From a virus (lineage: Duplodnaviria; Caudoviricetes): 64,000 nucleotides of DNA. Under the pieces are notes generated by a model that did no database searches, had not been told where the DNA came from, and was given only the letters and a program-made list of their open reading frames with translations. This document shows, one piece after another, positions 1 through 64,000 of the stretch; within the stretch, counting starts at the first letter, position 1, and the number at the start of each line of letters is the position of its first letter. The stretch lies in the IMG/VR virus record IMGVR_UViG_3300008954_000001. One strand, written 5' to 3'. A program made the position numbers and the translations under genes.

Positions 1-972
1 AAAGGAGAGTTGTGGACACATGCCGCATACACGGGGGGTCTAAAATCCACCCTTATGCTCAACTGGGCTTACAACCAAGCAGTGATCTACGGGGGTAGCT
101 CCTTGATCTTCTCCTTGGAGATGCCCTACGCCCAATGCCGTCGCATCCTGTACGCCATGCACAGCCTAAACCCTGCTTTACGAGACAAGCGTATCGAATT
201 GGGGATTGAAGCCAGCGATGGTCCTAACAGAGGTTTGAATTACGCCGACATCAAGCACGGCAAGCTGTCCCCAAACGGCAAGAAGTATTACTTCGATCAT
301 GTCACCCCACACTTCGCTGATGGCCCAACGGTCGCCCTACCAACCGGAGAACCTATTGGTCACGGAAAGATCAATATCGAAGTGGCCGATCCCGACAAAT
401 CGGATTTTACGGTAGCTGACCTACGCTCGAAAGCTGAACTGATCTACGCAGAGAACCCCTTTAGCGTGATCTTTGTAGACCACGCTGGCCTTATGGCCCC
501 TCGGTATCGGAACAGTTCGCAAACTGAACGGACCAATGAGGTCATGCGGGATCTCAAACGACTTGCGATGAGTTTCAACCGTGGACAAGGGATCGCTGTT
601 GTCGCCTTGTTTCAGATCAACCGCCAAGGTTTCAAGGAAGCCTGTAAGCGCAAAGAGAAGGGGTTGCCTCCTCTCTACACTCTTGCGGATCTTGCTTATG
701 CTAACGAAGCTGAAAAGTCCTCGGATGTTGTCACCGCTTCATTCATTGACGCAGAGCTTCGGAATCAAGGGCAAGTGCTCTTCCAATGTCTCAAAACAAG
801 AGACATGGAACCTTTCGACCCATTTTATTCGAGGGTAGAGTGGCCTTGTCGGAGAATCTTACATTGTGACGATATCCCCGACTTTGGTGTGGATGGTCGA
901 GAAAGGATTGCCCAACAAGCAGAAGCCCTTTCCGATCAACAAGCCCTCATCGATCAAATGTTAGACCTTTAA
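1..972 (+). CDS. dnaB: SF4 DnaB-like replicative helicase, C-terminal ATPase domain (5'-truncated by window edge)
   Basis: Frame is open from base 1 (KGELWTHAAYTGGLKST). Walker A-like AAYTGGLKST, H1a FSLEM, Walker B VIFVDHAGLM, H3 LFQINR, H4 DLAYANEAEKSSDVV and arginine finger KTRD occur in DnaB order. Confidence 0.85.
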   Translation, partial: KGELWTHAAYTGGLKSTLMLNWAYNQAVIYGGSSLIFSLEMPYAQCRRILYAMHSLNPALRDKRIELGIEASDGPNRGLNYADIKHGKLSPNGKKYYFDHVTPHFADGPTVALPTGEPIGHGKINIEVADPDKSDFTVADLRSKAELIYAENPFSVIFVDHAGLMAPRYRNSSQTERTNEVMRDLKRLAMSFNRGQGIAVVALFQINRQGFKEACKRKEKGLPPLYTLADLAYANEAEKSSDVVTASFIDAELRNQGQVLFQCLKTRDMEPFDPFYSRVEWPCRRILHCDDIPDFGVDGRERIAQQAEALSDQQALIDQMLDL

Positions 973-983
973 GGCGGTGACAC

Positions 984-1286
984 ATGGATAGCGTAGAAAT
1001 TGGAACGGCAAATAAGAACCCTACAGTAAACATTGAACAACTTACCGAAGAGTTCGACACCCTAACATTCCTTGAACCCCGTGCCGATTTCGACCCCTGC
1101 ATTATCGGAGTGGTTCAACGAAACAACCAAGAACCTTCTTTGTGTTACGCCTATGAAAAGGTCATCCACGCTTTGAAAAGCATGGGCGGGATATCTGATG
1201 AAGAAGCTGAAGAGCACTTCTCCTTCAACATCATCGGAGCCTATGTGGGTAAGACCACCCCCTGCTTTCTATTTTCGGGGCAATAA
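984..1286 (+). CDS. Conserved small phage hypothetical protein (100 aa)
   Basis: SD-like GGCGGTG upstream. Pattern FDPCIIGV...YEKVI...EEAEEHFSFNIIGAYVGKTTPCF resembles a small acidic family I recall as widespread in phage metagenomes. Confidence 0.7.
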   Translation: MDSVEIGTANKNPTVNIEQLTEEFDTLTFLEPRADFDPCIIGVVQRNNQEPSLCYAYEKVIHALKSMGGISDEEAEEHFSFNIIGAYVGKTTPCFLFSGQ

Positions 1287-1541
1287 ATGAGTAAGGCGGC
1301 TGAAACCTTTATCGACCAATTCACCCGCAAATTACTTGTCGATTGGGCGCACCATCAAATCACTGGTGGGGAAATAGGCAGTCCGCCCCCGTTAGAGGTG
1401 TGTGGCCCTCGCCAGTGCGCCTATGGCTACAAACCATACATCGAACACGCCATATCCAAAGGCTGGTTGTCGAAGGATGGGCAACGAGTTTTAGCAAGGG
1501 GTTTCTCTGTGGCTACTTCCGCTATCAAGCGAGGTAACTGA
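1287..1541 (+). CDS. Hypothetical protein (84 aa)
   Basis: Abuts the upstream stop (TAA-ATG) and overlaps the downstream start (TGATG), tiling the operon. Confidence 0.65.
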   Translation: MSKAAETFIDQFTRKLLVDWAHHQITGGEIGSPPPLEVCGPRQCAYGYKPYIEHAISKGWLSKDGQRVLARGFSVATSAIKRGN

Positions 1542-2122
1542 TGGGGAGAGCAAAAAAGAGGGCTGACCGAATTCGTGAAGAAGTGCCTCTGGATGCCGTT
1601 CTTGCTCGGTACGGCTACGATGTCATCGAGAAAAGCGACCGAGAGCAACAGTTCTCATGTGACCTTCATGGCGATGGATCAGACAATAAACCTTCGGCCC
1701 GATACTATCCCGACAGTTCGTCTTGGTATTGCTTCGCTTGCTCAAAGAGTCGGGATGCGATCTCGACAGTCATGTCTAAAGAAGGGAAGTCTTTCTCGGA
1801 AGCCTGTACCTCTTTAGAGAAAGACTACGGCCTCCCCGCCTTGCCTTGGGAAGAGGAAGATCGGCCACAACGGATCGACAGTGAGATCACTGTCTCCATG
1901 CCCCGCACCGCACAAGAGATCAGCGGGCACGTACTCAAAACCCTCAAAGCATTTTCAATCGGCAAAGATATTCCTCTCAATTCTCTCCTTCAATTGTGGG
2001 AAGCCCACGACAAGTTGGTTTTCCTTCATCAAGAAGGGCATTTGACGGAGGATCAAATCAAAGAAGGGATGGCTCGGATCGCTAAAACCGCCATGCGGGT
2101 AGCACGAGAGCAGACCCTATAA
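1541..2122 (+). CDS. Stand-alone primase zinc-binding domain (CHC2 type) protein, no TOPRIM domain
   Basis: CDLH-x~17-WYCFAC plus DAISTVM..EG.SF.EA..L matches the DnaG N-terminal CHC2 domain. The remainder is a short helical tail with no EG/DxD TOPRIM motifs. Confidence 0.8.
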   Translation: MGRAKKRADRIREEVPLDAVLARYGYDVIEKSDREQQFSCDLHGDGSDNKPSARYYPDSSSWYCFACSKSRDAISTVMSKEGKSFSEACTSLEKDYGLPALPWEEEDRPQRIDSEITVSMPRTAQEISGHVLKTLKAFSIGKDIPLNSLLQLWEAHDKLVFLHQEGHLTEDQIKEGMARIAKTAMRVAREQTL

Positions 2123-2131
2123 GGAGCAACA

Positions 2132-2176
2132 ATGAAGACAGTTACCCCACTTTCAGACAATAAATGCGGCAACTAA
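2132..2176 (+). CDS. Putative 14-aa leader mini-ORF (MKTVTPLSDNKCGN)
   Basis: Strong SD AAGGAG at 2121-2126, ATG at 2132, TAA at 2174-2176 directly abutting the ATG of array unit 1 in the same frame. Confidence 0.4.
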   Translation: MKTVTPLSDNKCGN

Positions 2177-2764
2177 ATGAAGGTTGTCCATCTGGCCCGA
2201 AAACCCTTCAAAGGGACCGTAGCCCTCAATGTCCTTACCCATGGGGCGGGAGGGTTGAATATCAACGCTTCTCGTATCCGAGACGGGTCTGAAACTAATG
2301 AGGCCCCCCCTGAGTACATCCCCAACTATGAAAACGAAGTGTTCGGTAGTGGGATGGGTGGTGGAGCTTGGGCAAATACAAGCGGGCGGTGGCCAGCCAA
2401 CCTGATCTTTCAGCATCTTGAAGGCTGTGTTTGCAAAGGAACTAAAAAGGTAAAAGGGATCGCTGGTGGCTCTCATTCAGGGGTTGAGCACACTCATGCG
2501 GTTGGGGCAAAGCTCAAACGGCACGGGATTACTCGCCATAACGATTCTGACGGAAACGAAACCGTAGCCAATTGGGTCTGTGTAGAGGGTTGTCCAATAC
2601 CTGTCTTAGACAACCAAAGTGGGATCGTGCCTACGGGATCGTGGAACCGACAAAAAGACGGGGCGCACCCTTTCGGAAATGCCGCTGGAAGCGAATACAA
2701 TAACTGGAAGGTTGTAGATGAGCCTGAAGGTGGGGCCTCTCGCTTCTTTAAGGCGGTGAAATGA
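2177..2764 (+). CDS. Array unit 1: methyltransferase-TRD-like module (195 aa), no catalytic motifs
   Basis: Conserved blocks LARKPF.GTVA.NVLTHGAGGLNI / GRWPANLIFQH / ETVANWVCVEGCP..LDNQSG / GGASRFFKAVK. Confidence 0.8.
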   Translation: MKVVHLARKPFKGTVALNVLTHGAGGLNINASRIRDGSETNEAPPEYIPNYENEVFGSGMGGGAWANTSGRWPANLIFQHLEGCVCKGTKKVKGIAGGSHSGVEHTHAVGAKLKRHGITRHNDSDGNETVANWVCVEGCPIPVLDNQSGIVPTGSWNRQKDGAHPFGNAAGSEYNNWKVVDEPEGGASRFFKAVK

Positions 2765-3435
2765 AAGTTATCACTCTTGCTCGCAAGCCTTTTAGTGGAA
2801 CGGTTGCTCACAATATGCTTACGCATGGGTGTGGTGGACTCAACATAAACAAGTGTCGAGTAGGGGCTTCGGAGAGCGACGATTACGGACGCAGCGTAAC
2901 GAATAGTGATGGCACCATAAACGCCCATGGGGGTTTCAGTGGGAAAGCCTTCAAAATCAATGAAAGAGATGAGGAATACGCCAGCAACTACGCCCATACT
3001 TCAGGTCGATGGCCCTCTAATCTGATCTTTCAACACTGTGAAGATTGTCGGTGTGAAGGAATCAAGAAAGTAAAAGGGATTGCCGGAGGCTCAGAGCGAG
3101 TCTCATCTCCCCGATGGCGGCCATGTCCCAACTTCCGGTCCCATTCAGGGGTGGCGCAAACACATGAGGTTGGCGCAAAGCTCAAACGCCACCGTATCGC
3201 TCGCCACAATGATCCCGAAGGCAACGAAACGGTTGCTGATTGGGTCTGTGTTGAGGATTGCCCCATCAAGACTTTAGACGAACAGAGCATCGCTGGCGGT
3301 ATGCACAGTGCGGGGTCTTCTCGAAAGGCTTCACGTTCTGCTGGAAAGACAGGCATGTTTCCGATGGACGGGGACGGTCACCGTTTCGGAGATACTGGGG
3401 GTGCCTCAAGGTTCTTCAAACAGGTGAAGCCGTGA
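2761..3435 (+). CDS. Array unit 2: methyltransferase-TRD-like module (224 aa)
   Basis: Same four blocks; ATGA overlap with unit 1. Confidence 0.8.
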   Translation: MKVITLARKPFSGTVAHNMLTHGCGGLNINKCRVGASESDDYGRSVTNSDGTINAHGGFSGKAFKINERDEEYASNYAHTSGRWPSNLIFQHCEDCRCEGIKKVKGIAGGSERVSSPRWRPCPNFRSHSGVAQTHEVGAKLKRHRIARHNDPEGNETVADWVCVEDCPIKTLDEQSIAGGMHSAGSSRKASRSAGKTGMFPMDGDGHRFGDTGGASRFFKQVKP

Positions 3436-4082
3436 AAGTTATTACTCTGGCTCGAAAGCCCCTTCAGGAAAGCACCATCACTTCCAATGTCCTGACACAC
3501 GGAGCGGGGGGCCTAAACATCGGTGCATGTCGGCTTTCTACTTCAGATAGCCTCAACGGTGGGGCTTACGCTGTGAACCCAACCCATCGGGCGGGTCAGG
3601 ATATGTGGACCCGTGATCGTAAAGGTGACACCAACTGTTTCAAACGGGGTGGGGCGGGCCATTACGAGCAACCTACGGGCCGCTGGCCAGCTAATCTGAT
3701 CTTTCAACACTTCGCTGAATGTAGATGCGAGGGGGTCAAGAAGGTAAAAAGCCACCCGCACTTAGGGCAAAAGAATCCAGAACTCACCAAGCAGTACAAA
3801 GGCGGTGTTTTCGGGGGCGGCGGGATAACCCCCGCTGGAGGTTATGCAGATGTTGATGGCAATGAAACTATAGCAAATTGGGTTTGTGCGGCTGGTTGTC
3901 CAATACCTGCTTTAGACAACCAAAGCGGTGTCTCGATTTCTTCGGGAGGTCGAATCGGCAACGCTCAAGGGATTTATACTAATCAAGGTCGAACAGGGTG
4001 GGGTACGGGCCATGAGGCTGGCGATCCCGGTTTCGGAGATGAGGGCGGGGCATCACGTTACTTCAAGGCAGTAAAGCCATGA
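3432..4082 (+). CDS. Array unit 3: methyltransferase-TRD-like module (216 aa, GTG start)
   Basis: Start re-assigned from the track's 3258 to GTG 3432 (GTGA overlap with the unit 2 stop), which gives the family N-terminus (M)KVITLARKP. Confidence 0.8.
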   Translation: MKVITLARKPLQESTITSNVLTHGAGGLNIGACRLSTSDSLNGGAYAVNPTHRAGQDMWTRDRKGDTNCFKRGGAGHYEQPTGRWPANLIFQHFAECRCEGVKKVKSHPHLGQKNPELTKQYKGGVFGGGGITPAGGYADVDGNETIANWVCAAGCPIPALDNQSGVSISSGGRIGNAQGIYTNQGRTGWGTGHEAGDPGFGDEGGASRYFKAVKP

Positions 4083-4723
4083 AGACGATTACTCTTGCTC
4101 GAAAACCGTTTGATGGGACCGTAGCCCACAACATGCTTACGCATGGGTGTGGGGGTTTGAATATCAATACTTGTCGGATCACCTTAGAACCCAACAGTCG
4201 GTTGACCAAAGGCGGCTCATACTCAGGAAACCGTACAGGGAGTAACGCTTCCTCTATGTTCAACGGAGGAAACGGGAAGGTGGAATACACCCCACCCCCC
4301 GGAAGATGGCCCGCTAACTTAATCCTCCAACACCTTGAAGGGTGTAGGCGGGATGGGGTTAAGAAAGTCAAACCTTCCAATGGGTCAGGAAGAGCGGGTG
4401 CGGGGGCATCTGGATTCCAAACTTCCTACGTGGGGGGAGATTCTAAGGCAACAGGATTTACGGGCGGTTCTGTGGAAGAGGATGGCAAAGAAACCGTAGC
4501 CAATTGGATCTGTGAAGACGGCTGTCCCGTAAAAGCCTTGGATGAGCAAAGCGGGGTTTCTAAGTCTTCGGGAGGGCGTACCGCTAATATCTCCACCACC
4601 TCTACTATTTATGGAGGGGGCAAAGGATTAGGGCAAGACTTGACCGCTGATTCAGTGCGTGGAGATCCGGGTTTCGGAGACACGGGTGGGGCTTCCCGCT
4701 TCTACAAGCAGGTGGTCCGATGA
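4079..4723 (+). CDS. Array unit 4: methyltransferase-TRD-like module (214 aa)
   Basis: Same four blocks; ATGA overlap. Confidence 0.8.
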   Translation: MKTITLARKPFDGTVAHNMLTHGCGGLNINTCRITLEPNSRLTKGGSYSGNRTGSNASSMFNGGNGKVEYTPPPGRWPANLILQHLEGCRRDGVKKVKPSNGSGRAGAGASGFQTSYVGGDSKATGFTGGSVEEDGKETVANWICEDGCPVKALDEQSGVSKSSGGRTANISTTSTIYGGGKGLGQDLTADSVRGDPGFGDTGGASRFYKQVVR

Positions 4724-5334
4724 AAGTAATCACACTGGCTCGGAAACCATTTGAAGGCACGGTCGCCAATAATGTTCTTACACGGGGTTGTGGTGGGATC
4801 AATATCGATGGTGCTCGCATCGCCGCCCCAAATGAAACGATTACGACCCACACGAAATCTAACGAAGCCGCCAAAGGTAAAGGCATCTTTGGAGCTTATG
4901 GTGGGTTCAAGACTCACCAGACTCCGGGTCAAAAGCTCGGACGGTTCCCCTCGAACACCATCTTTCAGCATCGCCCTGAATGTGTCTGTTTAGGCGCACA
5001 GAGGGTCGCTGGCCGAAGCTCTTGTAAAACCTCAAGTCTTGGGCAGGGGCGTAATGTCCCCGTCACCAGTGGTATCTACGGAGCCAAAAACAGCTTTATT
5101 GGTGTGGCCCATGTGGATGCCGATGGCACAGAAATCATCAATGCGTGGGAATGTGTAGATGGTTGTCCTGTGAAAGCGTTGGACGATCAAAGTGGTGTTC
5201 TCACCAGTGGGAAGATGGCCCAAGAGGTGAAGGGCAACCAGTTCAATGTCTACGGTAAAATGTACGACCGCTATGTCGAAACCCATGGGGATTCAGGTGG
5301 AGCCTCCCGCTTCTTTAAGCAGGTGAAACCATGA
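4720..5334 (+). CDS. Array unit 5: methyltransferase-TRD-like module (204 aa)
   Basis: Same four blocks (GRFPSN variant); ATGA overlap. Confidence 0.8.
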   Translation: MKVITLARKPFEGTVANNVLTRGCGGINIDGARIAAPNETITTHTKSNEAAKGKGIFGAYGGFKTHQTPGQKLGRFPSNTIFQHRPECVCLGAQRVAGRSSCKTSSLGQGRNVPVTSGIYGAKNSFIGVAHVDADGTEIINAWECVDGCPVKALDDQSGVLTSGKMAQEVKGNQFNVYGKMYDRYVETHGDSGGASRFFKQVKP

Positions 5335-5966
5335 AGGTGCTCACGTTGGCTCGCAAACCCTTCAAGGGGACCGTAGCCCACAATATGCTTACGCATGGTT
5401 GTGGTGGGATCAACATAAAGGCATCAAGAGTGGGTTCTGAACAGGTTTCGACCCACAGCCGTGGATCAAATCAAGCATTCCCCAAACGGCCAACTGAAAC
5501 CACTGTGGAGGAGTCGGGGCGTAAAGCCCGTCAAGACATATTGGATCACGCTCCCCGAACGGGAAGATGGCCCACCAACCTCATACTAAGTCATCTCGAC
5601 GGGTGTAGAATCGAAGGCACTCGCAAGGTCAAATGCAGCAATCCCACAAGGGCTGACGGGACCATCCGAACAGGTGACAATGAGATATACGGGAAAAGAG
5701 ACGACGTTCCCTTGTCGAACACCAACTACGCAGACGAGAGCGGTATGGAAGAGACTCCTAACTGGGTTTGTGTTGAAGGTTGCCCTGTAAAAGCCTTGGA
5801 CGAACAGAGTGGGGTTTCGCAAAGCCCGTCTACATACACCCGTTCCGTCGCCTCTGGCAATTTAATGGTGTGGGGGGAAGGAGTGGGAGATAAGGCTGGA
5901 GTGGAGTCTCTTAACTATGGTGACAGCGGAGGGGCTTCCCGTTTTTTCAAACAGGTGAAGCCGTGA
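5331..5966 (+). CDS. Array unit 6: methyltransferase-TRD-like module (211 aa)
   Basis: Same four blocks; ATGA overlap. Confidence 0.8.
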   Translation: MKVLTLARKPFKGTVAHNMLTHGCGGINIKASRVGSEQVSTHSRGSNQAFPKRPTETTVEESGRKARQDILDHAPRTGRWPTNLILSHLDGCRIEGTRKVKCSNPTRADGTIRTGDNEIYGKRDDVPLSNTNYADESGMEETPNWVCVEGCPVKALDEQSGVSQSPSTYTRSVASGNLMVWGEGVGDKAGVESLNYGDSGGASRFFKQVKP

Positions 5967-6400
5967 GGGGGTTGGTTAGGTATCAACTCAAAGACCCGAC
6001 ATGGGGGGAGTTCACAGTTTTTAGACCGATCCCAAAAGACGGGGATCTTTGGGGCTGTCTCACCTCCCTAAAAGGCACCGAATGGGAGAAAATGATCCCC
6101 GTTGTTTCGGGGGAAAACCTATCCCATGCCCTACACGGGTATATCGCCCCCCTGCTGAAAGAAATCGGGCCAGAGCCACGGTTGTTGGCGAAGCAGGTAG
6201 GCCAGAAACAAGGCCGCTGTGCGCTCTATAAAACCTGTGTGGCCGCCGAACCCAGTTGCCTTCCCGCTGGACCCCCACCTGATTGTTATGAAGCCCCTAT
6301 GGAAGATTATGGAGCTTCTTTTGCCGCCACAACCGTTGTTTTGTGCTGGAAAACAGGGGGTTGGGTGGTTGTCGTGGGGGAGGGTGAATTTTCGATTTGA
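5963..6400 (+). CDS. Hypothetical Cys/Pro-rich protein (145 aa, GTG start)
   Basis: GTGA overlap with unit 6. CALYKTC...CLP...PDCY cluster suggests metal binding. Confidence 0.65.
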   Translation: MRGLVRYQLKDPTWGEFTVFRPIPKDGDLWGCLTSLKGTEWEKMIPVVSGENLSHALHGYIAPLLKEIGPEPRLLAKQVGQKQGRCALYKTCVAAEPSCLPAGPPPDCYEAPMEDYGASFAATTVVLCWKTGGWVVVVGEGEFSI

Positions 6401-6461
6401 GGGGGCCGTTTGCCTTCCATTTCAGTACAATTTGTAGAGAAAGCGAGGAGTAGAAGTAAAA

Positions 6462-9161
6462 ATGTCCTTTTTCGAGCAGTTATATGACTCTGTAAGGCCA
6501 GAAATTGAGCAACATCCGTGGATGACACAATGCACAATGACTCTGGTAACCACTGAAGCACAGCTAAAGGCGTGTGTGGATCAGTGTATTGCGGCGGGGT
6601 TGTACGCCTTGGATTTGGAGACCACGGGGCTGGATAGCCGAGTTTTTGACGGGGAAACCCGTGCGAAGATCGTAGGTTTTTGTCTCTCTCCTGATGAAAA
6701 TACGGGGTTTTATATCCCTGTACGACACCACAAGGGGGTCAATATCCCTTGGACGGTAGCCCACCGTGAGATGTCCCGATTGGGGGCTTCTGATGCCGTC
6801 GCCATTTTCCACAACGCTAAGTTTGACCAAGAGTTTTTGGAGTTCACTGGACTCGGATCGATTGGTGATTGGGATGACCCAAAGCGGTGGCACGATACGT
6901 TAATCATGGCGTATATCCGAAACCAGAAGGCCCGCCAAAAGGGGCTGAAGTTTCTGAGTAAGTCAGAGCTTGATTGTGAAATGATTGAGTTGCCTGACCT
7001 ATTTGGACCTGCCCATAAAGGCGACTTGGACTTTTCCTTGCTCGATTCGGCATGGGAACCCTGTCTTTGGTATGCCGCAGCCGACGCTATTTGCACCTTT
7101 AGGCTATTCAAGCACCTTGCTAAAGAGCTTGAAAGGCCGATTGAGGGCATTGCCCCCCTTTCGGGCATCTACACCATCGAAAAACTGGCTTTGACTGCGA
7201 CACGGTGGATGGAGCGGTGCCGCATCCAAATCGACCAAAGCAAAGCAAAGGAACTGATTCGTATCGGCCAAAAAGAGTGGTGGGAGTCTGTTTCCGATGT
7301 GTACAACTCAGCCCAAGACACTTTGGGGCGGGATGTGCGTCCTGCATGGGTCAAGTTGTTAGCTGGCGACCTTAAAAGTGGCCTGTCTTTTGACCCCGAC
7401 GAAGTAAGCCCTTCTTATATGGATCGGGTAAAGGAAGCTCGAAGCCATGCGAGGCGTATGAAGATGGATGCCGATGGTGTTGTCACAAAAGAAGTGACCT
7501 CATTGACATCAGATAAGAGCGAATCGGTGAACTTCCCTTTAGTGTACGACATTCTATCGGGGGATCAGCTTGGTAAGCTCTTTCGTGAACTGAAGGTTCC
7601 AGGGCTTCGGGCTACCGAAAAGTCAGGCCAAGTGAAGACCAGCAAAGATGAATTGGATCGAGTTGTTGAAGAGGCTGGCGAACGGTTCCCCTATATGGCG
7701 AAGATCAAGCGGTTCCGAGAGGTATCGAAGGCTCTATCGACCTATTTGATTTCCATGGTCGAGGACGCTGCTCCAGATGGATCGCTGAAAGCTAATTTCA
7801 ATGGTTTGCGTACAGACACGGGTCGCTTTTCGGCCCCTGTATCCAAACGCCCTAAAGTAGATGGTGGTTGTCGTGTGCCTTGGCAGGGGATGCCTTCGGG
7901 CTACGACCCCAACCGCCCCGAATGTTTGAAACGCTTGCGTGAATGTATTGTTGGGCGAGGCAATCGAGTTTTGATTGCCATCGACTACGCAGGGGTTGAG
8001 CTTCGTATCGCAACGAATCTTTCACTCGAACCCAAGTGGGCGAACGAGTATTTCCGTTGCGCCGATTGTGAGAAGAAGTTCGATAAAGGGGATGGAAAAG
8101 TCACCCCCTCTGCACCACCCCCGTTCTGTCCGAAATGTGGTTCAGATAAGATTGGGGATCTCCATAGCTTGACCACCATTATGTTGTATGGCGATGCCAT
8201 CAGGAAAGACAAGAAGGCATTCAAAGCCAAGCGACAGATTGGGAAGCAAACCAACTTCCTACTCTGTTACGGCGGTGGGCCTAATGCCCTTGTGCAACAG
8301 ATTGGTTTGGATCGGAGTGAGGCCGAACGGGTCAAGAGCACCTTCGACAAGCAATACCCCGCCTTGCGGAATTGGTGGGACCGCCAACACCGTTTTGGTC
8401 GCAAGTATGCGTTTGTATGCACGGCGTTCGGTCGTCGCTGTCCTGTACCTGACATCAACATGCCGAGATACGACAAGAAAACGGGTCGGCGTAACGGTTC
8501 TTTCATTTCCAAAGCTGAACGAAATGCGGTGAACGCTCCAGTACAAGGGACGTCTGCCGATATAACTAAGATGGCTATGGGCCTAATCTACCGCCACGCC
8601 AAAAAGAACGGCTGGTTGGATCGTATGGGAATGGTAATCACGATGCACGACGAACTTGTTTTCGATGTAGAGCCTTCGTTGGTGAAGGAATTCCTCGATG
8701 TCGTGCCTCGGATCATGTCCTCTAATAAGATGGTTCGTAGCCGAAAGTGGCCTATCCCCCTTACCGTAGACATTGAGATGGGTAAGGATTGGACGGTCCC
8801 TTACAATATTACCGAAATCCAAGAAACGAAAAAGGTTCCCGATGGGTTGAGGGATCTTCTTGGTGATTATGTGGATGACCTTATTGCGGACACCCCCACA
8901 GTTGAGGCACCTACCGATGCCCCACCTAAAACGAACGGGAAGTTCCAATATGAAATTAGTGGTCCACTTACAGTTCAGTTAGCGATCCGATTGGCGAAAG
9001 CCATTGAAGCTGCCCGTTCCCCTACGGGGAAGATTCTGAGTTTAGGAGGACCACACGGGGCAGTAGTAGCTAAACGTGCCTTTCAAGGCCGTCCCCCCCG
9101 TATTAATACGGAGGTTTTTATGAGTCTCGTTGGAGATTCAAAAGGAGAATATGATGAGTAG
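6462..9161 (+). CDS. polA: Family A DNA polymerase with 3'-5' exonuclease, no 5'-3' exonuclease, zinc-ribbon insertion
   Basis: ExoI LDLETTG, ExoII HNAKFD, ExoIII YAAADA; TDTGRFS; motif A IDYAGVELR; motif B RQIGKQTNFLLCYG (Phe at the E. coli 762-equivalent position); NAPVQGTSADITK; motif C MHDELVF. SD GAGGAG upstream. Confidence 0.95.
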   Translation: MSFFEQLYDSVRPEIEQHPWMTQCTMTLVTTEAQLKACVDQCIAAGLYALDLETTGLDSRVFDGETRAKIVGFCLSPDENTGFYIPVRHHKGVNIPWTVAHREMSRLGASDAVAIFHNAKFDQEFLEFTGLGSIGDWDDPKRWHDTLIMAYIRNQKARQKGLKFLSKSELDCEMIELPDLFGPAHKGDLDFSLLDSAWEPCLWYAAADAICTFRLFKHLAKELERPIEGIAPLSGIYTIEKLALTATRWMERCRIQIDQSKAKELIRIGQKEWWESVSDVYNSAQDTLGRDVRPAWVKLLAGDLKSGLSFDPDEVSPSYMDRVKEARSHARRMKMDADGVVTKEVTSLTSDKSESVNFPLVYDILSGDQLGKLFRELKVPGLRATEKSGQVKTSKDELDRVVEEAGERFPYMAKIKRFREVSKALSTYLISMVEDAAPDGSLKANFNGLRTDTGRFSAPVSKRPKVDGGCRVPWQGMPSGYDPNRPECLKRLRECIVGRGNRVLIAIDYAGVELRIATNLSLEPKWANEYFRCADCEKKFDKGDGKVTPSAPPPFCPKCGSDKIGDLHSLTTIMLYGDAIRKDKKAFKAKRQIGKQTNFLLCYGGGPNALVQQIGLDRSEAERVKSTFDKQYPALRNWWDRQHRFGRKYAFVCTAFGRRCPVPDINMPRYDKKTGRRNGSFISKAERNAVNAPVQGTSADITKMAMGLIYRHAKKNGWLDRMGMVITMHDELVFDVEPSLVKEFLDVVPRIMSSNKMVRSRKWPIPLTVDIEMGKDWTVPYNITEIQETKKVPDGLRDLLGDYVDDLIADTPTVEAPTDAPPKTNGKFQYEISGPLTVQLAIRLAKAIEAARSPTGKILSLGGPHGAVVAKRAFQGRPPRINTEVFMSLVGDSKGEYDE

Positions 9162-9486
9162 TACAGAAAACAATCCAGAAAACATTGAGGAAATCCTCAA
9201 ACTATGGGCACCGACCGTGATCAACATGGTTGAGCGGCAAGCTCGTACAGACTTTCTGCTAACTCTGCTCGAAGAACACGGGTTCTTTCCAAAAGGCTTC
9301 AATGAACTGGGAGATATTATCTTGGATAAGCTCCGCACACATGGCGATATTGAAGCAGTCCGAGAGGAAGCCCTGAAAACAAAGGTAATCCCTTGGGATT
9401 ATGCTCAAAAAGTCGGAAGGCTTAAAACTAAGATGCACAAGACCGATGCGGGTATCGCCAGCATCGCCCGACGACTCCTTCTATAA
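9151..9486 (+). CDS. Hypothetical protein (~111 aa)
   Basis: AAGGAG at 9142-9147 favours ATG 9151 or 9154 over the track's TTG 9130. Overlaps the polA stop. Confidence 0.65.
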   Translation: MMSSTENNPENIEEILKLWAPTVINMVERQARTDFLLTLLEEHGFFPKGFNELGDIILDKLRTHGDIEAVREEALKTKVIPWDYAQKVGRLKTKMHKTDAGIASIARRLLL

Positions 9487-9530
9487 AACCTCCTTGGTAG
9501 GCATGGGTATTATGAACCCAAGGAGTTTCG

Positions 9531-10286
9531 ATGAAGAAGGACTTGTTCAATGAGTGCTTTGATGAACGCTTGCCCCCGGCTGCGTTCAAACAAGTCTTTT
9601 GCGGCCATTGTCGGAACCCAACCTGCTCTTTAGCAGGTTGGGCCGCTGACCAATTTGGTGCTCGAAACGCTATCCAAGAAGAGCGTCTCTACAACCCAAA
9701 TGTCGCCCACCCTGACGACCCTCGATATGGTCGCCTAAAAGAACAGGACTTCCCTTCTCTCTTCCATAAAGCAGTCCGTTTAGAAATAGCGGATCGTAGA
9801 GGGGATTGGAGCCTTCCTGAGTCTAATGTGGTTCTGGCTCCAATTGATCCCGAACCAGCCTCTTCAGAATCACAAGACTTAGTGAAGGAAGCTGTTCTTT
9901 CCCTAAAGAGGGAAAACAACCCTGAAACGATTTCTGATGAGGTTATAGATCGGGGTTCCTCGGATACGCCTGAGAGCGAACTCCGGGATCAAGAGGATCA
10001 AGATCAGGTCACCCCCCCTGAAATTCCCCCCGAACAGCCAGAGCAAAATCTGGCATCGAAAACAGAAAAAACCGAAAAAAGTTTGGAGGCTTCTGCGAAA
10101 GCCTCCGTTGAACGCCACCAACACCCGAATCAAAAAAATACGGATTTTGAAGAAGGTTTGATGTTGGAGGGGGCTTCGGAATTTCCTTCTGACGAAAAAA
10201 CTAAGCAGCAACGAGTTCAGGACTCTTGGAAGCCCTCCAAAGTGATCGAACCTGGCTCCACCGTGAATATGGGAAAAAAGAAATGA
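9531..10286 (+). CDS. Hypothetical protein, N-terminal Cys cluster (CGHC..PTC) and acidic low-complexity C-terminus
   Basis: SD AGGAG at 9521-9525; ATGA overlap with the next gene. Confidence 0.7.
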   Translation: MKKDLFNECFDERLPPAAFKQVFCGHCRNPTCSLAGWAADQFGARNAIQEERLYNPNVAHPDDPRYGRLKEQDFPSLFHKAVRLEIADRRGDWSLPESNVVLAPIDPEPASSESQDLVKEAVLSLKRENNPETISDEVIDRGSSDTPESELRDQEDQDQVTPPEIPPEQPEQNLASKTEKTEKSLEASAKASVERHQHPNQKNTDFEEGLMLEGASEFPSDEKTKQQRVQDSWKPSKVIEPGSTVNMGKKK

Positions 10287-11290
10287 GCAAAGCCGAAGAA
10301 GATAAATTAGAAGAACGCTTGGGCGAGATCGCCCGCAAACTTTACGAAGACTCTCCCGAACTCCAAGAAATCATCGATAAGGTGAACAGTGGGGAGTTGG
10401 ACGAGTCCGAGGCTATGGCTCAAATGATGCGGTCTGTGTCTGAAAACGCCGAATTGGAAACCAGCCTCACTACGTTTGCGAAAGAGGAAATGGCAAACAT
10501 TGAAAGCGACCTAAAGGCCCAAAACCCCGCTCTCTTTCAGGCGGCCTCTGGACTTCCAAAGCTCGACCCTATGTTTGAAGCCCGCCTTTATGAGCGTATT
10601 CAATTCGATGAGGACGCTCCTGAGTTACGGGTCGGCCCCCTCCCCCCAGGAGTGAAGCCCGCCGTTCCCGTTCTAAATGCTTCTCCGAACCCTGTGGCCC
10701 TTGGCGCAGCCTTGAAGAACGCTTCAACCGAAATGGATGCAGAAATCGCTGCCCTCCTCGAAACCGGGGGGCAACGAGAAACCGCCCTCACCAAAACAGG
10801 ACACTCCAACCTTCCCCAACCCACGGGGTATCAGCCAGGGGCTTTGCCTACTTTGGTGAATGTTGCCGTACCCTCTGGAGCCGCTTTAGCCTTATTCACC
10901 GTGCCAGAAAACCAAGAGTTGGCTTGGTCCGCCGCTGTGACCACTCAAGGGCGGCGTAGTGCTTCAATGACTATCCAACGCCTAATCACGGAGCATTTAG
11001 GTCGAGTTGGCTTTGATGTGAAAAGCCGTAACATGGTGAAATCAACCGAAGGTATCCTCGCAAAAGCTACATGGACCTTCTCTATTGCGGGGTCGGGTGC
11101 TGAATCCACCCAAAGCAACTTCAGCCCCGTGTCTAATGCCGCCGCAGCGATTGCTAACGAAATCGCCAATAACTTCACGGGTTCAGACGGTATGGTGGAT
11201 ATATCTACCCCATTATGGTTCGAGATAACCACTGTCGATCTTATTGATGAGCGACAGGTTGGATGGGCCGCACTTGTACGGAGTCGATGA
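10283..11290 (+). CDS. Hypothetical protein (~335 aa)
   Basis: Start re-assigned to ATG 10283 (ATGA overlap). Long ORF tiling the operon. Confidence 0.7.
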   Translation: MSKAEEDKLEERLGEIARKLYEDSPELQEIIDKVNSGELDESEAMAQMMRSVSENAELETSLTTFAKEEMANIESDLKAQNPALFQAASGLPKLDPMFEARLYERIQFDEDAPELRVGPLPPGVKPAVPVLNASPNPVALGAALKNASTEMDAEIAALLETGGQRETALTKTGHSNLPQPTGYQPGALPTLVNVAVPSGAALALFTVPENQELAWSAAVTTQGRRSASMTIQRLITEHLGRVGFDVKSRNMVKSTEGILAKATWTFSIAGSGAESTQSNFSPVSNAAAAIANEIANNFTGSDGMVDISTPLWFEITTVDLIDERQVGWAALVRSR

Positions 11291-11610
11291 TGGCTAAAGG
11301 AACCCCAAGCGAAATCGCCGCAGCTTGTTGCGAGCTTCAAGATGCCAGAATGCGATCTGCCCAAGACGGCTATTGGAGGGTTGTTTTGACCCCCAACAAT
11401 ACAATTGGAAAGATTCTAAAGAAGACTCTTTCTGCTTGTGGAGGTGGCTCAGGCCGAACGGAAACTTTCACCAATCGAGGAAAAGTATCCGTCACCTCAG
11501 ACCCAATACCTTTTGGCGACCCTGACGCAATCCTTATCCGTGTAGGTTGGTGGGGAAACCCCCCTTATGAAGCAGCCGAAACATGGCAAACTCACTGTAA
11601 AGGCACCTGA
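11287..11610 (+). CDS. Hypothetical protein (~107 aa)
   Basis: ATGA overlap at 11287-11290. Confidence 0.6.
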   Translation: MMAKGTPSEIAAACCELQDARMRSAQDGYWRVVLTPNNTIGKILKKTLSACGGGSGRTETFTNRGKVSVTSDPIPFGDPDAILIRVGWWGNPPYEAAETWQTHCKGT

Positions 11611-11612
11611 AA

Positions 11613-12038
11613 ATGGCTGATAGGTTGTGGACCGTTTTGATTAAAGGCGGAGCGGAGGTATCATTTAAGGGGCAAGGGTCAATCCAACACCATGACGGAA
11701 CTCGCAGTATCTGGAAAATTCGAGGTACGAGAGCCGCCGTTGATGAAGTTTTGGCTACGGCTCAAAGTATCGGGTGTTTTGTGGAAGTGTTTGAAGGCAG
11801 TCAAACTGAAGAACAACAAGCTATTCGGAACAATCTGTTAGGGGTTCAACGAGAAGGCTTTGTGTTCCAGACCGAGAAATGCCCCGAATGTTATTGGTTC
11901 GATCCCCTTACCAAAAACAACTGTGGGCATACCGATTGGCCACTCGAAACCATAGCCGCTTCACGCCAATTCCATGAGAAGGCCCGGTTGGACCAAAGCT
12001 CGTGTCCTCTCAATGGTTCGCCTATTGAGCAGGTATAG
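11613..12038 (+). CDS. Hypothetical protein with C-terminal Cys motif (CPEC...C...C)
   Basis: Starts 2 nt after the previous stop; four Cys suggest a zinc site. Confidence 0.65.
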   Translation: MADRLWTVLIKGGAEVSFKGQGSIQHHDGTRSIWKIRGTRAAVDEVLATAQSIGCFVEVFEGSQTEEQQAIRNNLLGVQREGFVFQTEKCPECYWFDPLTKNNCGHTDWPLETIAASRQFHEKARLDQSSCPLNGSPIEQV

Positions 12039-12061
12039 CGACAGCCTGAGGGAGAATTCCT

Positions 12062-12400
12062 ATGAATAAGACCTTACTTTTGATGGCCCTTTTAGGGTTC
12101 GGCACCCCCGCATTAGCGGAAGATGCTGTGCCTAAGAATGAGGCCCTGCACCCCACTACGGAAGGGACAGCGGTCGTGTACCCTGTGTTCTACGCTGTGG
12201 AATTTTCCGTTGATGGGTACTCGGTTGTGCATCCCAAAAAAGTTGACGGATCGTACACAACTCCCGTGAAGCCTAAAGCTGCACCCCTTCCCCACTCAAA
12301 AGAAGTGCTAAATGTGCTTCCTATCCAAATCTCGCCCAAAATCTTTCTGAGCAGACTTACAAAAGTCATTGATGATCAGCTTGATACACCTAAGCCCTGA
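12062..12400 (+). CDS. Putative exported protein (Sec-type signal peptide)
   Basis: MNKTLLLMALLGFGTPALA has a basic-hydrophobic-AxA layout; SD GAGGGAG upstream. Confidence 0.6.
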   Translation: MNKTLLLMALLGFGTPALAEDAVPKNEALHPTTEGTAVVYPVFYAVEFSVDGYSVVHPKKVDGSYTTPVKPKAAPLPHSKEVLNVLPIQISPKIFLSRLTKVIDDQLDTPKP

Positions 12401-12442
12401 CCTTTCCCCTACGATCTTTCGTATAAGAGGGGGAGGGCAGAA

Positions 12443-13105
12443 ATGGCCAGAAAGAGAAAAGACCAACGCTTCGTTGTAGATGACGCTGTAGAGCAACAGG
12501 TCTTCTCTCTCTTGGGCGATCAAAGTAAGCAAGCCCAAACCCTTATCGAGCTTCGGGAAGCCCTTACAACGCAAGTGGAGCGGGTTTCTGAGGCTTTAGA
12601 AGCTATCTCTACCGACCTCTTGGCCCAAACCGTTGCCCTTGGCACAGGGAGGCGGGGGGAAGCTCGCTTTGAAGTCGATCCAGATGGGAAATTGGTTCTG
12701 GTTGTATCCTATGGTGGGGAAGCTCTCGATCCACTAAATCGAGGGGACTTGAAGCCAGCTTGGATCAAACGAAATGATCGAAAGCCTCGCCAAAGCGTAG
12801 AACCCCCCAAAGCCGTAGAACCCCCCAAAAAGAAGAAGGGGTTCATCAAGACCGCACCCGCCATCTCCAAACCCACTCCTGTCACTCCTGTCACTTCAAA
12901 TATGGATGACTTAGATGATCTCTTGGTGGGTTTTGGAGAGGACGAACTCACCGAAACGGTAAGTGCGGAAGTACCTGAAGCCTACACGCCCCCTGCCCGA
13001 TCTCGCCTACGGCGGATACCAGGGCAAAAGGTAACGAAGTCAAAAGGTAACGGAAAAGGGTCTCTTTCGAGTTTATTGTCTTTAGACAAAGAAAACGAGG
13101 ACTGA
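12443..13105 (+). CDS. Hypothetical protein (220 aa), N-terminal coiled coil and low-complexity C-terminus
   Basis: SD GGGAGG. Short in-frame duplications (VEPPKAVEPPK near 12795-12830; PVTPVT near 12875-12895). Last + strand gene before the strand switch. Confidence 0.7.
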   Translation: MARKRKDQRFVVDDAVEQQVFSLLGDQSKQAQTLIELREALTTQVERVSEALEAISTDLLAQTVALGTGRRGEARFEVDPDGKLVLVVSYGGEALDPLNRGDLKPAWIKRNDRKPRQSVEPPKAVEPPKKKKGFIKTAPAISKPTPVTPVTSNMDDLDDLLVGFGEDELTETVSAEVPEAYTPPARSRLRRIPGQKVTKSKGNGKGSLSSLLSLDKENED

Positions 13106-13153
13106 CCCTTACGGGGCAATCCTCGTTTCATAAGCTCTTTTGAGAAGCGTCTG

Positions 13154-13711
13154 TTAGCCAGCGAAAGTAAGCTGAAGCGTACAACCCTGACCACCACCGT
13201 TGTCCGACCATGTGCAAGTAAGCACATCATCAGCAGACAGGTCGGCGGCTTCGTCTTCGAGAGTCAGTTCGCCCAAGCCAGTGACAGCAGCACCGTCAGC
13301 AGCCGTGACCATATCGTCTCCATCGGAGTTCTGAATGGTCATCGTAGCACCAGCATCGGAAGCACCAGAGGTGACAATGCTTGCACCAACGAGCTTGCCC
13401 AACGCTCCAATCGCAACGACATCCGCATCAGCCAAGACCACTGAAAGGGTCTGACCAACGGAATCGCCACGCTCGAAGGTAGCGGAAGCGAAACCAGCAG
13501 AAATCGCAGAGCGAATCACGCCAGACTCGAAGCTACGAGCAACGTCAGCGGTGTAAACAAGGTCGCTGGTTCCACTTTCGGGAACATACACGGCACCAGC
13601 CTTGCTGTTCTCGTGAATGGGGCCATCGGTGGCATCATTTACATCAGAAATAAGAAGGGAACCGTCGCTTGCGCCAAGGTGGGTTACCCGAATGAACAAT
13701 CCTTCAGCCAT
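13154..13711 (-). CDS. Small acidic Ala/Gly-rich protein, paralog B (possible virion/decoration protein)
   Basis: SD AAGGAG. Full-length similarity to 13736-14314 (MAEGLFIRV...DATDGP.H...DVARSFESG...LTL.DEAAD..AD.VLT.T...QLTFAG). Function is inference. Confidence 0.6.
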   Translation of the reverse strand: MAEGLFIRVTHLGASDGSLLISDVNDATDGPIHENSKAGAVYVPESGTSDLVYTADVARSFESGVIRSAISAGFASATFERGDSVGQTLSVVLADADVVAIGALGKLVGASIVTSGASDAGATMTIQNSDGDDMVTAADGAAVTGLGELTLEDEAADLSADDVLTCTWSDNGGGQGCTLQLTFAG

Positions 13712-13735
13712 GATATTTCTCCTTAGATAGACTGT

Positions 13736-14314
13736 TTAGGCATCCGCACCAGCGAATGTGAGTTGAACCGTCGCCCGTTGAATGGCGGCGGCGGAAACAA
13801 GAGTGATAGTAAGAACTTCGTCGGCGGCTACATCAGCGGCTTCGTCGGCCAGCGTCAAGTCTGACAGGCCGTCGAGGGCTGCGACATCGGCGGCCACATT
13901 TCCATCCAACACTCCACCAGCCGAGGCACCTTCGACGTTGATGGTTGCGGGATCGTTAAGTGCGCCAGAAGAGATGATTTTCACGCTTACGATTTTGCCG
14001 AGAGCGGCGGCTACTTGAGCCGTTCCGTGGGCTACGACAACTGCGATAGTCTCGCCAGCCGAATCGCCTCGCAAGAACTCTGCCGTAAGCGTACCTGCGT
14101 CAATCATTCCTCGAAGGCATCCGCTTTCAAAGCTGCGAGCAACATCGCCTGAATAAGCAACATCCACTGAACCGCCACCCGGAACATAAAGAGCACCGGA
14201 TCGAGTCAACCCGTGTTGGGGACCGTCCGTTGCATCGTAACAATCGTCAAGCAAAACGGAGGGAGTGGTACTCGCCGCTGCGTTGCTGACTCTGATAAAT
14301 AATCCTTCAGCCAT
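13736..14314 (-). CDS. Small acidic Ala/Gly-rich protein, paralog A (possible virion/decoration protein)
   Basis: SD AGGAG; paralog of 13154-13711; preceded by the recurrent promoter-like motif. Confidence 0.6.
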   Translation of the reverse strand: MAEGLFIRVSNAAASTTPSVLLDDCYDATDGPQHGLTRSGALYVPGGGSVDVAYSGDVARSFESGCLRGMIDAGTLTAEFLRGDSAGETIAVVVAHGTAQVAAALGKIVSVKIISSGALNDPATINVEGASAGGVLDGNVAADVAALDGLSDLTLADEAADVAADEVLTITLVSAAAIQRATVQLTFAGADA

Positions 14315-14390
14315 TTTTCCTATCTCCTAATCGAGAGGTTCAGTTTCAATTTACCCCCGACAGGAGGTGCCTCATTCTACTTGTGGGGAC

Positions 14391-14407
14391 TATAAAGGCT
14401 CTAACGG
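14391..14407 (-). promoter_or_regulatory. Candidate late promoter CCGTT-N7-TTATA
   Basis: Intergenic, 77 nt upstream of 14314; matches the motif found in other structural-gene gaps. Confidence 0.45.
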
Positions 14408-14466
14408 GAGCAAAGGACATAAATCCCCTCCAATCTTCCACCCTTCTACAAATATAGAGGGGGTAT

Positions 14467-15492
14467 CTAAACGAAAACGCCATTGAATTGCTGAGTGCAT
14501 CGCACGAAAGTCGTGCATTTGCTCAACTGTTTGAGCGTGGGGGCACCTACATAGGTACAGGTAGAACGGACTCCGCCGAGAATGTTTTTTATAGTGTCAT
14601 CTACGGACCCTCGAAAAGGAACCTCAACGAGCCGCCCCTCTGAGGATCGGTAGTCAGCTATCCCTCCATGGTGTTTGTCCATGGCGGCATCTGAACTCAT
14701 ACCGTAGAACTGAACATTGGATTCACCGTTCTTCTCAACCACGGTGCCGCCCCCTTCTGTGTGGCCAGCAAACATGCCACCGAGCATGACGAAATCAGCC
14801 CCCGCAGCGAAGGCTTTGGCTACATCTCCTGGGCAGGTACACCCGCCATCGGCAATAACGTGGCCCCCAAGCCCGTGAGCGGCATCCGCACACTCGATCA
14901 CGGCACTAAGCTGTGGATACCCCACCCCCGTCTGAATACGGGTTGTACAGACCGATCCTGGGCCAATACCGACCTTTACGATGTCGGCCCCGCTCATAAT
15001 CAGTTCTTGGGTCATGTCGGCTGTTACGACATTTCCAGCAATAATAGTGACATGGGGACATTTCTCTCGAACCTGTCGCACGAAATCAACGAAATGTTCG
15101 GAATACCCGTTCGCAATATCGATACAGACAAACCGAAGGCATTGTCGGGTAAGGAGCTTTTCAGTCTTTTCCCAGTCAGCCCTTCCTGTTCCTGTACTGA
15201 TGGCGATCCTGTCGGGATCAACCATCTCCGCATAAAGATCCCAATCCCGATGACCGTAATGCTTCGCTATACAGGTGAACAGGCCCCGTTCCGCTAAGGC
15301 GTGGTGCATGTTGAATGTACCCACCCCATCCATATTGGCGGCCATGATCGGGATACCGCTCCATGATTTCTGGCTGTGCTTAAATGTGTAGGTCCGAAAT
15401 AGATCCACCTCTTTTCGAGAGCGAAGAGTGCTCCGCTTAGGGCGGATCAGGACATCTTTGTAGTCGAGCTTGAGGTCGCTTTCGATTCGCAT
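14467..15492 (-). CDS. guaC: GMP reductase (type 1, E. coli GuaC-like), auxiliary metabolic gene
   Basis: [23 protein letters not shown]..., [30 protein letters not shown] (catalytic Cys loop), [40 protein letters not shown]. Start set at MRIES (15492) by analogy with E. coli MRIEEDLKL. Confidence 0.95.
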
Positions 15493-15530
15493 AGGCCATC
15501 TCTTGGCAAGGCTAATCAAACTCTACCCAC

Positions 15531-15561
15531 AAAAAAGCCACCCTCGGAAGGATGGCTTTTT
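15531..15561 (-). terminator. Rho-independent terminator (possibly bidirectional)
   Basis: Minus strand GCCATCCT-TCCG-AGGGTGGC followed by TTTTTT: 8-bp stem with one G-U pair, 24 nt after the stop at 15585; A-run on the other side. Confidence 0.85.
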
Positions 15562-15584
15562 CAGGGTCGGGTATTTAGAGCAGA

Positions 15585-16211
15585 TTAAGCAGCCGCTTCG
15601 TCTGCTGTGGTGTCTTTCTTCTTCAAGACATGCTTGAACATCGATTCCCACAATGCGATTGCACTCGCACCTGACAGGAAGGCGGTGTACAGGGCTTCGC
15701 CCCAATGCACTGAGCCAAAAGCGAGGGAAGTTCCAAGAGAACTCACACAAGCCAAGCCCATCGTAACCCAAGGCACGGCGTTCTTAGGTAGAAATCCAAG
15801 AAGAGAGAAGGTCTTCGATCCAAAAGAGATGTTGAAGCGGCCAACCCATACGAAAAGCATGATGATCAAGCCAGCCAGAACGCCTTTGCCTTCTGCCGAA
15901 CCCTTATGCTTCCCGTCTTGGACATGGTTGAAAATCTGTTGAACCAGATTGAACCCTTCAGCGATCTCAAATTCACCCTCCTTAGGGGCATCTGCTGTTG
16001 GAGCCGTAGTTCCCTCAACGACCGCCTTGACGACTTCTTCGGTGGCTTCCTTCGCCTCCTTTGCGTCTGCCTCTTCACCAGAGGCTTTATCGGCATCATT
16101 GGCCACATCCGTAAGGGAGGGGCGTTCGCCGGGTACTGGCTCTTGTGCCATTGTGGGATTTGCGAAACATGCGAGAGCTACCACCAAGGCAGCGTGTTTT
16201 AGGAATTTCAT
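15585..16211 (-). CDS. Membrane protein with signal peptide, acidic linker and ~3 C-terminal TM segments (holin-like?)
   Basis: SD AGGAG; MKFLKHAALVVALACFANPTMA; hydrophobic segments GVLAGLIIMLFVWVG, VPWVTMGLACVSSLGTSLAF, ALYTAFLSGASAIALW; basic tail KHVLKKK. The holin role is speculation. Confidence 0.6.
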   Translation of the reverse strand: MKFLKHAALVVALACFANPTMAQEPVPGERPSLTDVANDADKASGEEADAKEAKEATEEVVKAVVEGTTAPTADAPKEGEFEIAEGFNLVQQIFNHVQDGKHKGSAEGKGVLAGLIIMLFVWVGRFNISFGSKTFSLLGFLPKNAVPWVTMGLACVSSLGTSLAFGSVHWGEALYTAFLSGASAIALWESMFKHVLKKKDTTADEAAA

Positions 16212-16213
16212 CG

Positions 16214-16471
16214 TTAGTCTCCTTTTCGAGTCTTATTCGTTCCAATTGCCCAAGGTGTAGCATCCTCAGGGATTGCACCCGGTAATACTACCCTTCCCTC
16301 AAGGGCATAATCCTTTCCGCCCGCAATTTCATCTAACCGCTTTTTTACGGCGGCTCGTTGCTGTTCGGAAAGAGCAGGGTTCAATAAGGCTCGCCTCAAT
16401 GACTTGCGCCACCTTTCTACGTGGGGAGACTTCTTTTTTGGGGAGATTTCTTTTGAGCTAATTCGGTGCAT
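16214..16471 (-). CDS. Small basic hypothetical protein (85 aa)
   Basis: TAATG overlap with the 1902-aa gene stop; ends 2 nt before the next start. Confidence 0.55.
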   Translation of the reverse strand: MHRISSKEISPKKKSPHVERWRKSLRRALLNPALSEQQRAAVKKRLDEIAGGKDYALEGRVVLPGAIPEDATPWAIGTNKTRKGD

Positions 16472-19400
16472 TATTCGTCCTCTCCCGGATAAGCGAGTGG
16501 GGGCATATGCGGGTCAGGTAGATCCCGTCTACGAGCTTTGTGCATCGGACGACCGTCAATACGGTATCGATCTGCTGCCGCATACCCTTCACCGAACCCT
16601 GTGGGGGAAATCTCCCCGCTCAAAGTAATTCCCTCTTGTAAGGTCTTGCCGTTACTGAGGACTCCATAAGTAACAATGAGGAGTTGGATCTCATCTCCGT
16701 CAGAACGCTTTTTCCCCACATGGGCGTTGGAAAAGGCATGTTCGTAGAAGTTCCTGACCAATATGGCCTTACATGCGAGGGCACCGCCCTTCATCATGGG
16801 ATCAAGAGATTTTGGCATCGAATCAGCTACCCAATCGATTGGGCCTCCTGGCTGATCCCCCGATAAGTTGAATACCGCCCCGCCGCCTCGATGGAGACGG
16901 AACTTCTTAACACCCGTATCCTCTGTGAAACCTTGGTAAGGGGCGTATTTGTTGATTGCCCCATCACTCATTGCGATTAACTCACCCGGCGCACCGAAAA
17001 ATCGTGTGTACTCTTGTCCGTTTGCTGCCAAAGGCAAAACATTCTGAACAGGGCGGATCGCTGATGTGCTGGTACGGAAAGCCGTAGCATTGTCTCCCAG
17101 CGGGTTTTCGCAAATGAAATCGGAGTCTTGAAGTAGGATTCCCAACGGCAATCGCTCGGTCATACCCGTCAGTCGAAGTTGGCTTTCTCCCAACCCTGCA
17201 TTGACAGGAATATCCATACCGCCAGCGAAGTTCGCCGCCGTAATGTGCTTAGGGTACTGCGTATTGTCGGTCGGAACTCGAATCGAAATGATTTGGTGCG
17301 CCATCGGAGAGTCTACATCGTGTACCCAATCAGGCCCAAACCCAACCTCAACACGCATTTGATTACCGATAGCTCCCGACTGTAGGGCTTCCAAAGTAAG
17401 GACATGCGAACCGTCCCAAGAACGGTTCCTTCCTCGACCACTGGTATCTAATGCCGATTGAAGTTCGGGATGGTGGCTAATCAGCATCCAAATGCTTTCC
17501 AAGGTGTTGTTCCAATTCTGGAACTCCGTACCCGTAGAATGCACTTTGAATTCGTTTGGACCCCATGGGCCAGCTTCCCAGTCAGCCTTTCCTGTAAAGG
17601 TAACTCGGCCCCCGTCCAAACGAGTAATCGTAATTTGGAAATCATGGAGAGCGGCCAACTGTTCAGGACTAATCCCAAAACGAAGCTCCGCTTGCGCCCG
17701 TGAAGGGTTCGTAATCTGCCCTTCCGTGTAGGCCCGTGATTGTACGTGCCACCGCCGAAAATGAACCGTCGCTTGATCTTCCGTGGGAACACGGATTGAA
17801 GAACCCGATGTTGGCTCAACTACGCCCACATCAAGTGCGGTGCCAGGGTATAACTTCCCTGCGATCTTGCCCGTTCCCATTGTCGTATAGAAATCCAAGC
17901 TGGCAAGGACTTCAAACCCACGAGGGTTCGGACGCTGAACCAGCAGGTTTCCATCTTCATCGAACTGTTTGATCGATTTAGATAGTTGATGGGTCTTTAG
18001 GAGACTTAGGCTTCCATACCGCTGTTGGTAATCATGCCTGTCAATAGAGTCTCCCGAATGGGTCATAAAAGGATCACCTTGATAGGGTGTCCGTGAGTAT
18101 GCGTTGTAGCCCGCATCGTTCTTGTTGGGGGCCGCTGGAACAACCATTTCCACATCAGCAAACTCGGCCTCTCCGAGAGACGCAAGGTCTTGGGGAACGC
18201 CTGAGTGTTTACGAGCAAGCACATAGTTATTCTTGTTGATAAACCCACGAGCAAAGCCGAACACCACACATTCAACAACATAGTCGAAATCATCAAAAGA
18301 ATGGCCGTCCCAATTCTCTGACAAGGTATGGTCAATGGCCTCACTTGGAATAATGTAGGTGTGGTCGTCTTCGTTGCCTGTGATACTCCCACCGTAAGTA
18401 CAAGTTGTCTCATCGTACTCGTACCCACCACCCTGTCGGATAAAGAGAGTCTGCTTGTCGGCATCTGTCTTTAGCAGGTTGGTTGGGGGGTTCTTAATCG
18501 GATTGATCCGAGCCAAATCCCCCGTAGCGTCAAACCCACCAGGAACATCGTCCTGTTGGTGCGCCTCGAATTCTTGTCGTTCGTAAACACCATACAAGCG
18601 AGCGATCCCGTAGTTCGGAGGAAGTTCAATACCTCGCATCCCGTAGCCGAGATCCGAAGAAATCACTTCGGGGAGGTAAACTTTCCTCGCCCCAATCGTC
18701 GGAGAAGCCGTCTGAGCGATCTGATTGCGAACACCATAAATGGTGTCTGTCTGAAACAATATCGGGGTTACTTGCTCATCTGTTGTAGAACCCTCGTTGT
18801 CCTCTCCGCCGATAATTGCGAATACATCTTCCGTCTCATTGGTGGAGTCCACGAAGAGATGGTTGATCCCAGACATGAAGGGGTCGTTGTCACCCACTCG
18901 CACATGGTACGGAATGTCCTGCCGCCCAAACTTCGGCATAACCTCTGGCGGAAGGGCAAAGCCCAACACCATGTTGGAGGTCCAAATATGTGCGGGATCT
19001 CGCAAGCTGTCTTTTGACAGCCCATGTGAATAAGTCTTTTCACCAATCAAAGAAGGGTCGGCTTCAGTTTCGTGTGTCCGAAGCGTCATTGTACGCCGTT
19101 GGAAAGGCCGCCAAATAACTGTCTTTGATCCGTGATCTACGAAAAGCTCGCACTCACGGTCCTGCTCAGACCGAAGAACAACTCGGCCACCATAATGAGG
19201 GGCCTCTGGAGCATTCCAACCCAAAGCAGGCAAATGGTTCCAAAGCTGAACGTGTGTCGGGCGATAATGCCGTTCTGTTTCAGGGAAAGAGGTGGCTCCG
19301 TTCCACTCAACATCAATTTCATTGATGTCGTTCCGAAGATAACTGGTCCCACCGTCCACAACCGCTACCCGCTCAATCTGATCGGGAACCCGTGTTGAAC

Positions 19401-22179
19401 CGCCCCTGGAAGGGCTGTACATAACGGAGCTTGTTAGGATTATGTTGGACTGAACAGGCTGTACTGGGGCGTTGGAGGAGCCAACATTGTCTACATGCCA
19501 CGGTAAGTCTTGCCCAATCCTGCCCTCAATATCATTCAACACAACACAAGCGGCTGAAACATTGTCGGAGCCTGAACCATCTTCTACGTGTGTGAACTGA
19601 GTTCGGATTTCAGCGGAAACCTTAAATTCGGCATTGTCCTCAATCCAATGGAACCCCGGCCCGTCGATGCTCCAGTCCCAGTCAGCACTCAAAGGAACCA
19701 CCGCAACGGAAGTGCTGTTTGCACAATCGTAATCTGTATAGCCAGTGTCTTTCCCCGCACCAATAATCTTGAAGGCCCCGTTATTCTGAGAGCCGCCATT
19801 ACTAACGTCTCCCCAAAGGACCAAATAAAGCTCACTGCTTTGTCCCGTGGAGTCTTGTCCATCGGCGGTCAAGAGACCGTAAAGGGTGTGTTCTCCCCGT
19901 AGTAGTGGCTGACCCACCTTATGAGGGTCATTCTCAATGGCCCCTTCATCGTCTAATGAGTGAAACAAGCCCGCATCATCAAAATCGATCCCAAGGTCCA
20001 CTTGGTAGAATTGACGCTCTGAACCGTCGTCTGCGGGATTCCTGAAAACAAGGGATGAGACAAGGCCCTCGGCAGAAGCCCCCGGCCAAGCAACGCCACC
20101 AAGAACAATAAAGGGGGTTTCAAACTTATGGTTACGCCATGGGAAAAACGGTCCTGGATGAGAATCCAGAATGGTTTGGCCCGTTTCGGTCTCAACCGTG
20201 GTCAATTCTCCGGGAGCGGCGGGTAGATGGATAGATTCGTCTTGGAAACGGATTGTCCATGGATATTGGTTTCCGTTCATAGGGTCTACTTGTGGATACC
20301 CCGCCTTCCAAAACTCCCGTGGCGATACAAACCTAACGCCTCGAACTTTTCCATTTCGGAAAGTTTGTCGGACTCCGCTACTGCCGTCCTGTCCTCCAAG
20401 GTGGAGGAAAATGACGCTTCCGTTGTTCCATCCAAGCGTCCCTTCACCATGCGCTTGCTTATTCATAAAGCCGGTGGGTCGAAGTTTTGCCTCAATCTCC
20501 CAGTTCAAACCTTCATCAAAAGTTGTGGAGGTGAACTGGTCTCCGTTTGTGCCGCCAAGAGTCGGCTCGAAGTCCAAGATAGCTGTCAGATTAGATTGGA
20601 TGACAGCGGCATCTGACCAAGTGGTTCTGACCCCATCGGGACCGTCAATGATTTCTACGTGGTCAGGGAAGTTCTCGCCCACGGGTGGGTCAAGGGCCGT
20701 CATATAATCCACATGATGGATCGTAGGGCCTTGGCACTCGTTTTCGGCGGCTCCCGCTTTCCAAGTTGTCCGTAGATCCCCACGGGCGAGGGCTGCGACA
20801 TTGTGGATAAGTAGCCGTTCGTAGTCCCAATCCCCGAAATTGATCCCACGGCGGAGATCTAAAACATCTCGTTCGGTGACTTGATCCGCATACAAACCAT
20901 CGGGCCGTACCCCATGTAGTTTGATCTTGGTCCCAGCGGGCCATCTGCGGGCCATGGTTCCACCACGCCCTCGGCTCGTAATCGTGAGCTTACTATTGCT
21001 GGTATCTGCGTTCGTGTATTGGACGAATTCTCTGTCGTTCCCTTCTCCAAACACCAAGAAGCGAGATTGTGGGTCATCCGATCCCGCTATAAAGAATAGG
21101 TAAGGGTCATCTAAACCACTACCAAGCAAATCCTCCACATCGATTTCGGCAGGGATCTCGGTCCCATCTTCATCAACCGCCCCAATATCAGGCGTGATTT
21201 CTGCGTGTAGGGTGCATTGAGTTAGAGGTACAGACCCATCTGGCGGGTTGGGTAAATAAGCCGCACCAGGAGTTCGTTCGGGCGCACCATTTTGGTTCGG
21301 CTCCGACTCATCGGGCATGATCGCTTTGTAGGGGTTTCCGTTTCGCCTGAACACGGCGCAAATCGGAATAGCGTAAACATACCCATCAATGGCCCCCAAA
21401 CCGTTATCGGGGTCGCCATCGCCCGCCCGCCATAAAGAGGGGTCGCCCATTTCCATTCGCATGTTCGAGAAATGGTGAGCCGCAGGGCTGTCTACTGGAG
21501 CATCGGCGGCACCTTGCGCCAAAATGTTCGGATCTTCAAACCCATCTGGATAAGCATCTAAAGCCGTGCCAGAGCCGTGTCCGTGTCCGTGTCCGTGAAC
21601 TCTAATGCGATATTGAAGCTGAACTCGTTCGGTGGTCTCAATGCCGATTGAGGGGTCTTGTAGGTCATCCTCAATGTTCACGCCTTGATGTTGGGTGTTA
21701 CCCCACTTATAGATTTCAGCCGCATTTGGCTTATTTTCTTCGGAAGGGTTCGGGGCTACGAGGCACCGCCACACCTCCAAAAAGACAAAATCAATGCGGG
21801 AATCGGTATTTGGGGGCGGCCAAAGTCGAATAATATTCTCTAAGGACTCGGAATCTACTCCAGCAACAGGGATAACCATCCCATCTACAACCGCATACAT
21901 ATGCGGTGCGCTCTCATCCGCTACTGTCTGACCGAAATGAAAGTGGTTTGCCCACAGGGGGTTAAACTTGTAGTCATCTGCGGATCTGGTTGGGTCAAGA
22001 AAGAATCCCGAATGAGCTTGGGATCGCACGGTCTGGCGTAGGGCCTCGAACTCCACTTGGCTCATGAGGTTTAACTCACTGTCCAGCGGAGGCTTACCCG
22101 ACTGCCAGACAACGGCGGAAAACTGTCGGGCCAGTGCCGACAGGGTGCGTGTTACGCCATTTCCGAAGTCTTCAGCCAT
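16471..22179 (-). CDS. Large virion structural protein (1902 aa), probable baseplate/tail component; paralog of 39998-43429
   Basis: N-terminal QSGKPPLDSELNL, DFVFLEVW, RVQLQYRIR, DGYVYAIPICAVFRRN, RPDG...DVLDLR. The Q.G...LD...N motif recalls DUF6519-like tail proteins. Located in the baseplate block. Confidence 0.6.
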   Translation of the reverse strand: MAEDFGNGVTRTLSALARQFSAVVWQSGKPPLDSELNLMSQVEFEALRQTVRSQAHSGFFLDPTRSADDYKFNPLWANHFHFGQTVADESAPHMYAVVDGMVIPVAGVDSESLENIIRLWPPPNTDSRIDFVFLEVWRCLVAPNPSEENKPNAAEIYKWGNTQHQGVNIEDDLQDPSIGIETTERVQLQYRIRVHGHGHGHGSGTALDAYPDGFEDPNILAQGAADAPVDSPAAHHFSNMRMEMGDPSLWRAGDGDPDNGLGAIDGYVYAIPICAVFRRNGNPYKAIMPDESEPNQNGAPERTPGAAYLPNPPDGSVPLTQCTLHAEITPDIGAVDEDGTEIPAEIDVEDLLGSGLDDPYLFFIAGSDDPQSRFLVFGEGNDREFVQYTNADTSNSKLTITSRGRGGTMARRWPAGTKIKLHGVRPDGLYADQVTERDVLDLRRGINFGDWDYERLLIHNVAALARGDLRTTWKAGAAENECQGPTIHHVDYMTALDPPVGENFPDHVEIIDGPDGVRTTWSDAAVIQSNLTAILDFEPTLGGTNGDQFTSTTFDEGLNWEIEAKLRPTGFMNKQAHGEGTLGWNNGSVIFLHLGGQDGSSGVRQTFRNGKVRGVRFVSPREFWKAGYPQVDPMNGNQYPWTIRFQDESIHLPAAPGELTTVETETGQTILDSHPGPFFPWRNHKFETPFIVLGGVAWPGASAEGLVSSLVFRNPADDGSERQFYQVDLGIDFDDAGLFHSLDDEGAIENDPHKVGQPLLRGEHTLYGLLTADGQDSTGQSSELYLVLWGDVSNGGSQNNGAFKIIGAGKDTGYTDYDCANSTSVAVVPLSADWDWSIDGPGFHWIEDNAEFKVSAEIRTQFTHVEDGSGSDNVSAACVVLNDIEGRIGQDLPWHVDNVGSSNAPVQPVQSNIILTSSVMYSPSRGGSTRVPDQIERVAVVDGGTSYLRNDINEIDVEWNGATSFPETERHYRPTHVQLWNHLPALGWNAPEAPHYGGRVVLRSEQDRECELFVDHGSKTVIWRPFQRRTMTLRTHETEADPSLIGEKTYSHGLSKDSLRDPAHIWTSNMVLGFALPPEVMPKFGRQDIPYHVRVGDNDPFMSGINHLFVDSTNETEDVFAIIGGEDNEGSTTDEQVTPILFQTDTIYGVRNQIAQTASPTIGARKVYLPEVISSDLGYGMRGIELPPNYGIARLYGVYERQEFEAHQQDDVPGGFDATGDLARINPIKNPPTNLLKTDADKQTLFIRQGGGYEYDETTCTYGGSITGNEDDHTYIIPSEAIDHTLSENWDGHSFDDFDYVVECVVFGFARGFINKNNYVLARKHSGVPQDLASLGEAEFADVEMVVPAAPNKNDAGYNAYSRTPYQGDPFMTHSGDSIDRHDYQQRYGSLSLLKTHQLSKSIKQFDEDGNLLVQRPNPRGFEVLASLDFYTTMGTGKIAGKLYPGTALDVGVVEPTSGSSIRVPTEDQATVHFRRWHVQSRAYTEGQITNPSRAQAELRFGISPEQLAALHDFQITITRLDGGRVTFTGKADWEAGPWGPNEFKVHSTGTEFQNWNNTLESIWMLISHHPELQSALDTSGRGRNRSWDGSHVLTLEALQSGAIGNQMRVEVGFGPDWVHDVDSPMAHQIISIRVPTDNTQYPKHITAANFAGGMDIPVNAGLGESQLRLTGMTERLPLGILLQDSDFICENPLGDNATAFRTSTSAIRPVQNVLPLAANGQEYTRFFGAPGELIAMSDGAINKYAPYQGFTEDTGVKKFRLHRGGGAVFNLSGDQPGGPIDWVADSMPKSLDPMMKGGALACKAILVRNFYEHAFSNAHVGKKRSDGDEIQLLIVTYGVLSNGKTLQEGITLSGEISPTGFGEGYAAADRYRIDGRPMHKARRRDLPDPHMPPLAYPGEDE

Positions 22180-22247
22180 GTTTTATATCCCCGTCATTCT
22201 CTGTTCATACTCTACACACATGACGTGTGTACCTACACGGGCGGGAG

Positions 22248-22264
22248 TATAAGGGGACAACCGA
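22248..22264 (-). promoter_or_regulatory. Candidate late promoter TCGGT-N7-TTATA (preceded by CCGTAA)
   Basis: Intergenic, 69 nt upstream of 22179. Confidence 0.55.
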
Positions 22265-22287
22265 TTACGGCCATTCAACGGACACCG

Positions 22288-23076
22288 TTAGAACATGATT
22301 GCCCAACCGAGAATTCTATACTTCTGATCCGTGCGGTTGAGAAAGGCAAGACGTAGTTTAGAGGCGGGTTCACAAAAAGCGATGGGTTCAAGCCGATGTA
22401 CTTTGAAATAAGCGGCCCCATCATTCACCGATAGAAGGACATCCAAGCCGTCAGGTTCTTGCTCAATAAAATTGAATACTCGCAAAGCTGGCTCATTCGT
22501 GCCTGCTTGGAAACCAAAATCCGTCATAATATCTTCTGTGGTGTCGATAGTAGTGATCAACCACCACACCATGAACTCATCGGCCCCACAATCATCGACA
22601 AAAGGAGCAATATCCAAGGTGTCTGTGATGAGGAGGCCCGGACGAGGAGGGTCTACGGTGTTGTTTTGTGGGAGTACGAGCGTTGATCCCGCCGCATTAC
22701 CCTCTTGTGGGCCAGGAACACGGCCAAGCTGCGCTCTGGACTTGTGGGCCAGCATAGGAGGGCCAACCTCGGTCAAGCCCGCCCCTAAGTCATAGTCTTC
22801 CACATCTTCGGGAAGGATATTGGGGCTGTAAACAATGTTCCCGTACATAGGGTATTGAGCCAACAAGCCTTCAAAGGCTTGAAACACAAGAGATTCGGGA
22901 GCATACGGGTTGGCTAAATCATCTGAGATGACCTTCGCCCCCGGCTCAATGTCGAGATCAGATCCTTCTGGCACGGGCAGAAGGTATCGCCCATTCACAA
23001 GCATCTGCTCACCAAGTTCGGGGGATTTCCCAACTTCGATTAGCTTATTGTCTGTGTAATTGACGATAACTTTCAT
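22288..23076 (-). CDS. Hypothetical virion-block protein (262 aa, acidic)
   Basis: ATGA overlap with the upstream gene; tiles the structural operon. Confidence 0.7.
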   Translation of the reverse strand: MKVIVNYTDNKLIEVGKSPELGEQMLVNGRYLLPVPEGSDLDIEPGAKVISDDLANPYAPESLVFQAFEGLLAQYPMYGNIVYSPNILPEDVEDYDLGAGLTEVGPPMLAHKSRAQLGRVPGPQEGNAAGSTLVLPQNNTVDPPRPGLLITDTLDIAPFVDDCGADEFMVWWLITTIDTTEDIMTDFGFQAGTNEPALRVFNFIEQEPDGLDVLLSVNDGAAYFKVHRLEPIAFCEPASKLRLAFLNRTDQKYRILGWAIMF

Positions 23077-23528
23077 TTTGACCCCCCCGTAGCGTATCGA
23101 TAGGCCACCTCTCTGGCGAAATTATCGACATTTTCTCGATACAGGGAAATGGCCCCATCTCGTTCTTGGGCAACGAGCTTTTCAATCGCCCTTGGGTCAT
23201 TACTAAAGGCTCGACCTCTTCCAGAGGTGGCGACTTTTGTATCTGCGGTCCATTTGATCTCGCCTTCGGGGTCTACAAAGCCGAGAACGGTGTAAGAAAT
23301 CGCCCCTTCTTCGTAAGGCTCCTGAAAGCTCACTGAACAAAATCCAGACCCAACTCGGATGTGGGGCTTGCTGCGGTATTTACGCCCAAAATGCTTACCC
23401 CAATACTCACACTCAATCTTGAGAGCATTAACCGGGGCGGCCAACTTCCAACGAGAGGCTACTTTCCGAGCTTGATGTCTTTTCAATATTTTCGGGATCA
23501 TTTTAGCCTTCCTCATCTCCAAGGACAT
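23073..23528 (-). CDS. Hypothetical basic protein (151 aa) with two A[RK][KE]VA.R[WY] motifs
   Basis: Overlaps the giant gene's 3' end by 26 nt; ATGA overlap downstream. Confidence 0.6.
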   Translation of the reverse strand: MSLEMRKAKMIPKILKRHQARKVASRWKLAAPVNALKIECEYWGKHFGRKYRSKPHIRVGSGFCSVSFQEPYEEGAISYTVLGFVDPEGEIKWTADTKVATSGRGRAFSNDPRAIEKLVAQERDGAISLYRENVDNFAREVAYRYATGGSK

Positions 23529-26500
23529 TCACATCAGTTGTCCATGCTGTGCCATCAGCGGTTTCCACATCAAAACTCAACTTGATATTACCGACCCAAG
23601 CTCCCGCACCAAGGGTGCCTTGCAGATTTCCACCTAAAGAGTTGTTGTTCGACGCATTGCCGGGACCTACGGCTACTTCAAGGTAAACCCTTGCTCCCGG
23701 AGGTAGCATTGATCCCGATGCGGCGGGGATACCGTAGCGTTCAAGGATTAACTCAAGCCAGTTACCCACCCGCATTTGTCGAAGCATCTCTGAACTCTCG
23801 ATAGGAACCGCTTCAAGGGTTTCGAGTTGACGACCATACCTACCAACTCGGAGGCGAGGATCGTTGTAATCAAGTTTTGGATTACCGGGTTGCTCAGTTG
23901 CCTTTCTGGGATGAATAGGCAACCTTGCCAAGAGACCTGACCCAACCTCTCCCATTGGCTCATGGTAAAAATCACCAACGGGAGTAAGCGCAATCGTGAA
24001 CCCGTGTGGGCATGAGTAGCCCGCTTCCAGGTTAGACTCGGCATAACTACCTGCTTCCGCTGTCGGAGGCGGGGGCATCGTTCCTGAGTGGGCCACAGTA
24101 AGACCCGTAAGGGTCGCCGCTGACAAAGACTGTGGATAGAAACCGGAGAACGCTTTCCCGTGAGGAATCAAACCACTTGTAAAGGCAGACCGTAGTCCCC
24201 CACCCGTCCTTGACTGTCGTGGGAAAACAGATGCTTGTACCCGACTGTACTTCGCATGACTAAAGACACCATCCAATTCTGTGGCATCATCTTTCCAACG
24301 AGCGAAGTCCATCCCGCCCCAAAGTACGGGGTTATAGGAGTTCACAAACAGGCCCTTATTAGCGTCCTGCATGTGAGCGGGAATGGCGAGCCAAAGGTCG
24401 GGAATATCCCACGAATGTAAGTGACCACTCAATCCCATCGAACCTGACCCCGCAAGGGTATTAGGGTCAAAGTAACTGAGGTCGTCTGGTCTTTCTGAAG
24501 CTGTGCCGAACCCGTACTCATAGAAACCACCAGACCAATCGGGCGTAGGGTTCCTGACGGGAGCGTTAAACTCATAGCTCTTCCTTGCGACTATGCTTGG
24601 TTTCGGACCAACCGTCACAAAGCGTTCCATGGTGTTTGGCATCATGTCACCAGCTTCACGGTTGCAATACAAAGGTACTACAATCGTTCCGCCGGGGAAT
24701 CTTTGTTGATGTGGGTCGTGCCTTGTCAGGCTGTTTGAATTGTGGGTGGTCGAAGCTGTGGGAGCACGGCCACCAAACGGGAACCCGCTGTTTCCTGAGG
24801 ATTTCGCAAAGTCGCTGCCATCATTGGCATCCCAAACTCGTGCTTGCGATCCTGGGATCTCCAAAATCAAGTTGAAGGCCATATACTGAGGGTCTAAAAC
24901 ATCGGCCCCCATCGCAGTGTTGGTTTCTAACGATGGTAGATAGCCGGGGGTTTCCCAAGGACGACGATCTCCACCAAGACCCGATGTTGCCGCTGGGTCA
25001 TTACCCCATACTCCGAAGTTCACCCAAAGACGGTTGAGTCGAACGCCTCGTGGTGCTCGCCCCGGATGTGGGCTGTTCAACCCTGATCCTGGAGCAATCG
25101 CTTGCGTAAAGGCTTCCGTCAAATCCACCTTCAAGGTTGGGGGTGGGTGATCCGCACCCGGCCCATTGGAAGCCCAAGCGGGCTGGTATAACTGCCACCA
25201 CTCACCTGCGGGCGACCACATATAAGTAGAGTCAATCGGAGTTAGCCATTCGGGGTTCGGAGCGGACCAACCTCCAAGTCCAAGCAGCCCCTCCATAAAC
25301 ACCTCTAAAACCAGCTTCAGAATATCCATCAGCTTTTCAATGAAAGCGACGACCAACCAAACCAGTTCGTAGATGATGTTTTCCAATACCAAGAGCTTCG
25401 CATACGCAATTTCAATTGCTTGGTCGGCGGAGATTGTTGTGCTCTCGAAGGCGTTAAGCAAGAACTCAAGAGTGTTACCCCCGTGGATCACAGCAGCGGC
25501 TTCGGCGGCCACCTGAGCCGCTTTATTTGCAAGGTCATTACTGATATCCGTAGCCCATCTGCTCGCCACATCGAGCATTGACGAATAGCAATAATCATCC
25601 AAAGCTGGGGACTCGAATTGTCCCAACATCGCTGGAAATACAAAATCCCAATCGCCCAAGGCGTACATATCGGCACTATGGTCAATCCAATCTGTATGCT
25701 TGAACTTATTCTTTAAGCGATTGAAGTCATTCTCGGCCAAGGCTTGTGCGGTGGTTGCGTCTGCCAGTTGGTCATTAAGAAGAGTAATCTGATCGTTGAG
25801 GAGCGTAAGATGCTCCATGAGTTCGAGCTTTTCTTGCTCCTTCTCCATTTTGTCTGCAAGCATCATGTTACGCACATGGACATGCTTTTGCAGATCCTGT
25901 TGGTGAGCCTTTCGATCCTGTAACAGAGTCCACACAGTCATGTCGTTAGCGTAGTGGTCAGCTTCGTGGTCGCTGTTCCAATCGTAGTTCGTCTGAAGGT
26001 CATCCTCGATTGCTTGAATCATGGTTTCGAGATTATCGATAATGGTGTCTTCTGCGGCGATCAGAGTAGCGAGGTTAGCAAGAATCGTGTCGATAGCAGA
26101 GATCTGAGCCGTTACTGTACTTGCGTCGGCAGTTGTCGCCGTAAGCTCTGCGGTAATCTGGAAAACGAGCTTCGTCGCCGCAACCAAATCCTCATCCGCT
26201 TTCTTTAGATAAAGCTCAAGAGCATCTTTCTTGGTCTTAAGATAGTCGATCCAAGATAGGACTTCTTGTTTGTCGCCTTTTAGATCCTCTAATTCGGCCA
26301 CTAAAATGTGGTAGTTGGCACTGACGGGATCTGCCAGACAAGCCTTTAGTAGTTGATCTGCGACAATAAGGTTGAAGAATTCAGTCAGTAGTTGGAGAAG
26401 AGCGGCGGCCAAATCCATTAAGGCCGTCAGCATCGGGCCAACAATCATGGCTACAATGTCGCCTACGAGCTGAATCATTTCAGCGGCGAGGATGGCTCCC

Positions 26501-29500
26501 TCCGCAGCCACTTCAGCGAGAACATTGGCAATCGGCTTCATGTCGAAGTTGGCATTATTGATCTCAACTCGACTGTCGTAATACCCCCCTGTTGGAGATA
26601 TGTAGCCCTTACTTTGAGTAATGATCTTTTCCAGCACGTTCATGCTGTCGAATCGGGTCATGTCCGTCCGACTGACAAGCTGCCAAGGCTCCATGGCAAA
26701 CGAGGTTTCGGGGGCAGTGAGCGTTCCAGGCATCCCGATAGCGAGACCGGGGCCTACACCTTGCGGCCCTTGTACTGAACCAGTACTGAGTTCGGAGCGG
26801 CCACGACTCATGACAGTCGAGGATTTTGCGCTCGAAGGAGAGACCGTAATGATCTTTTCACGGGCGATTGGCTGGAGGGCGTAGCGAACTGGGAAATGCA
26901 CCCCGCCTGTTTCACCCAATACCGAAGGTTCGTCCGTATCAGGCCAGCTTCCATGCACTCCCAAGGGGGCATACATGATAGGCCGACTAAATCCCGTGTC
27001 GTCACCCTTTACGGTTGCGGCGAGATACCTGTTGTTACTGAATTCTGGGAAGAAGGTTTCGCAATCCCCACCAAGAAGCAATTTGGTCGTGGTAGGACAA
27101 CGATTGATTCGGAAGATATCTGTTCGGAGATCAAGTCGCCCTTTATTCTTTTGGACATCCAACGCTCGCTGATGGCCCGAAGTCCATGTCGAGTCGATCT
27201 GCATCTCGGTGGTTTGCCCTGCGATCCGTTGAGAATCAAGGATACTGCCGAAACGGTGAATGTGGGGCCGAGTGAGATGTACATAGGAACCCGCATTTTC
27301 TTCTGAAAGCGGGTGTGAAAATACCCAACGCAACCCTCGTGCGGCACTCTGTACGGGCATTAGCGGGAAAACAAGATCGGTGTCTTCAGTGGTGTTCGGG
27401 TTGTAGATACCCGCCGGGTCTTGGCTCAAGTACCCAATATACGGCATGGGGAGAGCATTGTTTCGATCTCCAACTGACCGATCCACACCACAAGAATGAC
27501 CAATATCTTTCGAGAACCCGACAACATGCGGCCCGTCATAAACATCATAAGAGATAGACTCTGGGGACGTGTACGGCAGATAAGGGGCTAAGGCTCCCGT
27601 GGGTACGCCCACTTGAGCCACATCCCTTCGTGTGCGCCAATGGACTTGGAAGCAAGCAGACCCGCCTACAACTCGGTCATAAACAGGGTAGGACTCGCTC
27701 AGTCCAATCGATTCCAGTGCCGCTAAGTCGTAGTGGGCCGATAGAACATCTCCCTTTACGTTCCACACTACGAACCCATTTCCAGCGTTGATGCCGGGGA
27801 ATACCGTTTCTAAAAAGAGCACCCCATTAGATTCGGACCTACCATTCAGGAAATTAGCCGCAAGCTCACTGGTGAGAGCTACGGGTGCCGCCGTTGGCCA
27901 ATCGGTGTTGTCACCACAGACACCAGCCAAGACCATATCTGCCTTGCTGATTGAAGTTGAAAACAGAAGGGGGTTCTGACCAAATCCGTCAAAAGCACCG
28001 CCATAGGGGGCTGGCTGGTTTACCTCTCCCGCTAAGTGGAAGTTTAGGTACAGGTTGTCATAAGACGGCAACAACCATTCTTGATCCCCGTGGACTACCG
28101 GGGTACTGCGCCGACACAAGCCAAAGTGACCCATTTGATCGCCACAGTTAGTGTGGCGATCTGAAATACTCGATACATACGGAGCACGAGGACGCAGCGG
28201 GAACCAACCCGTATGGTCATCAGAACGAGTTCCTTTAGGCTTCATAGACAACGGCACTCGTTGGGAGTCGTCGCAGTTGTACTTTCTGAGAAGGGCTACG
28301 GATTTTACCTTTGCGGTATGTTCGGGGTGGACATAAAGACCACGACCATCTCGCAAATCTGCTCGGTCAACTACCTGCCAATCCTCAACCACATCGATGA
28401 TTGTGTACCAACCAGTGTGTGCATAGGTGTGGGTGCCGCAAACATACAACATGCGACCCACATCGCCTTCCCCTGTTTCGGGGGAGGGGGCAACAAACCT
28501 GTGGTTCAAGTCGTAAAAGACAGCATCCCCTTGAAGTGCCGTTTTTACCCAATAATCTCCAGTTCGACCTGTCTCAAATCGCCAATAAGCAGGCTCGGAC
28601 AACCCTCCTGAAACACCTCTTGGCCCCAACACTGGAACAAACTCAACATTAGGGGTGATCCTCATGTTGTGGCCAGAAAGAGGTCGTCGGACGAATCGCC
28701 TGTCTACTCGATCCCCAAAACCGTTCGCAAGACCCTTCTCGGAGAAAGGCTCTCGATCCACATCGGGATCGAAGTTCTCAGAAATATCGTAGACCACTTC
28801 AGGTGCGGCATACCGTATAAAGGGCGTTAGGGGATCAATCGGATTGAAGTATGGGACTTTCCGAACACTCTGAGCAACCAAAGAGCCGTTCGTCGGTGAA
28901 CGAACACCGTCTCCCAAGATACCTAAACTGGTACTTGCGTTTTTCAAGTTCTGGAAGCGGCCTGTCGCACCCACAGTGTAGAAGGTGCCGTTTGTGGTGT
29001 CTTCTACCACCATCCCATCCAGCAACCGCATCTGCACTAATGCGGTATCCTTATTGAAAAAACCGGGATCTTCACGACTAATCGCATGTCGGTAGGCTTG
29101 TGAGATCGCTCCAGGTTGACCGAAGTGTGTGTAGTGACCTCGGTCGAAAATACTAAGACACGGGGCGTTGGTGTTCGCCGGGTTGGAAAACTGACCCGCC
29201 CCGAATACGGAATCCGCTTGGAAAACCGCCGAAGCATTGAACCCGAAGGGGGAGATATCCAAGCGAGCGTTCGGGAGAGTGGCGGATGGTGGTAGACCGC
29301 CTACACCGTCTTCAACATAGATCGAACTGATTGTTGCGTTGACAAACTCATAAAGAGGAATGTCAGTCGGGGTGATACCGCCGCCAGATGCGTGTTTCGT
29401 GGGGTCTCCCATAAGGTTCTGGTTGGCTCGGAATTCACCTCTACCTGTTGGGCCTTGTGGGAGAAGTAAAACTTCTCCTTGGACAGGAATCCCCATCCCG

Positions 29501-32500
29501 GCGATGCCAGAACGATTGTGACTCCCTACACGAGATTTGCGATACGGGTTCATCCCCGTTGCATCGAGAGATCGGAAGGCCCTTTCGTAAACTGCCGTAC
29601 CTGGGGTACGGAAGACCAGACCAGAGCTAATATGGGGGAACAGCGTATCGCTGATCCCTAAGCCCAAGCTCTTTTGGATCGCACGAGACTTAAATTCTCG
29701 TGAACCACTGTAATTTCCGTGGATAACACTTATCCCTGCCGTACTGCCCGACGCTGCTGTGTAAACAGTCAGCATATCAAGGGCCATGTTGCCGCTTACT
29801 GCGGGGCCAGAGTACACTTGTGAAGCGGCTTCGGCGGCCAGCATGTTTGCAGCCAAACCTTGAGCCGCCCAAGGGCTTTCAAAAACAATGCGACCTTGAG
29901 GATTAGCCACAGACAGTTCCCCATGGAACTCTGCGGTATTGAAGGTAGAGGGTAGCTCCACTCCAACATCAGCGGGTTTCAAGCCATTGTAGAAAGGCCA
30001 TGCCCCTCGTCCCCAAACCGTCATTTGGCCGATGCTTTCGACCTGTCGGGATCGGGGCGTTGCTCGGAAAGCGGTTGCTTGAACTAAGCCCAAACCACCA
30101 TCCATAATAACGCCGGGACCAAGCCGTCTTGGGTATCCAAGATGGTTGACCCGCCCTGTTTCGGGGTCTACTACAAACTCGCCTTTAGCGTTGTCGCTTG
30201 CAGCCCCATCCAGCAGTCCAGCGGAATCCGCCAGCACCACCATCCTTGCAGAAAAGGGAACTGTTTGAACATTGTATTCTTCATCTTCGCCCATAAACGC
30301 TGCATCGTTTACCGCAAAGAAAGCTCGACTGAAGTGCTGTCCGAAACGCCCAACTTGGTCGTGAACCCCTAAAAGCTCACAGCCAGTTTGCTCGAACAAC
30401 GGTGCATTACCGGAGTCCGCCGCATAACCTTCAGTATTATGGGAAGCGGGGTGTTGATAGCTCGCAAGGAGTGGGATCAATTCAGCCGATAGGGAGGACT
30501 TTCCAGCCACAAGCTGCGGATCAAGCGTCAGGCCCCGCAAAGACATCGGAGCACCTGTTGGAGACCCACCGGGGTCTACGACATCCGCTGTCATAATCGC
30601 ATGAGCACCTAAACGGTCTCGGAAAACGCCCCAAAATAGTCCGTCGCCCGCCAGTTGCCAATCATCTCCGATTGGTGACGGTGTTACCGGAGCGAAGGAA
30701 CTGAGTTTAGCGGGCTTGAAATCATCAAGATTCTTTCTCTTAAAGCCCTCAATCCGAATCAAAAGGGTTGCCACCACTTGTGATTCACGCTGACGACCGG
30801 GGCTTAAAGCGTCATCCCGTCCAGAAGGCCGACCTAAAGGCTGGTGCATGTTGGGGGCATCTGAAAGCGGTCGAGTATTCGTAAGCACCGGAGCGGATAC
30901 AATACGGAATAAGCCTGTGGACCATTTCTCAGAATTAGTTCCAAAACTGGGCGGGGAAATCTTCGTGTTTGAAGTAATCGGCTCATCCGACAACCGTAGA
31001 TAAGAACCAACCAAAGAAGGCATCAAAATCGGCGGCTGAGAGGCCAATCCCATTTGGCCTACATGATAACCAAGCTGACCCGTACTTAAAGCGGCGTGGC
31101 CTGCGGCGGAAATGCCCGTAACAGGGTCGCCCAACCAATCCGCAACCCAATCCCCGCCCGCTGCCCCTCGTAAGGCCAATAGGTCTGCGCCTGTCAAAGC
31201 GATTTGAATCGTAGTTTCCTGAATCACCACCCCATCAGGAGCTAATGTCGTTAGCTTACTTGGAAGGTGACCTGCGGAAACATCGAATCGCCCCGAAATT
31301 TCTCCGCCGCTTCGAGGAAATGCTGTCGCATACCGAGAGCGAAGGGGGCGAACATTTCGCAACCAGAGGTGAGCATCACCACTGATTCGGATACCACCAA
31401 CACCACCAACACGAGGAGCCTCATTAGAAATTCCGTGGGTGCTGGCTACCGCTGTGTTCTTTCGTTTACGGTCGGTCCAATAACCTTGAGTGTCTAAGCC
31501 GCCATCACTGGAAAGTACGGAGGCTGTCGTTTTGAAAGAGGCTTTCGCCATCCCACCCAAAGTGGTTGTGAAGGCACCAGCTTCTAAGTACACCGAGGAC
31601 TGACTAAAATCTTGTGGTGCAAGAGAGTCCGGGCGGTAGCCGTGAATAACATTGTGAAGGGCAAGGCCCGTAGGTTCTAATGCCCCCATTGAAGAGAACA
31701 AGGAAACCCTGCCCGCCCCAACCAATACGGAAGAAGGAGTGGTGGATGTCCCACCAGATAGCCCCTGATCTTTGACAGAAACATCCATGTTCCTGTTGTG
31801 GACCAGATGGGCTACGGCGGCATGTGTGCCGCCCAAGGGAGAAGGAACAATAGAAACACTTGTTGTCAGCGTCCCCCACAAAGACCCGAAGGAAGATAAG
31901 GGGAGAACTTGATCAGGACTCGTAATCGCTGTGGGGTCGAACCCCGCCGTGACACCAGCACCCCTTACAAGAGAAGTGCTGTTACGAGGACCAGCTAAAA
32001 CATACAGGTGTGGTGAGGTTTTGTGTTTTGCCAGAACCCGACCTTCAATAGAACATTCAATGGCTTGGTTACCTTTGGTGACTGAGCCGAAAGAAACAAT
32101 GTCTCCGAACGCAATATCGCTCCAAACGGTTTCCGGTAACTGCCACTCGCTTCTATCAACGGGTTTCGTTTCCAACAGAAAGGAAGTGTGGCTTATGGGG
32201 TATGGGTCGAACAAAGCCCGACCGAAAGAGTTCTCGTTGAACTCCTCTACACCAAAGGTCATATAGATATTGGTGATCCCAGCATCTTTACCGTGCCGAC
32301 CTTCGGGGAGAATTTCTGGCCTATCCCAAGGCCAAGACCAACGTCCGGCCCAACCTGAAGCGGGGTGGTCATACGCAATACCACCCGTCCTACCGAGAAA
32401 GTTTGCTTCGCCAACAGTTGTGGCGTTCGGGTCTGTGAAGGGCCTTTGGGTTTTACTTACCCCTCCAACAACATGAACATCAAGCCCAAGCCCTACGGCC

Positions 32501-35500
32501 CCCATCAAGGATTGATCGTTAAACCAATCGGACATGCCTCCAGTTGGGAACTTGACATCAAATAAGTAGCCCTTGCCACTTCTTCTAAAGCTGGTGATGG
32601 GGAAAGAGCCTGCATATCGCCCTAAGGGGCGGGTGCCGCTTCGTTCAAAACCAAGTTCTTGAACATTCCCTCGCAAGGTAAGAGAGTGGTGATCCCACGA
32701 CCCCGTGTTCACAGACGTGGGGTACTCTTCAGGTCCACTCACATAGGAGTTATCTCCATAGAACAATCCACAGCGGGACTTCCCTGACTGGTGCTCAAAT
32801 GTCCCACCGAGGAAATGAACTAAACTCTCTCTCTCTTTCCCGTCACTACTGGCTGGCCGCACTTCCAACAATACGTTGTGAAAGGGAGCGGCTTTCCGAT
32901 GAAGCTCACTTGCGTTACTGGCATTCATGCCACCCAACTCGCTCTCAATATTGAGAGCGACCCCTCGGCCACCGCACAAGAGAGCAACTTGGTCTCCCGC
33001 TTCTGCGGGGTGTCGATGATCGTTTCGAGCCGTGAAGATCAACTGGTGTTCGTACTTAACCGCATCTAAGGTAAGAGGTCCGGCGGTAGTCGTAACCGTC
33101 GTAGTGTTCTGCAACTCAGGGTTTTCAGATGGGGTCAGGATATCCTGAAGGAAGTTAGCTTTACCCAACGCAACTAATGTAGAGGGGTTCTGAGAAGTCG
33201 CTACGTCGGAGTACAGTCCCGTCTTATTGAGGTAATCGGCTAACTCAATTGGATTGGTGCAAGTAACTGGGTGGACGGGTTTTGGGATCACCATCTCATA
33301 GTGAATCCAAGCCGTAGGTGTTCTTGGGTCTGCTGATCGTAGGTCGATCAGAAATCTCAATGCTGTCTTGATCTCAACTGGAAATTCAAGTTTAGATACC
33401 AAGTAAGGAGTTTCGGGGAGGGCTTGAATTTGCCGCCCCGTGGCCGTCAGTACCTTTTGCTTGTGAACAGGATCTGAGTCAAAATCTACAACATTCCGAT
33501 TGGCACCCGTTAGAGTCCGTAAACCATAGCGTCCAGCAGGGGTTCCTGTGTTCAGGTGGTCAGAAATATCTTTCCAAGTAAGCACCCCATCAGAAGTGGC
33601 GGTAGCCCACCAAAGCGGATTTGATGCCGCTTCCGCCCTACGCTTATCGGTGGACCCGATGGTAACCATGTCTCGTTTGAGGGCATACCCAAAACGCTGA
33701 CCCTTTGCCGGGATGTTTTGGGTAATGACAACAGAGCTAACTGTGGCACCCTCAACAACCGCCGATAAAAGATTCGCTATACCGTCTTGTTCGTGGGACT
33801 CGAAAAGCTCAAGAGCGTTCCAATCTCCGGTATTGGTATTCCGAAGGGCGATTGAAAAACCATTAGGAACAGGAGAGCCTACTTTTGGTTGGACTCCAAT
33901 ATCCTCGATCAGACCAGCGACCCGTCGCCATTGAACACCAGATGCGGGAGAGGACTCCCAATTGGTGTACATACGACCACGAGAGACTTCGATTCCGATC
34001 TCATGTGTTTGATCGGGGGCTGGCAGGTGGCCAGAAGGCATCCATGGAGGATCGTCAGTTGACCATCGTTGCGTTTTAGCGTCGAAATGGAACCGAGAGA
34101 TTTCTGATGTTTTCCCGTCTCCGAGGTCTCCAAGAGGGAAGAAGGCTCGCAACTCTTCGGCGGGACCAGCCACCGCTGTCGGCATGACCGTCATCGAGCC
34201 GTCGAAATTGTAGGTCACATTTCCGTAAGCTAATCGGACAACATCCGTGCGAGCACTGCTACCGTAAGTCGTATCAAAACGATGATCTAAATCCCCACGG
34301 TGCCTGAAAAAAACACCCGTATCTTGATTAAGAGTGATCGTGTTTGGCCCTATCGTTGAGAAAGGCCCTACTCCAACTTGGAAGTAGATTTGTCTGAAGG
34401 AGATTTCCTCTGGACCCCATTTGATCCCGTCGTAATAGATATGGAGATCCGACAAAGGATGGTGATCTTGCGTATCCAAATAGGGAAGACCAGAAGGCTG
34501 CATCGCAAGGGTGAGGTGACCCGTTTCTGGGAAACTCCCTACTTCAAAGGAGCCTCGAAGTACCGTTAAGGTATCCCCCCAACTGTAATCCTTTACCTTG
34601 GGAAGATGCCGCAACATCTTTTTGCTTGAGAAGACATCTCGTTGAGTGGGGTTTGGGTAACCCAAATTTGCCGAATGTAGATCCCCGCCCGTCATTCGGA
34701 CAGAGGAACCTCGTTGGCCGCCTTCCATAGAGTAAGGCACAAAAGCAGCCCATAAGAGAGGCCGCCCCGCCTTATCCAAAGCAATGTCTCCGCCCGGTTT
34801 AGGGGTGTGGGAGAACTTCACGACACCCGAAGCGTAATCAATGTCTACATATTGGGTTTCGTCTAAATCGGGATCGAGAATCAACTCACGGGAAGCTAAT
34901 GGCCTCTCATAGTCTGGTCGTTCAGCTTTGCTTTTATCCGAAGGGAAAAGAACCATTCGGAAACCGAGGTCCAAAAGACTCCCAGGATCAGTGTACTTTT
35001 GTGTGTTCGGGATCGCTCGATCTGCTCGTGCAGAAGAGCCTCCGCCGGGAACATCGTTTGTCCCATGCACCTTTAAGGAACGGCCAACTTCTTTCGGGTC
35101 GATCAAACCCGTCAAACGAGCCGAATCTAACGCATCGGCATCAAAGTTAACCCCTGGCCCGTGAAGAGAATCAATCCCATCGTGGGCGGTACAATGGAGT
35201 TCGCCAACACCCGGCCCCTGAGTACGTAACTCGTGGTCAGGGTTCGCCAAAAAGAAGGGAACCCCTGTTTCAGGGTCTACGGTGTTGTGGTGTCGCAGTT
35301 CTACAAAGTATCCCTTTGACTTCGTTCGACCAATCTTGACTGCTTCAAAATAGCCGAGAGCACGTTTCGCCGTTGGGCAAACGGCAGGTAGACCTTCTTT
35401 GTCGAGATTGACTTCCGAAATGTGGATAATCGTAGTTTTCGGGTCTCCACCACCCAACCGCTTATCAAGCCACTCATAAACACCTTTCTTGACTCCGATG

Positions 35501-36540
35501 CGGAACCGTCCAGGTGGTGAAATCCCTAAGAAGTTCACATGAAGCGGAGCTTCGTGACTCAAGATCGCTTTGAATGTGCCGTGATCTGAATCGTATTCGG
35601 GGTCGAGGCTGATTGCTACAGGTCGAGGAATCGGCAAAGCCACTCGGCCCATGTAGTCGGCGGTGTCCCCTTTCCAAGCCACACGGGGCATCCAAAGATC
35701 GTCCGAAGCGGCGGAAGTTGGGGGAGTGACGACAAAGGACCGATTGTTGGAACCTCTAACGGGAACCAGCCGTGCGGTCTTCGCTTTTAATATGGTGATA
35801 GCTTTGAAAAAGCGTTTGTTGGAAGTGCTGGTCGTCTCGAAATACTCGTCGAGAGTCTTCGGGCCTTCCAAATCAATAATAGTGTTGTCTCGGATACTTT
35901 TGATACGAAACAACTCGTATCGAGCCGTACCGAGATGCTTTTCGGTCTCTACATGCCCTCTCTCTGGAAGGGTGGGGGGCTTGGAGACTTTCTTTGTAGT
36001 GGGGTCGTAAAGAGGACCGCCAGGATCGGTAACTACAATCCAATAAGGGTGGTTTTCCACATCGTCTGACTTAAGGCCATAAATGTTGCTAATTGCCGTG
36101 CTAAATTCCAAACGGCGGGGGCCAGTAACTGCCCACTGGTGTTGCGCCAACTCTGCGTTTTTAAGAGTTGGTCCATGCACCTCAAAGCTAACGGGGTGGC
36201 CTACAAGGGATAGCCCTAAATCCCCTTGGGCATTTGTGTTCCAAGCATACGGAACAAAGTTGATCTCTGGATAACCTCGCCGCCCCAAACGATTGTCAAA
36301 GCCGCTAATCGGTGCGGGAATATCAGCTTGGGTCGGTAATTTACCGTGTCCTAAGGTGTAGGATGCCGCCCAACTACCAGCGAAATCCTTTACTGCTTCT
36401 GCTGCTCGAATTGCTCTTGGAGGCACAGAGTCTTGACGACCAAACAATTCTTGCCAAGGCTGGCGTAATTGATCCGTGTCAGCGGCCTCTGCGAGCAACT
36501 TTCGCAAGCGATTTAATAGATCGTTCGTGCCCGTGGCCAT
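23503..36540 (-). CDS. Giant virion protein (~4345 aa), mostly beta/Pro-Gly-rich, with an internal ~425-aa helical insert
   Basis: Uninterrupted 13-kb ORF. SD GGAG favours ATG 36540 over TTG 36543. Embedded among structural genes. Confidence 0.75.
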   Translation of the reverse strand: MATGTNDLLNRLRKLLAEAADTDQLRQPWQELFGRQDSVPPRAIRAAEAVKDFAGSWAASYTLGHGKLPTQADIPAPISGFDNRLGRRGYPEINFVPYAWNTNAQGDLGLSLVGHPVSFEVHGPTLKNAELAQHQWAVTGPRRLEFSTAISNIYGLKSDDVENHPYWIVVTDPGGPLYDPTTKKVSKPPTLPERGHVETEKHLGTARYELFRIKSIRDNTIIDLEGPKTLDEYFETTSTSNKRFFKAITILKAKTARLVPVRGSNNRSFVVTPPTSAASDDLWMPRVAWKGDTADYMGRVALPIPRPVAISLDPEYDSDHGTFKAILSHEAPLHVNFLGISPPGRFRIGVKKGVYEWLDKRLGGGDPKTTIIHISEVNLDKEGLPAVCPTAKRALGYFEAVKIGRTKSKGYFVELRHHNTVDPETGVPFFLANPDHELRTQGPGVGELHCTAHDGIDSLHGPGVNFDADALDSARLTGLIDPKEVGRSLKVHGTNDVPGGGSSARADRAIPNTQKYTDPGSLLDLGFRMVLFPSDKSKAERPDYERPLASRELILDPDLDETQYVDIDYASGVVKFSHTPKPGGDIALDKAGRPLLWAAFVPYSMEGGQRGSSVRMTGGDLHSANLGYPNPTQRDVFSSKKMLRHLPKVKDYSWGDTLTVLRGSFEVGSFPETGHLTLAMQPSGLPYLDTQDHHPLSDLHIYYDGIKWGPEEISFRQIYFQVGVGPFSTIGPNTITLNQDTGVFFRHRGDLDHRFDTTYGSSARTDVVRLAYGNVTYNFDGSMTVMPTAVAGPAEELRAFFPLGDLGDGKTSEISRFHFDAKTQRWSTDDPPWMPSGHLPAPDQTHEIGIEVSRGRMYTNWESSPASGVQWRRVAGLIEDIGVQPKVGSPVPNGFSIALRNTNTGDWNALELFESHEQDGIANLLSAVVEGATVSSVVITQNIPAKGQRFGYALKRDMVTIGSTDKRRAEAASNPLWWATATSDGVLTWKDISDHLNTGTPAGRYGLRTLTGANRNVVDFDSDPVHKQKVLTATGRQIQALPETPYLVSKLEFPVEIKTALRFLIDLRSADPRTPTAWIHYEMVIPKPVHPVTCTNPIELADYLNKTGLYSDVATSQNPSTLVALGKANFLQDILTPSENPELQNTTTVTTTAGPLTLDAVKYEHQLIFTARNDHRHPAEAGDQVALLCGGRGVALNIESELGGMNASNASELHRKAAPFHNVLLEVRPASSDGKERESLVHFLGGTFEHQSGKSRCGLFYGDNSYVSGPEEYPTSVNTGSWDHHSLTLRGNVQELGFERSGTRPLGRYAGSFPITSFRRSGKGYLFDVKFPTGGMSDWFNDQSLMGAVGLGLDVHVVGGVSKTQRPFTDPNATTVGEANFLGRTGGIAYDHPASGWAGRWSWPWDRPEILPEGRHGKDAGITNIYMTFGVEEFNENSFGRALFDPYPISHTSFLLETKPVDRSEWQLPETVWSDIAFGDIVSFGSVTKGNQAIECSIEGRVLAKHKTSPHLYVLAGPRNSTSLVRGAGVTAGFDPTAITSPDQVLPLSSFGSLWGTLTTSVSIVPSPLGGTHAAVAHLVHNRNMDVSVKDQGLSGGTSTTPSSVLVGAGRVSLFSSMGALEPTGLALHNVIHGYRPDSLAPQDFSQSSVYLEAGAFTTTLGGMAKASFKTTASVLSSDGGLDTQGYWTDRKRKNTAVASTHGISNEAPRVGGVGGIRISGDAHLWLRNVRPLRSRYATAFPRSGGEISGRFDVSAGHLPSKLTTLAPDGVVIQETTIQIALTGADLLALRGAAGGDWVADWLGDPVTGISAAGHAALSTGQLGYHVGQMGLASQPPILMPSLVGSYLRLSDEPITSNTKISPPSFGTNSEKWSTGLFRIVSAPVLTNTRPLSDAPNMHQPLGRPSGRDDALSPGRQRESQVVATLLIRIEGFKRKNLDDFKPAKLSSFAPVTPSPIGDDWQLAGDGLFWGVFRDRLGAHAIMTADVVDPGGSPTGAPMSLRGLTLDPQLVAGKSSLSAELIPLLASYQHPASHNTEGYAADSGNAPLFEQTGCELLGVHDQVGRFGQHFSRAFFAVNDAAFMGEDEEYNVQTVPFSARMVVLADSAGLLDGAASDNAKGEFVVDPETGRVNHLGYPRRLGPGVIMDGGLGLVQATAFRATPRSRQVESIGQMTVWGRGAWPFYNGLKPADVGVELPSTFNTAEFHGELSVANPQGRIVFESPWAAQGLAANMLAAEAASQVYSGPAVSGNMALDMLTVYTAASGSTAGISVIHGNYSGSREFKSRAIQKSLGLGISDTLFPHISSGLVFRTPGTAVYERAFRSLDATGMNPYRKSRVGSHNRSGIAGMGIPVQGEVLLLPQGPTGRGEFRANQNLMGDPTKHASGGGITPTDIPLYEFVNATISSIYVEDGVGGLPPSATLPNARLDISPFGFNASAVFQADSVFGAGQFSNPANTNAPCLSIFDRGHYTHFGQPGAISQAYRHAISREDPGFFNKDTALVQMRLLDGMVVEDTTNGTFYTVGATGRFQNLKNASTSLGILGDGVRSPTNGSLVAQSVRKVPYFNPIDPLTPFIRYAAPEVVYDISENFDPDVDREPFSEKGLANGFGDRVDRRFVRRPLSGHNMRITPNVEFVPVLGPRGVSGGLSEPAYWRFETGRTGDYWVKTALQGDAVFYDLNHRFVAPSPETGEGDVGRMLYVCGTHTYAHTGWYTIIDVVEDWQVVDRADLRDGRGLYVHPEHTAKVKSVALLRKYNCDDSQRVPLSMKPKGTRSDDHTGWFPLRPRAPYVSSISDRHTNCGDQMGHFGLCRRSTPVVHGDQEWLLPSYDNLYLNFHLAGEVNQPAPYGGAFDGFGQNPLLFSTSISKADMVLAGVCGDNTDWPTAAPVALTSELAANFLNGRSESNGVLFLETVFPGINAGNGFVVWNVKGDVLSAHYDLAALESIGLSESYPVYDRVVGGSACFQVHWRTRRDVAQVGVPTGALAPYLPYTSPESISYDVYDGPHVVGFSKDIGHSCGVDRSVGDRNNALPMPYIGYLSQDPAGIYNPNTTEDTDLVFPLMPVQSAARGLRWVFSHPLSEENAGSYVHLTRPHIHRFGSILDSQRIAGQTTEMQIDSTWTSGHQRALDVQKNKGRLDLRTDIFRINRCPTTTKLLLGGDCETFFPEFSNNRYLAATVKGDDTGFSRPIMYAPLGVHGSWPDTDEPSVLGETGGVHFPVRYALQPIAREKIITVSPSSAKSSTVMSRGRSELSTGSVQGPQGVGPGLAIGMPGTLTAPETSFAMEPWQLVSRTDMTRFDSMNVLEKIITQSKGYISPTGGYYDSRVEINNANFDMKPIANVLAEVAAEGAILAAEMIQLVGDIVAMIVGPMLTALMDLAAALLQLLTEFFNLIVADQLLKACLADPVSANYHILVAELEDLKGDKQEVLSWIDYLKTKKDALELYLKKADEDLVAATKLVFQITAELTATTADASTVTAQISAIDTILANLATLIAAEDTIIDNLETMIQAIEDDLQTNYDWNSDHEADHYANDMTVWTLLQDRKAHQQDLQKHVHVRNMMLADKMEKEQEKLELMEHLTLLNDQITLLNDQLADATTAQALAENDFNRLKNKFKHTDWIDHSADMYALGDWDFVFPAMLGQFESPALDDYCYSSMLDVASRWATDISNDLANKAAQVAAEAAAVIHGGNTLEFLLNAFESTTISADQAIEIAYAKLLVLENIIYELVWLVVAFIEKLMDILKLVLEVFMEGLLGLGGWSAPNPEWLTPIDSTYMWSPAGEWWQLYQPAWASNGPGADHPPPTLKVDLTEAFTQAIAPGSGLNSPHPGRAPRGVRLNRLWVNFGVWGNDPAATSGLGGDRRPWETPGYLPSLETNTAMGADVLDPQYMAFNLILEIPGSQARVWDANDGSDFAKSSGNSGFPFGGRAPTASTTHNSNSLTRHDPHQQRFPGGTIVVPLYCNREAGDMMPNTMERFVTVGPKPSIVARKSYEFNAPVRNPTPDWSGGFYEYGFGTASERPDDLSYFDPNTLAGSGSMGLSGHLHSWDIPDLWLAIPAHMQDANKGLFVNSYNPVLWGGMDFARWKDDATELDGVFSHAKYSRVQASVFPRQSRTGGGLRSAFTSGLIPHGKAFSGFYPQSLSAATLTGLTVAHSGTMPPPPTAEAGSYAESNLEAGYSCPHGFTIALTPVGDFYHEPMGEVGSGLLARLPIHPRKATEQPGNPKLDYNDPRLRVGRYGRQLETLEAVPIESSEMLRQMRVGNWLELILERYGIPAASGSMLPPGARVYLEVAVGPGNASNNNSLGGNLQGTLGAGAWVGNIKLSFDVETADGTAWTTDVNVLGDEEG

Positions 36541-36573
36541 CAATCAATCTCCATGCTTCTGTGAAAGGCGGGG

Positions 36574-36590
36574 TATAGGCAACGCATTGG
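36574..36590 (-). promoter_or_regulatory. Degenerate candidate late promoter CCAAT-N7-CTATA
   Basis: Intergenic, 34 nt upstream of the giant gene; upstream half is a poor match. Confidence 0.25.
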
Positions 36591-36591
36591 A

Positions 36592-39500
36592 TTACTTCAC
36601 TCCCGCTACACGTATGCCGCACAAGCCTTGAAGATGTTGTGGGGGAGCGGTTGGCCCACCCATTTCAAAGTTCAGATATTTACCGCCACCTTGATACATG
36701 ATCACCTTCACCAAAATTACCGCCCCATTTAGACCCTCAAACAACTGCGCTGGGGGTCCGAGGTTGCACCTTACCGTGCATCTATTGATCCCCATCTTCG
36801 GCATCGGGGTCAGATCCTTTGTCTCTGGCCCGACAACCATACAACCAGCACCATCAGCAAAGGGGTCTTGCTTTGATGGGCCTTCACCATCTCTTCGCCC
36901 AATATCCATCCAAGAGGTCAAACCCGGAACCTTGATAAGAATCGCCAGTTCGGGGCTGCCCGGTTCTGGTGCCTCCCATTTGAACTGCTCAAGGTTCAGA
37001 CCACGAATTTCCAAATCTACTAAAGAAGCCCCGACCGCATCATGACCAAGACCGAAGGCCCGTACCCAACTCCGACCTATACTTATATGGTCAGCCATAT
37101 CCGCCGCCTCAATGCCGCTGTAATCACAAGCGGAATTTTGAGTCGGTAAGTAGTTCTTGGTGTAGTCGTGTTGGGGGTAGATCAAAATCCCGCTGGTTGG
37201 CGTAGGATCTGTCACACCAAACTTAATGAATGGGTTTCGATCTGGCCAACCTGCAACTTGAAGCTCAAGCCGTTGGGCCGCTTCAGTTAGGGGCACCGTA
37301 TGGGATTTGGATGTCAGCCAATGAATTGCGTCCCAAGCTGTACCGTGAACATCTTCAAGTCGAATAGGAACATGGAGGTTGGTAATTACGCCATGAGGGA
37401 GTCCTGGCCCACACAAAGTTTCAGTATCTTTTAGTCCTAACGGCAAGCTGCCATCAGGAGCTTTGAAATCGCTACGGTAGCGGTATGTTTCATCGAGAAA
37501 GAGTTCCTTAGGGTCTTTAGCCCCATGCCAAAGATCCTCATGGGTGGTGGGATCGGCAGGGGTGGAAAACCAGATGTCCGTTAGGTTGCTGTATCTTACG
37601 GGGTTGGGGCGATCCTTACTGTGATCTGACCCGTGCCAGAGCAAAGTGGCATCTTTAAGACCCTCACCGTAATTATAGATACGGATACCTAAATCAAAGA
37701 AATGGTCGTGATGGTTCATATGCCGACCATGATTAAGAGGGCGGCGAAAGAACGCTCGTAAAGAAGCATCTTGTGAAAACTTCGGGAGCGTGTCCCCATC
37801 AAAATACAGAGCGGGGTCGTCAATCTGTTCGAGCAACATTTGGGCTACCGTATCCTCAACGGGAACGGGAAAGGATGCGTTATCGGATAAGAGGTGTCCT
37901 GTACCGAAATGGATGCGACCTCTTCGGAAATTGATTTCTTGCTGAAACGCTTCGGCTGGCTCTCCTCCCCCTACCGTAGCAACAGTGGTATCCGCAGCGG
38001 GAGTGAACGCCGAAGTTCCCAAAAACGCAGGGAACATATTGCCCATGTATAAGGCATCCCCTGTGATAGCCGATTCGCCATACCCATCCTTACCGTCATG
38101 CGTCAGGAAAGAAGTCTCAAATAGGCCATATACGGGAGGTGTGGCATCGTGGTCTGGGGCCTTTAGAGTAACAACCAGCCCTTCAGCCCGTAAACCCGTC
38201 GTATAGTTTTGCTCATAGCCAGCAGACAGAGCGTACTCAATCCCGCTTACGGCCATCACCTCTCCGACCTCCCAAGAGACCTGCGCTATATCATGTTGTC
38301 CTTCCCCATCTACAATCGGAGGTACGGGGTGTTTACAGAACTCGCTGTCCTTATCTCCAAGGACATCCTCGTAAACATTGGATCGAAGCACATGGTAACA
38401 AGAGGAATGGACAGGATCGGTTGAAGCCCGAACCTTGTTCCACACAGATCCGAGATGGCTCCAATCAACCAGATTGGCACTATACATCTTGTCCTGCGTA
38501 GGCATTTCAAGATCCCGCACCATCTCCTCGAAGTAAGCCTCTTTCTTGAAGTGGATTAGGACATAGTGACCGCAATCTCGTGGGTCATATTCAAGGAGAG
38601 TGTCGTCAGGGAGAAGGAACTGGTGGCGGTAGCGAGCTACCTGATAGGTCCAGTAGTCTTTGGCAAAGGATCTAAAGTCCCCTGCGTGTTCAAGATCAGT
38701 ACCGGGATCGAGCGCAGCGATTGAGGGCTTCTCGTAAAACCGATAAAGCTCTTCGGGCGGAGTCCAAGGCAAGCCGTGGGGTTTGGTGTAATCAACTAAG
38801 TAAGGCAACCGATAACGGAAAAAGTTGCCCTTATGCCCACCACCACGAGCAATTTTAGAACCGCCAAGAATCGGGATGCCGTCAGGGATCAATTCGATGC
38901 CCGCATTAGGGTCTGTGCCAAGACGAACTTGACCAGCAGCCGGTGCTCCTTGGCTTCCGTCTCCATCAAAATCATAGAATTCGTTTGGAAGGTCGTTCCC
39001 GTGAAGATCCCTGCCCATATGGATCTCAAACAAGTTGTACTGACCTGTGGCCCGTCCGGGGAATGTAAAGGGGTCGTAGGAGTGGGGGGCGCAATCGCCT
39101 CCGTGCTCACCGAGCCAGAAAATACCACCCGGATACCCATCGCACTTATCAAGGATGCCTTGGCCAAGATTCAAAGCGGCCAAGACTCGAAGTTTGAAGT
39201 CTTCGGGGTGGTGAAGGTGTGCGAATTCCCCATTCGGCTCAAACCGAATCAGGGCAAGGGTTCCACGGTCGGCGGGGAACACAACTCCAGAAACGACAAC
39301 TTCCTTACCTCCCTCTGGCCCACTGGAAGGAATGATCTCGTGGGTCATGGAAAGGCGGTTGTTCTCGGAGTTTTCATCCTTTTCTCTAACAAAGGCTCCA
39401 GCGTGAGCCTTGCCAACACCGCCACCAAGATAGGAGCCGTCTTCTACATTGAAGATCGGGTCGGTGTAAGGGTCGTTGCCCTTGGGCAAGAACTCTGTCG

Positions 39501-39996
39501 CCCCTCTCGGAGATCGCCAGAAGTAAGGGTAGATTTCAAGGCCCGTATCGGGGTCAGGAATTGGATCTCCATCAGGCCCCGGAACTTGGTAGTCCAACCA
39601 ACACCAATCTCCAGAGAGAATGTGGTGGGATCGAAGGAACCAAGTGGCATCGTCGAGCTTTAGAATCCCCCAATCAGGGATACTTGTCGTTTGAAAATAA
39701 TGAAGGCTATGGCCCACAGTTGGGGGCCGGGGGGGTACGAGAGCAGCGAGTTCATCCAGCACACCCTCAACATTAGAGGCATCATAGATTTTGGGTACAT
39801 CATCGACTGAAACTGAAGATGCTGGATGAGCATCATGCTCATCGATAATATGCTGCACCATGCCAGCACCCGCACCACCAGCGGCGGGAGCACCTGGTTC
39901 ACCAGATCCCGGAATAAAGGCGTTAACCTCAACGCTGTCGGAGGCGGCCAATCCGTGTCCGACCTTAATCGTTGCTGGGTCTATCTTTCGTGGCAT
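36592..39996 (-). CDS. Large virion structural protein (1134 aa), tail/baseplate-associated
   Basis: N-terminal HDAHPASSVS and NVEGVLDEL..PP.PP patterns typical of fibre-attachment regions; context in the structural block. Confidence 0.55.
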   Translation of the reverse strand: MPRKIDPATIKVGHGLAASDSVEVNAFIPGSGEPGAPAAGGAGAGMVQHIIDEHDAHPASSVSVDDVPKIYDASNVEGVLDELAALVPPRPPTVGHSLHYFQTTSIPDWGILKLDDATWFLRSHHILSGDWCWLDYQVPGPDGDPIPDPDTGLEIYPYFWRSPRGATEFLPKGNDPYTDPIFNVEDGSYLGGGVGKAHAGAFVREKDENSENNRLSMTHEIIPSSGPEGGKEVVVSGVVFPADRGTLALIRFEPNGEFAHLHHPEDFKLRVLAALNLGQGILDKCDGYPGGIFWLGEHGGDCAPHSYDPFTFPGRATGQYNLFEIHMGRDLHGNDLPNEFYDFDGDGSQGAPAAGQVRLGTDPNAGIELIPDGIPILGGSKIARGGGHKGNFFRYRLPYLVDYTKPHGLPWTPPEELYRFYEKPSIAALDPGTDLEHAGDFRSFAKDYWTYQVARYRHQFLLPDDTLLEYDPRDCGHYVLIHFKKEAYFEEMVRDLEMPTQDKMYSANLVDWSHLGSVWNKVRASTDPVHSSCYHVLRSNVYEDVLGDKDSEFCKHPVPPIVDGEGQHDIAQVSWEVGEVMAVSGIEYALSAGYEQNYTTGLRAEGLVVTLKAPDHDATPPVYGLFETSFLTHDGKDGYGESAITGDALYMGNMFPAFLGTSAFTPAADTTVATVGGGEPAEAFQQEINFRRGRIHFGTGHLLSDNASFPVPVEDTVAQMLLEQIDDPALYFDGDTLPKFSQDASLRAFFRRPLNHGRHMNHHDHFFDLGIRIYNYGEGLKDATLLWHGSDHSKDRPNPVRYSNLTDIWFSTPADPTTHEDLWHGAKDPKELFLDETYRYRSDFKAPDGSLPLGLKDTETLCGPGLPHGVITNLHVPIRLEDVHGTAWDAIHWLTSKSHTVPLTEAAQRLELQVAGWPDRNPFIKFGVTDPTPTSGILIYPQHDYTKNYLPTQNSACDYSGIEAADMADHISIGRSWVRAFGLGHDAVGASLVDLEIRGLNLEQFKWEAPEPGSPELAILIKVPGLTSWMDIGRRDGEGPSKQDPFADGAGCMVVGPETKDLTPMPKMGINRCTVRCNLGPPAQLFEGLNGAVILVKVIMYQGGGKYLNFEMGGPTAPPQHLQGLCGIRVAGVK

Positions 39997-39997
39997 C

Positions 39998-42900
39998 TTA
40001 ATCCCCCACCGTCATGAGCATGTCTTTGGTTCGGTAAACTGCCGCACAAGTTTGGGTGTCCGACTCACTAAAGCGAACAGTGTTGTCGTCGTCGCACTCA
40101 CCAAAGCGGCAAAAAACGATCATCAACAACTCTCCTTTTCGGAACAAACGGCAGTCTTGTAGCGACCTTGCCAAGACGGGGTAAAAAACTTTGTGCCTCA
40201 CAACCCCTGAATGGCTCTGTGAGAGCACGGTGGGGCGATAAGAAGCATCATCTGCAAAGGGATAGACGGCTCGGAACTCTTGATCCGCAAAGGGCGGATG
40301 TTCCAAGCTACCCAAGCTCAAGGGGGTAGTCTTATCCATTGGTACAAAAGGGTGTAGGGCTAATAGGCCCGTTGTGGCATCGAAATCATCAACCGAGGAG
40401 ACCGTTGAGGCACAGAAATGCCACTCGTGGGGGTGAGAATCACCCAATTCATCGCTGGTCACGGTTGGGATCTGATCTAAAGGAGCCACATAAGGGAACC
40501 CAAGTTCCAGTGACCCCATACCAATCTGACCCGTCCAAACCTCATTAGAAATCGCCATAACCTCTACTTCGAGGTTGGTCGGTAAGGGGCCAGCACCCCC
40601 CGCTTCAAGGTGGAAATCGCCCTCTTTTACACCACAAGTTTGAGGCGCATTGGTTCGATAGTAGATGCTGACTTGATAACCATTGTCCCCATCCCCCCAG
40701 TTTGAAATGGGGTCTTGGGAGTAATAAGTCACTTCACAAAGGGTCTGCTCGCCTACCAGCGCATCTCCCGACTTTAGTCGAACGATGCGGGAAGATGACC
40801 CAAACTCGGTTCCAGGGTCGCCCACACCGCCCACATGGGCCTCATAAACATCGTTGGTAATGGTGTCTTCAATCTCAACCACATAGTTCTTGTCTCCCCA
40901 TAATCTTCGGGGGGTCCGAACCATCTGACGAGTGTTAGATACAAGCGTGTCTTTAATGGGATCAAACGGCTCCGCTCCGGGGGCGCAATCCTCACCACAG
41001 TTTACAACCATCTCAACGGCAACCTCTCGGAAGCCTTCTCGGAACCTTGGAGCTAATGGCTTTTCCATCTCCAAAGGTTGTGTGGCTGGATTTGGGTTGT
41101 TTTCAATCAACTCTCCATACGGGTAAACCGTTTCGGATGTTGGGTTCACAAGACGGTCGGGAGTCTCGGTTAGGCCCACACCAAGCGGGTAACTGATCTC
41201 AACCTCTAAAAAGATTCGCCGTGGAGAACCGTTGTCCCCCACTACCCCATCCCCAACAATCGGGTATTCGGCAACATCAAGGCCCCCCGTTGCTTGAGAA
41301 TGGTTAGCGTCTAAAGACACTGTTACATGGTGGCTCCCAACGCCCGTGACCGTAGCGACTTGGGTAGATTGATCGATGGCTGTCTTGTAGTTTCCATCAT
41401 CATGCCAAATGCCTAAAACATCGGTGATTTCTGTGCCGGGGGGCATAGCGTCTGCCACAGTTTTGACATAGCCGTGCATCGTGGGGTCGGGTGACCAGTT
41501 TTCCAAAGTGGTCGCATCCAACTCTGTTAGGTCAAGATGAAGCTCATCGCCTTCATACCACTTTGTAGTTCCAACCATTTTGGTGACATATTTACCCGCA
41601 TTTACGGCTACATCATCGTCAGTAAAGAACTCTACAACCATCCGTTCAACGACAGGTTGTGTCCCAAACCTCCGTGCAACATGGTCAAATTCTCGGATGA
41701 ACTCACCAAACTCGGTGTCGCCAGAGTATAGGTTTGCCCCGGCACTATCCCAATCCCGACCGATCTCGTTGCATACAAGGTATTGGGTCGAAACATCGCC
41801 TGACTCCCCACCTAAAGTGTTTCGGGAGGTGGCATCGATAGCCCAAGTGAAGAACTGGCCGTCAAGTAAGTGTTGGATCTGTCTGCGAAGTTCGGCGGAT
41901 AAGTCTGCTCCCGTAGGGAGACTGTGCTTGCGAAGATCAAGGATGTCCCAATCTTCAATCACATCACAGAAGGCACCGTCTGGACGATCTGAATGTCCAG
42001 CGGGGATGCTGCCCATAATCGCATTTCCACCACCGCCACCACCGCCATAAACTAAACCAGCGTGGTTCCAAGGCAGTGCGCCGTTTGTGTTGTTCAAGGG
42101 GTCAAACCCTGTGCCAGAACCCTCTCCTCCCGACTCACCTATGTAAGCGTTGCTGCGACGAAATACGAAACAGATTGGAATTGCATATACGAAACCGTCT
42201 ACGGCTCCGAGGTCAAGAGCGGATTGTTCAGAGCCATCGCCCGCAATCCATAGCCCACTATCTTTACGTTGGTATGCAAGAGCACTGGAAGGAGTAGGCC
42301 CAACAGGGTCTACACTCTCACCGTCTGCTCGAAGGAAGCGGTAGTTGCTTACAGGGGCCGCCATAGCCCCCTGTGCCAGTACATCGGGTCCACTGAACCC
42401 GTCACACTCAGTCTTATGGTTGACCGCCTCTGTGGAGCCTGTGGCTCGAATGCGGTATTGAACTTGAACTCGTTGGGTGGACTCTGCTGCAACCGCAAGG
42501 TCTCGAATATCATCGTCCAAGTGGACGGCTTCGGGAGACTGTGTGTTTCCGTGGCGGTAGAGCGTGTCCTGTGAAGGTTTGTTTGGAGTATCCATACCGC
42601 CCGAAAGCTGACATTTTCCAGCTACGGGAGGGGTGTGTGGTGTGATGGCGGCTGCGTTGACGGTGGTGAACTCGTAATAACAATCGTTACCCAAATCACC
42701 TGTGACAGTGGAACGGAGATAAACGATGTCGGCTGTACCTGAGGCGTTGAACCCTACGATGGGATCAATGGCATCTCGAAGGCTCGCCGCAACTTGATTG
42801 ACGTTCCAGGCTCCGCCCATTCCGTCATCTAACTGAAAATCAACCCCCGCTTCGAGGGTGGTAGAAGCTCCAACACTATCGGTGAGAGTGATTGTGTCAC

Positions 42901-43429
42901 CGTTCACAAGATTGTGGTTGCCGTCCACATCTATCGCATTGATCTGAATCCAACCTTGAGCACTTGGGCTGGAAGTCACTTGTGCTAACCAAACCTCCAA
43001 GAAAACGAAGTCTGTTCGTTTTACATCAGGGGGGGTGCCGCCAGGAACCGAAGCAGCTTCAAGTTGGATGCGGTTAAGGCTCTTTTCGATATCCGTGTAC
43101 TCAACCACAACAGGACGGCCAGCAACATTGGCGACCATCTTTTTCAAGGCAAAACAATCTTCCTTAAAGTCCTCATCTCCGGGCTTTAGAAAAAGGTAGT
43201 CCTCAAAAGAGTCATATGCGGTTTGTAAGCGTACAAAGCCTGAAGGGTGATGGACACTACGAAAGAGTCGTTCAGCGTAGGCTAAAACATCTGGGGAGAG
43301 GTTTAGCTCGCTATCCAGTACAGGTTTACCCGACTGGTACACAAGCGAATCGAAAGAGCGTTCACCCGGCGGCAAATCTCTTGATACGCTGGTTCCTGTC
43401 TGAGTAAATCTTTTATTGTGAATCGCCAT
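39998..43429 (-). CDS. Large virion structural protein (1143 aa); paralog of 16471-22179
   Basis: QSGKPVLDSELNL, DFVFLEVW, RVQVQYRIR, DGFVYAIPICFVFRRS and RPDG...DILDLR are collinear with the 1902-aa protein. Confidence 0.6.
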   Translation of the reverse strand: MAIHNKRFTQTGTSVSRDLPPGERSFDSLVYQSGKPVLDSELNLSPDVLAYAERLFRSVHHPSGFVRLQTAYDSFEDYLFLKPGDEDFKEDCFALKKMVANVAGRPVVVEYTDIEKSLNRIQLEAASVPGGTPPDVKRTDFVFLEVWLAQVTSSPSAQGWIQINAIDVDGNHNLVNGDTITLTDSVGASTTLEAGVDFQLDDGMGGAWNVNQVAASLRDAIDPIVGFNASGTADIVYLRSTVTGDLGNDCYYEFTTVNAAAITPHTPPVAGKCQLSGGMDTPNKPSQDTLYRHGNTQSPEAVHLDDDIRDLAVAAESTQRVQVQYRIRATGSTEAVNHKTECDGFSGPDVLAQGAMAAPVSNYRFLRADGESVDPVGPTPSSALAYQRKDSGLWIAGDGSEQSALDLGAVDGFVYAIPICFVFRRSNAYIGESGGEGSGTGFDPLNNTNGALPWNHAGLVYGGGGGGGNAIMGSIPAGHSDRPDGAFCDVIEDWDILDLRKHSLPTGADLSAELRRQIQHLLDGQFFTWAIDATSRNTLGGESGDVSTQYLVCNEIGRDWDSAGANLYSGDTEFGEFIREFDHVARRFGTQPVVERMVVEFFTDDDVAVNAGKYVTKMVGTTKWYEGDELHLDLTELDATTLENWSPDPTMHGYVKTVADAMPPGTEITDVLGIWHDDGNYKTAIDQSTQVATVTGVGSHHVTVSLDANHSQATGGLDVAEYPIVGDGVVGDNGSPRRIFLEVEISYPLGVGLTETPDRLVNPTSETVYPYGELIENNPNPATQPLEMEKPLAPRFREGFREVAVEMVVNCGEDCAPGAEPFDPIKDTLVSNTRQMVRTPRRLWGDKNYVVEIEDTITNDVYEAHVGGVGDPGTEFGSSSRIVRLKSGDALVGEQTLCEVTYYSQDPISNWGDGDNGYQVSIYYRTNAPQTCGVKEGDFHLEAGGAGPLPTNLEVEVMAISNEVWTGQIGMGSLELGFPYVAPLDQIPTVTSDELGDSHPHEWHFCASTVSSVDDFDATTGLLALHPFVPMDKTTPLSLGSLEHPPFADQEFRAVYPFADDASYRPTVLSQSHSGVVRHKVFYPVLARSLQDCRLFRKGELLMIVFCRFGECDDDNTVRFSESDTQTCAAVYRTKDMLMTVGD

Positions 43430-43443
43430 TCTCTGCCCCTACC

Positions 43444-44091
43444 TCAGAAGGTCAATCGCCACGTTATGGTCAAGATGGCCGTTGAAGGCTTCGAGATCAC
43501 AGGGAAGGTCAGATAGTTGACTAAAATATCCTTTTCCGTGAGGTCCACCGTTGGGTCATAATGAGGCCAATCAGCGTTTACGGGGTTTTTGATGGATGGG
43601 TCACTGGAAAACGGGGATATTAGCCCCATCTCGTTCAGTGGCCCTACCGCCTCCGCCTCTCCATAAGAAGTCGTAAAATCGACTACATTGGTTGGTACGG
43701 CACTCACACCGCCTTCCGTGTCCCTGTAAATCACGGAAGCAAACTGCTTTCGCCCGAAATCTAACTCTGAATTTAACTTACGCTGGTTGATGTGTGGGGC
43801 ATCGGGGTTCAACAAAGACCCTCTCGCACCTGATCCCACAGTCAACATATGAAGGCCACGAGCAACGCCGCCGAAGTTTTGAAACAACATGGCGGCAAGT
43901 ACGCCACCATCCTTTGTGATTACATTGTCACGTTCCCAAGAAACAAGGATCTCGCCCGTGAGAGCGTCCTTCATCTCCAAGATGAAGGTTCCCTTCCCGA
44001 TTGGAAAGTGGTCGGCGTGTTTTACGCTGGCTCCCAGTTTCATAGCTTGCCTCATCCGTTTCACATTTTCCCGATGTAGGGCCGAACTCAT
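43444..44091 (-). CDS. Tail-collar/baseplate-like structural protein (~215 aa)
   Basis: NVIT..GG...L.VG.G...P..QRKL.SE...RK...TNVVDFTT....EA.GPLNEMGL...F..I.K......ITW.L.F resembles the phage tail-collar fibre (DUF3751-like) pattern; SD AAGGAG. Confidence 0.5.
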   Translation of the reverse strand: MSSALHRENVKRMRQAMKLGASVKHADHFPIGKGTFILEMKDALTGEILVSWERDNVITKDGGVLAAMLFQNFGGVARGLHMLTVGSGARGSLLNPDAPHINQRKLNSELDFGRKQFASVIYRDTEGGVSAVPTNVVDFTTSYGEAEAVGPLNEMGLISPFSSDPSIKNPVNADWPHYDPTVDLTEKDILVNYLTFPVISKPSTAILTITWRLTF

Positions 44092-44129
44092 TTGTCTAAC
44101 TCCTTCGGGGTCTCTCTCTCCGTGTATTC

Positions 44130-44146
44130 AATAGGTCGATTACCGA
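44130..44146 (-). promoter_or_regulatory. Candidate late promoter TCGGT-N7-CTATT (preceded by CCGTTCTA)
   Basis: Intergenic, 39 nt upstream of 44091. Confidence 0.55.
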
Positions 44147-44166
44147 TAGAACGGCCTGTTGTTGAA

Positions 44167-47100
44167 TCAATCTTCCCAAACGCCACTCCCTTCATTGAAA
44201 GACCTCCTTATATGAGAGGGTTCGGGCAAGGATGCCCCACCGAATAGGACCATTCCAGACGGAAGAGAACCCCCATTCAACATTGATATAGGGGCTAAAG
44301 CCTCAATACCGCCCCACGGACCTAATCTCGAAAACCCTGCGCCAACCAGCATTTCATACTCAAGGCTGGAAATAATTGGTTGAGGGAAACTTTCTTCCGA
44401 AAAAGGTGGTGGAGATCCCGTCCCCGCATCCGTTCTTAGATCCCAAAAAGTACGAACACTTACTAAACTGGGTTTGCCTGTAGGTCGAGAGGGTGCTGAC
44501 GGCCATGTTACGGCTCCTTGCACCTCTCCCCCACCTAAAGTTCCTGACAGTGCGTCACCGCCCCCACCTAAAGTGAGGAAAGCTCCGGGAGCACCACCCC
44601 CTTGCTCAAAGGGGTATGCGGGAGGTGGAGCCGCAACCTCCACGAACATACGACCCTGAAGGTCGATTTCAGCCAAACCTTTAGCGGGGGCAATCCCGTC
44701 ATCCAATGTCGAGATCAGCCCTGTTTCGTTCCCGTCCTCAACCTGAAAGAAATCTACGGAGGAGTATGCTGACTCATGGGAAAATTCTACGAGAGTAGTT
44801 GGGTCTTGTGATGCAAAATCAGGATCTTCGGAGATCAAGTCGATGATCTCATCTTCTCTTGGGGCCTCCCCCGCAAGCGCCCTCTGGAGCTTCCCAAGCT
44901 GCGTTAGCAGATAAGGGGGCGTTCCTTCGTTGAGCTTTGTGATCCCATCCTTGAGAGGCTGGTTCAACAAATAGGTTTTCGTAATCGGCCTTCCAGGGGA
45001 AAACGCCACCTCTGCTGTGGATTGGTTAGGAAATTCAAGGTCTTGGATAGTAATAGTTTGAGCCGTCTGATCAAAAGTCCAACTGCTGTTAGCAAGCTGA
45101 TCCCCGTTCACGGCGACATGAAAAATCCGTTTCGCTCGGATATTGGCATCCCGAAGACGCAAAGTGTCTTTTCGGACCTTTACTCGAACATTCTCAACTG
45201 TGATATCTCCCGTGTACTCACCACTACTAAGGACATTCCAACGGTTAAGGATGGCCATTCGAGGAGGAACTCGGTCTTCATTCTCTTGGATGTACACTCG
45301 GTAACGAAAGTTGTCCCAAACAGAAGTCGCTAACGAACCAGAATTCTGCATCCCAAAGTGAATGGTGGAAATAGAGGTTCGTAAAATAGGAAGATGCTCC
45401 CACTCCACTGTGGCCCACGCTCCCGTGGGGTCATGTCGGCTTGTTCGCCCATCTCCCACATAGCCATCTGGTGGAGGCAGGTCGGGTCGCATCAAGGAGG
45501 CCCCCCAACCAGGATCAATCACCACCATCGTAGTGATTTCTTCATCCCACCCCATCTCAACAACATGGCCGTCTGAATCACGGGGCGTTTCCCAACTGCT
45601 CAAAAGTTCAGGGTCGCCACCCTTCCAGATACCAAGTGTGCGTTTCAAGTCGGGCGGGGGAAGCTCTCGGACATGGAATGAATAAAGATCCAAGTTCCAT
45701 TCGGGTGCTCCGAACCCAACTAAATACGCTCGAACATTCGTGGAGGAAGGGTCGAAGTCAGCAAGGTTAGCTTGAGCAACCTCAACCCCATCTACATAGA
45801 GAATCGCTTTCGGAACGAATGCTTGTGTGTCCACCACAACTTTGTAGTGGTGCTCTTGGCCGTCTAACCAATCAAACATGGCAAAAGCCAGATAGTTGAC
45901 CCCATCCGAAGTTAGGATCAGCTTTCCGTTGGCAAACAGCAGGGCAACGCTTCGATCCCCCACATCCATACCGAGTACGATGCCCGCATCATCAAGATCA
46001 TTGAAGGTGGCGTAATTGAACTTCAGCCGTGCTTCCAGCACACGAGCAGAAGTTACCCCCTCATATGGAAGTTCATTGACGAAAGAGCCTAAAACCCGTT
46101 CTGCTTTGGATAGGTTGATGCTGAGTCCTTCAAAAAGATACTCAAACTCCCCTTGTTCTTGCCATCCCTGATCTTCAAGAGATTGCCCGCCAATCAAAGA
46201 TGCGGAAGCGGCGATAAACATCTCAGGTTCAGCATCGGGTTCAATACTTGACCACAGGACGCTTTCTCCTGGCTCATACTCACCCCGATAAGGAATTGTA
46301 CAAACCATCACATCATGGTTTGGGCCAGTGATTCGGATGCCTGCGTCACCCCAAGAAGTCGGGCTTTCTACTTTGAATACAGAGGATACCTCCACGCCCG
46401 CCATCTCCGGGATCAAGGCATCCAACTTCTCAAACCCTGTCTTCTGTGGTCCGCCAATCGCCTGGAGACTCAGCCGATCATCTATCAAAGGCTCGGCCAG
46501 CCCATAGGCGGAAGTTGCTCTCCAAAGCGTTTGTTCCGTAGGAAGCTCGTGGAGCGTTAACGCTTCCAAGTGTCCAATAGAAGTAATGTTGTAGTCGTCT
46601 GGTACGGTTAGATAGCGAACGAAATCCCAACGGGAGTTCCCACCCGCAACCAGATTTCCGAAGAGTATCTCTCCCCGCCCATCCTGATCTGTCAAATCTA
46701 AGGGGGTAGTGCCTGCGCTGTACAGCACATGAGCATTGATGGAAGGAATGTCTACGGTGGCACTAAAAGATACGGCTCCCGTAAAAGCGACCCCAATAGG
46801 CTCGTTGTCTGCTCGGCCTACCAAATGAAAGTTGAATCGAGTCTCTTGCCACGGGATTTCAAAATAGACTTCAGCGAACCCGCCTCCCCATAACTTTACA
46901 TCAGCGGGGAAATCTGGGGTAACGGACAACCAGTAGTTGCCAGTGGAGAGTTTTTCAATTGCCGTGACGGTGTAGTGACCTGTTTGACTTCCATCGGGGA
47001 CAACAACTCGAAGCCCCACATAGAAGAGTTCGGGGAGATCGGCGGCTTGGATCTCCATGCGCCCACCACTTAGGAAGGTCGCTGTTGCCGTACACACAGG

Positions 47101-49188
47101 TTGCCAAGACTCTGCTTGGTCAATCTGATCCCCAACCAGCATGGCGATATAGGACACATCATCAATCTGAACCCCCGCCAAAAGACGGAGATCCTTCGTG
47201 TCGTGGAAAGCGATTGCAGGACCAAGCGTAAGTCGGTTGTTGACCGTTGTGGTCGCCACCGACTCAACTCGGCCAACCAAAGTAAATGCCGCCCCTACGG
47301 GGTTTGACTCGACCTTTTTGTACACGCCCGCAGCGAGATCGGAGGTCAGATCGGCATATCCGTCACTGGCATCTAATTGAAGAGTGGCGTTGCCTCGAAC
47401 TTCCCACCCTTGTTCGAGAGTGCCCTCGAACTTCCCACTTTGGGAATACTGAGCGTAGCTTTTCCTCGTTCGGTTGCCGTAAGGGTCGGCATTGAGAACC
47501 AACGCTGTCGGGCTGTTCAGGCTCGCCGTGTAGGTGTTATCGAACCCGATATGCCGATGAGAAACCCACTTAGGGCGCACTCGTGGTGGCTGTAATAGAG
47601 TAAGAGCAATCGGGAACCGCTCTCCTTCTTTAGAGCCGCCACCGAGGTTTTCTATCGCCAGCGTAGAACTTTGGACTTCGGGGTTCCGTCGATGATCCCA
47701 CTTGTTCAAAACCAGACCGGGGTGGTTCAACGAACGGAAAGACATTTGTGGTGTCTCGAACCAGAAGTAATCTGCCTCTACGACAATCTCCCCAACATTC
47801 ATTTTCGGTACTGGCGTTTCGAGATAAATGAAGCCCAAATATGGGTTCACATCTACAACCCCAACCTCAACACCATTAACTCGAACGGCCACGTCATTGA
47901 TACCAGCGGGAGTAGCATCCCCCCACCCTTTCGTAAGAGGGCCACGGTCAACGATAATCTTGTTTTTGACTTGATCCAAAAGACCGAAAAAGGTCGCCTT
48001 CGCCTCATGAACAAAGTTCCCGTCTTCCGAATACATTGTGTCGGAAGCCGTTAGAGACACATCCGATACAGAGATGGAGCCGCTTGTTTCGAGTTGGACT
48101 CCTGAAGCCCAAGAAGCGGGGGCTACCATATCCTCTACGGCGGCACTAAAGACGGGGTTGCCATCCAACAGGACCGCCACATGCCCTGTGAGAGAGTTTC
48201 GTAAGACTGTGACCTGTTCTACCGCTGTCCAATCGTAGGAGAAGACGTGATCGATTTCTGGCAAACTCTCGACCCGAACTCGCTTGGTCAGCCCATCTGT
48301 TTCCAGAGCCACTGAGAGCGTCCTATGGGCATCGCTGACACGGACAGCTAAAGAAGGTGCGTCCAGATCGGCAAACTTCACATCTGCTCGGAAAGCACTG
48401 TTCTCCCCCAACTGACCAACTGCTTCGGGATCAATGTAGAAAGACCACCCATAGGAATCGCCTTCGTTTGCTTCCATCAGGAAATGACTTCCCTCAAAGA
48501 GGGTGCTCATGCCCGATCCGAACTCGTCGGCAAAGTCAGGGAGGTCGTTTGGTCGGTATTGAATCGCCCGTGAGGGGCCTACTGTGAGTTCATAGGTGGC
48601 TTCGGTAAGCCCTCGGCAAAAGAGCTTGGTTTTCTTGCTCTTGTGTCCGACCCCTATCACTAAGGGTGTGACGGGGTACTCCGTAGAGATCACATAATGG
48701 TCAAGGTTGTCTTTGCCTTCCGCTAAAGGCTGATCAAATAAAACCGCAAGCTGGTTTCCCGGCTGCGGCTTTATTTTAATATCGAGTTCGTTCCCATGAG
48801 CTAAAAACAGACCTGAACTGGAACCCGCTCCGAGAGGGTAAGAGGGGTTGTTCTCTAAATCGTAAAAGCTCTTGCAAGTTAGGGTGTAGGGGCTGCCAAG
48901 CGTGGTTCCGCTATGCTTAATCTGTACGGTTTTCGGGTGATTGCCCTTTGGCCGAATCCCCTGAATAGTGGGGATTCGTCCGAAGTTGGATGTGATCTCC
49001 CAATTATCGGGGTCTAAAAAGGCTTTAGTGACCAGAACTGGCTCACTAAACGTGACTTCTAAGATCCGACCTGTCAGAGAAACGACAGAGACGACTTCGG
49101 GCCTCCCTGTGTCCAGAGACCCGTAGGGGTCGGAGCCATATGGCCCCGTTCCATATCCCTTACCATTCTTATGCGGATCACTACTCAT
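44167..49188 (-). CDS. Large virion protein (1673 aa) with Ig-like and LamG/ConA-like beta domains
   Basis: GYGTGPYGSDPYG N-terminal motif; Ig-like LEVTFSEPV and LAVLFDQPL; LamG-like HHYKVVV...LYVDGVEVA and VAVLLDGNPV. Confidence 0.55.
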   Translation of the reverse strand: MSSDPHKNGKGYGTGPYGSDPYGSLDTGRPEVVSVVSLTGRILEVTFSEPVLVTKAFLDPDNWEITSNFGRIPTIQGIRPKGNHPKTVQIKHSGTTLGSPYTLTCKSFYDLENNPSYPLGAGSSSGLFLAHGNELDIKIKPQPGNQLAVLFDQPLAEGKDNLDHYVISTEYPVTPLVIGVGHKSKKTKLFCRGLTEATYELTVGPSRAIQYRPNDLPDFADEFGSGMSTLFEGSHFLMEANEGDSYGWSFYIDPEAVGQLGENSAFRADVKFADLDAPSLAVRVSDAHRTLSVALETDGLTKRVRVESLPEIDHVFSYDWTAVEQVTVLRNSLTGHVAVLLDGNPVFSAAVEDMVAPASWASGVQLETSGSISVSDVSLTASDTMYSEDGNFVHEAKATFFGLLDQVKNKIIVDRGPLTKGWGDATPAGINDVAVRVNGVEVGVVDVNPYLGFIYLETPVPKMNVGEIVVEADYFWFETPQMSFRSLNHPGLVLNKWDHRRNPEVQSSTLAIENLGGGSKEGERFPIALTLLQPPRVRPKWVSHRHIGFDNTYTASLNSPTALVLNADPYGNRTRKSYAQYSQSGKFEGTLEQGWEVRGNATLQLDASDGYADLTSDLAAGVYKKVESNPVGAAFTLVGRVESVATTTVNNRLTLGPAIAFHDTKDLRLLAGVQIDDVSYIAMLVGDQIDQAESWQPVCTATATFLSGGRMEIQAADLPELFYVGLRVVVPDGSQTGHYTVTAIEKLSTGNYWLSVTPDFPADVKLWGGGFAEVYFEIPWQETRFNFHLVGRADNEPIGVAFTGAVSFSATVDIPSINAHVLYSAGTTPLDLTDQDGRGEILFGNLVAGGNSRWDFVRYLTVPDDYNITSIGHLEALTLHELPTEQTLWRATSAYGLAEPLIDDRLSLQAIGGPQKTGFEKLDALIPEMAGVEVSSVFKVESPTSWGDAGIRITGPNHDVMVCTIPYRGEYEPGESVLWSSIEPDAEPEMFIAASASLIGGQSLEDQGWQEQGEFEYLFEGLSINLSKAERVLGSFVNELPYEGVTSARVLEARLKFNYATFNDLDDAGIVLGMDVGDRSVALLFANGKLILTSDGVNYLAFAMFDWLDGQEHHYKVVVDTQAFVPKAILYVDGVEVAQANLADFDPSSTNVRAYLVGFGAPEWNLDLYSFHVRELPPPDLKRTLGIWKGGDPELLSSWETPRDSDGHVVEMGWDEEITTMVVIDPGWGASLMRPDLPPPDGYVGDGRTSRHDPTGAWATVEWEHLPILRTSISTIHFGMQNSGSLATSVWDNFRYRVYIQENEDRVPPRMAILNRWNVLSSGEYTGDITVENVRVKVRKDTLRLRDANIRAKRIFHVAVNGDQLANSSWTFDQTAQTITIQDLEFPNQSTAEVAFSPGRPITKTYLLNQPLKDGITKLNEGTPPYLLTQLGKLQRALAGEAPREDEIIDLISEDPDFASQDPTTLVEFSHESAYSSVDFFQVEDGNETGLISTLDDGIAPAKGLAEIDLQGRMFVEVAAPPPAYPFEQGGGAPGAFLTLGGGGDALSGTLGGGEVQGAVTWPSAPSRPTGKPSLVSVRTFWDLRTDAGTGSPPPFSEESFPQPIISSLEYEMLVGAGFSRLGPWGGIEALAPISMLNGGSLPSGMVLFGGASLPEPSHIRRSFNEGSGVWED

Positions 49189-49212
49189 ACAAAGCCTCTA
49201 AAGGCTGAGTAG

Positions 49213-49229
49213 AATAGCCTCACAACCGA
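49213..49229 (-). promoter_or_regulatory. Candidate late promoter TCGGT-N7-CTATT (preceded by CCGTTAG)
   Basis: Intergenic, 25 nt upstream of 49188. Confidence 0.55.
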
Positions 49230-49237
49230 CTAACGGA

Positions 49238-50212
49238 TTATAGGATCACCCACTTTGAAGAACCGTCACCACCCTCATCAGGATCACTGAATGAGGTACA
49301 AAGCAAGTGGACCGTAGCGTTATCTGAAAGCTCTACGGGGTCAGCAGACCCGTTGATCTCACCGCCAGCAACCGTGACTTCAACCATTCGACCAGTTTCC
49401 AAGCCATCATCTACGATGAAACAATGTCGGCCTACGGTGACTTCACCGCCCAAGGTGAGTTCAACAGCGCAAACTTCCGAACCGTCCCCTGCGAGTGACC
49501 AAGCTCCCATCAAGAACACAACCGTACCGTCCGACAAATCGATTGCTTTAGTAGTGCTGTCACATACTTCCGTTACGATTTCTTCTGGTGAACAAAGTGC
49601 GGCTTCGTGACCACCTTCTTCCACAGACGCTTGCATTGCGAAATGTGCGTCGGTAGCAGGCATGTAGTCTTCGTCTTCAGGTAATCCGTGCTCCGCTGAT
49701 GCGGGGATGAAAGTTAGGACTTCACCGCCCGCCAGACTTGAAGGGTCGGCTTCAACATCGGTAAGACCGTCTAAGGCAACGGGGTCTCCACCTGCGGGGG
49801 CATCTTGGGCTGACCAATCGCCAGCACCAGAACCGTCTCCACCTGCGGGATCCCAGACCCACTGAAGAATTTTGCCGTCAGCGGCTTCTTGGGCCGCAGC
49901 ATCCAAATCCGCCATCGGATCTTGGAGTGGCATCCCTTGGTTGATGGCATACCAACCAGCCCCGTCCAGGCCGTCGTGGTCGTAGCTAAGGATCAAACCA
50001 GTATCGGTAACATCTCCAAGAAGCGTGTAATGGGTGTCGGTGAGATTGATCATCTCCGAGACACCACCGCCGCCAGAGTCATCCGTGCCGGGTTGGAAAA
50101 CAATAATACCGTCGCCTATATCGACGGCTTTAAGAACTTGACCTTCAGTTGCCCCTTCGGGTTCAACGAGATCGAGGCGTTCTTGTAATGAACGAGTTAG
50201 AAAATGTGACAT
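49238..50212 (-). CDS. Acidic fibre-like protein (~324 aa) with LxDL/DV...G..L.[WYF] repeats
   Basis: About four repeats (LDLVE..EGQVLK; LTDT..TGLILSY; ADLD..DGKILQW; LTDVE..GGEVLTF). SD GAGGGG favours ATG 50212; the track's 50254 is an alternative. Confidence 0.55.
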   Translation of the reverse strand: MSHFLTRSLQERLDLVEPEGATEGQVLKAVDIGDGIIVFQPGTDDSGGGGVSEMINLTDTHYTLLGDVTDTGLILSYDHDGLDGAGWYAINQGMPLQDPMADLDAAAQEAADGKILQWVWDPAGGDGSGAGDWSAQDAPAGGDPVALDGLTDVEADPSSLAGGEVLTFIPASAEHGLPEDEDYMPATDAHFAMQASVEEGGHEAALCSPEEIVTEVCDSTTKAIDLSDGTVVFLMGAWSLAGDGSEVCAVELTLGGEVTVGRHCFIVDDGLETGRMVEVTVAGGEINGSADPVELSDNATVHLLCTSFSDPDEGGDGSSKWVIL

Positions 50213-50262
50213 TATTAGCCCCTCTGAGTATATGAAATTGGCATCAGGGGACATGCCCCTCT

Positions 50263-50279
50263 CATAGATAAGGGACCAA
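50263..50279 (-). promoter_or_regulatory. Candidate late promoter TTGGT-N7-CTATG
   Basis: Intergenic, 51 nt upstream of 50212. Confidence 0.4.
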
Positions 50280-50305
50280 ATATAGAAACTTGATTGACGA
50301 CTATT

Positions 50306-52222
50306 TTAGAAGATATACCATTCCAGCAAGCCATCCTCGGTCAAACCAGCAGAAATAATTTGCACCGCTGCACGATTTTTTAAGATCAAGTCGTTCGGGT
50401 TGCCATTAATTGTGGAAGTGTCCCCTTCCAGTGCCTTGGGCCGCACCAAAACCCGCCCCAAACCAGTTTCATCTGTAATGAAAAAGCGGCGACCTTCGGT
50501 AACTTCCTCCTCCAAGTGTGGCAAAACGACAACATGATCGGTATCTGTTTCGGTTTTCACACCAATATAGATATCTTCGGGTTGGCAAGTGTGGCTCCCT
50601 TCAACCACCGTGCGGGGAATGTTGTGTAGTCCAACCGCAGTAAGGGAACTAACCAGAACTTCTACGGCGGATAGCCGCACTTCAGCCTCGGCCAATGAGG
50701 TTTGGAGGGCCAAGATTTCAGCTTGCGCTGTGTTGAGTTCATTACCAAGAACAGTTTCGAGTGAGGTCAGGTCGTCATCAAAGGCGAGCTTGTTTTCGTC
50801 AACATGCACCCGACCCGCCACATCAGACCAAACAGAGGGTTCGGTGTTTACGGGTGGTTGGGCTTCTTGATGGGTCAGTCGAACAGCCCCATCAATAACG
50901 ATGTTCCCCGTCTCCACATGCTCTGGCATTTCAACGGAAGAGACACGCAAACTCGGTACGCCCATTGTGGGGTCGTAGCTGTACTGACCCGTAAGCTCCG
51001 AATGGAGGATATGTGTTTCCCCTCCCAATTCTGGATTGAGAGTTGAAGGGTCAACCAAAAGAGAGGTGGTTGTTGAAATGAGCTTGGAGTTCGAGACGGA
51101 TAGGGTTCCTGATGAGTGGATCGCCGCCCCGTCTACATGAAGGGAAGTGATTGTGGATCGCCGCACATTAGCTGTGGCGGCCCCGTCAAAAATATGAATC
51201 CCTTCCGCACCATCAATCGTACAGTTGTCTACGAAGACTTCGCCGCTCCCATGAACAGCCAACGCACACCGACCGGCATTAGCATCTGCGATATTAGTTA
51301 GGGTAGTGCCTTGAAGGGTTGCTGTACCCCCCAAAACTTCTACGCACGGCCCTTGTGAAGCCCCGTTTGCATAACGAACCACATGACATTGGATAAGGTT
51401 TACGGGGCCATCTATGGAGAGGAACCCTTCTTCCATCGCCACATCTTCAGAGTAAAATGTGATTCCGTGGAACCATCCGCCCGCTAACTGGTGCATTTCT
51501 CCTTCGGCGGTGTTTTCAATTTTCACCACACCTTTTGAAGGCATCCCGATTAGATTGATCCCTACAGGAACATTCAAATCCTCAACATATCGGCCAGGTC
51601 GGAGCACAATCGTCCAAGTGTTGTCGATGTCTGCACCAATACCGCCAACACCGCCCGCAACAGCGAAATCCACGGCCTCTTGAATACTATAGAAATCAGC
51701 GTGGCCTTCGGCGGTTTCGGTGTTCTGATCGTTTTCGCTATCTTTCCCACGGTTTGCGTCTACATAAAGAAGCCGCCCACTGGCCGAAAGCCGTGACACA
51801 TGGGCCAGCAATTCCCTCAAGTTGTGGTTTTGATCTAAAGCCCAACCCGCACCCGTCGCATCAGAAGGGATCGTTGAGTCCCCCATCTGTTCGCCACCAG
51901 CGACTAACTTGAGAGATCCAAACTTTGTGAGTGACCGTAAGCGCAAATACTGCTGATCTTCGGCTTCCGTGCCGGGATCTACCACCAAGCGAATAAGGTA
52001 CGGACCTTCGTTGTCTACCGTAAACTCACAGTAGTTATCAGCGACCGTCAGTTCGGCTTCTGACTCGTTCGGGGTGTAGGCAAGCTCCCAAGAGTATTCA
52101 AATAGAGCGGCATCGTCAGACGTACAACGAACCACATCCCCCGTGCGTAAATCATCTCGACTACTACCAAGGGTTGCTGTCGTTTCATCCCCATTCAACA
52201 TTGTCTGAATATTAGCTGCCAT
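50306..52222 (-). CDS. Tail fibre/spike protein (638 aa): Ig/PKD-like domain, pectin-lyase-like beta-helix, coiled coil, C-terminal beta domain
   Basis: YSWEL...F.VD.EGPYLIRLVV (PKD-like); FYSIQEAVD...IVLRPGRYVEDL.V..GINLIG (beta-helix cap) followed by N/C/S-ladder repeats; heptads LTSLETVL...LQTSLAEAEVRL; VVLP...GRRFFITDE.G...TING. Confidence 0.65.
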   Translation of the reverse strand: MAANIQTMLNGDETTATLGSSRDDLRTGDVVRCTSDDAALFEYSWELAYTPNESEAELTVADNYCEFTVDNEGPYLIRLVVDPGTEAEDQQYLRLRSLTKFGSLKLVAGGEQMGDSTIPSDATGAGWALDQNHNLRELLAHVSRLSASGRLLYVDANRGKDSENDQNTETAEGHADFYSIQEAVDFAVAGGVGGIGADIDNTWTIVLRPGRYVEDLNVPVGINLIGMPSKGVVKIENTAEGEMHQLAGGWFHGITFYSEDVAMEEGFLSIDGPVNLIQCHVVRYANGASQGPCVEVLGGTATLQGTTLTNIADANAGRCALAVHGSGEVFVDNCTIDGAEGIHIFDGAATANVRRSTITSLHVDGAAIHSSGTLSVSNSKLISTTTSLLVDPSTLNPELGGETHILHSELTGQYSYDPTMGVPSLRVSSVEMPEHVETGNIVIDGAVRLTHQEAQPPVNTEPSVWSDVAGRVHVDENKLAFDDDLTSLETVLGNELNTAQAEILALQTSLAEAEVRLSAVEVLVSSLTAVGLHNIPRTVVEGSHTCQPEDIYIGVKTETDTDHVVVLPHLEEEVTEGRRFFITDETGLGRVLVRPKALEGDTSTINGNPNDLILKNRAAVQIISAGLTEDGLLEWYIF

Positions 52223-52234
52223 CTCTCCGCTCCA

Positions 52235-53755
52235 CTACAGATAAAATTGATCTGATACGTTCTCAGACTCTACACGTTTGGGAAGGGTAGCTCCGAGCCG
52301 ATCCACCCCCACTTCGTAGTCCTGAACATCAACTTGGTAAGGCATCCACGGACGGATTTCGAGAATCGATTGAGCGATCTGAAGCTCATGCGACTCCCAC
52401 GGCCCCTTTCCTGGCAAGCCGCCTTTGATCCCAAGCACCATCTCAATCCGATATTGGCCTTTATTTGGACCCTCTAAAAACTCGAAAATCTCATCCTCAA
52501 CAATCGTACCCAAGTCCACATTTTCGCTGGTCCCAAGGTATTCCATCGACTGATCTTGCACTTTCCCATCCGTCACCACAGCGAAACCGACCAGCCCAGT
52601 TGGGATGGTTTTATAGGCTCGACCAACACTATCTGTAGGATAGGGAAGCCTATGGACCTCCTTCACGGCATACTTGCCCTTGTTGGGGCCAGATGAGATT
52701 TCTATGGGTGACCCTGGCAAAACGCTGAGAAAGTCCTTGTGGGGGTCAATTAGAAAACCTTTATTAGTTTCGGAGGTTTTAGCCTCTCCAGTGATGCTTT
52801 TCGCACCTCTCCAATTCTTGCGTAAATCTTCATACTTCCATGAGAAATAATCCCATGTCGGGTCGTCCTGAAAGACTTCTCCAAAGAACTCCACGAACAT
52901 ATGCCGATACTGGTACAGCAGATGGGCGGGCTTTAGGGCTTTCAGGATCAGTTTAATGTTGTGCTGAAGAATAAACGGGGCTTCGGGAAACTCTTGAACA
53001 TAGTCGTGGGTGTGTTCAGTACGGTCAGCGGCCACATACGGTTGGATCACGAAATCCGTAACGGTGTGGCAATGGTAATCCTCCGACCCATCTGAAGAAT
53101 AAACCCCATAGGTTTTGCCGTTCCCTTCCGAATTCACTCGGATACGGTGCCAGTGGTCGTCCTCTTGCCCTGTGTGTTTGAGAGCAACCGCATTGACCTC
53201 GATTTCAAACTGATCTTCTAAACCGACCCCCGACCCTGGTTTCCGCTCAAAGGCTACGGTTTCGACAATATCCACACCAAGATCCGCTAAGAGGCCAACA
53301 CCTTCTTCCACAGGATCTTTTCGGGAACCTTCCAGCAACAGAACAACCATCTCTCGGAGAAAGTCTCGCATGGAGATATCTCCATCGAGTTCAATCAATT
53401 CTGAATGTGGACGCATAGAATCGGGGAAAACCACCCGACCAAGGATCTGATAAAGAAATTCGGACCTCGTAAGGTCGAACTTCATATCATCCACATTTAG
53501 CTCCATCTCAACTTGGAATTCCGCAAGCTGTTTGGCTATGGCCCTAAAAAGATTGGAGTACAGCGGTCCCTGAACCTGTGAAACATAGTTTGATGGCAAG
53601 CGTTTCAGGAACAGCCGCATAATGGCATCCTCAATCGCCCGCCTTCTTACGTTTGAGGTTTGGCCCTCTGGTGTAATTTGAGCGGGGTTTTCAACCCTGC
53701 TCAAAAGACGATTTCCTACATACCGAGGCTTCTTTTTGTCATCATCGTAAGCCAT
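52235..53755 (-). CDS. Baseplate wedge subunit, P2 gpI/T4 gp7-like position (506 aa)
   Basis: Directly downstream of the J-like gene. N-terminal LP..Y...LY..LFRAIA.QL...FLYQILG pattern as in tail protein I. Contains a His-rich insert. Confidence 0.5.
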   Translation of the reverse strand: MAYDDDKKKPRYVGNRLLSRVENPAQITPEGQTSNVRRRAIEDAIMRLFLKRLPSNYVSQVQGPLYSNLFRAIAKQLAEFQVEMELNVDDMKFDLTRSEFLYQILGRVVFPDSMRPHSELIELDGDISMRDFLREMVVLLLEGSRKDPVEEGVGLLADLGVDIVETVAFERKPGSGVGLEDQFEIEVNAVALKHTGQEDDHWHRIRVNSEGNGKTYGVYSSDGSEDYHCHTVTDFVIQPYVAADRTEHTHDYVQEFPEAPFILQHNIKLILKALKPAHLLYQYRHMFVEFFGEVFQDDPTWDYFSWKYEDLRKNWRGAKSITGEAKTSETNKGFLIDPHKDFLSVLPGSPIEISSGPNKGKYAVKEVHRLPYPTDSVGRAYKTIPTGLVGFAVVTDGKVQDQSMEYLGTSENVDLGTIVEDEIFEFLEGPNKGQYRIEMVLGIKGGLPGKGPWESHELQIAQSILEIRPWMPYQVDVQDYEVGVDRLGATLPKRVESENVSDQFYL

Positions 53756-56700
53756 TAGTAGCTCCTACCTCGATAAGACACGTCTGTGGGCTGATCCTCG
53801 TCAAATGACAGAGTGATCTCACCAATCTCGAAATAAGAGGACGGACTACACTGCAAATCCGAAACACCGCTATCCCCTGCACTTGCATAGGTAGCGGTGA
53901 AGGAATGGTCTAAAGGAGAAGCCCCTACGGGTAAGCTGATCAGGATCTTATTGCCCGTAAGCTCTTTGCGACGGGCTGCGATTTCTTCATCGGTCACATA
54001 GCCTTGCGCTCGAATCGTCACATCGTCCGAATAGTTCGGGATCGGGAGGCCGTTTTCGCCAATGATATAAGACTGATCTACTTGACCCCCAATAAGTTGA
54101 GGGAACACATCAATTAGGTCCGTTGAAAAACCGTCCTTCTCAATCATCCTATAAACGCCATACTCTGCCCCACCTCCCACAGTGGTCGTGTGGTTCAAAG
54201 TCTCGTGGAGAAGGAATACGCTTGCCCCCCCAGTTGACCAATCAAGAAGAAGGGAATGGTCGCCCGCTTGGTCGGAAGCCAAGCTCTCTTGGATAACGTA
54301 GGAGCCGTCCGATAAGGTCATCTTCGTCATTGGTAAAACGACATAAGAGACACCTGCCGCACTATCAATCGCCTCTACAACATCAGATTGACGGATAGGG
54401 TCGCCCATTTGCAGCCCCGCAAACAGGGTTGCCAGCGAGTACCTAACAGATGCGTCTACGGTCGATGCCGCTTGCCCTCTTGTCGTAACTACCGTGGCCG
54501 AAATGTCTACTTGGATTGGGATCGATTCTTTGATCAAGACATCGGCGGCGAGATGTTTCATCCCATCGATAGTCTCTTGGGTAGTCGCAACGATTAGGTT
54601 GCTTGTGTATTTCACCGTAAAGTTCTCATCGTGCTTATAGCTGATGAGAACGGTGTCTCCATCCCCGATTTCTTGTCCTTCAATACGCTTGATCGCTATG
54701 GGAGTGGTTTGATCCCCTTCTATGATTGTGTAGTCGAAAACCCCAGACGGATCATAAGGGCCTCGGTATTCGGTCGCCCCGTCCTCAGATGTGACTTTAA
54801 TGGTTAGATTGATCCCACCAAGGTTCGAGAGGTATTCGATATACTCCCCGACCAAAACATGAGACTCATCCTCCACCTCAATCAGTTCGCCCGTGGGTAC
54901 AACAACATCTTCGCTGGCTTCCACAGGGGCAGTGACTTGAACGTAGTCCCCCGCTTCGGCAGAGAACCCCAAAGTAGTTGGGGGAGTCGCACGAGTAAGG
55001 GTGTACACACTGGGATCAAGCTCACCCGCAACTGTGCCCGTCATCGAAAGGATATCAGACACCGGCTGCCGCCCGAAAACATAGGCGGAACCCGTTCGGT
55101 AGCGATAATCCCCCAACACCACATCCCCGAAATCGACCGATGGCTGGTCAATATCTGTCGAAAGCGTGATGACGTTGTACGAAGAGATTTCTACATCAGT
55201 GAGGTCGAAGTATTCCCCCGTGGAAGCGTTTACTAACCCCAACTTAGGAACTTCATAGTTCAGCATTTCCATAAGCGGATTCTCAAGGGACAGATTGTCG
55301 TCAAGAACACGGAATGTCAGACTGTCTAAATGGACCAATTCAAACTGAACGTCCTGTTTCGTCTCGAAAGTGAACGCAAAAGTATCTGCTATGTTGGTGT
55401 CTGTGGTCCCTCGGACCCACACATCCACCTTTCCTCCCAAATGTTTATTGTAATCGGGATCAAAGTCCCGCCTCATCAGGTCATCCCCCGCAGCCACGCA
55501 AAGGGCTTCTTGCACCCCTGCGATTGAAGCAACCGCTTGGTAGTAGCCTCGTTTTGTGCCTGTATCGATTGAGGCTATTTTTACGAGAGTTCGATTTGCC
55601 AGAACACCATTTGATTCGCCCGAAGCCCCCCCATAAGTGGGGGCATCATTAGTCACAGAAAGCCCTTGGATTGGAGTGGTGCTAAGTTCACCGGAATTTA
55701 GGTTCCCGCCCTCTCCGGTATTCAAAGCGACGACCCCCACCTTGACGGAATACCGCTTAGTGGTGGGGTCGTAGTACGAAGAGGCATCCTCATAAGGGAT
55801 AGAAGCGGAAGATGTTGTTAAAAAGGTTGTAGAACCCCCCTTCACTCTTGATCCCAATGGGATGAATAGGGTTGTGAGCACTTCAGATGTATAAAAAGTG
55901 GCTTCGCCCCTTGCTTTCAACCCGCTCCTTCGAGCGACCCCATAATTTGCTGCCATCTTATCAAAACACCCGTCGATCAGCGGCTGCACTGCTTCGGGCG
56001 ATCCGAAATGGAAAGCGTTTGCTAATGCGGTTTTATATGGGGACTCCGACGCTTGGATGCTGGAACCAACTCCAAAAGGGTCATCGATTTCCAGCAAGGT
56101 ATGAAAAGACGAGGATCGGTGAAGAAAGTCCACCAACATTCGGATTCGTTGAGCTTCGCTAATGTAGGGGTCAACAATCACATCCCGCAAAATGGTCCCC
56201 GGATGAAAAGAGACATCTGGGTTCGCTAAATAGATGTTCGCCGCCACATCAGACAGAAGCATCTCTTTAGTGACGGTGGGGATAAGTCCTGATTGAGCAA
56301 GAACGGGCTGTGGTTTGGCTTCCACTTCAACGGAATATGCGGACTCATATTCAACCCCGTTCGGGTCCATATAGACCGATGTCGCCACATAATAGAGAGG
56401 ATCAGCATCTTCCGTAGCGAGAAAGTCATTGTTAGAAATCGTTGCGGGCGTGTTGTTTGGGCCGCCTGTGCGGGAATGGGCAAAAGAGTAGTTATTCGTT
56501 CGTGTGTACTTCTCCACTTTCATCTGCAACCGCAGCTTATCCATGAGGTCGTCTACAACCATGACCTCATCCACTTCTCGTGAAATCACCTCTTGTGTTC
56601 CAAAATCTGCTTGTTGTGCGATGATTTGAAGCACCTGAGGAGACTTCAAAAGATTTCCGTCCTCATCTCGTGTGACTTCCATGTCCACATCCATTGAGGC

Positions 56701-57240
56701 CAATTCGGTTCCATAGCGGTTAACTTCGGGAAGGGTCACCAAGTTCAAGTTGATCTTTGTGTACCCCGCATCTCCACCCCCCGAAACGGTTGAGCAGTAA
56801 AAGTTGTAGCCAAGCAACCCTGTGCGATCCTCTGGCCCTTCAACCAAAACTCTTACAAAAGCCTGATAAGACTCGACTCTGACACCACTTGGGGGAGGAG
56901 GAGGCTCTCGGAGGGTGTCGGGGCCAACTAATATTAGATTGATTTCCCCAAGATCCGAATGCTGACCCTTTAGGTTAGTGGCCCGCACAATAACCGTATT
57001 GTCGCCGGGAAATAGATCCAACCCTCCAATATAGGCTTCTGGGTTGGGGACTACGAAACCACCCTTCGTAAAGGAGATCAGGTCGGGGCTTGATACGAAG
57101 GCTTTCCCTCGAACGGAAACTTCTAAGTCAACTGTGTTCTCTTCATCGTAGGTTCCAGTGATGAAACGGCTTTCAACAGTTGTTGAAAGAGCCGTCTTAG
57201 ATAGATACTGGCCGTTCGGCATTAGAAAATAGATGGCCAT
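53755..57240 (-). CDS. Baseplate J-like wedge protein, enlarged (1161 aa)
   Basis: ARGEATF...FIPLGSRV...F.TT, VGVVALNTGEGGNL, NDAPTYGGASGESN..L..R, and C-terminal L..GD.IRQSDVV.AI...AGV.YV are baseplate J/gp6 hallmarks; N-terminal FN3-like PPPPSGVRV...GYNFY. Confidence 0.75.
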   Translation of the reverse strand: MAIYFLMPNGQYLSKTALSTTVESRFITGTYDEENTVDLEVSVRGKAFVSSPDLISFTKGGFVVPNPEAYIGGLDLFPGDNTVIVRATNLKGQHSDLGEINLILVGPDTLREPPPPPSGVRVESYQAFVRVLVEGPEDRTGLLGYNFYCSTVSGGGDAGYTKINLNLVTLPEVNRYGTELASMDVDMEVTRDEDGNLLKSPQVLQIIAQQADFGTQEVISREVDEVMVVDDLMDKLRLQMKVEKYTRTNNYSFAHSRTGGPNNTPATISNNDFLATEDADPLYYVATSVYMDPNGVEYESAYSVEVEAKPQPVLAQSGLIPTVTKEMLLSDVAANIYLANPDVSFHPGTILRDVIVDPYISEAQRIRMLVDFLHRSSSFHTLLEIDDPFGVGSSIQASESPYKTALANAFHFGSPEAVQPLIDGCFDKMAANYGVARRSGLKARGEATFYTSEVLTTLFIPLGSRVKGGSTTFLTTSSASIPYEDASSYYDPTTKRYSVKVGVVALNTGEGGNLNSGELSTTPIQGLSVTNDAPTYGGASGESNGVLANRTLVKIASIDTGTKRGYYQAVASIAGVQEALCVAAGDDLMRRDFDPDYNKHLGGKVDVWVRGTTDTNIADTFAFTFETKQDVQFELVHLDSLTFRVLDDNLSLENPLMEMLNYEVPKLGLVNASTGEYFDLTDVEISSYNVITLSTDIDQPSVDFGDVVLGDYRYRTGSAYVFGRQPVSDILSMTGTVAGELDPSVYTLTRATPPTTLGFSAEAGDYVQVTAPVEASEDVVVPTGELIEVEDESHVLVGEYIEYLSNLGGINLTIKVTSEDGATEYRGPYDPSGVFDYTIIEGDQTTPIAIKRIEGQEIGDGDTVLISYKHDENFTVKYTSNLIVATTQETIDGMKHLAADVLIKESIPIQVDISATVVTTRGQAASTVDASVRYSLATLFAGLQMGDPIRQSDVVEAIDSAAGVSYVVLPMTKMTLSDGSYVIQESLASDQAGDHSLLLDWSTGGASVFLLHETLNHTTTVGGGAEYGVYRMIEKDGFSTDLIDVFPQLIGGQVDQSYIIGENGLPIPNYSDDVTIRAQGYVTDEEIAARRKELTGNKILISLPVGASPLDHSFTATYASAGDSGVSDLQCSPSSYFEIGEITLSFDEDQPTDVSYRGRSY

Positions 57241-58320
57241 TTAGAAACTCCCCATCGAATTGACTACCACACCATCCCTACGAACTAATGCGGATGCGCC
57301 CGGTGCCGTATAAACAATACTTATTGTCACGGGGGCACCCGAATAGTTTTGAACTACGACATTACACAAGTAAGTAGTGGGGTCTTTTCGGTGCTGCTGC
57401 ACTCGAACATCCACCACTCGATACAACCGCTCTTTCGTAGTCACGCTTTGGTATTTCGCTTGTTGGGCTTGGATATCCTTATGGGTCTCCAACACTCGGT
57501 TGATCTCATCCGAAATTACACCCCCAACAGAAGCGTTGCCCTTTTTACCGACCATCTTCATGATCTGAGAGCCATACCAACGGTGCTGAAGGTTTGACCC
57601 TAAATCTGTAAGCAGAGCCTTTAAGCAGGATTGATACAGATGATCCTCATCTCGAATCATTTGAAAATGGCCCGCCGCATCCACTCGAACATCATTCTCA
57701 ACTCTCGTTGCCATACATCTGCGACACCGATTAGCTTCCGTTGTGTAAGTCACCTCAAAACGGTTGTTATTCCGCTGTTTTACGGGATAGAAAAACCGAG
57801 GATAAGATACTGTCATGTACCCGTCTCGAAGCCCGATACCCCACGGGGGGGCGATTTCTTGCCCCGAACTGGCCCGCTGACCACTAAAACCTAAGGTCTC
57901 TAAAGACGATCCCGAAAGGGAGATTCGGCTTCCAACACCAAGCTGGAGACGATCCTCAAACAAAAGACGACCCCCTTCGTCGGACACCACCACCCCACCA
58001 AATAGCTTGCCTAAAGTATGGGCGAGATCCTTCGTCGTATGTAGCCCAACATCCAGTTCGACTTCCTTAGTCATGCCCATGTAGGTAATCCCAAACACTC
58101 TCGCATCTGGATAGACCCGATAGGCCCCTGGAGCACCTGCGAGCAATCTTGCGGGTGTTTGTAGCCCTTCTGGTGGGATCTCTCGGTCATTCATATAAAC
58201 CTTCACACCCCCCACCACTGTATGTGAGGTCTGGAGAGTCACCCCGTCTGATGAGAGCAGCACTGGCTCTCGAATCATCTCATGGGGGCAAGCAAAGGCT
58301 AATTGAAATTCAATGGACAT
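57241..58320 (-). CDS. Baseplate wedge protein with C-terminal gp25/gpW-like domain (~359 aa)
   Basis: D.LYQ..LKALLT.LGSN..H.WYGS.I..M.G...I..EI...L...ERL..V..V.V matches gp25/GPW and lies immediately upstream of J. SD GAGGA favours ATG 58320. Confidence 0.7.
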   Translation of the reverse strand: MSIEFQLAFACPHEMIREPVLLSSDGVTLQTSHTVVGGVKVYMNDREIPPEGLQTPARLLAGAPGAYRVYPDARVFGITYMGMTKEVELDVGLHTTKDLAHTLGKLFGGVVVSDEGGRLLFEDRLQLGVGSRISLSGSSLETLGFSGQRASSGQEIAPPWGIGLRDGYMTVSYPRFFYPVKQRNNNRFEVTYTTEANRCRRCMATRVENDVRVDAAGHFQMIRDEDHLYQSCLKALLTDLGSNLQHRWYGSQIMKMVGKKGNASVGGVISDEINRVLETHKDIQAQQAKYQSVTTKERLYRVVDVRVQQHRKDPTTYLCNVVVQNYSGAPVTISIVYTAPGASALVRRDGVVVNSMGSF

Positions 58321-58348
58321 ACACTTCCTCTGTCTGACCATAGGAAGC

Positions 58349-58365
58349 TATAGAGAAACCAACCA
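58349..58365 (-). promoter_or_regulatory. Candidate late promoter TGGTT-N7-CTATA
   Basis: Intergenic, 29 nt upstream of 58320; one mismatch to the consensus. Confidence 0.35.
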
Positions 58366-58366
58366 A

Positions 58367-59302
58367 TCACTCGTCATCGTCCACGGGTGGGGCGGCCAGA
58401 TTGTTGATCACCTCAATCCTGTTTTCCCCTTCCAGCCTCATCCATGGGGTTGTCCCACCTACCCAATCTTCACTTCCATCCTGTCGATCCAACATCAGGA
58501 AGTCATAGTGGCCTTCCTTGTAACTCTCTGGATTCGCCCTTCCGATGATGGGAATGTCCTCCTCATCCACATCGAAAAGGATGCGGTCCAAAATATTTAT
58601 GTGGTGTTGTAACGTATAGGCACTGGCCCACTCTTGTGGGAGCGGCAACCCCTCAAGCAGGTTTGCAAGGCAGGACTTCAATCGGACCTTCCTCTCGTTT
58701 CGTAGCTGCTCCGCCAAGTCCATCAACTTCACGATCCGCCACTCTAAATTTTGCCTTTTTTCACGAATCGCCTGAGATGCCCAAGCACGGGAATTCACAA
58801 CATGCTCCGCTACGATTTCGGCTTTATCCCAAACCATCACCTTCCCAATACGGAGTCGGGGGTTCTTGCCGTAAATGATCTCCCCACCAGTATCGAATCC
58901 CGCACCAGGGTTTTGACGAGTCCTTACTGTGATCAGCCCTCCGTAGGGTTCAAGATATTTCATCGTAACGGCCCCCTCATCGTCTTCCTCGAAAACCACC
59001 CCGTTTTCGGGATCAAGGAACAAGGAGATATCAAAAGGGTTCCCACCTTGAGCGATATACGCTCTCATAAGTTTTGCTAAAGTGGATTTTGGTGGAAAGG
59101 CCGCTACACCGATTCGAGTTTCCGTAGCGTGAATATCCTCAGTGTCTTTTTCCCAAAGCATAACAATGGAACCAATGCGATTGATCTCTTGAGTACACTG
59201 CTCCAAGTGTTGGTCTACATTACGGAGTTCTTGGAGAAGAAATCGGCGTAGAGCAATCCAATCGCCCATCCGAAACACACCAAGCCAACTGAAAGAAGCC
59301 AT
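58367..59302 (-). CDS. Hypothetical virion-block protein (311 aa), partly helical
   Basis: Long ORF tiling the operon, 3 nt from the upstream stop. Confidence 0.7.
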   Translation of the reverse strand: MASFSWLGVFRMGDWIALRRFLLQELRNVDQHLEQCTQEINRIGSIVMLWEKDTEDIHATETRIGVAAFPPKSTLAKLMRAYIAQGGNPFDISLFLDPENGVVFEEDDEGAVTMKYLEPYGGLITVRTRQNPGAGFDTGGEIIYGKNPRLRIGKVMVWDKAEIVAEHVVNSRAWASQAIREKRQNLEWRIVKLMDLAEQLRNERKVRLKSCLANLLEGLPLPQEWASAYTLQHHINILDRILFDVDEEDIPIIGRANPESYKEGHYDFLMLDRQDGSEDWVGGTTPWMRLEGENRIEVINNLAAPPVDDDE

Positions 59303-59305
59303 TTG

Positions 59306-61999
59306 CTAAACCCCTTCATCGGCTAAGAGTGCCGCCGCATCAATTTCTTCTTCTCCACCGCCGCCCCCTTCAGAAGACTCCTTCGCAGCAATGATCGCTT
59401 TGATTAGATCCAGAATAACCAGAGGCAACCCGCCAGCCACCACAACGGCACCATGACCAACTTCTTCGGGGCCGCCATCAGGCTTGCTTTCCGCTGTCAT
59501 AAACTCGCTGATCAAGCCTTGGGTTCCCGCCCCCGTTACAACCAACATCTGAAAATCAGCGGAAATCTTGAAGTCTGAAAGCATCCGAAGGATGCCCTGA
59601 ATCCGTCGAATCAACTGCTGAATCTGCATGATCCGAGACTCAATCATCTTAATGTAGTTCAAAATCTGCTGAATGATTGCCAATAAGCCTTCTCGAAGCC
59701 CTTTTAGAAACTGTAATAGCTTCTCAATGAACTCCTCCACAGGCTGTAAGAAGGTGTCCAAGGGTCTTATTACGATCCACTTCCCCTCGGAAGATAGGCG
59801 AGTAGCAACATTAAGTACGGTCAACGCTGAATTAAGGACATCTTTACTAAAAAGGTTTCGGGCGGGGATCGCAACAGCGTTGCCTTCTCTAAACTTTGTG
59901 ACCCACTGCTCATCGTTTAGCTTCGCCATGTCAGCACGGGACATCGCAGTTTTTTTCATCCCCACAAACACGGGGACATTGTCCATATTAGCGTCAAGCT
60001 GTTGGATAGAATAAGTTGCAGCTTGAATCCCCAGAAAAGCATCGGTCGCCCACCGTGGGTTACAGCCGTCAAGCGCACTCTTGAAATTCCAACACCAAGC
60101 CAATCGCATCATATGTACGCCAGGGGTAGCCTCCGAGAAGGTGTTGAACCGATTACAGTGCTCATAAATCGTGAGCTTTTTGGCTTCTTCAACGGCGAAC
60201 ATATATCCAGGTTCGGGCACCCCACTACCGATACTTTTACTGACGTCGCTCCCATCAGCCGTAAAGAGTGAGGTGCCGTTAAATTCTAACATTTCCATAG
60301 GAAACAGGAGGGCAGATGAATGTTGTTCAACTAAACCCTCGAAAACAGCTTCGGGGATGCCACTCGACATCCGAGTAAACTCTTCCGCTATCGCATTAGC
60401 TGCGACCGCAAGTTTCGTTCTGGACTCAATACCGGGTGACCAATCGGACCATGGTGCAATACCCCCAAGGGCTTTGTTTAACTTGCCCGCAAGCGGTAGG
60501 AAGTTCGTGACTGCCTGTCCAAAGGGAGCCTCCTTTTGCGACTCAGCGTCCAAATCCCCTCGGCATAAAAGAGCGATGACGGCAGCGTTCTGCACCATCT
60601 GCATGAATTTCTTCTTTGCATCAGACGGGAAGCTGATCTTGATCTCTTGAGAGCTTCGACTCCGAGAAGCGGGTTCGGGCCAAACCCTGCACGTCACAGG
60701 CTTGGCGGGGTTAGCGATGTTGATGATCTCGAAGCCAGATTGCCCCTCGTTCTTTTCTTCATCTCCCATCCACTTAGGGGCACCATCATGGCCCACACCT
60801 TCACCACCAGAAGCTATCGAAACCCAAACATCACGGGCTGGCTCATCCTCAGGGGTCGGTTTCCCCGACGCAACACTCTTGATTGCATAAGGCATCTCTT
60901 CTTGAACGAGCTTGAACTTGTACTCAGGGAAAAAGAACCGAGTCGCAGCGTTCATGTGAATGACATGCTGCTTTTGTCCAATTGGACCGCCTTGGGATGC
61001 CTCTGCCTTGATCAACTCGTTTAGATAGACAGGCTCTTTGTCTTGTGGGCCTTTCACCAACCAAACACCCTGCTGGCCAGGGCCCGCAGGGGTGGTCACT
61101 GGCCCGTTGCCTGTTCCTAAATATTGCTTGTCCTTCACCAGACAGGCGGAACCCCCAAAGATCCTCAAAGGCCCGCCACCAACCTCAATCGGAGCTTGAA
61201 TAAAGCCGTTCTCCTTCTTACCAGCGGGTCCGGTGCCTCCCGCTTGCGGTCTGGAATATCCAGGCCACCACCCTCCAGGAAAGGTTGAGATTTCTACAAT
61301 GCAACATTCAGGGGGGAGTGGGGTAAGGGGCATCGAATAAGGTTTAGCGGGTGAGGCCGAAAACCCCCAAGTCAGGTTAGCCCTTGTTGGCGGGCTGTCG
61401 GGGGATTCCCAATGGTCCTTCAAATTCCCCCCGAATCCGAACTCGGATACGAACTCATACTTCACATCGGCAGGGGTTTGGAGGAACTTGCCTCCACCCA
61501 CATTGGAGAAAAACTTTACCAGCCCCATAATCGCATTGTAGGCTTTTATGAGGTCTGAATAATCAACTCCCATGTAGAAAAAGAGACCGAGAACGCCAGA
61601 AGCGGTACTGAAATCAGGGCGGGAAGGGTCGGTGCTGTCGATCAGCCAGTTAAAGGCTCTGGCCTCAAACGCCCCGTAGCCCCCCTCCAGTTCCTGAAGG
61701 GCTGCTTTCCAATCCGATGCGTTAACCCAAGTGTCCCAATCTCCTCGGAGATACAGGCCCGCTTTCCTCAGGTCGTTAGCGAGACTTTCAACGAGCGCAA
61801 TAAGCGCATCTAAAATAGCGAGCATTGGAGACAGCAAACCGAGAACGAAAACCTTACAAATCTCGATAATGATCAATACGATATCTAAGAACACCACAAG
61901 GAGTTCTAAAGTATCGTTGATAGCCGTAATGATCGGCTCTAAAAAGGGTGGGGGAACTTCAATCGAGGCCCCGCCCCATTTGGCTGCCTCCTCTGCCAT
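59306..61999 (-). CDS. Virion-block protein (897 aa) with long amphipathic/hydrophobic helices at both ends
   Basis: ELLVVFLDIVLIIIEICKVFVLGLLSPMLAILDALIALV near the N-terminus; FIEKLLQFLKGL...IQQLIRRIQGILRML and GAVVVAGGLPLVILDLIKAII near the C-terminus. Confidence 0.7.
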   Translation of the reverse strand: MAEEAAKWGGASIEVPPPFLEPIITAINDTLELLVVFLDIVLIIIEICKVFVLGLLSPMLAILDALIALVESLANDLRKAGLYLRGDWDTWVNASDWKAALQELEGGYGAFEARAFNWLIDSTDPSRPDFSTASGVLGLFFYMGVDYSDLIKAYNAIMGLVKFFSNVGGGKFLQTPADVKYEFVSEFGFGGNLKDHWESPDSPPTRANLTWGFSASPAKPYSMPLTPLPPECCIVEISTFPGGWWPGYSRPQAGGTGPAGKKENGFIQAPIEVGGGPLRIFGGSACLVKDKQYLGTGNGPVTTPAGPGQQGVWLVKGPQDKEPVYLNELIKAEASQGGPIGQKQHVIHMNAATRFFFPEYKFKLVQEEMPYAIKSVASGKPTPEDEPARDVWVSIASGGEGVGHDGAPKWMGDEEKNEGQSGFEIINIANPAKPVTCRVWPEPASRSRSSQEIKISFPSDAKKKFMQMVQNAAVIALLCRGDLDAESQKEAPFGQAVTNFLPLAGKLNKALGGIAPWSDWSPGIESRTKLAVAANAIAEEFTRMSSGIPEAVFEGLVEQHSSALLFPMEMLEFNGTSLFTADGSDVSKSIGSGVPEPGYMFAVEEAKKLTIYEHCNRFNTFSEATPGVHMMRLAWCWNFKSALDGCNPRWATDAFLGIQAATYSIQQLDANMDNVPVFVGMKKTAMSRADMAKLNDEQWVTKFREGNAVAIPARNLFSKDVLNSALTVLNVATRLSSEGKWIVIRPLDTFLQPVEEFIEKLLQFLKGLREGLLAIIQQILNYIKMIESRIMQIQQLIRRIQGILRMLSDFKISADFQMLVVTGAGTQGLISEFMTAESKPDGGPEEVGHGAVVVAGGLPLVILDLIKAIIAAKESSEGGGGGEEEIDAAALLADEGV

Positions 62000-62308
62000 T
62001 TAGATGCCGCCCCCATGCTTGATCTTCTTGATCTTCATGTGAAGGTCTTGGACAAGTGCTCGATCTTTCTGAAGCTGCATCTCTAATAGCTTTTGCACCT
62101 CAGTCATCATTTGAGCACCGTCTTTCATGTACTCCAACTCATCTGCACCAATGTCTCTGGTTATGTCCAACTTTCCCGAAGTCATGCCTTCTCGCAAGAC
62201 TTTCAACTCAACCAGTTTCGCCCGAAGCACTTCCACCGTTTCATTGTGTTCGGTTTCTAAAGCCTCTCGGACTGCTTTTGCTTTATCTTTTGCTTCTTGA
62301 TCACTCAT
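62000..62308 (-). CDS. Small coiled-coil protein (~102 aa)
   Basis: SD GGAGG favours ATG 62308 (MSDQEAK); heptad-rich. Confidence 0.65.
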   Translation of the reverse strand: MSDQEAKDKAKAVREALETEHNETVEVLRAKLVELKVLREGMTSGKLDITRDIGADELEYMKDGAQMMTEVQKLLEMQLQKDRALVQDLHMKIKKIKHGGGI

Positions 62309-62309
62309 A

Positions 62310-64000
62310 TCAACCTCCCATTGATTCCTGTAAACGCCGCATACGCTCTCGTTCAATGAGGCGTTCAACAAGCTGCGCTTTCCAATTACGAATATTAGCC
62401 AAAGTACCGTCAGTTTTAGTTGTCCGAAGGAAAAGCCACGCCAACCGCTTCTGTCGAATACGGTCTGTCTTATCCAAAATCTGATCGATTCGTCCTAACA
62501 ACAACGGAAACCCATCCTCCTCTGAGAACTTCGTATAGAAGGGATCTGGAGTATCGTTAGGGGGATGTTCAATATCGAGAAGGATATCCTCCAAGATTAC
62601 CCGTCGATCCAACGCCGATAAGCAATCGGAATCATTCAGGAAAGGGGCATACTGGTATTGGCCCGCCAAACCGTACAAGAAGTTGTTTCGAGGAACCCCC
62701 AACCCTGTGTCTGGGATCGTCGGGTCACCTAAATCAAAGGAGTGTCGCTCGTTTTGGAAATCCCAATACGTCCCACTCTTGTCTCCCCGCATGGCCCCCT
62801 CGAAGTTTTCCATAAGAGACAGAATCCGCTCACGGTGGAACAAAATCATCTCTACCGTGTCATCTTTCAGGAACTTCGTGGGTCGAATGACCTTGTACGA
62901 AAAGGGTCCAATCGAGAACGGGGTTTCCTTGAAGGAGTTGTGGGGAGGAACCCCTGTTTCACCCCCTGGCTCATCCCAAGCGGGGCCGCCATTCGCCCAC
63001 AGTCCTTGATGGGGATCTTCTCCAGCGAACGCCGTGGGCCGTAGATCCCCTTGACCTTCTCGACCGTTTGCCGTCCCATCCAGCGGATCAATCTCTCCTG
63101 ATAAGGAAGATGCGCTAATCGTTGGGTAAAGGGCGAAGAAATTAAGAGGGGTAGACCCGCCTCCGTGTAGCTTATCAATTGGATTTGGTTGGCCTGAAGA
63201 CCCGATGAGTTCGGAAGCTCCGAGCCGATTTGGACTCACCTGCACCCGTGTTTCTTCGATCTTCTCGATCTTGTAATAGCCTCGGTTATCGTCAAGCTCG
63301 CCCGGATAACCTTTCTCGTAACCATCAGCTTCGCTGACTGCGGTGCCAATATCTCCAAAAGGCCGTAAGCCTTCTTCAACGGGGTCGGGCTGTTCTTGTG
63401 TGTTGTCCCAACCTTCCACTTCTCCGGCAGGGTCAATAAGGAGATAGTCCCCTTCCTCGATGCCTTCCGATTGGAAATTGATCTGGCCGTCCTCCAAGCC
63501 AGCATTTGTGTCCGTGAGAAAGTTTACGGACGCACCATATATGTCTGTATTGGGGTGTGGGGGATCGCCGGGTTCGGGAACGGGCAAGCTGGAAGCGTCC
63601 CACTTCACAATGCCGCCAGCGGCGGGGTAGCCGTTTTCGTCATTCCCCGGCCCAAGTGCCGCCCGCCGAGTCATGATGATCTCTTCGGTAGCCAACTCTA
63701 AAAGCTGTTCGTTGGACTGCTGGTGAGGCACAGGTGGCCTGAACAAGTAGATTTCAAGCTGGTCCCCCGCTATGGGATCGTCTCCCACAAACCCTGGCGG
63801 CCCGATCTGAATCTCTGTTCCTTGCAGCCAACCAGCCCCTATATCCTCCAAGGTGCCTTCGACCTTGCTGATTTCCCCCCAACCTCGAAGCTCCCCCGTG
63901 GTCGTGTTCATCACTCGCACAATGTCGCCAACATTGATGTTCACATCATCATCGGTAAGAGGCCCAAGCTGAGTTCCCCAACCTGTAATGTCTTCGGCAT
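62310..64000 (-). CDS. Virion-block protein, 5'-truncated by window edge (>562 aa)
   Basis: The frame stays open upstream of the track's GTG 63944 to the window end (AEDITGWGTQLGPLTDDDVN...). Confidence 0.7.
   Translation of the reverse strand, partial: AEDITGWGTQLGPLTDDDVNINVGDIVRVMNTTTGELRGWGEISKVEGTLEDIGAGWLQGTEIQIGPPGFVGDDPIAGDQLEIYLFRPPVPHQQSNEQLLELATEEIIMTRRAALGPGNDENGYPAAGGIVKWDASSLPVPEPGDPPHPNTDIYGASVNFLTDTNAGLEDGQINFQSEGIEEGDYLLIDPAGEVEGWDNTQEQPDPVEEGLRPFGDIGTAVSEADGYEKGYPGELDDNRGYYKIEKIEETRVQVSPNRLGASELIGSSGQPNPIDKLHGGGSTPLNFFALYPTISASSLSGEIDPLDGTANGREGQGDLRPTAFAGEDPHQGLWANGGPAWDEPGGETGVPPHNSFKETPFSIGPFSYKVIRPTKFLKDDTVEMILFHRERILSLMENFEGAMRGDKSGTYWDFQNERHSFDLGDPTIPDTGLGVPRNNFLYGLAGQYQYAPFLNDSDCLSALDRRVILEDILLDIEHPPNDTPDPFYTKFSEEDGFPLLLGRIDQILDKTDRIRQKRLAWLFLRTTKTDGTLANIRNWKAQLVERLIERERMRRLQESMGG

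Follow-up and report, generated by a model that had tools for sequence, protein, structure and literature searches.

Class beta DNA methyltransferases carry their motifs in the order IV-TRD-I, with the target-recognition region (TRD) in the middle (PMC7544214). Heteromeric members of this class, in which one paralogue is dead and DNA binding falls to other subunits, are represented by MTA1-MTA9-p1-p2 and METTL3-METTL14, and 'division of labour' dimers are formed by M.EcoP15I and CcrM (PMC7544214). Naturally split methyltransferases are known too, as M.AquI and M.EcoHK31I each consist of two polypeptides encoded by adjacent genes (PMC3404938). In addition, the multispecific cytosine-C5 methyltransferases of the Bacillus phages SPR, phi3T and rho11s, studied by Trautner and co-workers, are cited in PMC7544214 (references 86 and 87). 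A survey of the literature on split, multispecific, jumbo-phage, and PF01555 methyltransferases turned up no account of modules standing alone or arranged in arrays. The window, i.e. the whole stretch of 64,000 nucleotides of DNA from a marine jumbo phage that was analysed, harbours six consecutive ORFs that are probably just this, namely free-standing recognition subunits that can be exchanged on a split DNA amino-methyltransferase of the beta class (PF01555), an enzyme of several subunits.

The array (positions 2177-5966, plus strand) consists of six adjacent, translationally coupled ORFs of 195-224 amino acids each, supported by the ORF list and an alignment and, for units 1, 2, and 5, by profile matches. 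Unit 1 (2177..2764; 195 amino acids, pI 8.7) represents a stand-alone methyltransferase module with an N-terminal match to phrog_3008 (5.8e-08) and a match to the module profile (1e-83). It is followed on the same strand by unit 2 (2761..3435; 224 amino acids), unit 3 (3432..4082; 216 amino acids), unit 4 (4079..4723; 214 amino acids), unit 5 (4720..5334; 204 amino acids), and unit 6 (5331..5966; 211 amino acids). For unit 3, the ORF list begins at an upstream TTG, and the GTG at 3432, overlapping the stop codon of unit 2, was taken as the homologous start. Indeed, every junction consists of a 4-nt overlap (ATGA or GTGA) with the preceding stop codon, placing the next ORF in the -1 frame, and each unit possesses its own start codon and a Shine-Dalgarno-like AGGTGA 5-8 nt upstream. 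The array is flanked by replication genes only. Upstream, the C-terminal part of a DnaB-like helicase (1..972, plus strand; PF03796, 3.4e-13) and, directly before unit 1, a CHC2 zinc-finger primase-like protein (1541..2122, plus strand; PF01807, 3.5e-08) are encoded. Downstream, ORF7 (5963..6400, plus strand; 145 amino acids, no family) is coupled to unit 6 through a GTGA and is, in related phages, conserved in the replisome operon, where it lies between the primase and PolA genes. The subsequent ORF (6462..9161, plus strand; 899 amino acids), which by eye and from its sequence we take to encode a family A DNA polymerase-like protein, has homologues in the relatives that are 40-51% identical and occupy the same operon position. 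Similarly, the module clusters of the relatives are flanked by helicase homologues that are 47-59% identical to the DnaB-like ORF.

The other five units are 43-59% identical to unit 1, and the alignment of the six contains 46 invariant columns. As the first-pass annotation had reported, the units share conserved blocks interrupted by variable segments; four such blocks, with LARKP, GRWP.N, W.C...CP...LD.QSG, and GGASRFFK among the invariant stretches, alternate with three variable loops (V1, V2, and V3) in all six units. Four residues (H85, C89, C145, and C149) are invariant across 146 sequences, and all units are basic (pI 8.7-9.4). Its statement that no unit contains DPPY/NPPY or a conserved FxGxG was likewise borne out, motif IV, (D/N/S)PP(Y/F/W), being absent from all six units and motif I, FxGxG preceded by motif X (HPT.KP), being absent as well. 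The first-pass annotation had further pointed to decay of the units and to misassembly as weaknesses to look for. In the conserved blocks, synonymous sites were saturated (pS 0.64-0.94) and pN amounted to 0.14-0.26, indicating that purifying selection acts on all six units, which are thus not decaying; the same saturation rules out a recent tandem duplication. Logan contigs from three samples agreed with the record without a single difference or joint over positions 1500-3121, 3092-6108, and 3110-6500, so that an assembly artefact is contradicted as well; the sequencing data comprised four DNA runs of one marine study and were contigs only, which drop rare variants. The V2 loop of unit 2 contained an in-frame insertion of 48 nt (3092..3139, plus strand), visible as an alignment gap relative to unit 1. 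This 48-mer occurred once within the 152-kb record and had a second location in the same metagenome, appearing as a De Bruijn branch with loose ends in three runs.

The make-up of the junctions bears on the reading that frameshifts have broken up a single multi-module polyprotein into the six ORFs, or that these are rejoined by programmed -1 frameshifting. Single-chain proteins with three to four modules do exist (P0121 and P0122), and a -1 shift is found at every junction. However, the breaks fall exactly at the module boundaries, the start codon being the first module residue and no linker being left, the same 4-nt-overlap design occurs in independent relatives, selection has kept each of the six units intact, and the contigs of the three samples are identical, which makes a broken polyprotein highly unlikely. 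Programmed frameshifting was ruled out, as no slippery heptamers were present at the junctions. Still less probable is a silent cassette library recombining through its conserved flanks into an expressed full-length methylase, in the manner of a shufflon or phase variation, a possibility that the first-pass annotation had raised. Although both end blocks are conserved in every unit and the mosaicism of the whole family reflects loop segments exchanged over evolutionary time, all units have the same orientation and are equipped for translation by a start codon and AGGTGA. Moreover, the longest exact stretch common to the units measures 21 nt, their flanks being saturated at synonymous sites, and the contigs of the four runs (which drop rare variants) displayed neither joints nor alternative junctions. 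Finally, the neighbours scanned encode a helicase, a primase, or proteins without family and no recombinase, and no acceptor gene occurs in the record.

The origin of the units could be traced by means of profiles. Pfam returned no match for any of them, PF01555 being absent even at E up to 10, and a sequence profile search of the PDB with the units did not give a match at E up to 10 either. A profile built from the six units matched 14,682 cluster representatives. In the long matches, the module is embedded in PF01555, between an N-terminal DPPY part and a C-terminal SAM-binding part, and module positions 4-209 were aligned by profile inside PF01555 proteins. For example, PF01555 extends over residues 20-434 of P0242 and the module over residues 152-347. 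The module may be repeated, up to 4-5 times per protein. Among candidates similar in length to the units (approximately 210 amino acids), 779 matches at E <= 0.001 were retrieved, and phrog_3008, annotated as 'DNA methyltransferase', matched the units at 4e-14 to 6.5e-08. Judged from these profile matches, the units correspond by homology to the approximately 200 amino acids that are inserted, in a very large PF01555 subfamily, between the half with DPPY and the half that binds SAM; the relation to phage beta-class enzymes had thus been recognized correctly from the letters. Among cultured phages, the single-chain form alone was encountered, and it contains the initial part of the insert, as in gp60 of Mycobacterium phage Eyeball. 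The insert occupies the TRD position, because the motif order of class beta is IV-TRD-I (PMC7544214), and it is on this position and on its variability that the module may be labelled a TRD.

Related jumbo phages display the module in the context of its catalytic partners. In all 19 of the 19 related records, it was found among PF01555 pieces, mostly split into an N-half (N), a module (M), and a C-half (C), and these are often encoded by three separate, coupled ORFs. Modules frequently outnumber cores and often reside at the same hot spot within a conserved DnaB-primase-PolA operon. The complete genome G007 contains 3 M : 1 N : 1 C, and three further relatives (G002, G004, and G011) possess a single orphan module in the replisome operon, with the N and C ORFs elsewhere in the genome. 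P0002, a module of the closest relative, shares 66% identity with unit 4. Its contig carries five complete module-sized ORFs and a sixth one truncated where the contig ends. All of them are coupled, and directly after this array a PF01555 ORF of 294 amino acids follows with a 4-nt overlap. Fusions occur in every combination, encompassing N-M-C, N-M (P0180 and P0043), M-C (P0121 and phrog_3008), and N'-M (P0184). Furthermore, DPPY is carried by the separate N protein of the relatives, and their N ORFs retain a motif-VIII strand of their own. In the C ORFs, an intact SAM motif is accompanied by a pseudo N-lobe whose motif IV is degenerate (LLxEPTEE).

Structure prediction, in which unit 4 was used for both the fold model and the complex model, refined the boundaries of the module. 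The full-length protein model matched the folds of CcrM, M.BceJIV, TTHA0409, and M1.HpyAVI, and in this model the start of the unit corresponds to the motif-VIII core beta-strand and helix of the methyltransferase fold. This first strand and helix reached a pLDDT above 90 within the full-length core, versus a pLDDT of 57 for a unit modelled alone (AlphaFold2). The first-pass description of 'TRD-only' modules cut exactly at the TRD boundaries consequently holds for the presence of the TRD-position insert and had to be corrected at the N-terminus, where each unit also contains the motif-VIII strand of the catalytic fold. A complex of unit 4 with the N and C proteins of another phage (L010), modelled with custom alignments, attained an ipSAE of 0.89 versus 0.43 for the best control, a mark that 58 of 80 solved complexes and two of 110 mismatched pairs attain; this pass may reflect the likeness to single-chain methyltransferases. 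Three runs shared at least 71% of the contacts, with a partner pLDDT of 56, and unit residues 4-9 paired with C-protein residues 64-73 and 93-101. The model suggests that the unit would dock on the core proteins of a relative through strand complementation.

In the 152-kb record itself, which is approximately 36% complete, neither the DPPY half nor the SAM-binding half was detected with PF01555 and the N-half and C-half HMMs of the subfamily, applied to six frames with filters off. A marginal C-half HMM match (G000:13850-14623, minus strand; E 0.002) was rejected as a generic GxGxG ORF without Pfam family. The absence of a catalytic half from these 152 kb would be expected if the units act without a methyltransferase core, as basic proteins without catalytic function that bind zinc and, at the replication fork, attach to DNA or to restriction or defence proteins of the host, for instance as site-specific shields or decoys. 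Their basic nature agrees with such a role, as do the conserved location in the DnaB-primase-PolA operon, including the single orphan modules of L014, L035, and L061, and the strong conservation of the loop types, which implies a specific ligand for each. Nevertheless, the record lacks most of its genome, N and C pieces were present wherever enough of a related genome was available (19/19), and in the closest relative a PF01555 ORF is coupled directly to the array. In addition, the decoys or protectors envisaged by the first-pass annotation are disfavoured because a lone unit models poorly and starts with a strand and helix that are methyltransferase core elements, the strand needing a partner sheet. 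Action without a core is hence considered unlikely. Of the options proposed initially, specificity subunits acting in trans on a split methylase are best supported, namely by the split ORFs, the fusions, and the complex model, although the partner is absent from the 152 kb.

The variable loops provide a further indication of what the subunits may do. V1, V2, and V3 each come in discrete types, which are combined independently of one another in different phages, with approximately 100 or more natural types per loop among 216 sequences. Unit 2 and P0051, for example, are 100% identical in V3, versus 12% in V1 and 13% in V2; similarly, unit 6 and P0106 are 98% identical in V1, versus 26% in V2 and 14% in V3. 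Pairs with the same V1 type shared the V2 type in only 16 of 222 cases, and the V2 type of unit 3 recurs in a full-length PF01555 protein (P0183). Given that the loops vary from unit to unit throughout the array and belong to discrete, independently assorting types, each unit would direct the same catalytic core to a different target sequence. According to the mechanism proposed for such subunits, a unit, which comprises a motif-VIII strand and a TRD-position insert, would supply strand 7 to the Rossmann-like sheet of the core by means of its N-terminal strand (ITLARKP), the GRWPAN and SRFF blocks probably taking part in docking alongside. A putative zinc-bound (His/Cys3) scaffold would hold the three variable loops towards the DNA. 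The phage could in this way methylate freshly replicated DNA at many motifs and evade many of the restriction systems of its hosts, with the catalytic N and C proteins presumably encoded in the approximately 64% of the genome outside the record. More tentatively, marine jumbo phages may practise combinatorial methylation, a single split core, possibly tethered to the replisome, accepting any free-standing unit by beta-strand complementation, and the units being three-loop mosaics on a zinc scaffold that give each phage many motifs and, through loop swapping, new ones.

If true, this would add a further architecture to the DNA methyltransferases, in which a detachable recognition subunit completes the catalytic fold and is available in arrays of alternatives. 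Huge phages whose host range is broad or changes would be able to evade many restriction systems at little coding cost. Furthermore, methyltransferase specificity could be engineered on a modular scaffold provided by nature, with its three short loops, and the annotation of hundreds of metagenomic proteins of approximately 210 amino acids, now without family or 'hypothetical', would be corrected.

Among the known systems, the single-chain beta-class N6/N4 methyltransferases of phages and prophages (ARKP...GRWPAN...SRFFY insert; P0242) are homologous in their insert to the whole length of a unit, including the motif-VIII strand. In contrast, the units of the window contain neither the DPPY half nor the SAM-binding half and form a row of six separate proteins. 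M.AquI and M.EcoHK31I resemble them in being assembled enzymes split through or next to the variable region, but those are C5 enzymes of two parts with one specificity and without an array of alternative parts (PMC3404938). The degenerate-motif-IV C protein and the DPPY N protein of the relatives recall the catalytic/non-catalytic pairs with delegated recognition, as in MTA1-MTA9-p1-p2, METTL3-METTL14, and the dimers M.EcoP15I and CcrM; the ciliate and METTL complexes are eukaryotic, however, the ciliate DNA-binding subunits are unrelated to the methyltransferase fold, and the phage arrangement is a predicted one. The SPR, phi3T, and rho11s enzymes follow the same strategy, several target-recognising modules on one catalytic core widening protection, and the covalent multi-module relatives P0121 and P0122 are their direct analogue; yet those act on C5 and have their TRDs united in a single polypeptide, whereas here the core is that of an amino-methyltransferase and the modules are separate genes. 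The same logic also underlies Type I HsdS/HsdM, in which a separate, coupled polypeptide with variable recognition regions confers specificity on a methylase core, and in HsdS, as in the units, variable regions are shuffled among alleles. The units have no Pfam relation to HsdS (PF01420, Methylase_S) and no PDB sequence match at E up to 10. Their core is of the beta-class PF01555 type, HsdM being gamma-class, their predicted docking is by beta-strand complementation of the catalytic fold, and they bear three short loops versus the two TRDs of HsdS. If the combinatorial reading is true, the detached units would, by analogy, represent the logic of the Type I S subunit re-invented in Type II-like orphan methylases.

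A profile of the six units, searched against 1.84 billion cluster representatives, retrieved 14,682 matches at E <= 0.001. About half of the best matches were stand-alone proteins of 195-230 aa; the others (400-1360 aa) contained one to five module stretches, and in these long proteins the module was located inside the methyltransferase domain PF01555 (N6_N4_Mtase). For example, PF01555 spans residues 20-434 of the match protein P0242 (449 aa) and the module residues 152-347. P0122 possesses four module stretches between the two PF01555 halves, P0121 three modules and the C half only, and P0180 the N half and one module. Profiles built from the flanks of the long matches displayed the classical motifs in their consensus, with DPPYG in the N-half profile and, in that of the SAM-binding C half, HPTVKP ahead of LDPFAGSGSTG. 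This full-length form (N-M-C, M being the module) represents a huge family of at least 8000 matches; in addition, the first 80-120 positions of phrog_3008, annotated as DNA methyltransferase, were matched by all units. The relation of the conserved blocks to the insert of PF01555 methyltransferases, between DPPY and FxGxG, was thus borne out. An AlphaFold2 model of the full-length form (pLDDT 73) matched the folds of CcrM, M.BceJIV, TTHA0409, M1.HpyAVI, MboIIA, and RsrI. As class beta methyltransferases have the motif order IV-TRD-I (PMC7544214), the module sits at the TRD position. The first-pass annotation had called the units 'TRD-only', which holds for their position but not for their content, as the module also carries a core strand and helix of the methyltransferase fold. 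Indeed, its first strand (EPIVLARKP) and the next helix were part of the Rossmann-like core of the full-length model (pLDDT >90), and a single unit modelled alone reached a pLDDT of only 57, being confident only in two beta-hairpin regions with an invariant His and three Cys (H85, C89, C145, and C149, invariant across 146 sequences), indicating that the module is not a self-contained TRD. Furthermore, the module is composite, since the repeats in long proteins cover just its second and third parts (profile positions ~76-209) or the third alone (~145-209). The units are basic (pI 8.7-9.4).

The window covers positions 76349-140348 of an IMG/VR virus record of 152.5 kb, contained in public runs of marine metagenomes from one study; as CheckV rated this record only about 36% complete, the genome is that of a jumbo phage. 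The units were all found on the + strand, at 2177-2764 (unit 1), 2761-3435 (unit 2), 3432-4082 (unit 3, with a GTG start), 4079-4723 (unit 4), 4720-5334 (unit 5), and 5331-5966 (unit 6). Every unit ORF overlaps the preceding stop codon through ATGA or GTGA and is preceded by a Shine-Dalgarno (SD)-like AGGTGA, located within the coding sequence for the conserved tail KQVKP; no promoter-like or terminator-like sites were found on the + strand inside the array. Upstream lie a CHC2 zinc-finger primase-like gene (PF01807; 1541-2122) and, farther away, a DnaB-like helicase gene (PF03796). Downstream lie ORF7 (145 aa, without Pfam family; 5963-6400), coupled to unit 6 as the units are to each other, and a family A polymerase-like ORF (6462-9161). 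Many related jumbo phages also have ORF7 (35-44% identity) at the position between their primase and PolA genes, in some cases directly after a module. Very large ORFs (1902, 4346, 1134, 1143, and 1673 aa) occupy the middle of the window on the minus strand (16471-22179, 23503-36543, and 36592-49188).

Alignment of the six proteins (43-59% identity to unit 1; 46 invariant columns) confirmed the four blocks and three variable segments reported before, as well as the absence of DPPY and FxGxG from all six units; a Pfam scan of the units gave no match. The array was identical in contigs from three samples, with zero differences and no joints. Between units, synonymous sites of the conserved blocks were saturated (pS 0.64-0.94) and pN was 0.14-0.26, indicating that the copies are old and selected, and that neither recent duplication nor the decay or assembly artefact considered in the first-pass annotation accounts for them. 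Synonymous differences often lay above the 0.75 expected at random (reaching 0.94 for units 3 versus 6), albeit with small counts, which may reflect selection against nucleotide identity of tandem paralogues. That the array serves as a library of cassettes recombining into a methyltransferase, as also proposed, is unlikely, as all units have the same orientation, each with a start and SD of its own, no more than 21 identical nt are shared between units, synonymous sites of the flanks are saturated, the contigs lack joints, and no recombinase family was found among the flanking genes scanned.

The variable loops V1 (NI..R to GRWP), V2 (KKVK to DG.E), and V3 (QSG to GD.GGASRF) were cut out of 216 distinct stand-alone modules aligned to the profile. 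Each loop occurs as discrete types, which are nearly unchanged in otherwise diverged proteins and assort independently. For instance, unit 2 and P0051 are identical in V3 (100%), with 12% identity in V1, 13% in V2, and 73% in the conserved blocks; unit 6 and P0106 share V1 (98%; V2 26%, V3 14%, blocks 72%), as do unit 4 and P0006 (78%; V2 21%, V3 10%, blocks 77%), and unit 4 and P0012 share V2 (91%; V1 29%, V3 25%, blocks 77%). The V2 type was also common to 16 of the 222 pairs with the same V1 type. Similarly, the full-length methyltransferase P0183 has the V2 type of unit 3 (79%), and P0043, an N-M fusion, has the V1 type of unit 4 (93%). Loops that are conserved above their scaffold and swapped as units would be expected of specificity determinants, a putative role of V1, V2, and V3. 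The V2 loop of unit 2 contains a 48-nt in-frame insertion (3092-3139; 16 aa), apart from which it is related to V2 of unit 1 (52% identical). Within the 152-kb record, this 48-mer occurs once. Its depth was approximately double in three marine runs, where the assembly graph linked it to other contigs of equal depth, in which it is translated in another frame and close to a protein start. The sequence may thus be a small mobile element inserted in frame, or the part of the genome not in the record may contain a second copy.

All 19 related large virus records searched carried a module and PF01555 pieces. Among 77 mapped loci, the recurrent layout consisted of three separate coupled ORFs for N, module, and C. 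The N protein (~185 aa) bears DPPY and ends exactly at its own motif-VIII strand (WEPVCVGVKK); the C protein (~240 aa) comprises a pseudo N-lobe in which motif IV is degenerate (LLxEPTEE), followed by FYYxSKAS, HPTVKP, and DPFLGSGTTG. In the split systems of loci L010, L018, and L028, DPPY and the SAM-binding motif reside on different proteins. As the N protein retains its motif-VIII strand, N and M each carry a copy of that strand. Modules often outnumber cores, as in the complete, terminally repeated genome G007 (three modules, one N, one C). The clusters often occupy one hot spot between DnaB and primase/PolA, in an operon homologous to that of the window (DnaB identity 47-59%), where L014, L035, and L061 hold a single orphan module; N and C genes lie away from the orphan in records G004 (L014), G002 (L061), and G011 (orphan in L049). 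The closest relative of unit 4 (P0002, 66% identical) is encoded on an 8.3-kb contig with five complete module-sized ORFs and a sixth cut by the contig end, with 4-nt overlaps throughout, directly followed by a 294-aa PF01555 ORF, also with a 4-nt overlap. Fusions were found in every combination, namely N-M-C, N-M (P0180 and P0043), M-C (P0121 and phrog_3008), and N'-M (P0184). Cultured phages contained the single-chain form only, in which the insert is represented by its first part (as in gp60 of Mycobacterium phage Eyeball), and the sole full-module match in the phage collection was an uncultured 485-kb phage. A broken or frameshift-joined polyprotein is an improbable origin of the units, given breaks exactly at module starts in independent phages, the absence of slippery sites, and selection on all units. 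Tails of the C proteins (S-[IL]-F-D-[LI]-F or SLF; L010:8572-9390, L028:10651-11364, and 11 other C ORFs in alignment A5) resemble sliding-clamp-binding peptides; such candidate peptides would suit the replisome-operon location of the clusters and methylation at the fork.

A modelled complex between unit 4 and the L010 pair of N and C proteins, thus with a core from another phage than that of the window and with an author-built alignment per chain, scored 0.89 in three of three runs versus 0.43 for the best of three controls, a mark attained in calibration of the tool by 58 of 80 solved complexes as against 2 of 110 mismatched pairs. The runs had at least 71% of contacts in common (partner pLDDT 56). 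In the model, residues 4-9 of the unit pair with strands 5 and 6 in the pseudo N-lobe of the C protein (residues 64-73 and 93-101), occupying the position of strand 7 in the methyltransferase fold; the unit makes further contacts through residues 76-84 (RWPANLI) and through its SRFF block at the C-terminus. Exactly the same order is seen in P0184, a natural N'-M fusion. The complex of unit and catalytic part that the first-pass annotation had suggested modelling was obtained with a foreign core, and it supports, but falls short of showing, binding of the unit to a split core, as the docking pass may reflect what the model learned from single-chain methyltransferases. Neither a DPPY half nor a SAM-binding half was found in the 152-kb record, either with PF01555 or with the subfamily HMMs of the relatives (six frames, filters off), so that the full or catalytic-only methyltransferase sought was not recovered from this partial record. 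This is the main reason for keeping the reading that the units are non-catalytic and without any methyltransferase core, which is nevertheless rather doubtful: the missing halves are weak evidence, as about two thirds of the genome lie outside the record and partner genes of the relatives can be 35-130 kb from an orphan module. The sole methyltransferase-like signal in the record, unrelated to the split-core proteins, was a ~250-aa ORF without Pfam family (G000:C1:13850-14623, minus strand; locus L085), with a glycine loop (VLEIGAGRG) like that of class I SAM-methyltransferases.

Full-text literature searches revealed no earlier account of such free-standing modules, whether single or arrayed. 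Lacking motifs IV and I, a unit is not in itself an active PF01555 enzyme. By analogy, the module system may work like the S subunit and M core of Type I systems, although the units lack homology to HsdS, and like the multispecific C5 enzymes that methylate DNA in Bacillus phages, although the units are of a class other than C5. The module system, a member of none of the systems compared, is similar to the naturally split M.AquI and M.EcoHK31I (PMC3404938), and the pair of a DPPY protein and a dead-motif-IV protein in the relatives recalls MTA1-MTA9 and METTL3-METTL14, as well as the division of labour in beta-class dimers (PMC7544214).

Follow-up and report, generated by a model that had tools for sequence, protein, structure and literature searches.

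Six tandem genes of a giant marine phage are homologous to the target-recognition insert of CcrM-like DNA methyltransferases and carry anciently shuffled loops

Multispecific C5 methyltransferases (M.SPRI, M.Phi3TI and M.Rho11sI) are reportedly encoded by temperate Bacillus phages, as Trautner et al. in 1996 and Walter et al. in 1992 (both cited in PMC7544214) are said to have described. The locus reported here resembles them in that several target-recognising modules stand side by side, are interchangeable and vary between related phages, and in the presumed purpose, which is protection from several restriction systems. However, the C5 enzymes have modules of ~40 aa in one polypeptide, whereas ours are of ~200 aa, are separate, translationally coupled genes of a beta-class amino-methyltransferase lineage, and each have three variable loops, separate from one another, and what is probably a metal site (HxxxC/CxxxC). 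In Type I systems, the target-recognition domains (TRDs) of HsdS reassort through conserved regions. Our locus shares with HsdS the overlapping, translationally coupled genes, the recombination in conserved regions leading to new variable-region combinations and, as proposed below, a separate specificity polypeptide that docks on a methyltransferase via conserved regions. It differs in the absence of sequence relation (no Pfam match to Methylase_S, PF01420, in the units), in the layout (two TRDs separated by coiled coils in HsdS; three loops in one small domain here), in the partner (gamma-class HsdM in HsdS; here, a proposed CcrM-like beta-class core in two pieces), and in the absence of inversion or phase-variation machinery. 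Fused and split forms of Type I M/S have been discussed (PMC3510504, PMC6158711). Heterodimeric beta-class enzymes with one eroded subunit include METTL3-METTL14 and the ciliate MTA1-MTA9 with two DNA-binding subunits (PMC7544214). Similarly, the related phages encode an eroded C-type and a DPPY-bearing N-type protein, and recognition is proposed to come from another polypeptide; in contrast to these heterodimers, the N-type piece is entirely without the AdoMet-binding half, and the recognition polypeptide would derive from the enzyme's own insert. In the 'HindIIIM' of Klebsiella phage LASTA and in mycobacteriophage DNA methylases, the LARKP..GRWPAN..SRFFY segment is homologous to our units, but these are complete enzymes with DPPY and FxGxG, of which the units have neither.

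The window (the whole 64,000-nucleotide stretch analysed, from IMG/VR record IMGVR_UViG_3300008954_000001) belongs to a giant marine phage and contains, at 2177-5966, six adjoining genes, whose products each correspond to no more of a DNA methyltransferase than the part that reads the DNA. The six genes (195-224 aa) are in tandem on the + strand: U1 (2177..2764, 195 aa), U2 (2761..3435, 224 aa), U3 (3432..4082, 216 aa), U4 (4079..4723, 214 aa), U5 (4720..5334, 204 aa) and U6 (5331..5966, 211 aa). They are separate ORFs in three alternating frames, each having a 4-nt overlap (ATGA or GTGA) with the next, and each begins at a start codon of its own (ATG, or GTG in U3) that overlaps the preceding stop. 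By eye, purine-rich, SD-like strings were seen ahead of U2-U6 and of the ORF that follows the array, in each case within the final codons of the unit before it: GGCGG for U2, AAGGCAG for U4, and AGGTG for U3, U5, U6 and the following ORF. Each unit is probably translated separately. By synteny, the array sits within the replication module: the upstream neighbour (1541..2122, +) encodes a primase zinc-finger protein (PF01807, E=3.5e-8), and the downstream neighbour (5963..6400, +) is a conserved 145-aa ORF, of which the homologues in relatives lie between primase and PolA; it had no family match and is unrelated to methyltransferases.

The homology of each unit is confined to the insert at the TRD position of CcrM-like beta-class DNA methyltransferases (PF01555). 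All six ORFs matched phrog_3008 ('DNA methyltransferase') over its N-terminal third only (U1: E=5.8e-8; unit HMM positions 1-210), and the unit HMM aligned to residues 206-402 of a full methyltransferase of 515 aa (L002) in the nearest GenBank relative, downstream of the DPPA motif and upstream of the HPTVK/FLGSGTT motifs of this enzyme, as well as to the equivalent segment in 21 fused enzymes. In one fused homologue (L083), CcrM (6PBD) matched both flanks of the unit. In CcrM-like beta-class N6/N4 enzymes, the insert has the HE..ARKP strand on one side and the SRFFY..K/HPTxKP region on the other. The catalytic parts are missing from the units: all six translations are without catalytic motif IV ((D/S)PP(Y/F/W)) and without AdoMet-binding motif I (FxGxG) preceded by HPTxKP, there was no match to PF01555 at E<=0.1 or to the C-half profile, and U1 had no Pfam methyltransferase match. 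Two or more modules within one catalytic polypeptide, an arrangement that was also considered, do not occur here, the units being separate ORFs; chains with 2-5 units are found in relatives (L019, L048, L082; P0122-P0124). Each unit consists of a conserved framework of four blocks, B1 (MKVITLARKP..GGLNI..R), B2 (GRWPAN..H...C), B3 (W.C...CP..LD.QSG) and B4 (GGASRFFKQ), and three hypervariable loops, V1, V2 and V3. Structure prediction of a stand-alone unit gave a poor fold (mean pLDDT 64.5). We consider it probable that the six genes are old paralogues from a very large family of stand-alone TRD-position modules, of which the loops were anciently shuffled and which would dock on a split methyltransferase core.

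The first-pass annotation had proposed combinatorial shuffling of three variable segments on the basis of short DNA strings common to different pairs of units and of an A-B-A-B-A-B alternation. All five quoted strings were found once per named unit and nowhere else in the window. The string cacaaYatgcttacgcatgg, which codes for HNMLTHG and is the basis of the alternation, is at 2809..2828 in U2, 4127..4146 in U4 and 5379..5398 in U6 (+ strand); the others are at 2201/5355 (U1/U6), 2558/4490 (U1/U4), 2588/3894 (U1/U3; 30/32 nt identical over 2588..2619 and 3894..3925, + strand) and 4529/5787 (U4/U6). It was also correct that U2, U4 and U6 have HNMLTHGCGG where U1, U3 and U5 have NVLT, that V2 is common to U1 and U2 (81% nt identity vs ~35% in all other pairs) and that V3 is common to U3 and U4 (57% vs ~35%). 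Tested singly, however, the strings did not exceed chance in a GENECONV-like column permutation of the four conserved blocks (297 columns, 187 polymorphic): the U1/U4 string had a global p of 0.086, those of U1/U3, U2/U4, U2/U6 and U4/U6 had one of 0.39, and the best tract was one of U2/U3 (p=0.04). The PHI test on the conserved blocks gave p=0.09 with a 60-nt window and 0.017 with a 30-nt window. The non-significance of the individual strings (global p 0.09-0.39), the marginal PHI result and the star-like support in the conserved blocks, where no split has more than 5-7 sites, speak for plain tandem duplicates with no recombination. The patchwork would then be due to constraint that differs along the units and to short conserved stretches that are identical by chance. 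The following comparisons stand against this.

Within the array, one exchange is statistically visible, that of V2 between U1 and U2. The shared patch (2432..2587 in U1 and 3052..3255 in U2, + strand; alignment columns 106-181) comprises the end of B2, V2 and the first half of B3, and shows 79.5% nt identity, vs 63.6% over the rest of the conserved blocks (Fisher p=0.0009), dN of 0.089 and dS of 1.2; its repeat family, D8, is 80% identical over 128 nt. In this pair, the variable loop is more alike than the conserved blocks. In AU tests with two partitions, this middle patch and the remaining conserved blocks (framework), the patch data rejected the groupings (U1,U3) (p=0.0097) and (U2,U4,U6) (p=0.013), and the framework data rejected (U1,U2) (p=0.0095), (U3,U4) (p=0.046) and the adjacent-pairs tree (p=0.003). 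In both the AU and the Fisher tests, the boundaries between partitions were picked post hoc, after the sliding-window plot, and with ~16 constraint tests, p values of ~0.01 fail strict correction, so that the adjacent-pairs rejection alone survives; the V2 and V3 columns are unalignable in most pairs and add noise to trees. Because patch and framework reject each other's groupings, one duplication tree for all segments, which the first-pass annotation had held to be incompatible with shuffling, was not obtained.

The framework tree was ((U1,U3),U5,(U2,U4,U6)), with a UFboot value of 94 for U1+U3. The alternation noted in the first-pass annotation is real as a pattern, but it is one of ten possible 3|3 splits (p=0.1), is supported in B1 by 5 informative sites where several other splits have 4, and has a UFboot value of only ~50 as the 135|246 split of the maximum likelihood framework tree. 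It may date from the origin of the array, if a block of two genes was triplicated and its loops were exchanged for others afterwards; such an origin would add to the preferred reading, and we regard it as rather unlikely. The 135|246 split in the maximum likelihood tree of the conserved blocks, the U1+U3 support and the rejection of the adjacent-pairs tree agree with such a triplication, whereas the support for U2+U4+U6 is only ~50%, U5 joins the even units and not U1+U3, the prior chance of perfect alternation is 0.1, the protein feature consists of three residues of one motif, and no related array of the same order was found.

The strongest evidence for a mosaic is provided by 78 unique homologous units from other phage contigs. 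With a loop-type threshold of 0.40 (the maximum of the shuffled-sequence null was 0.30), 124 of the 133 type-sharing pairs have only one of V1, V2 and V3 in common, and the sole common loop is V1, V2 or V3 about equally often (38, 40 and 46 pairs), so that no single loop is merely slow-evolving. Sharp breakpoints fall within conserved blocks, for instance between U4 and an ENA homologue (L105_924), where aa identity rises from 31% to 86% exactly at GRWPAN (23/74 identical residues on the 5' side and 120/140 on the 3' side, Fisher p=1e-15); V2 and V3 of U4 are orthologous to those of the homologue (similarity 0.90 and 0.96; dN 0.069 and dS 0.885 in the V2-V3 region), while B1 and V1 are unrelated (dN of B1, 0.44). 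In another unit (L063), V1 recurs in L105_2221 and V2 in L105_277. Loop types of the other units recur in the same manner: V3 of U2 in L012_7192 of another phage (0.93), V1 of U3 in L016, L024 and L020 units and its V3 in L026 and L024 units (0.87), V1 of U5 in L043 and L010 and its V3 in L010 and L027, and V3 of U6 in L105_277 (0.54). Most relatives of the loops are in other phages rather than in sister units; the nearest neighbour was in the same genome for 0/43 V1, 2/43 V2 and 0/43 V3 loops. In contrast, the conserved blocks cluster by genome (B1 similarity, 0.78 within genomes vs 0.53 between genomes, p<=0.0005). The three variable segments have undergone reassortment by recombination, and the breakpoints fall within conserved blocks. 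The independent assortment of loop types, the equal frequencies with which each is the sole one in common, the breakpoint in U4, the reciprocal AU rejection and the U1/U2 loop make plain duplication without recombination highly improbable. The shuffling that the first-pass annotation concluded thus stands, although most of the evidence that it cited does not carry it; the striking patchwork of short identical strings is statistically weak, and the conclusion is right on other grounds. The loops have been swapped as independent cassettes among units and, mostly, among different phages, while the framework, the proposed docking frame onto which the three loops freely recombine, has remained specific to each genome. 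The genome-specific framework could be due to common descent in the array followed by loop replacement, or to co-adaptation to a partner.

The scale of the shuffling differs from that suggested by the wording of the first-pass annotation, and recent or programmed gene conversion inside the array is unsupported. The dS values are saturated for nearly all pairs of units (1.2 even in the best tract, U1/U2), the longest exact repeat between two units is 21 nt, and the repeat families among units are only 60-80% identical. Contigs of four metagenome runs are identical, with no joints and no indels, although metagenome contigs drop rare variants. On the grounds of the saturated dS, the 21-nt longest repeat and the lack of variants in the four metagenomes, the shuffling is ancient, and the six units, each with its own combination of loops, now form a stable set; the swapping spans a long time, and signs of ongoing swapping are absent. 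Three mechanisms were considered and rejected: concerted evolution by recent gene conversion (dS saturated and no near-identity tracts), an invertible shufflon (0 inverted repeats in 2100-6100 and no recombinase family match among neighbouring ORFs), and the target of a diversity-generating retroelement (no RVT_1 match in the 152-kb record that contains the window and is ~36% complete, and no near-identical repeat of any V segment that could be a template repeat).

In a broader form, active diversification would mean that the array serves as a cassette store or shufflon, with loops that are still being rearranged in phage populations by site-specific recombination, frequent gene conversion or a retroelement. 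The tandem layout, with conserved blocks flanking variable ones, is compatible with this, and so is an insertion of 48 nt (3092..3139, + strand) that V2 of U2 has, in frame, where U1 does not: elsewhere in the same metagenomes, contigs carry the identical 48-mer between different flanks, with contig breaks, ~2x depth and loose ends. Because this word recurs identically, one or more templated events have reached a loop recently. Nevertheless, the short exact matches, the diverged repeats, the absence of inverted repeats, the saturated dS, the lack of an RVT_1 match in the 152-kb record and the identical contigs of the four runs (allowing for rare variants hidden by contigs) oppose continuing diversification, and the units are not silent cassettes, because every one has its own start codon; this reading is already disfavoured and is the least probable of those considered.

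As for the catalytic partner, an N-type, C-type or unit-C fusion ORF was found within 6 kb in 37/44 loci with stand-alone units (84%), and at least six tandem units are followed by one C-type gene and three N-type genes in L105. The N-type proteins of related phages keep DPPY, and the C-type proteins keep motif I and have an eroded motif IV (TPPV/SPE instead of DPPY). No N-type gene, C-type gene or PF01555 match was found in the 152.5-kb record (~36% of the genome); these genes are presumably in the missing 64%, and in larger related contigs, units and catalytic pieces can be 36-90 kb apart. The absence of the catalytic piece from 152 kb, the position inside the replication module and seven related loci also without a catalytic piece within 6 kb would fit units acting without a methyltransferase core, as sequence-specific DNA binders that occlude restriction sites, regulate replication genes or serve as decoys. 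We consider this unlikely, in view of the nearby N/C pieces at 84% of the loci, of the distances in relatives, with which absence from a 36% fragment says little, and of the conserved blocks being those predicted to contact the N/C pieces.

This prediction comes from a complex model of N-type, unit and C-type proteins of one related locus (L030), in which a score of 0.89 was obtained (best of 3 controls, 0.37), a pass that may reflect likeness, the three chains being pieces of a fold solved as single chains; the mark was reached by 58/80 solved complexes and 2/110 mismatched pairs. The runs agree in at least 63% of contacts, and partner pLDDT is at least 55. The modelled interface comprises unit residues 1-31 (B1), 71-79 (RWPANFILT), 152-162 (CP..LD) and 205-215 (B4), and no unit residue from V1-V3. 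Under the preferred reading, the units would dock via their conserved blocks onto a split core without its own recognition insert, made up of the N-type DPPY piece and the C-type AdoMet-binding piece with the eroded motif IV, and each unit would steer methylation to a different sequence, giving multispecific self-protection against restriction. The homology, the mosaic and its age, the genome-specific framework and, in relatives, the linkage of units to N/C genes were demonstrated; binding, specificity and methylation by the units are inferences. More generally, it is possible, though we put it forward tentatively, that in huge phages a split CcrM-like core takes any ~200-aa recognition subunit, of which three exchangeable loops set the target, with six specificities in this phage.

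If the units are trans-acting recognition subunits, they would give phages a second, independent means, next to the C5 enzymes with tandem TRDs, of multispecific methylation against restriction, with an HsdS-like function evolved from the enzyme's own insert, and would offer a natural library for the recognition code of beta-class adenine/cytosine-N4 methyltransferases. The family is at present invisible in annotation, with no Pfam or NCBIfam match, and its members can readily pass for pseudogenes or for pieces of methyltransferases. The profile search returned 17,211 cluster representatives at 50% identity, and the 120 stand-alone-length homologues among the matches listed are nearly all unnamed or called 'hypothetical protein'.

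Six stand-alone genes (the units U1-U6) lie in tandem on the plus strand at 2177-2764, 2761-3435, 3432-4082 (U3, with a GTG start), 4079-4723, 4720-5334 and 5331-5966, downstream of a primase zinc-finger gene (1541-2122) and upstream of a conserved ORF of 145 aa (5963-6400) and PolA (6462-9161). Successive units overlap by ATGA or GTGA, so that the reading frame moves by -1 at every junction. The proteins of U2-U6 are 43-59% identical to that of U1, and all six have four conserved blocks (B1, MKVITLARKP..GGLNI..R; B2, GRWPAN..H...C; B3, W.C...CP..LD.QSG; B4, GGASRFFKQ), between which lie three unalignable loops (V1-V3). Tandem Repeats Finder gave no match on 1-10000, because the units are too diverged. 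Since the IMG/VR record containing the window is 152.5 kb long and estimated to be 36% complete, its source is a huge phage; the closest GenBank relative is the uncultured phage LR745208.1 (485 kb; PolA identity, 53%), and DNA of the window occurs in marine metagenome runs. The helicase-primase-ORF145-PolA module is kept in 19 related contigs, and at or near the position of the array these 19 have nothing, one unit, a set of a unit with split methyltransferase pieces, or fused methyltransferases; the module is thus a place where genes of this kind vary, with the six units as the largest array observed in it. A close relative sharing this array was not found. In some related phages the PolA homologue has 1763 aa (L096 2623-7911, L098 4831-10119 and L099 11158-16446), as against 899 aa here; inteins or other inserts may interrupt it. 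The rest of the window is largely filled by very large minus-strand ORFs (1902, 4346, 1134, 1143 and 1673 aa; 16471-22179, 23503-36543 and 36592-49188).

No Pfam or NCBIfam model matched U1-U6. The first third of phrog_3008 ('DNA methyltransferase') did match the units, as did, with tblastn, the middle of many phage DNA methylases. A unit corresponds to residues 206-402 of the 515-aa enzyme of LR745208.1, in which this segment comes after DPPA...WMFRKP and before SRFFYCAKAS...HPTVK...FLGSGTT, and the fused homologue on a related contig (L083) aligns to CcrM (6PBD) on either side of the unit. As the motif order of the beta class is IV-VIII, TRD, X, I-III (PMC7544214), these flanking motifs place the unit at the target-recognition (TRD) position; having neither motif IV nor motif I, the units are not methyltransferases themselves. 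A profile of the six units had no match among PDB sequences at E<=1, and the AlphaFold2 model of U4 (76-row alignment) was so weak (mean pLDDT, 64.5) that the lack of matches in PDB by Foldseek at E<=0.001 and in the pdb_via_wide library by VIA-align 2 at Z>=2 has no bearing on the fold. H80, C84, C135 and C139 (U1 numbering; HxxxC ... CxxxC, encoded at 2414-2428 and 2579-2593 in U1 and correspondingly in every other unit) do not vary among the six and show at least 90% conservation across 76 units; the CxC pair has lost its second cysteine in U4 and U6. This residue pattern suggests a metal site that would clamp the base of the V2 loop. The family is very large (17,211 representatives pass E<=0.001, and 3,452 pass E<=1e-30) and comprises stand-alone proteins of about 200 aa as well as chains with 2-5 units; among 120 listed homologues of stand-alone length, 101 were unnamed, 16 were called 'hypothetical protein' and one was named a methyltransferase. 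The units are not pseudogene remnants, with six intact ORFs, conserved motifs and a dN/dS of 0.08 across the V2-V3 region that U4 has in common with a unit of another phage (L105_924). Fusion of the units by read-through or frameshifting was also rejected: every junction shifts the frame by -1, and inspection by eye showed no slippery site of the form X XXY YYZ. Relatives with several fused units do occur, but these are ordinary single ORFs.

The first-pass annotation had read the array as a patchwork, in which short identical strings paired the units in conflicting ways and U2, U4 and U6 alternated with U1, U3 and U5. The five DNA strings quoted were all located exactly in the named units and were absent from the remainder of the window, and HNMLTHGCGG is indeed found in U2/U4/U6 versus NVLT in U1/U3/U5. 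Individually, these features were not significant. In a GENECONV-like permutation with 187 polymorphic columns of the conserved blocks, the global p value was 0.086 for the U1/U4 string and 0.39 for the U1/U3, U2/U4, U2/U6 and U4/U6 strings, the top tract being U2/U3 (p=0.04); informative-site support in these blocks was star-like (5-7 sites at most per split), and perfect alternation is one of 10 possible 3|3 splits. V2 common to U1 and U2 has 81% nucleotide identity versus about 35% for other pairs, and V3 common to U3 and U4 has 57%.

The patch of U1 and U2 at alignment columns 106-181 (the end of B2, V2 and the first half of B3), in contrast to the short strings, is significant, with 79.5% identity versus 63.6% across the rest of the conserved blocks (Fisher p=0.0009; third positions alone, p=0.03). 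Its dN is 0.089 and its dS 1.2, with dS saturated elsewhere; as a variable loop is here more alike than the conserved blocks, a single divergence time is impossible. The maximum likelihood tree of the patch contained (U1,U2), and that of the remaining conserved blocks was ((U1,U3),U5,(U2,U4,U6)), containing the 135|246 split (UFboot 94 for U1+U3 and about 50 for U2+U4+U6). In AU tests (about 16 constraints, with noisy V columns and with partition boundaries fixed after viewing the sliding-window plot), the patch data rejected (U1,U3) (p=0.0097) and (U2,U4,U6) (p=0.013), and the framework data rejected (U1,U2) (p=0.0095), (U3,U4) (p=0.046) and the tree of adjacent pairs (p=0.003). These reciprocal rejections are incompatible with one congruent duplication tree for all segments, the outcome that would have refuted the first-pass reading. 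The PHI test on the conserved blocks was marginal (p=0.09 or 0.017, depending on the window size). Many p values of a 3SEQ-like triplet permutation were at the permutation floor; this test cannot tell "no signal" from "conflicting signal", and it was discounted because unalignable saturated loops beside an alignable patch can cluster without recombination. The same caveat applies to PHI on all ungapped columns (p<=0.0005), and the argument relies instead on the family-level comparisons, on the AU tests and on PHI as run with the conserved blocks.

The decisive evidence for mosaicism lies outside the window, in homologous units of other phages. IMG/VR, scanned with the alignment of the units, gave 77 loci, and an HMM census gave 78 unique full-length units. 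When compared segment by segment, almost every loop of U1-U6 has its nearest relative in another phage (units of related contigs carry L-numbers), not in a sister unit: V3 of U2 resembles L012_7192 (similarity 0.93), V3 of U4 resembles L012_5923 (0.88) and L028_5977 (0.77; its V2 also 0.67), V3 of U3 resembles L026_3582 and L024_2649 (0.87), V1 of U3 resembles L016_5980 (0.54), whose V3 is unrelated, and V3 of U1 resembles L009_5947 (0.73); for U5, V1 resembles L043/L010 and V3 resembles L010/L027. When a loop type was defined by a similarity of at least 0.40 (the maximum for shuffled sequences was 0.30), 133 pairs of units had a loop type in common, and 124 of them shared one loop only (V1, V2 and V3 in 38, 40 and 46 pairs), eight shared two and one shared all three. 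Loop types assort independently. The closest homologue of U4 led to an ENA contig (L105) with its own array of at least six units, one of which, L105_924, has V2 and V3 as in U4 (0.90 and 0.96) and an unrelated V1. The amino acid identity between the two changes from 23/74 to 120/140 exactly at GRWPAN (Fisher p=1e-15), with dN 0.069 and dS 0.885 in the common V2-V3 region and dN 0.44 in the "conserved" B1. V1 of a further unit (L063) recurs in L105_2221 and its V2 in L105_277. Breakpoints fall in the conserved blocks. The B1 similarity is 0.78 within genomes versus 0.53 between them (p<=0.0005, also without the window), the loops of one genome are alike at noise level (0.11-0.13), and the nearest neighbour of a loop is in its own genome in 0/43 (V1), 2/43 (V2; U1/U2) and 0/43 (V3) cases. 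Taken together, the loop types, the breakpoints and the genome-specific B1 show that three loop cassettes have been reassorted independently on genome-specific frames. The earlier proposal that three variable segments are reshuffled by recombination through the conserved blocks is thereby borne out on an evolutionary, largely inter-phage scale.

That the array is an active shuffling device, in contrast, we regard as very improbable. Against it, almost every pair of units has a saturated dS, exact matches between units reach 21 nt at most, the repeat families are 60-80% identical with no inverted repeats, and no reverse transcriptase was found in the 152.5-kb record (36% complete). Logan contigs from four runs of one study, which as contigs hide rare variants, had no indels or joints over the array; their long pieces did not differ from it, and in one run two short low-depth contigs had substitutions (four within U1, and 14 in the ORF downstream of the array). 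The third-position identity of loop orthologues across phages is about 40-60%, so that the exchanges between phages are old too. The shuffling is ancient, not ongoing. The first-pass observation is confirmed in part, and its interpretation is supported in part, being right in substance on evidence coming mainly from other phages. A 48-nt word in V2 of U2 (3092-3139) is a 16-codon insertion relative to U1, and when deleted it leaves the ggc tcc cat (GGSH) of U1. This word forms its own contig of about twice the depth in three metagenome runs, continuing into other contigs (7.5-14.7 kb) whose depth is phage-like and whose flanks differ; there it comes after an ATG in another frame (MSKKKAK-QSESHLPDGGHVPTSG-FNYGLDGFDF). 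The word appears to be a templated patch that was recently copied between the loop and another gene, which probably belongs to the same phage; the word is single-copy in the 152.5-kb record, and the exact 48-mer was absent from IMG/VR and JGI contigs.

Related phages often encode the enzyme in pieces, as overlapping ORFs in the order N-type piece, one or more units and C-type piece. The N-type piece (about 190 aa) has DPPY and its own E.I..G.KK strand at the end. The C-type piece (230-290 aa; L030 6651-7361, L017 7863-8678, L105 3497-4381 and 13 others) has a full Rossmann fold without the recognition insert and keeps HPTVKP and DPFxGSGTT (motif I), with an eroded catalytic motif IV (TPPV, SPE); TPPV, SPE or TPGDP sits where a normal small relative (L021 8788-9576) has SPPY. 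An N-type piece, a C-type piece or a unit-C fusion was found within 6 kb in 37 of the 44 loci with stand-alone units. On L105 at least six units are followed by a C-type gene and three N-type genes, and on larger contigs the units can be 36-90 kb away from the catalytic pieces. No such piece was found in the 152.5-kb record (36% complete) with PF01555 and the N-type and C-type profiles; a weak local match to the C-half profile (13850-14623 of the record, minus strand) resembles the motif I region of generic SAM-methyltransferases, has no PF01555 match and was rejected. Seven N-type genes on five contigs (L105, L011, L019, L041 and L043) have a stop codon directly after DPPYG (on L105, 4384-4488/4503-5183, about 5190-5300/5300-6097 and 6094-6198/6480-7154). 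The remainder of the protein (..GLEFMGK[DE]WD..) resumes 5-8 codons on at a conserved ATG, in the -1 frame, or in the same frame in L011; 36 homologues are intact in frame. Either the catalytic motif stands by itself on a 34-aa peptide, or the interrupted genes contain a recoding site.

A three-chain model of the N-type piece, unit and C-type piece of one relative (L030) scored 0.89, versus 0.37 for the best of three controls, at a mark reached by 58 of 80 solved complexes and two of 110 mismatched pairs; the runs agreed in at least 63% of contacts, and the partner pLDDT was at least 55. The model supports binding, with the limits that the three chains correspond to segments of a fold whose solved examples are single chains, a likeness that the pass may reflect, and that it concerns a relative of the window's array. 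The modelled interface takes in B1 (1-31), RWPANFILT (71-79), CP..LD (152-162) and B4 (205-215) of the unit and no residue of V1-V3, which fits a genome-specific framework with free loop exchange. By analogy, the units of the window would dock through their conserved blocks on a split N/C core, whose presence we infer in the 64% of the genome that lies outside the record; the six would be alternative recognition subunits, and the result would be multispecific self-methylation. On balance, we lean slightly towards this scheme.

In its working, the system resembles the multispecific C5 methyltransferases of Bacillus phages, with their tandem interchangeable TRDs, and Type I HsdS, where specificity lies in a subunit of its own and the variable regions of that subunit are reassorted by way of conserved ones. 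The DPPY piece with a partner of eroded motif IV recalls METTL3-METTL14 and MTA1-MTA9 (PMC7544214), the C-type pieces being reminiscent of METTL14 and MTA9. The unit system belongs to none of these: it is of another enzyme class, lacks a Methylase_S domain and consists of separate polypeptides with three loops per module. No description of split or stand-alone TRD beta-class phage methyltransferases was found in literature searches that covered subscription papers only in part. Beta-class methyltransferases with two to five tandem unit-like modules in one chain also occur in relatives (L048 5326-8307, L019 4669-7371, L082/L084 and P0122-P0124; 994 aa with four units, and 899-1164 aa with three or four), and these single chains are the amino-methyltransferase counterparts of the multispecific C5 enzymes.
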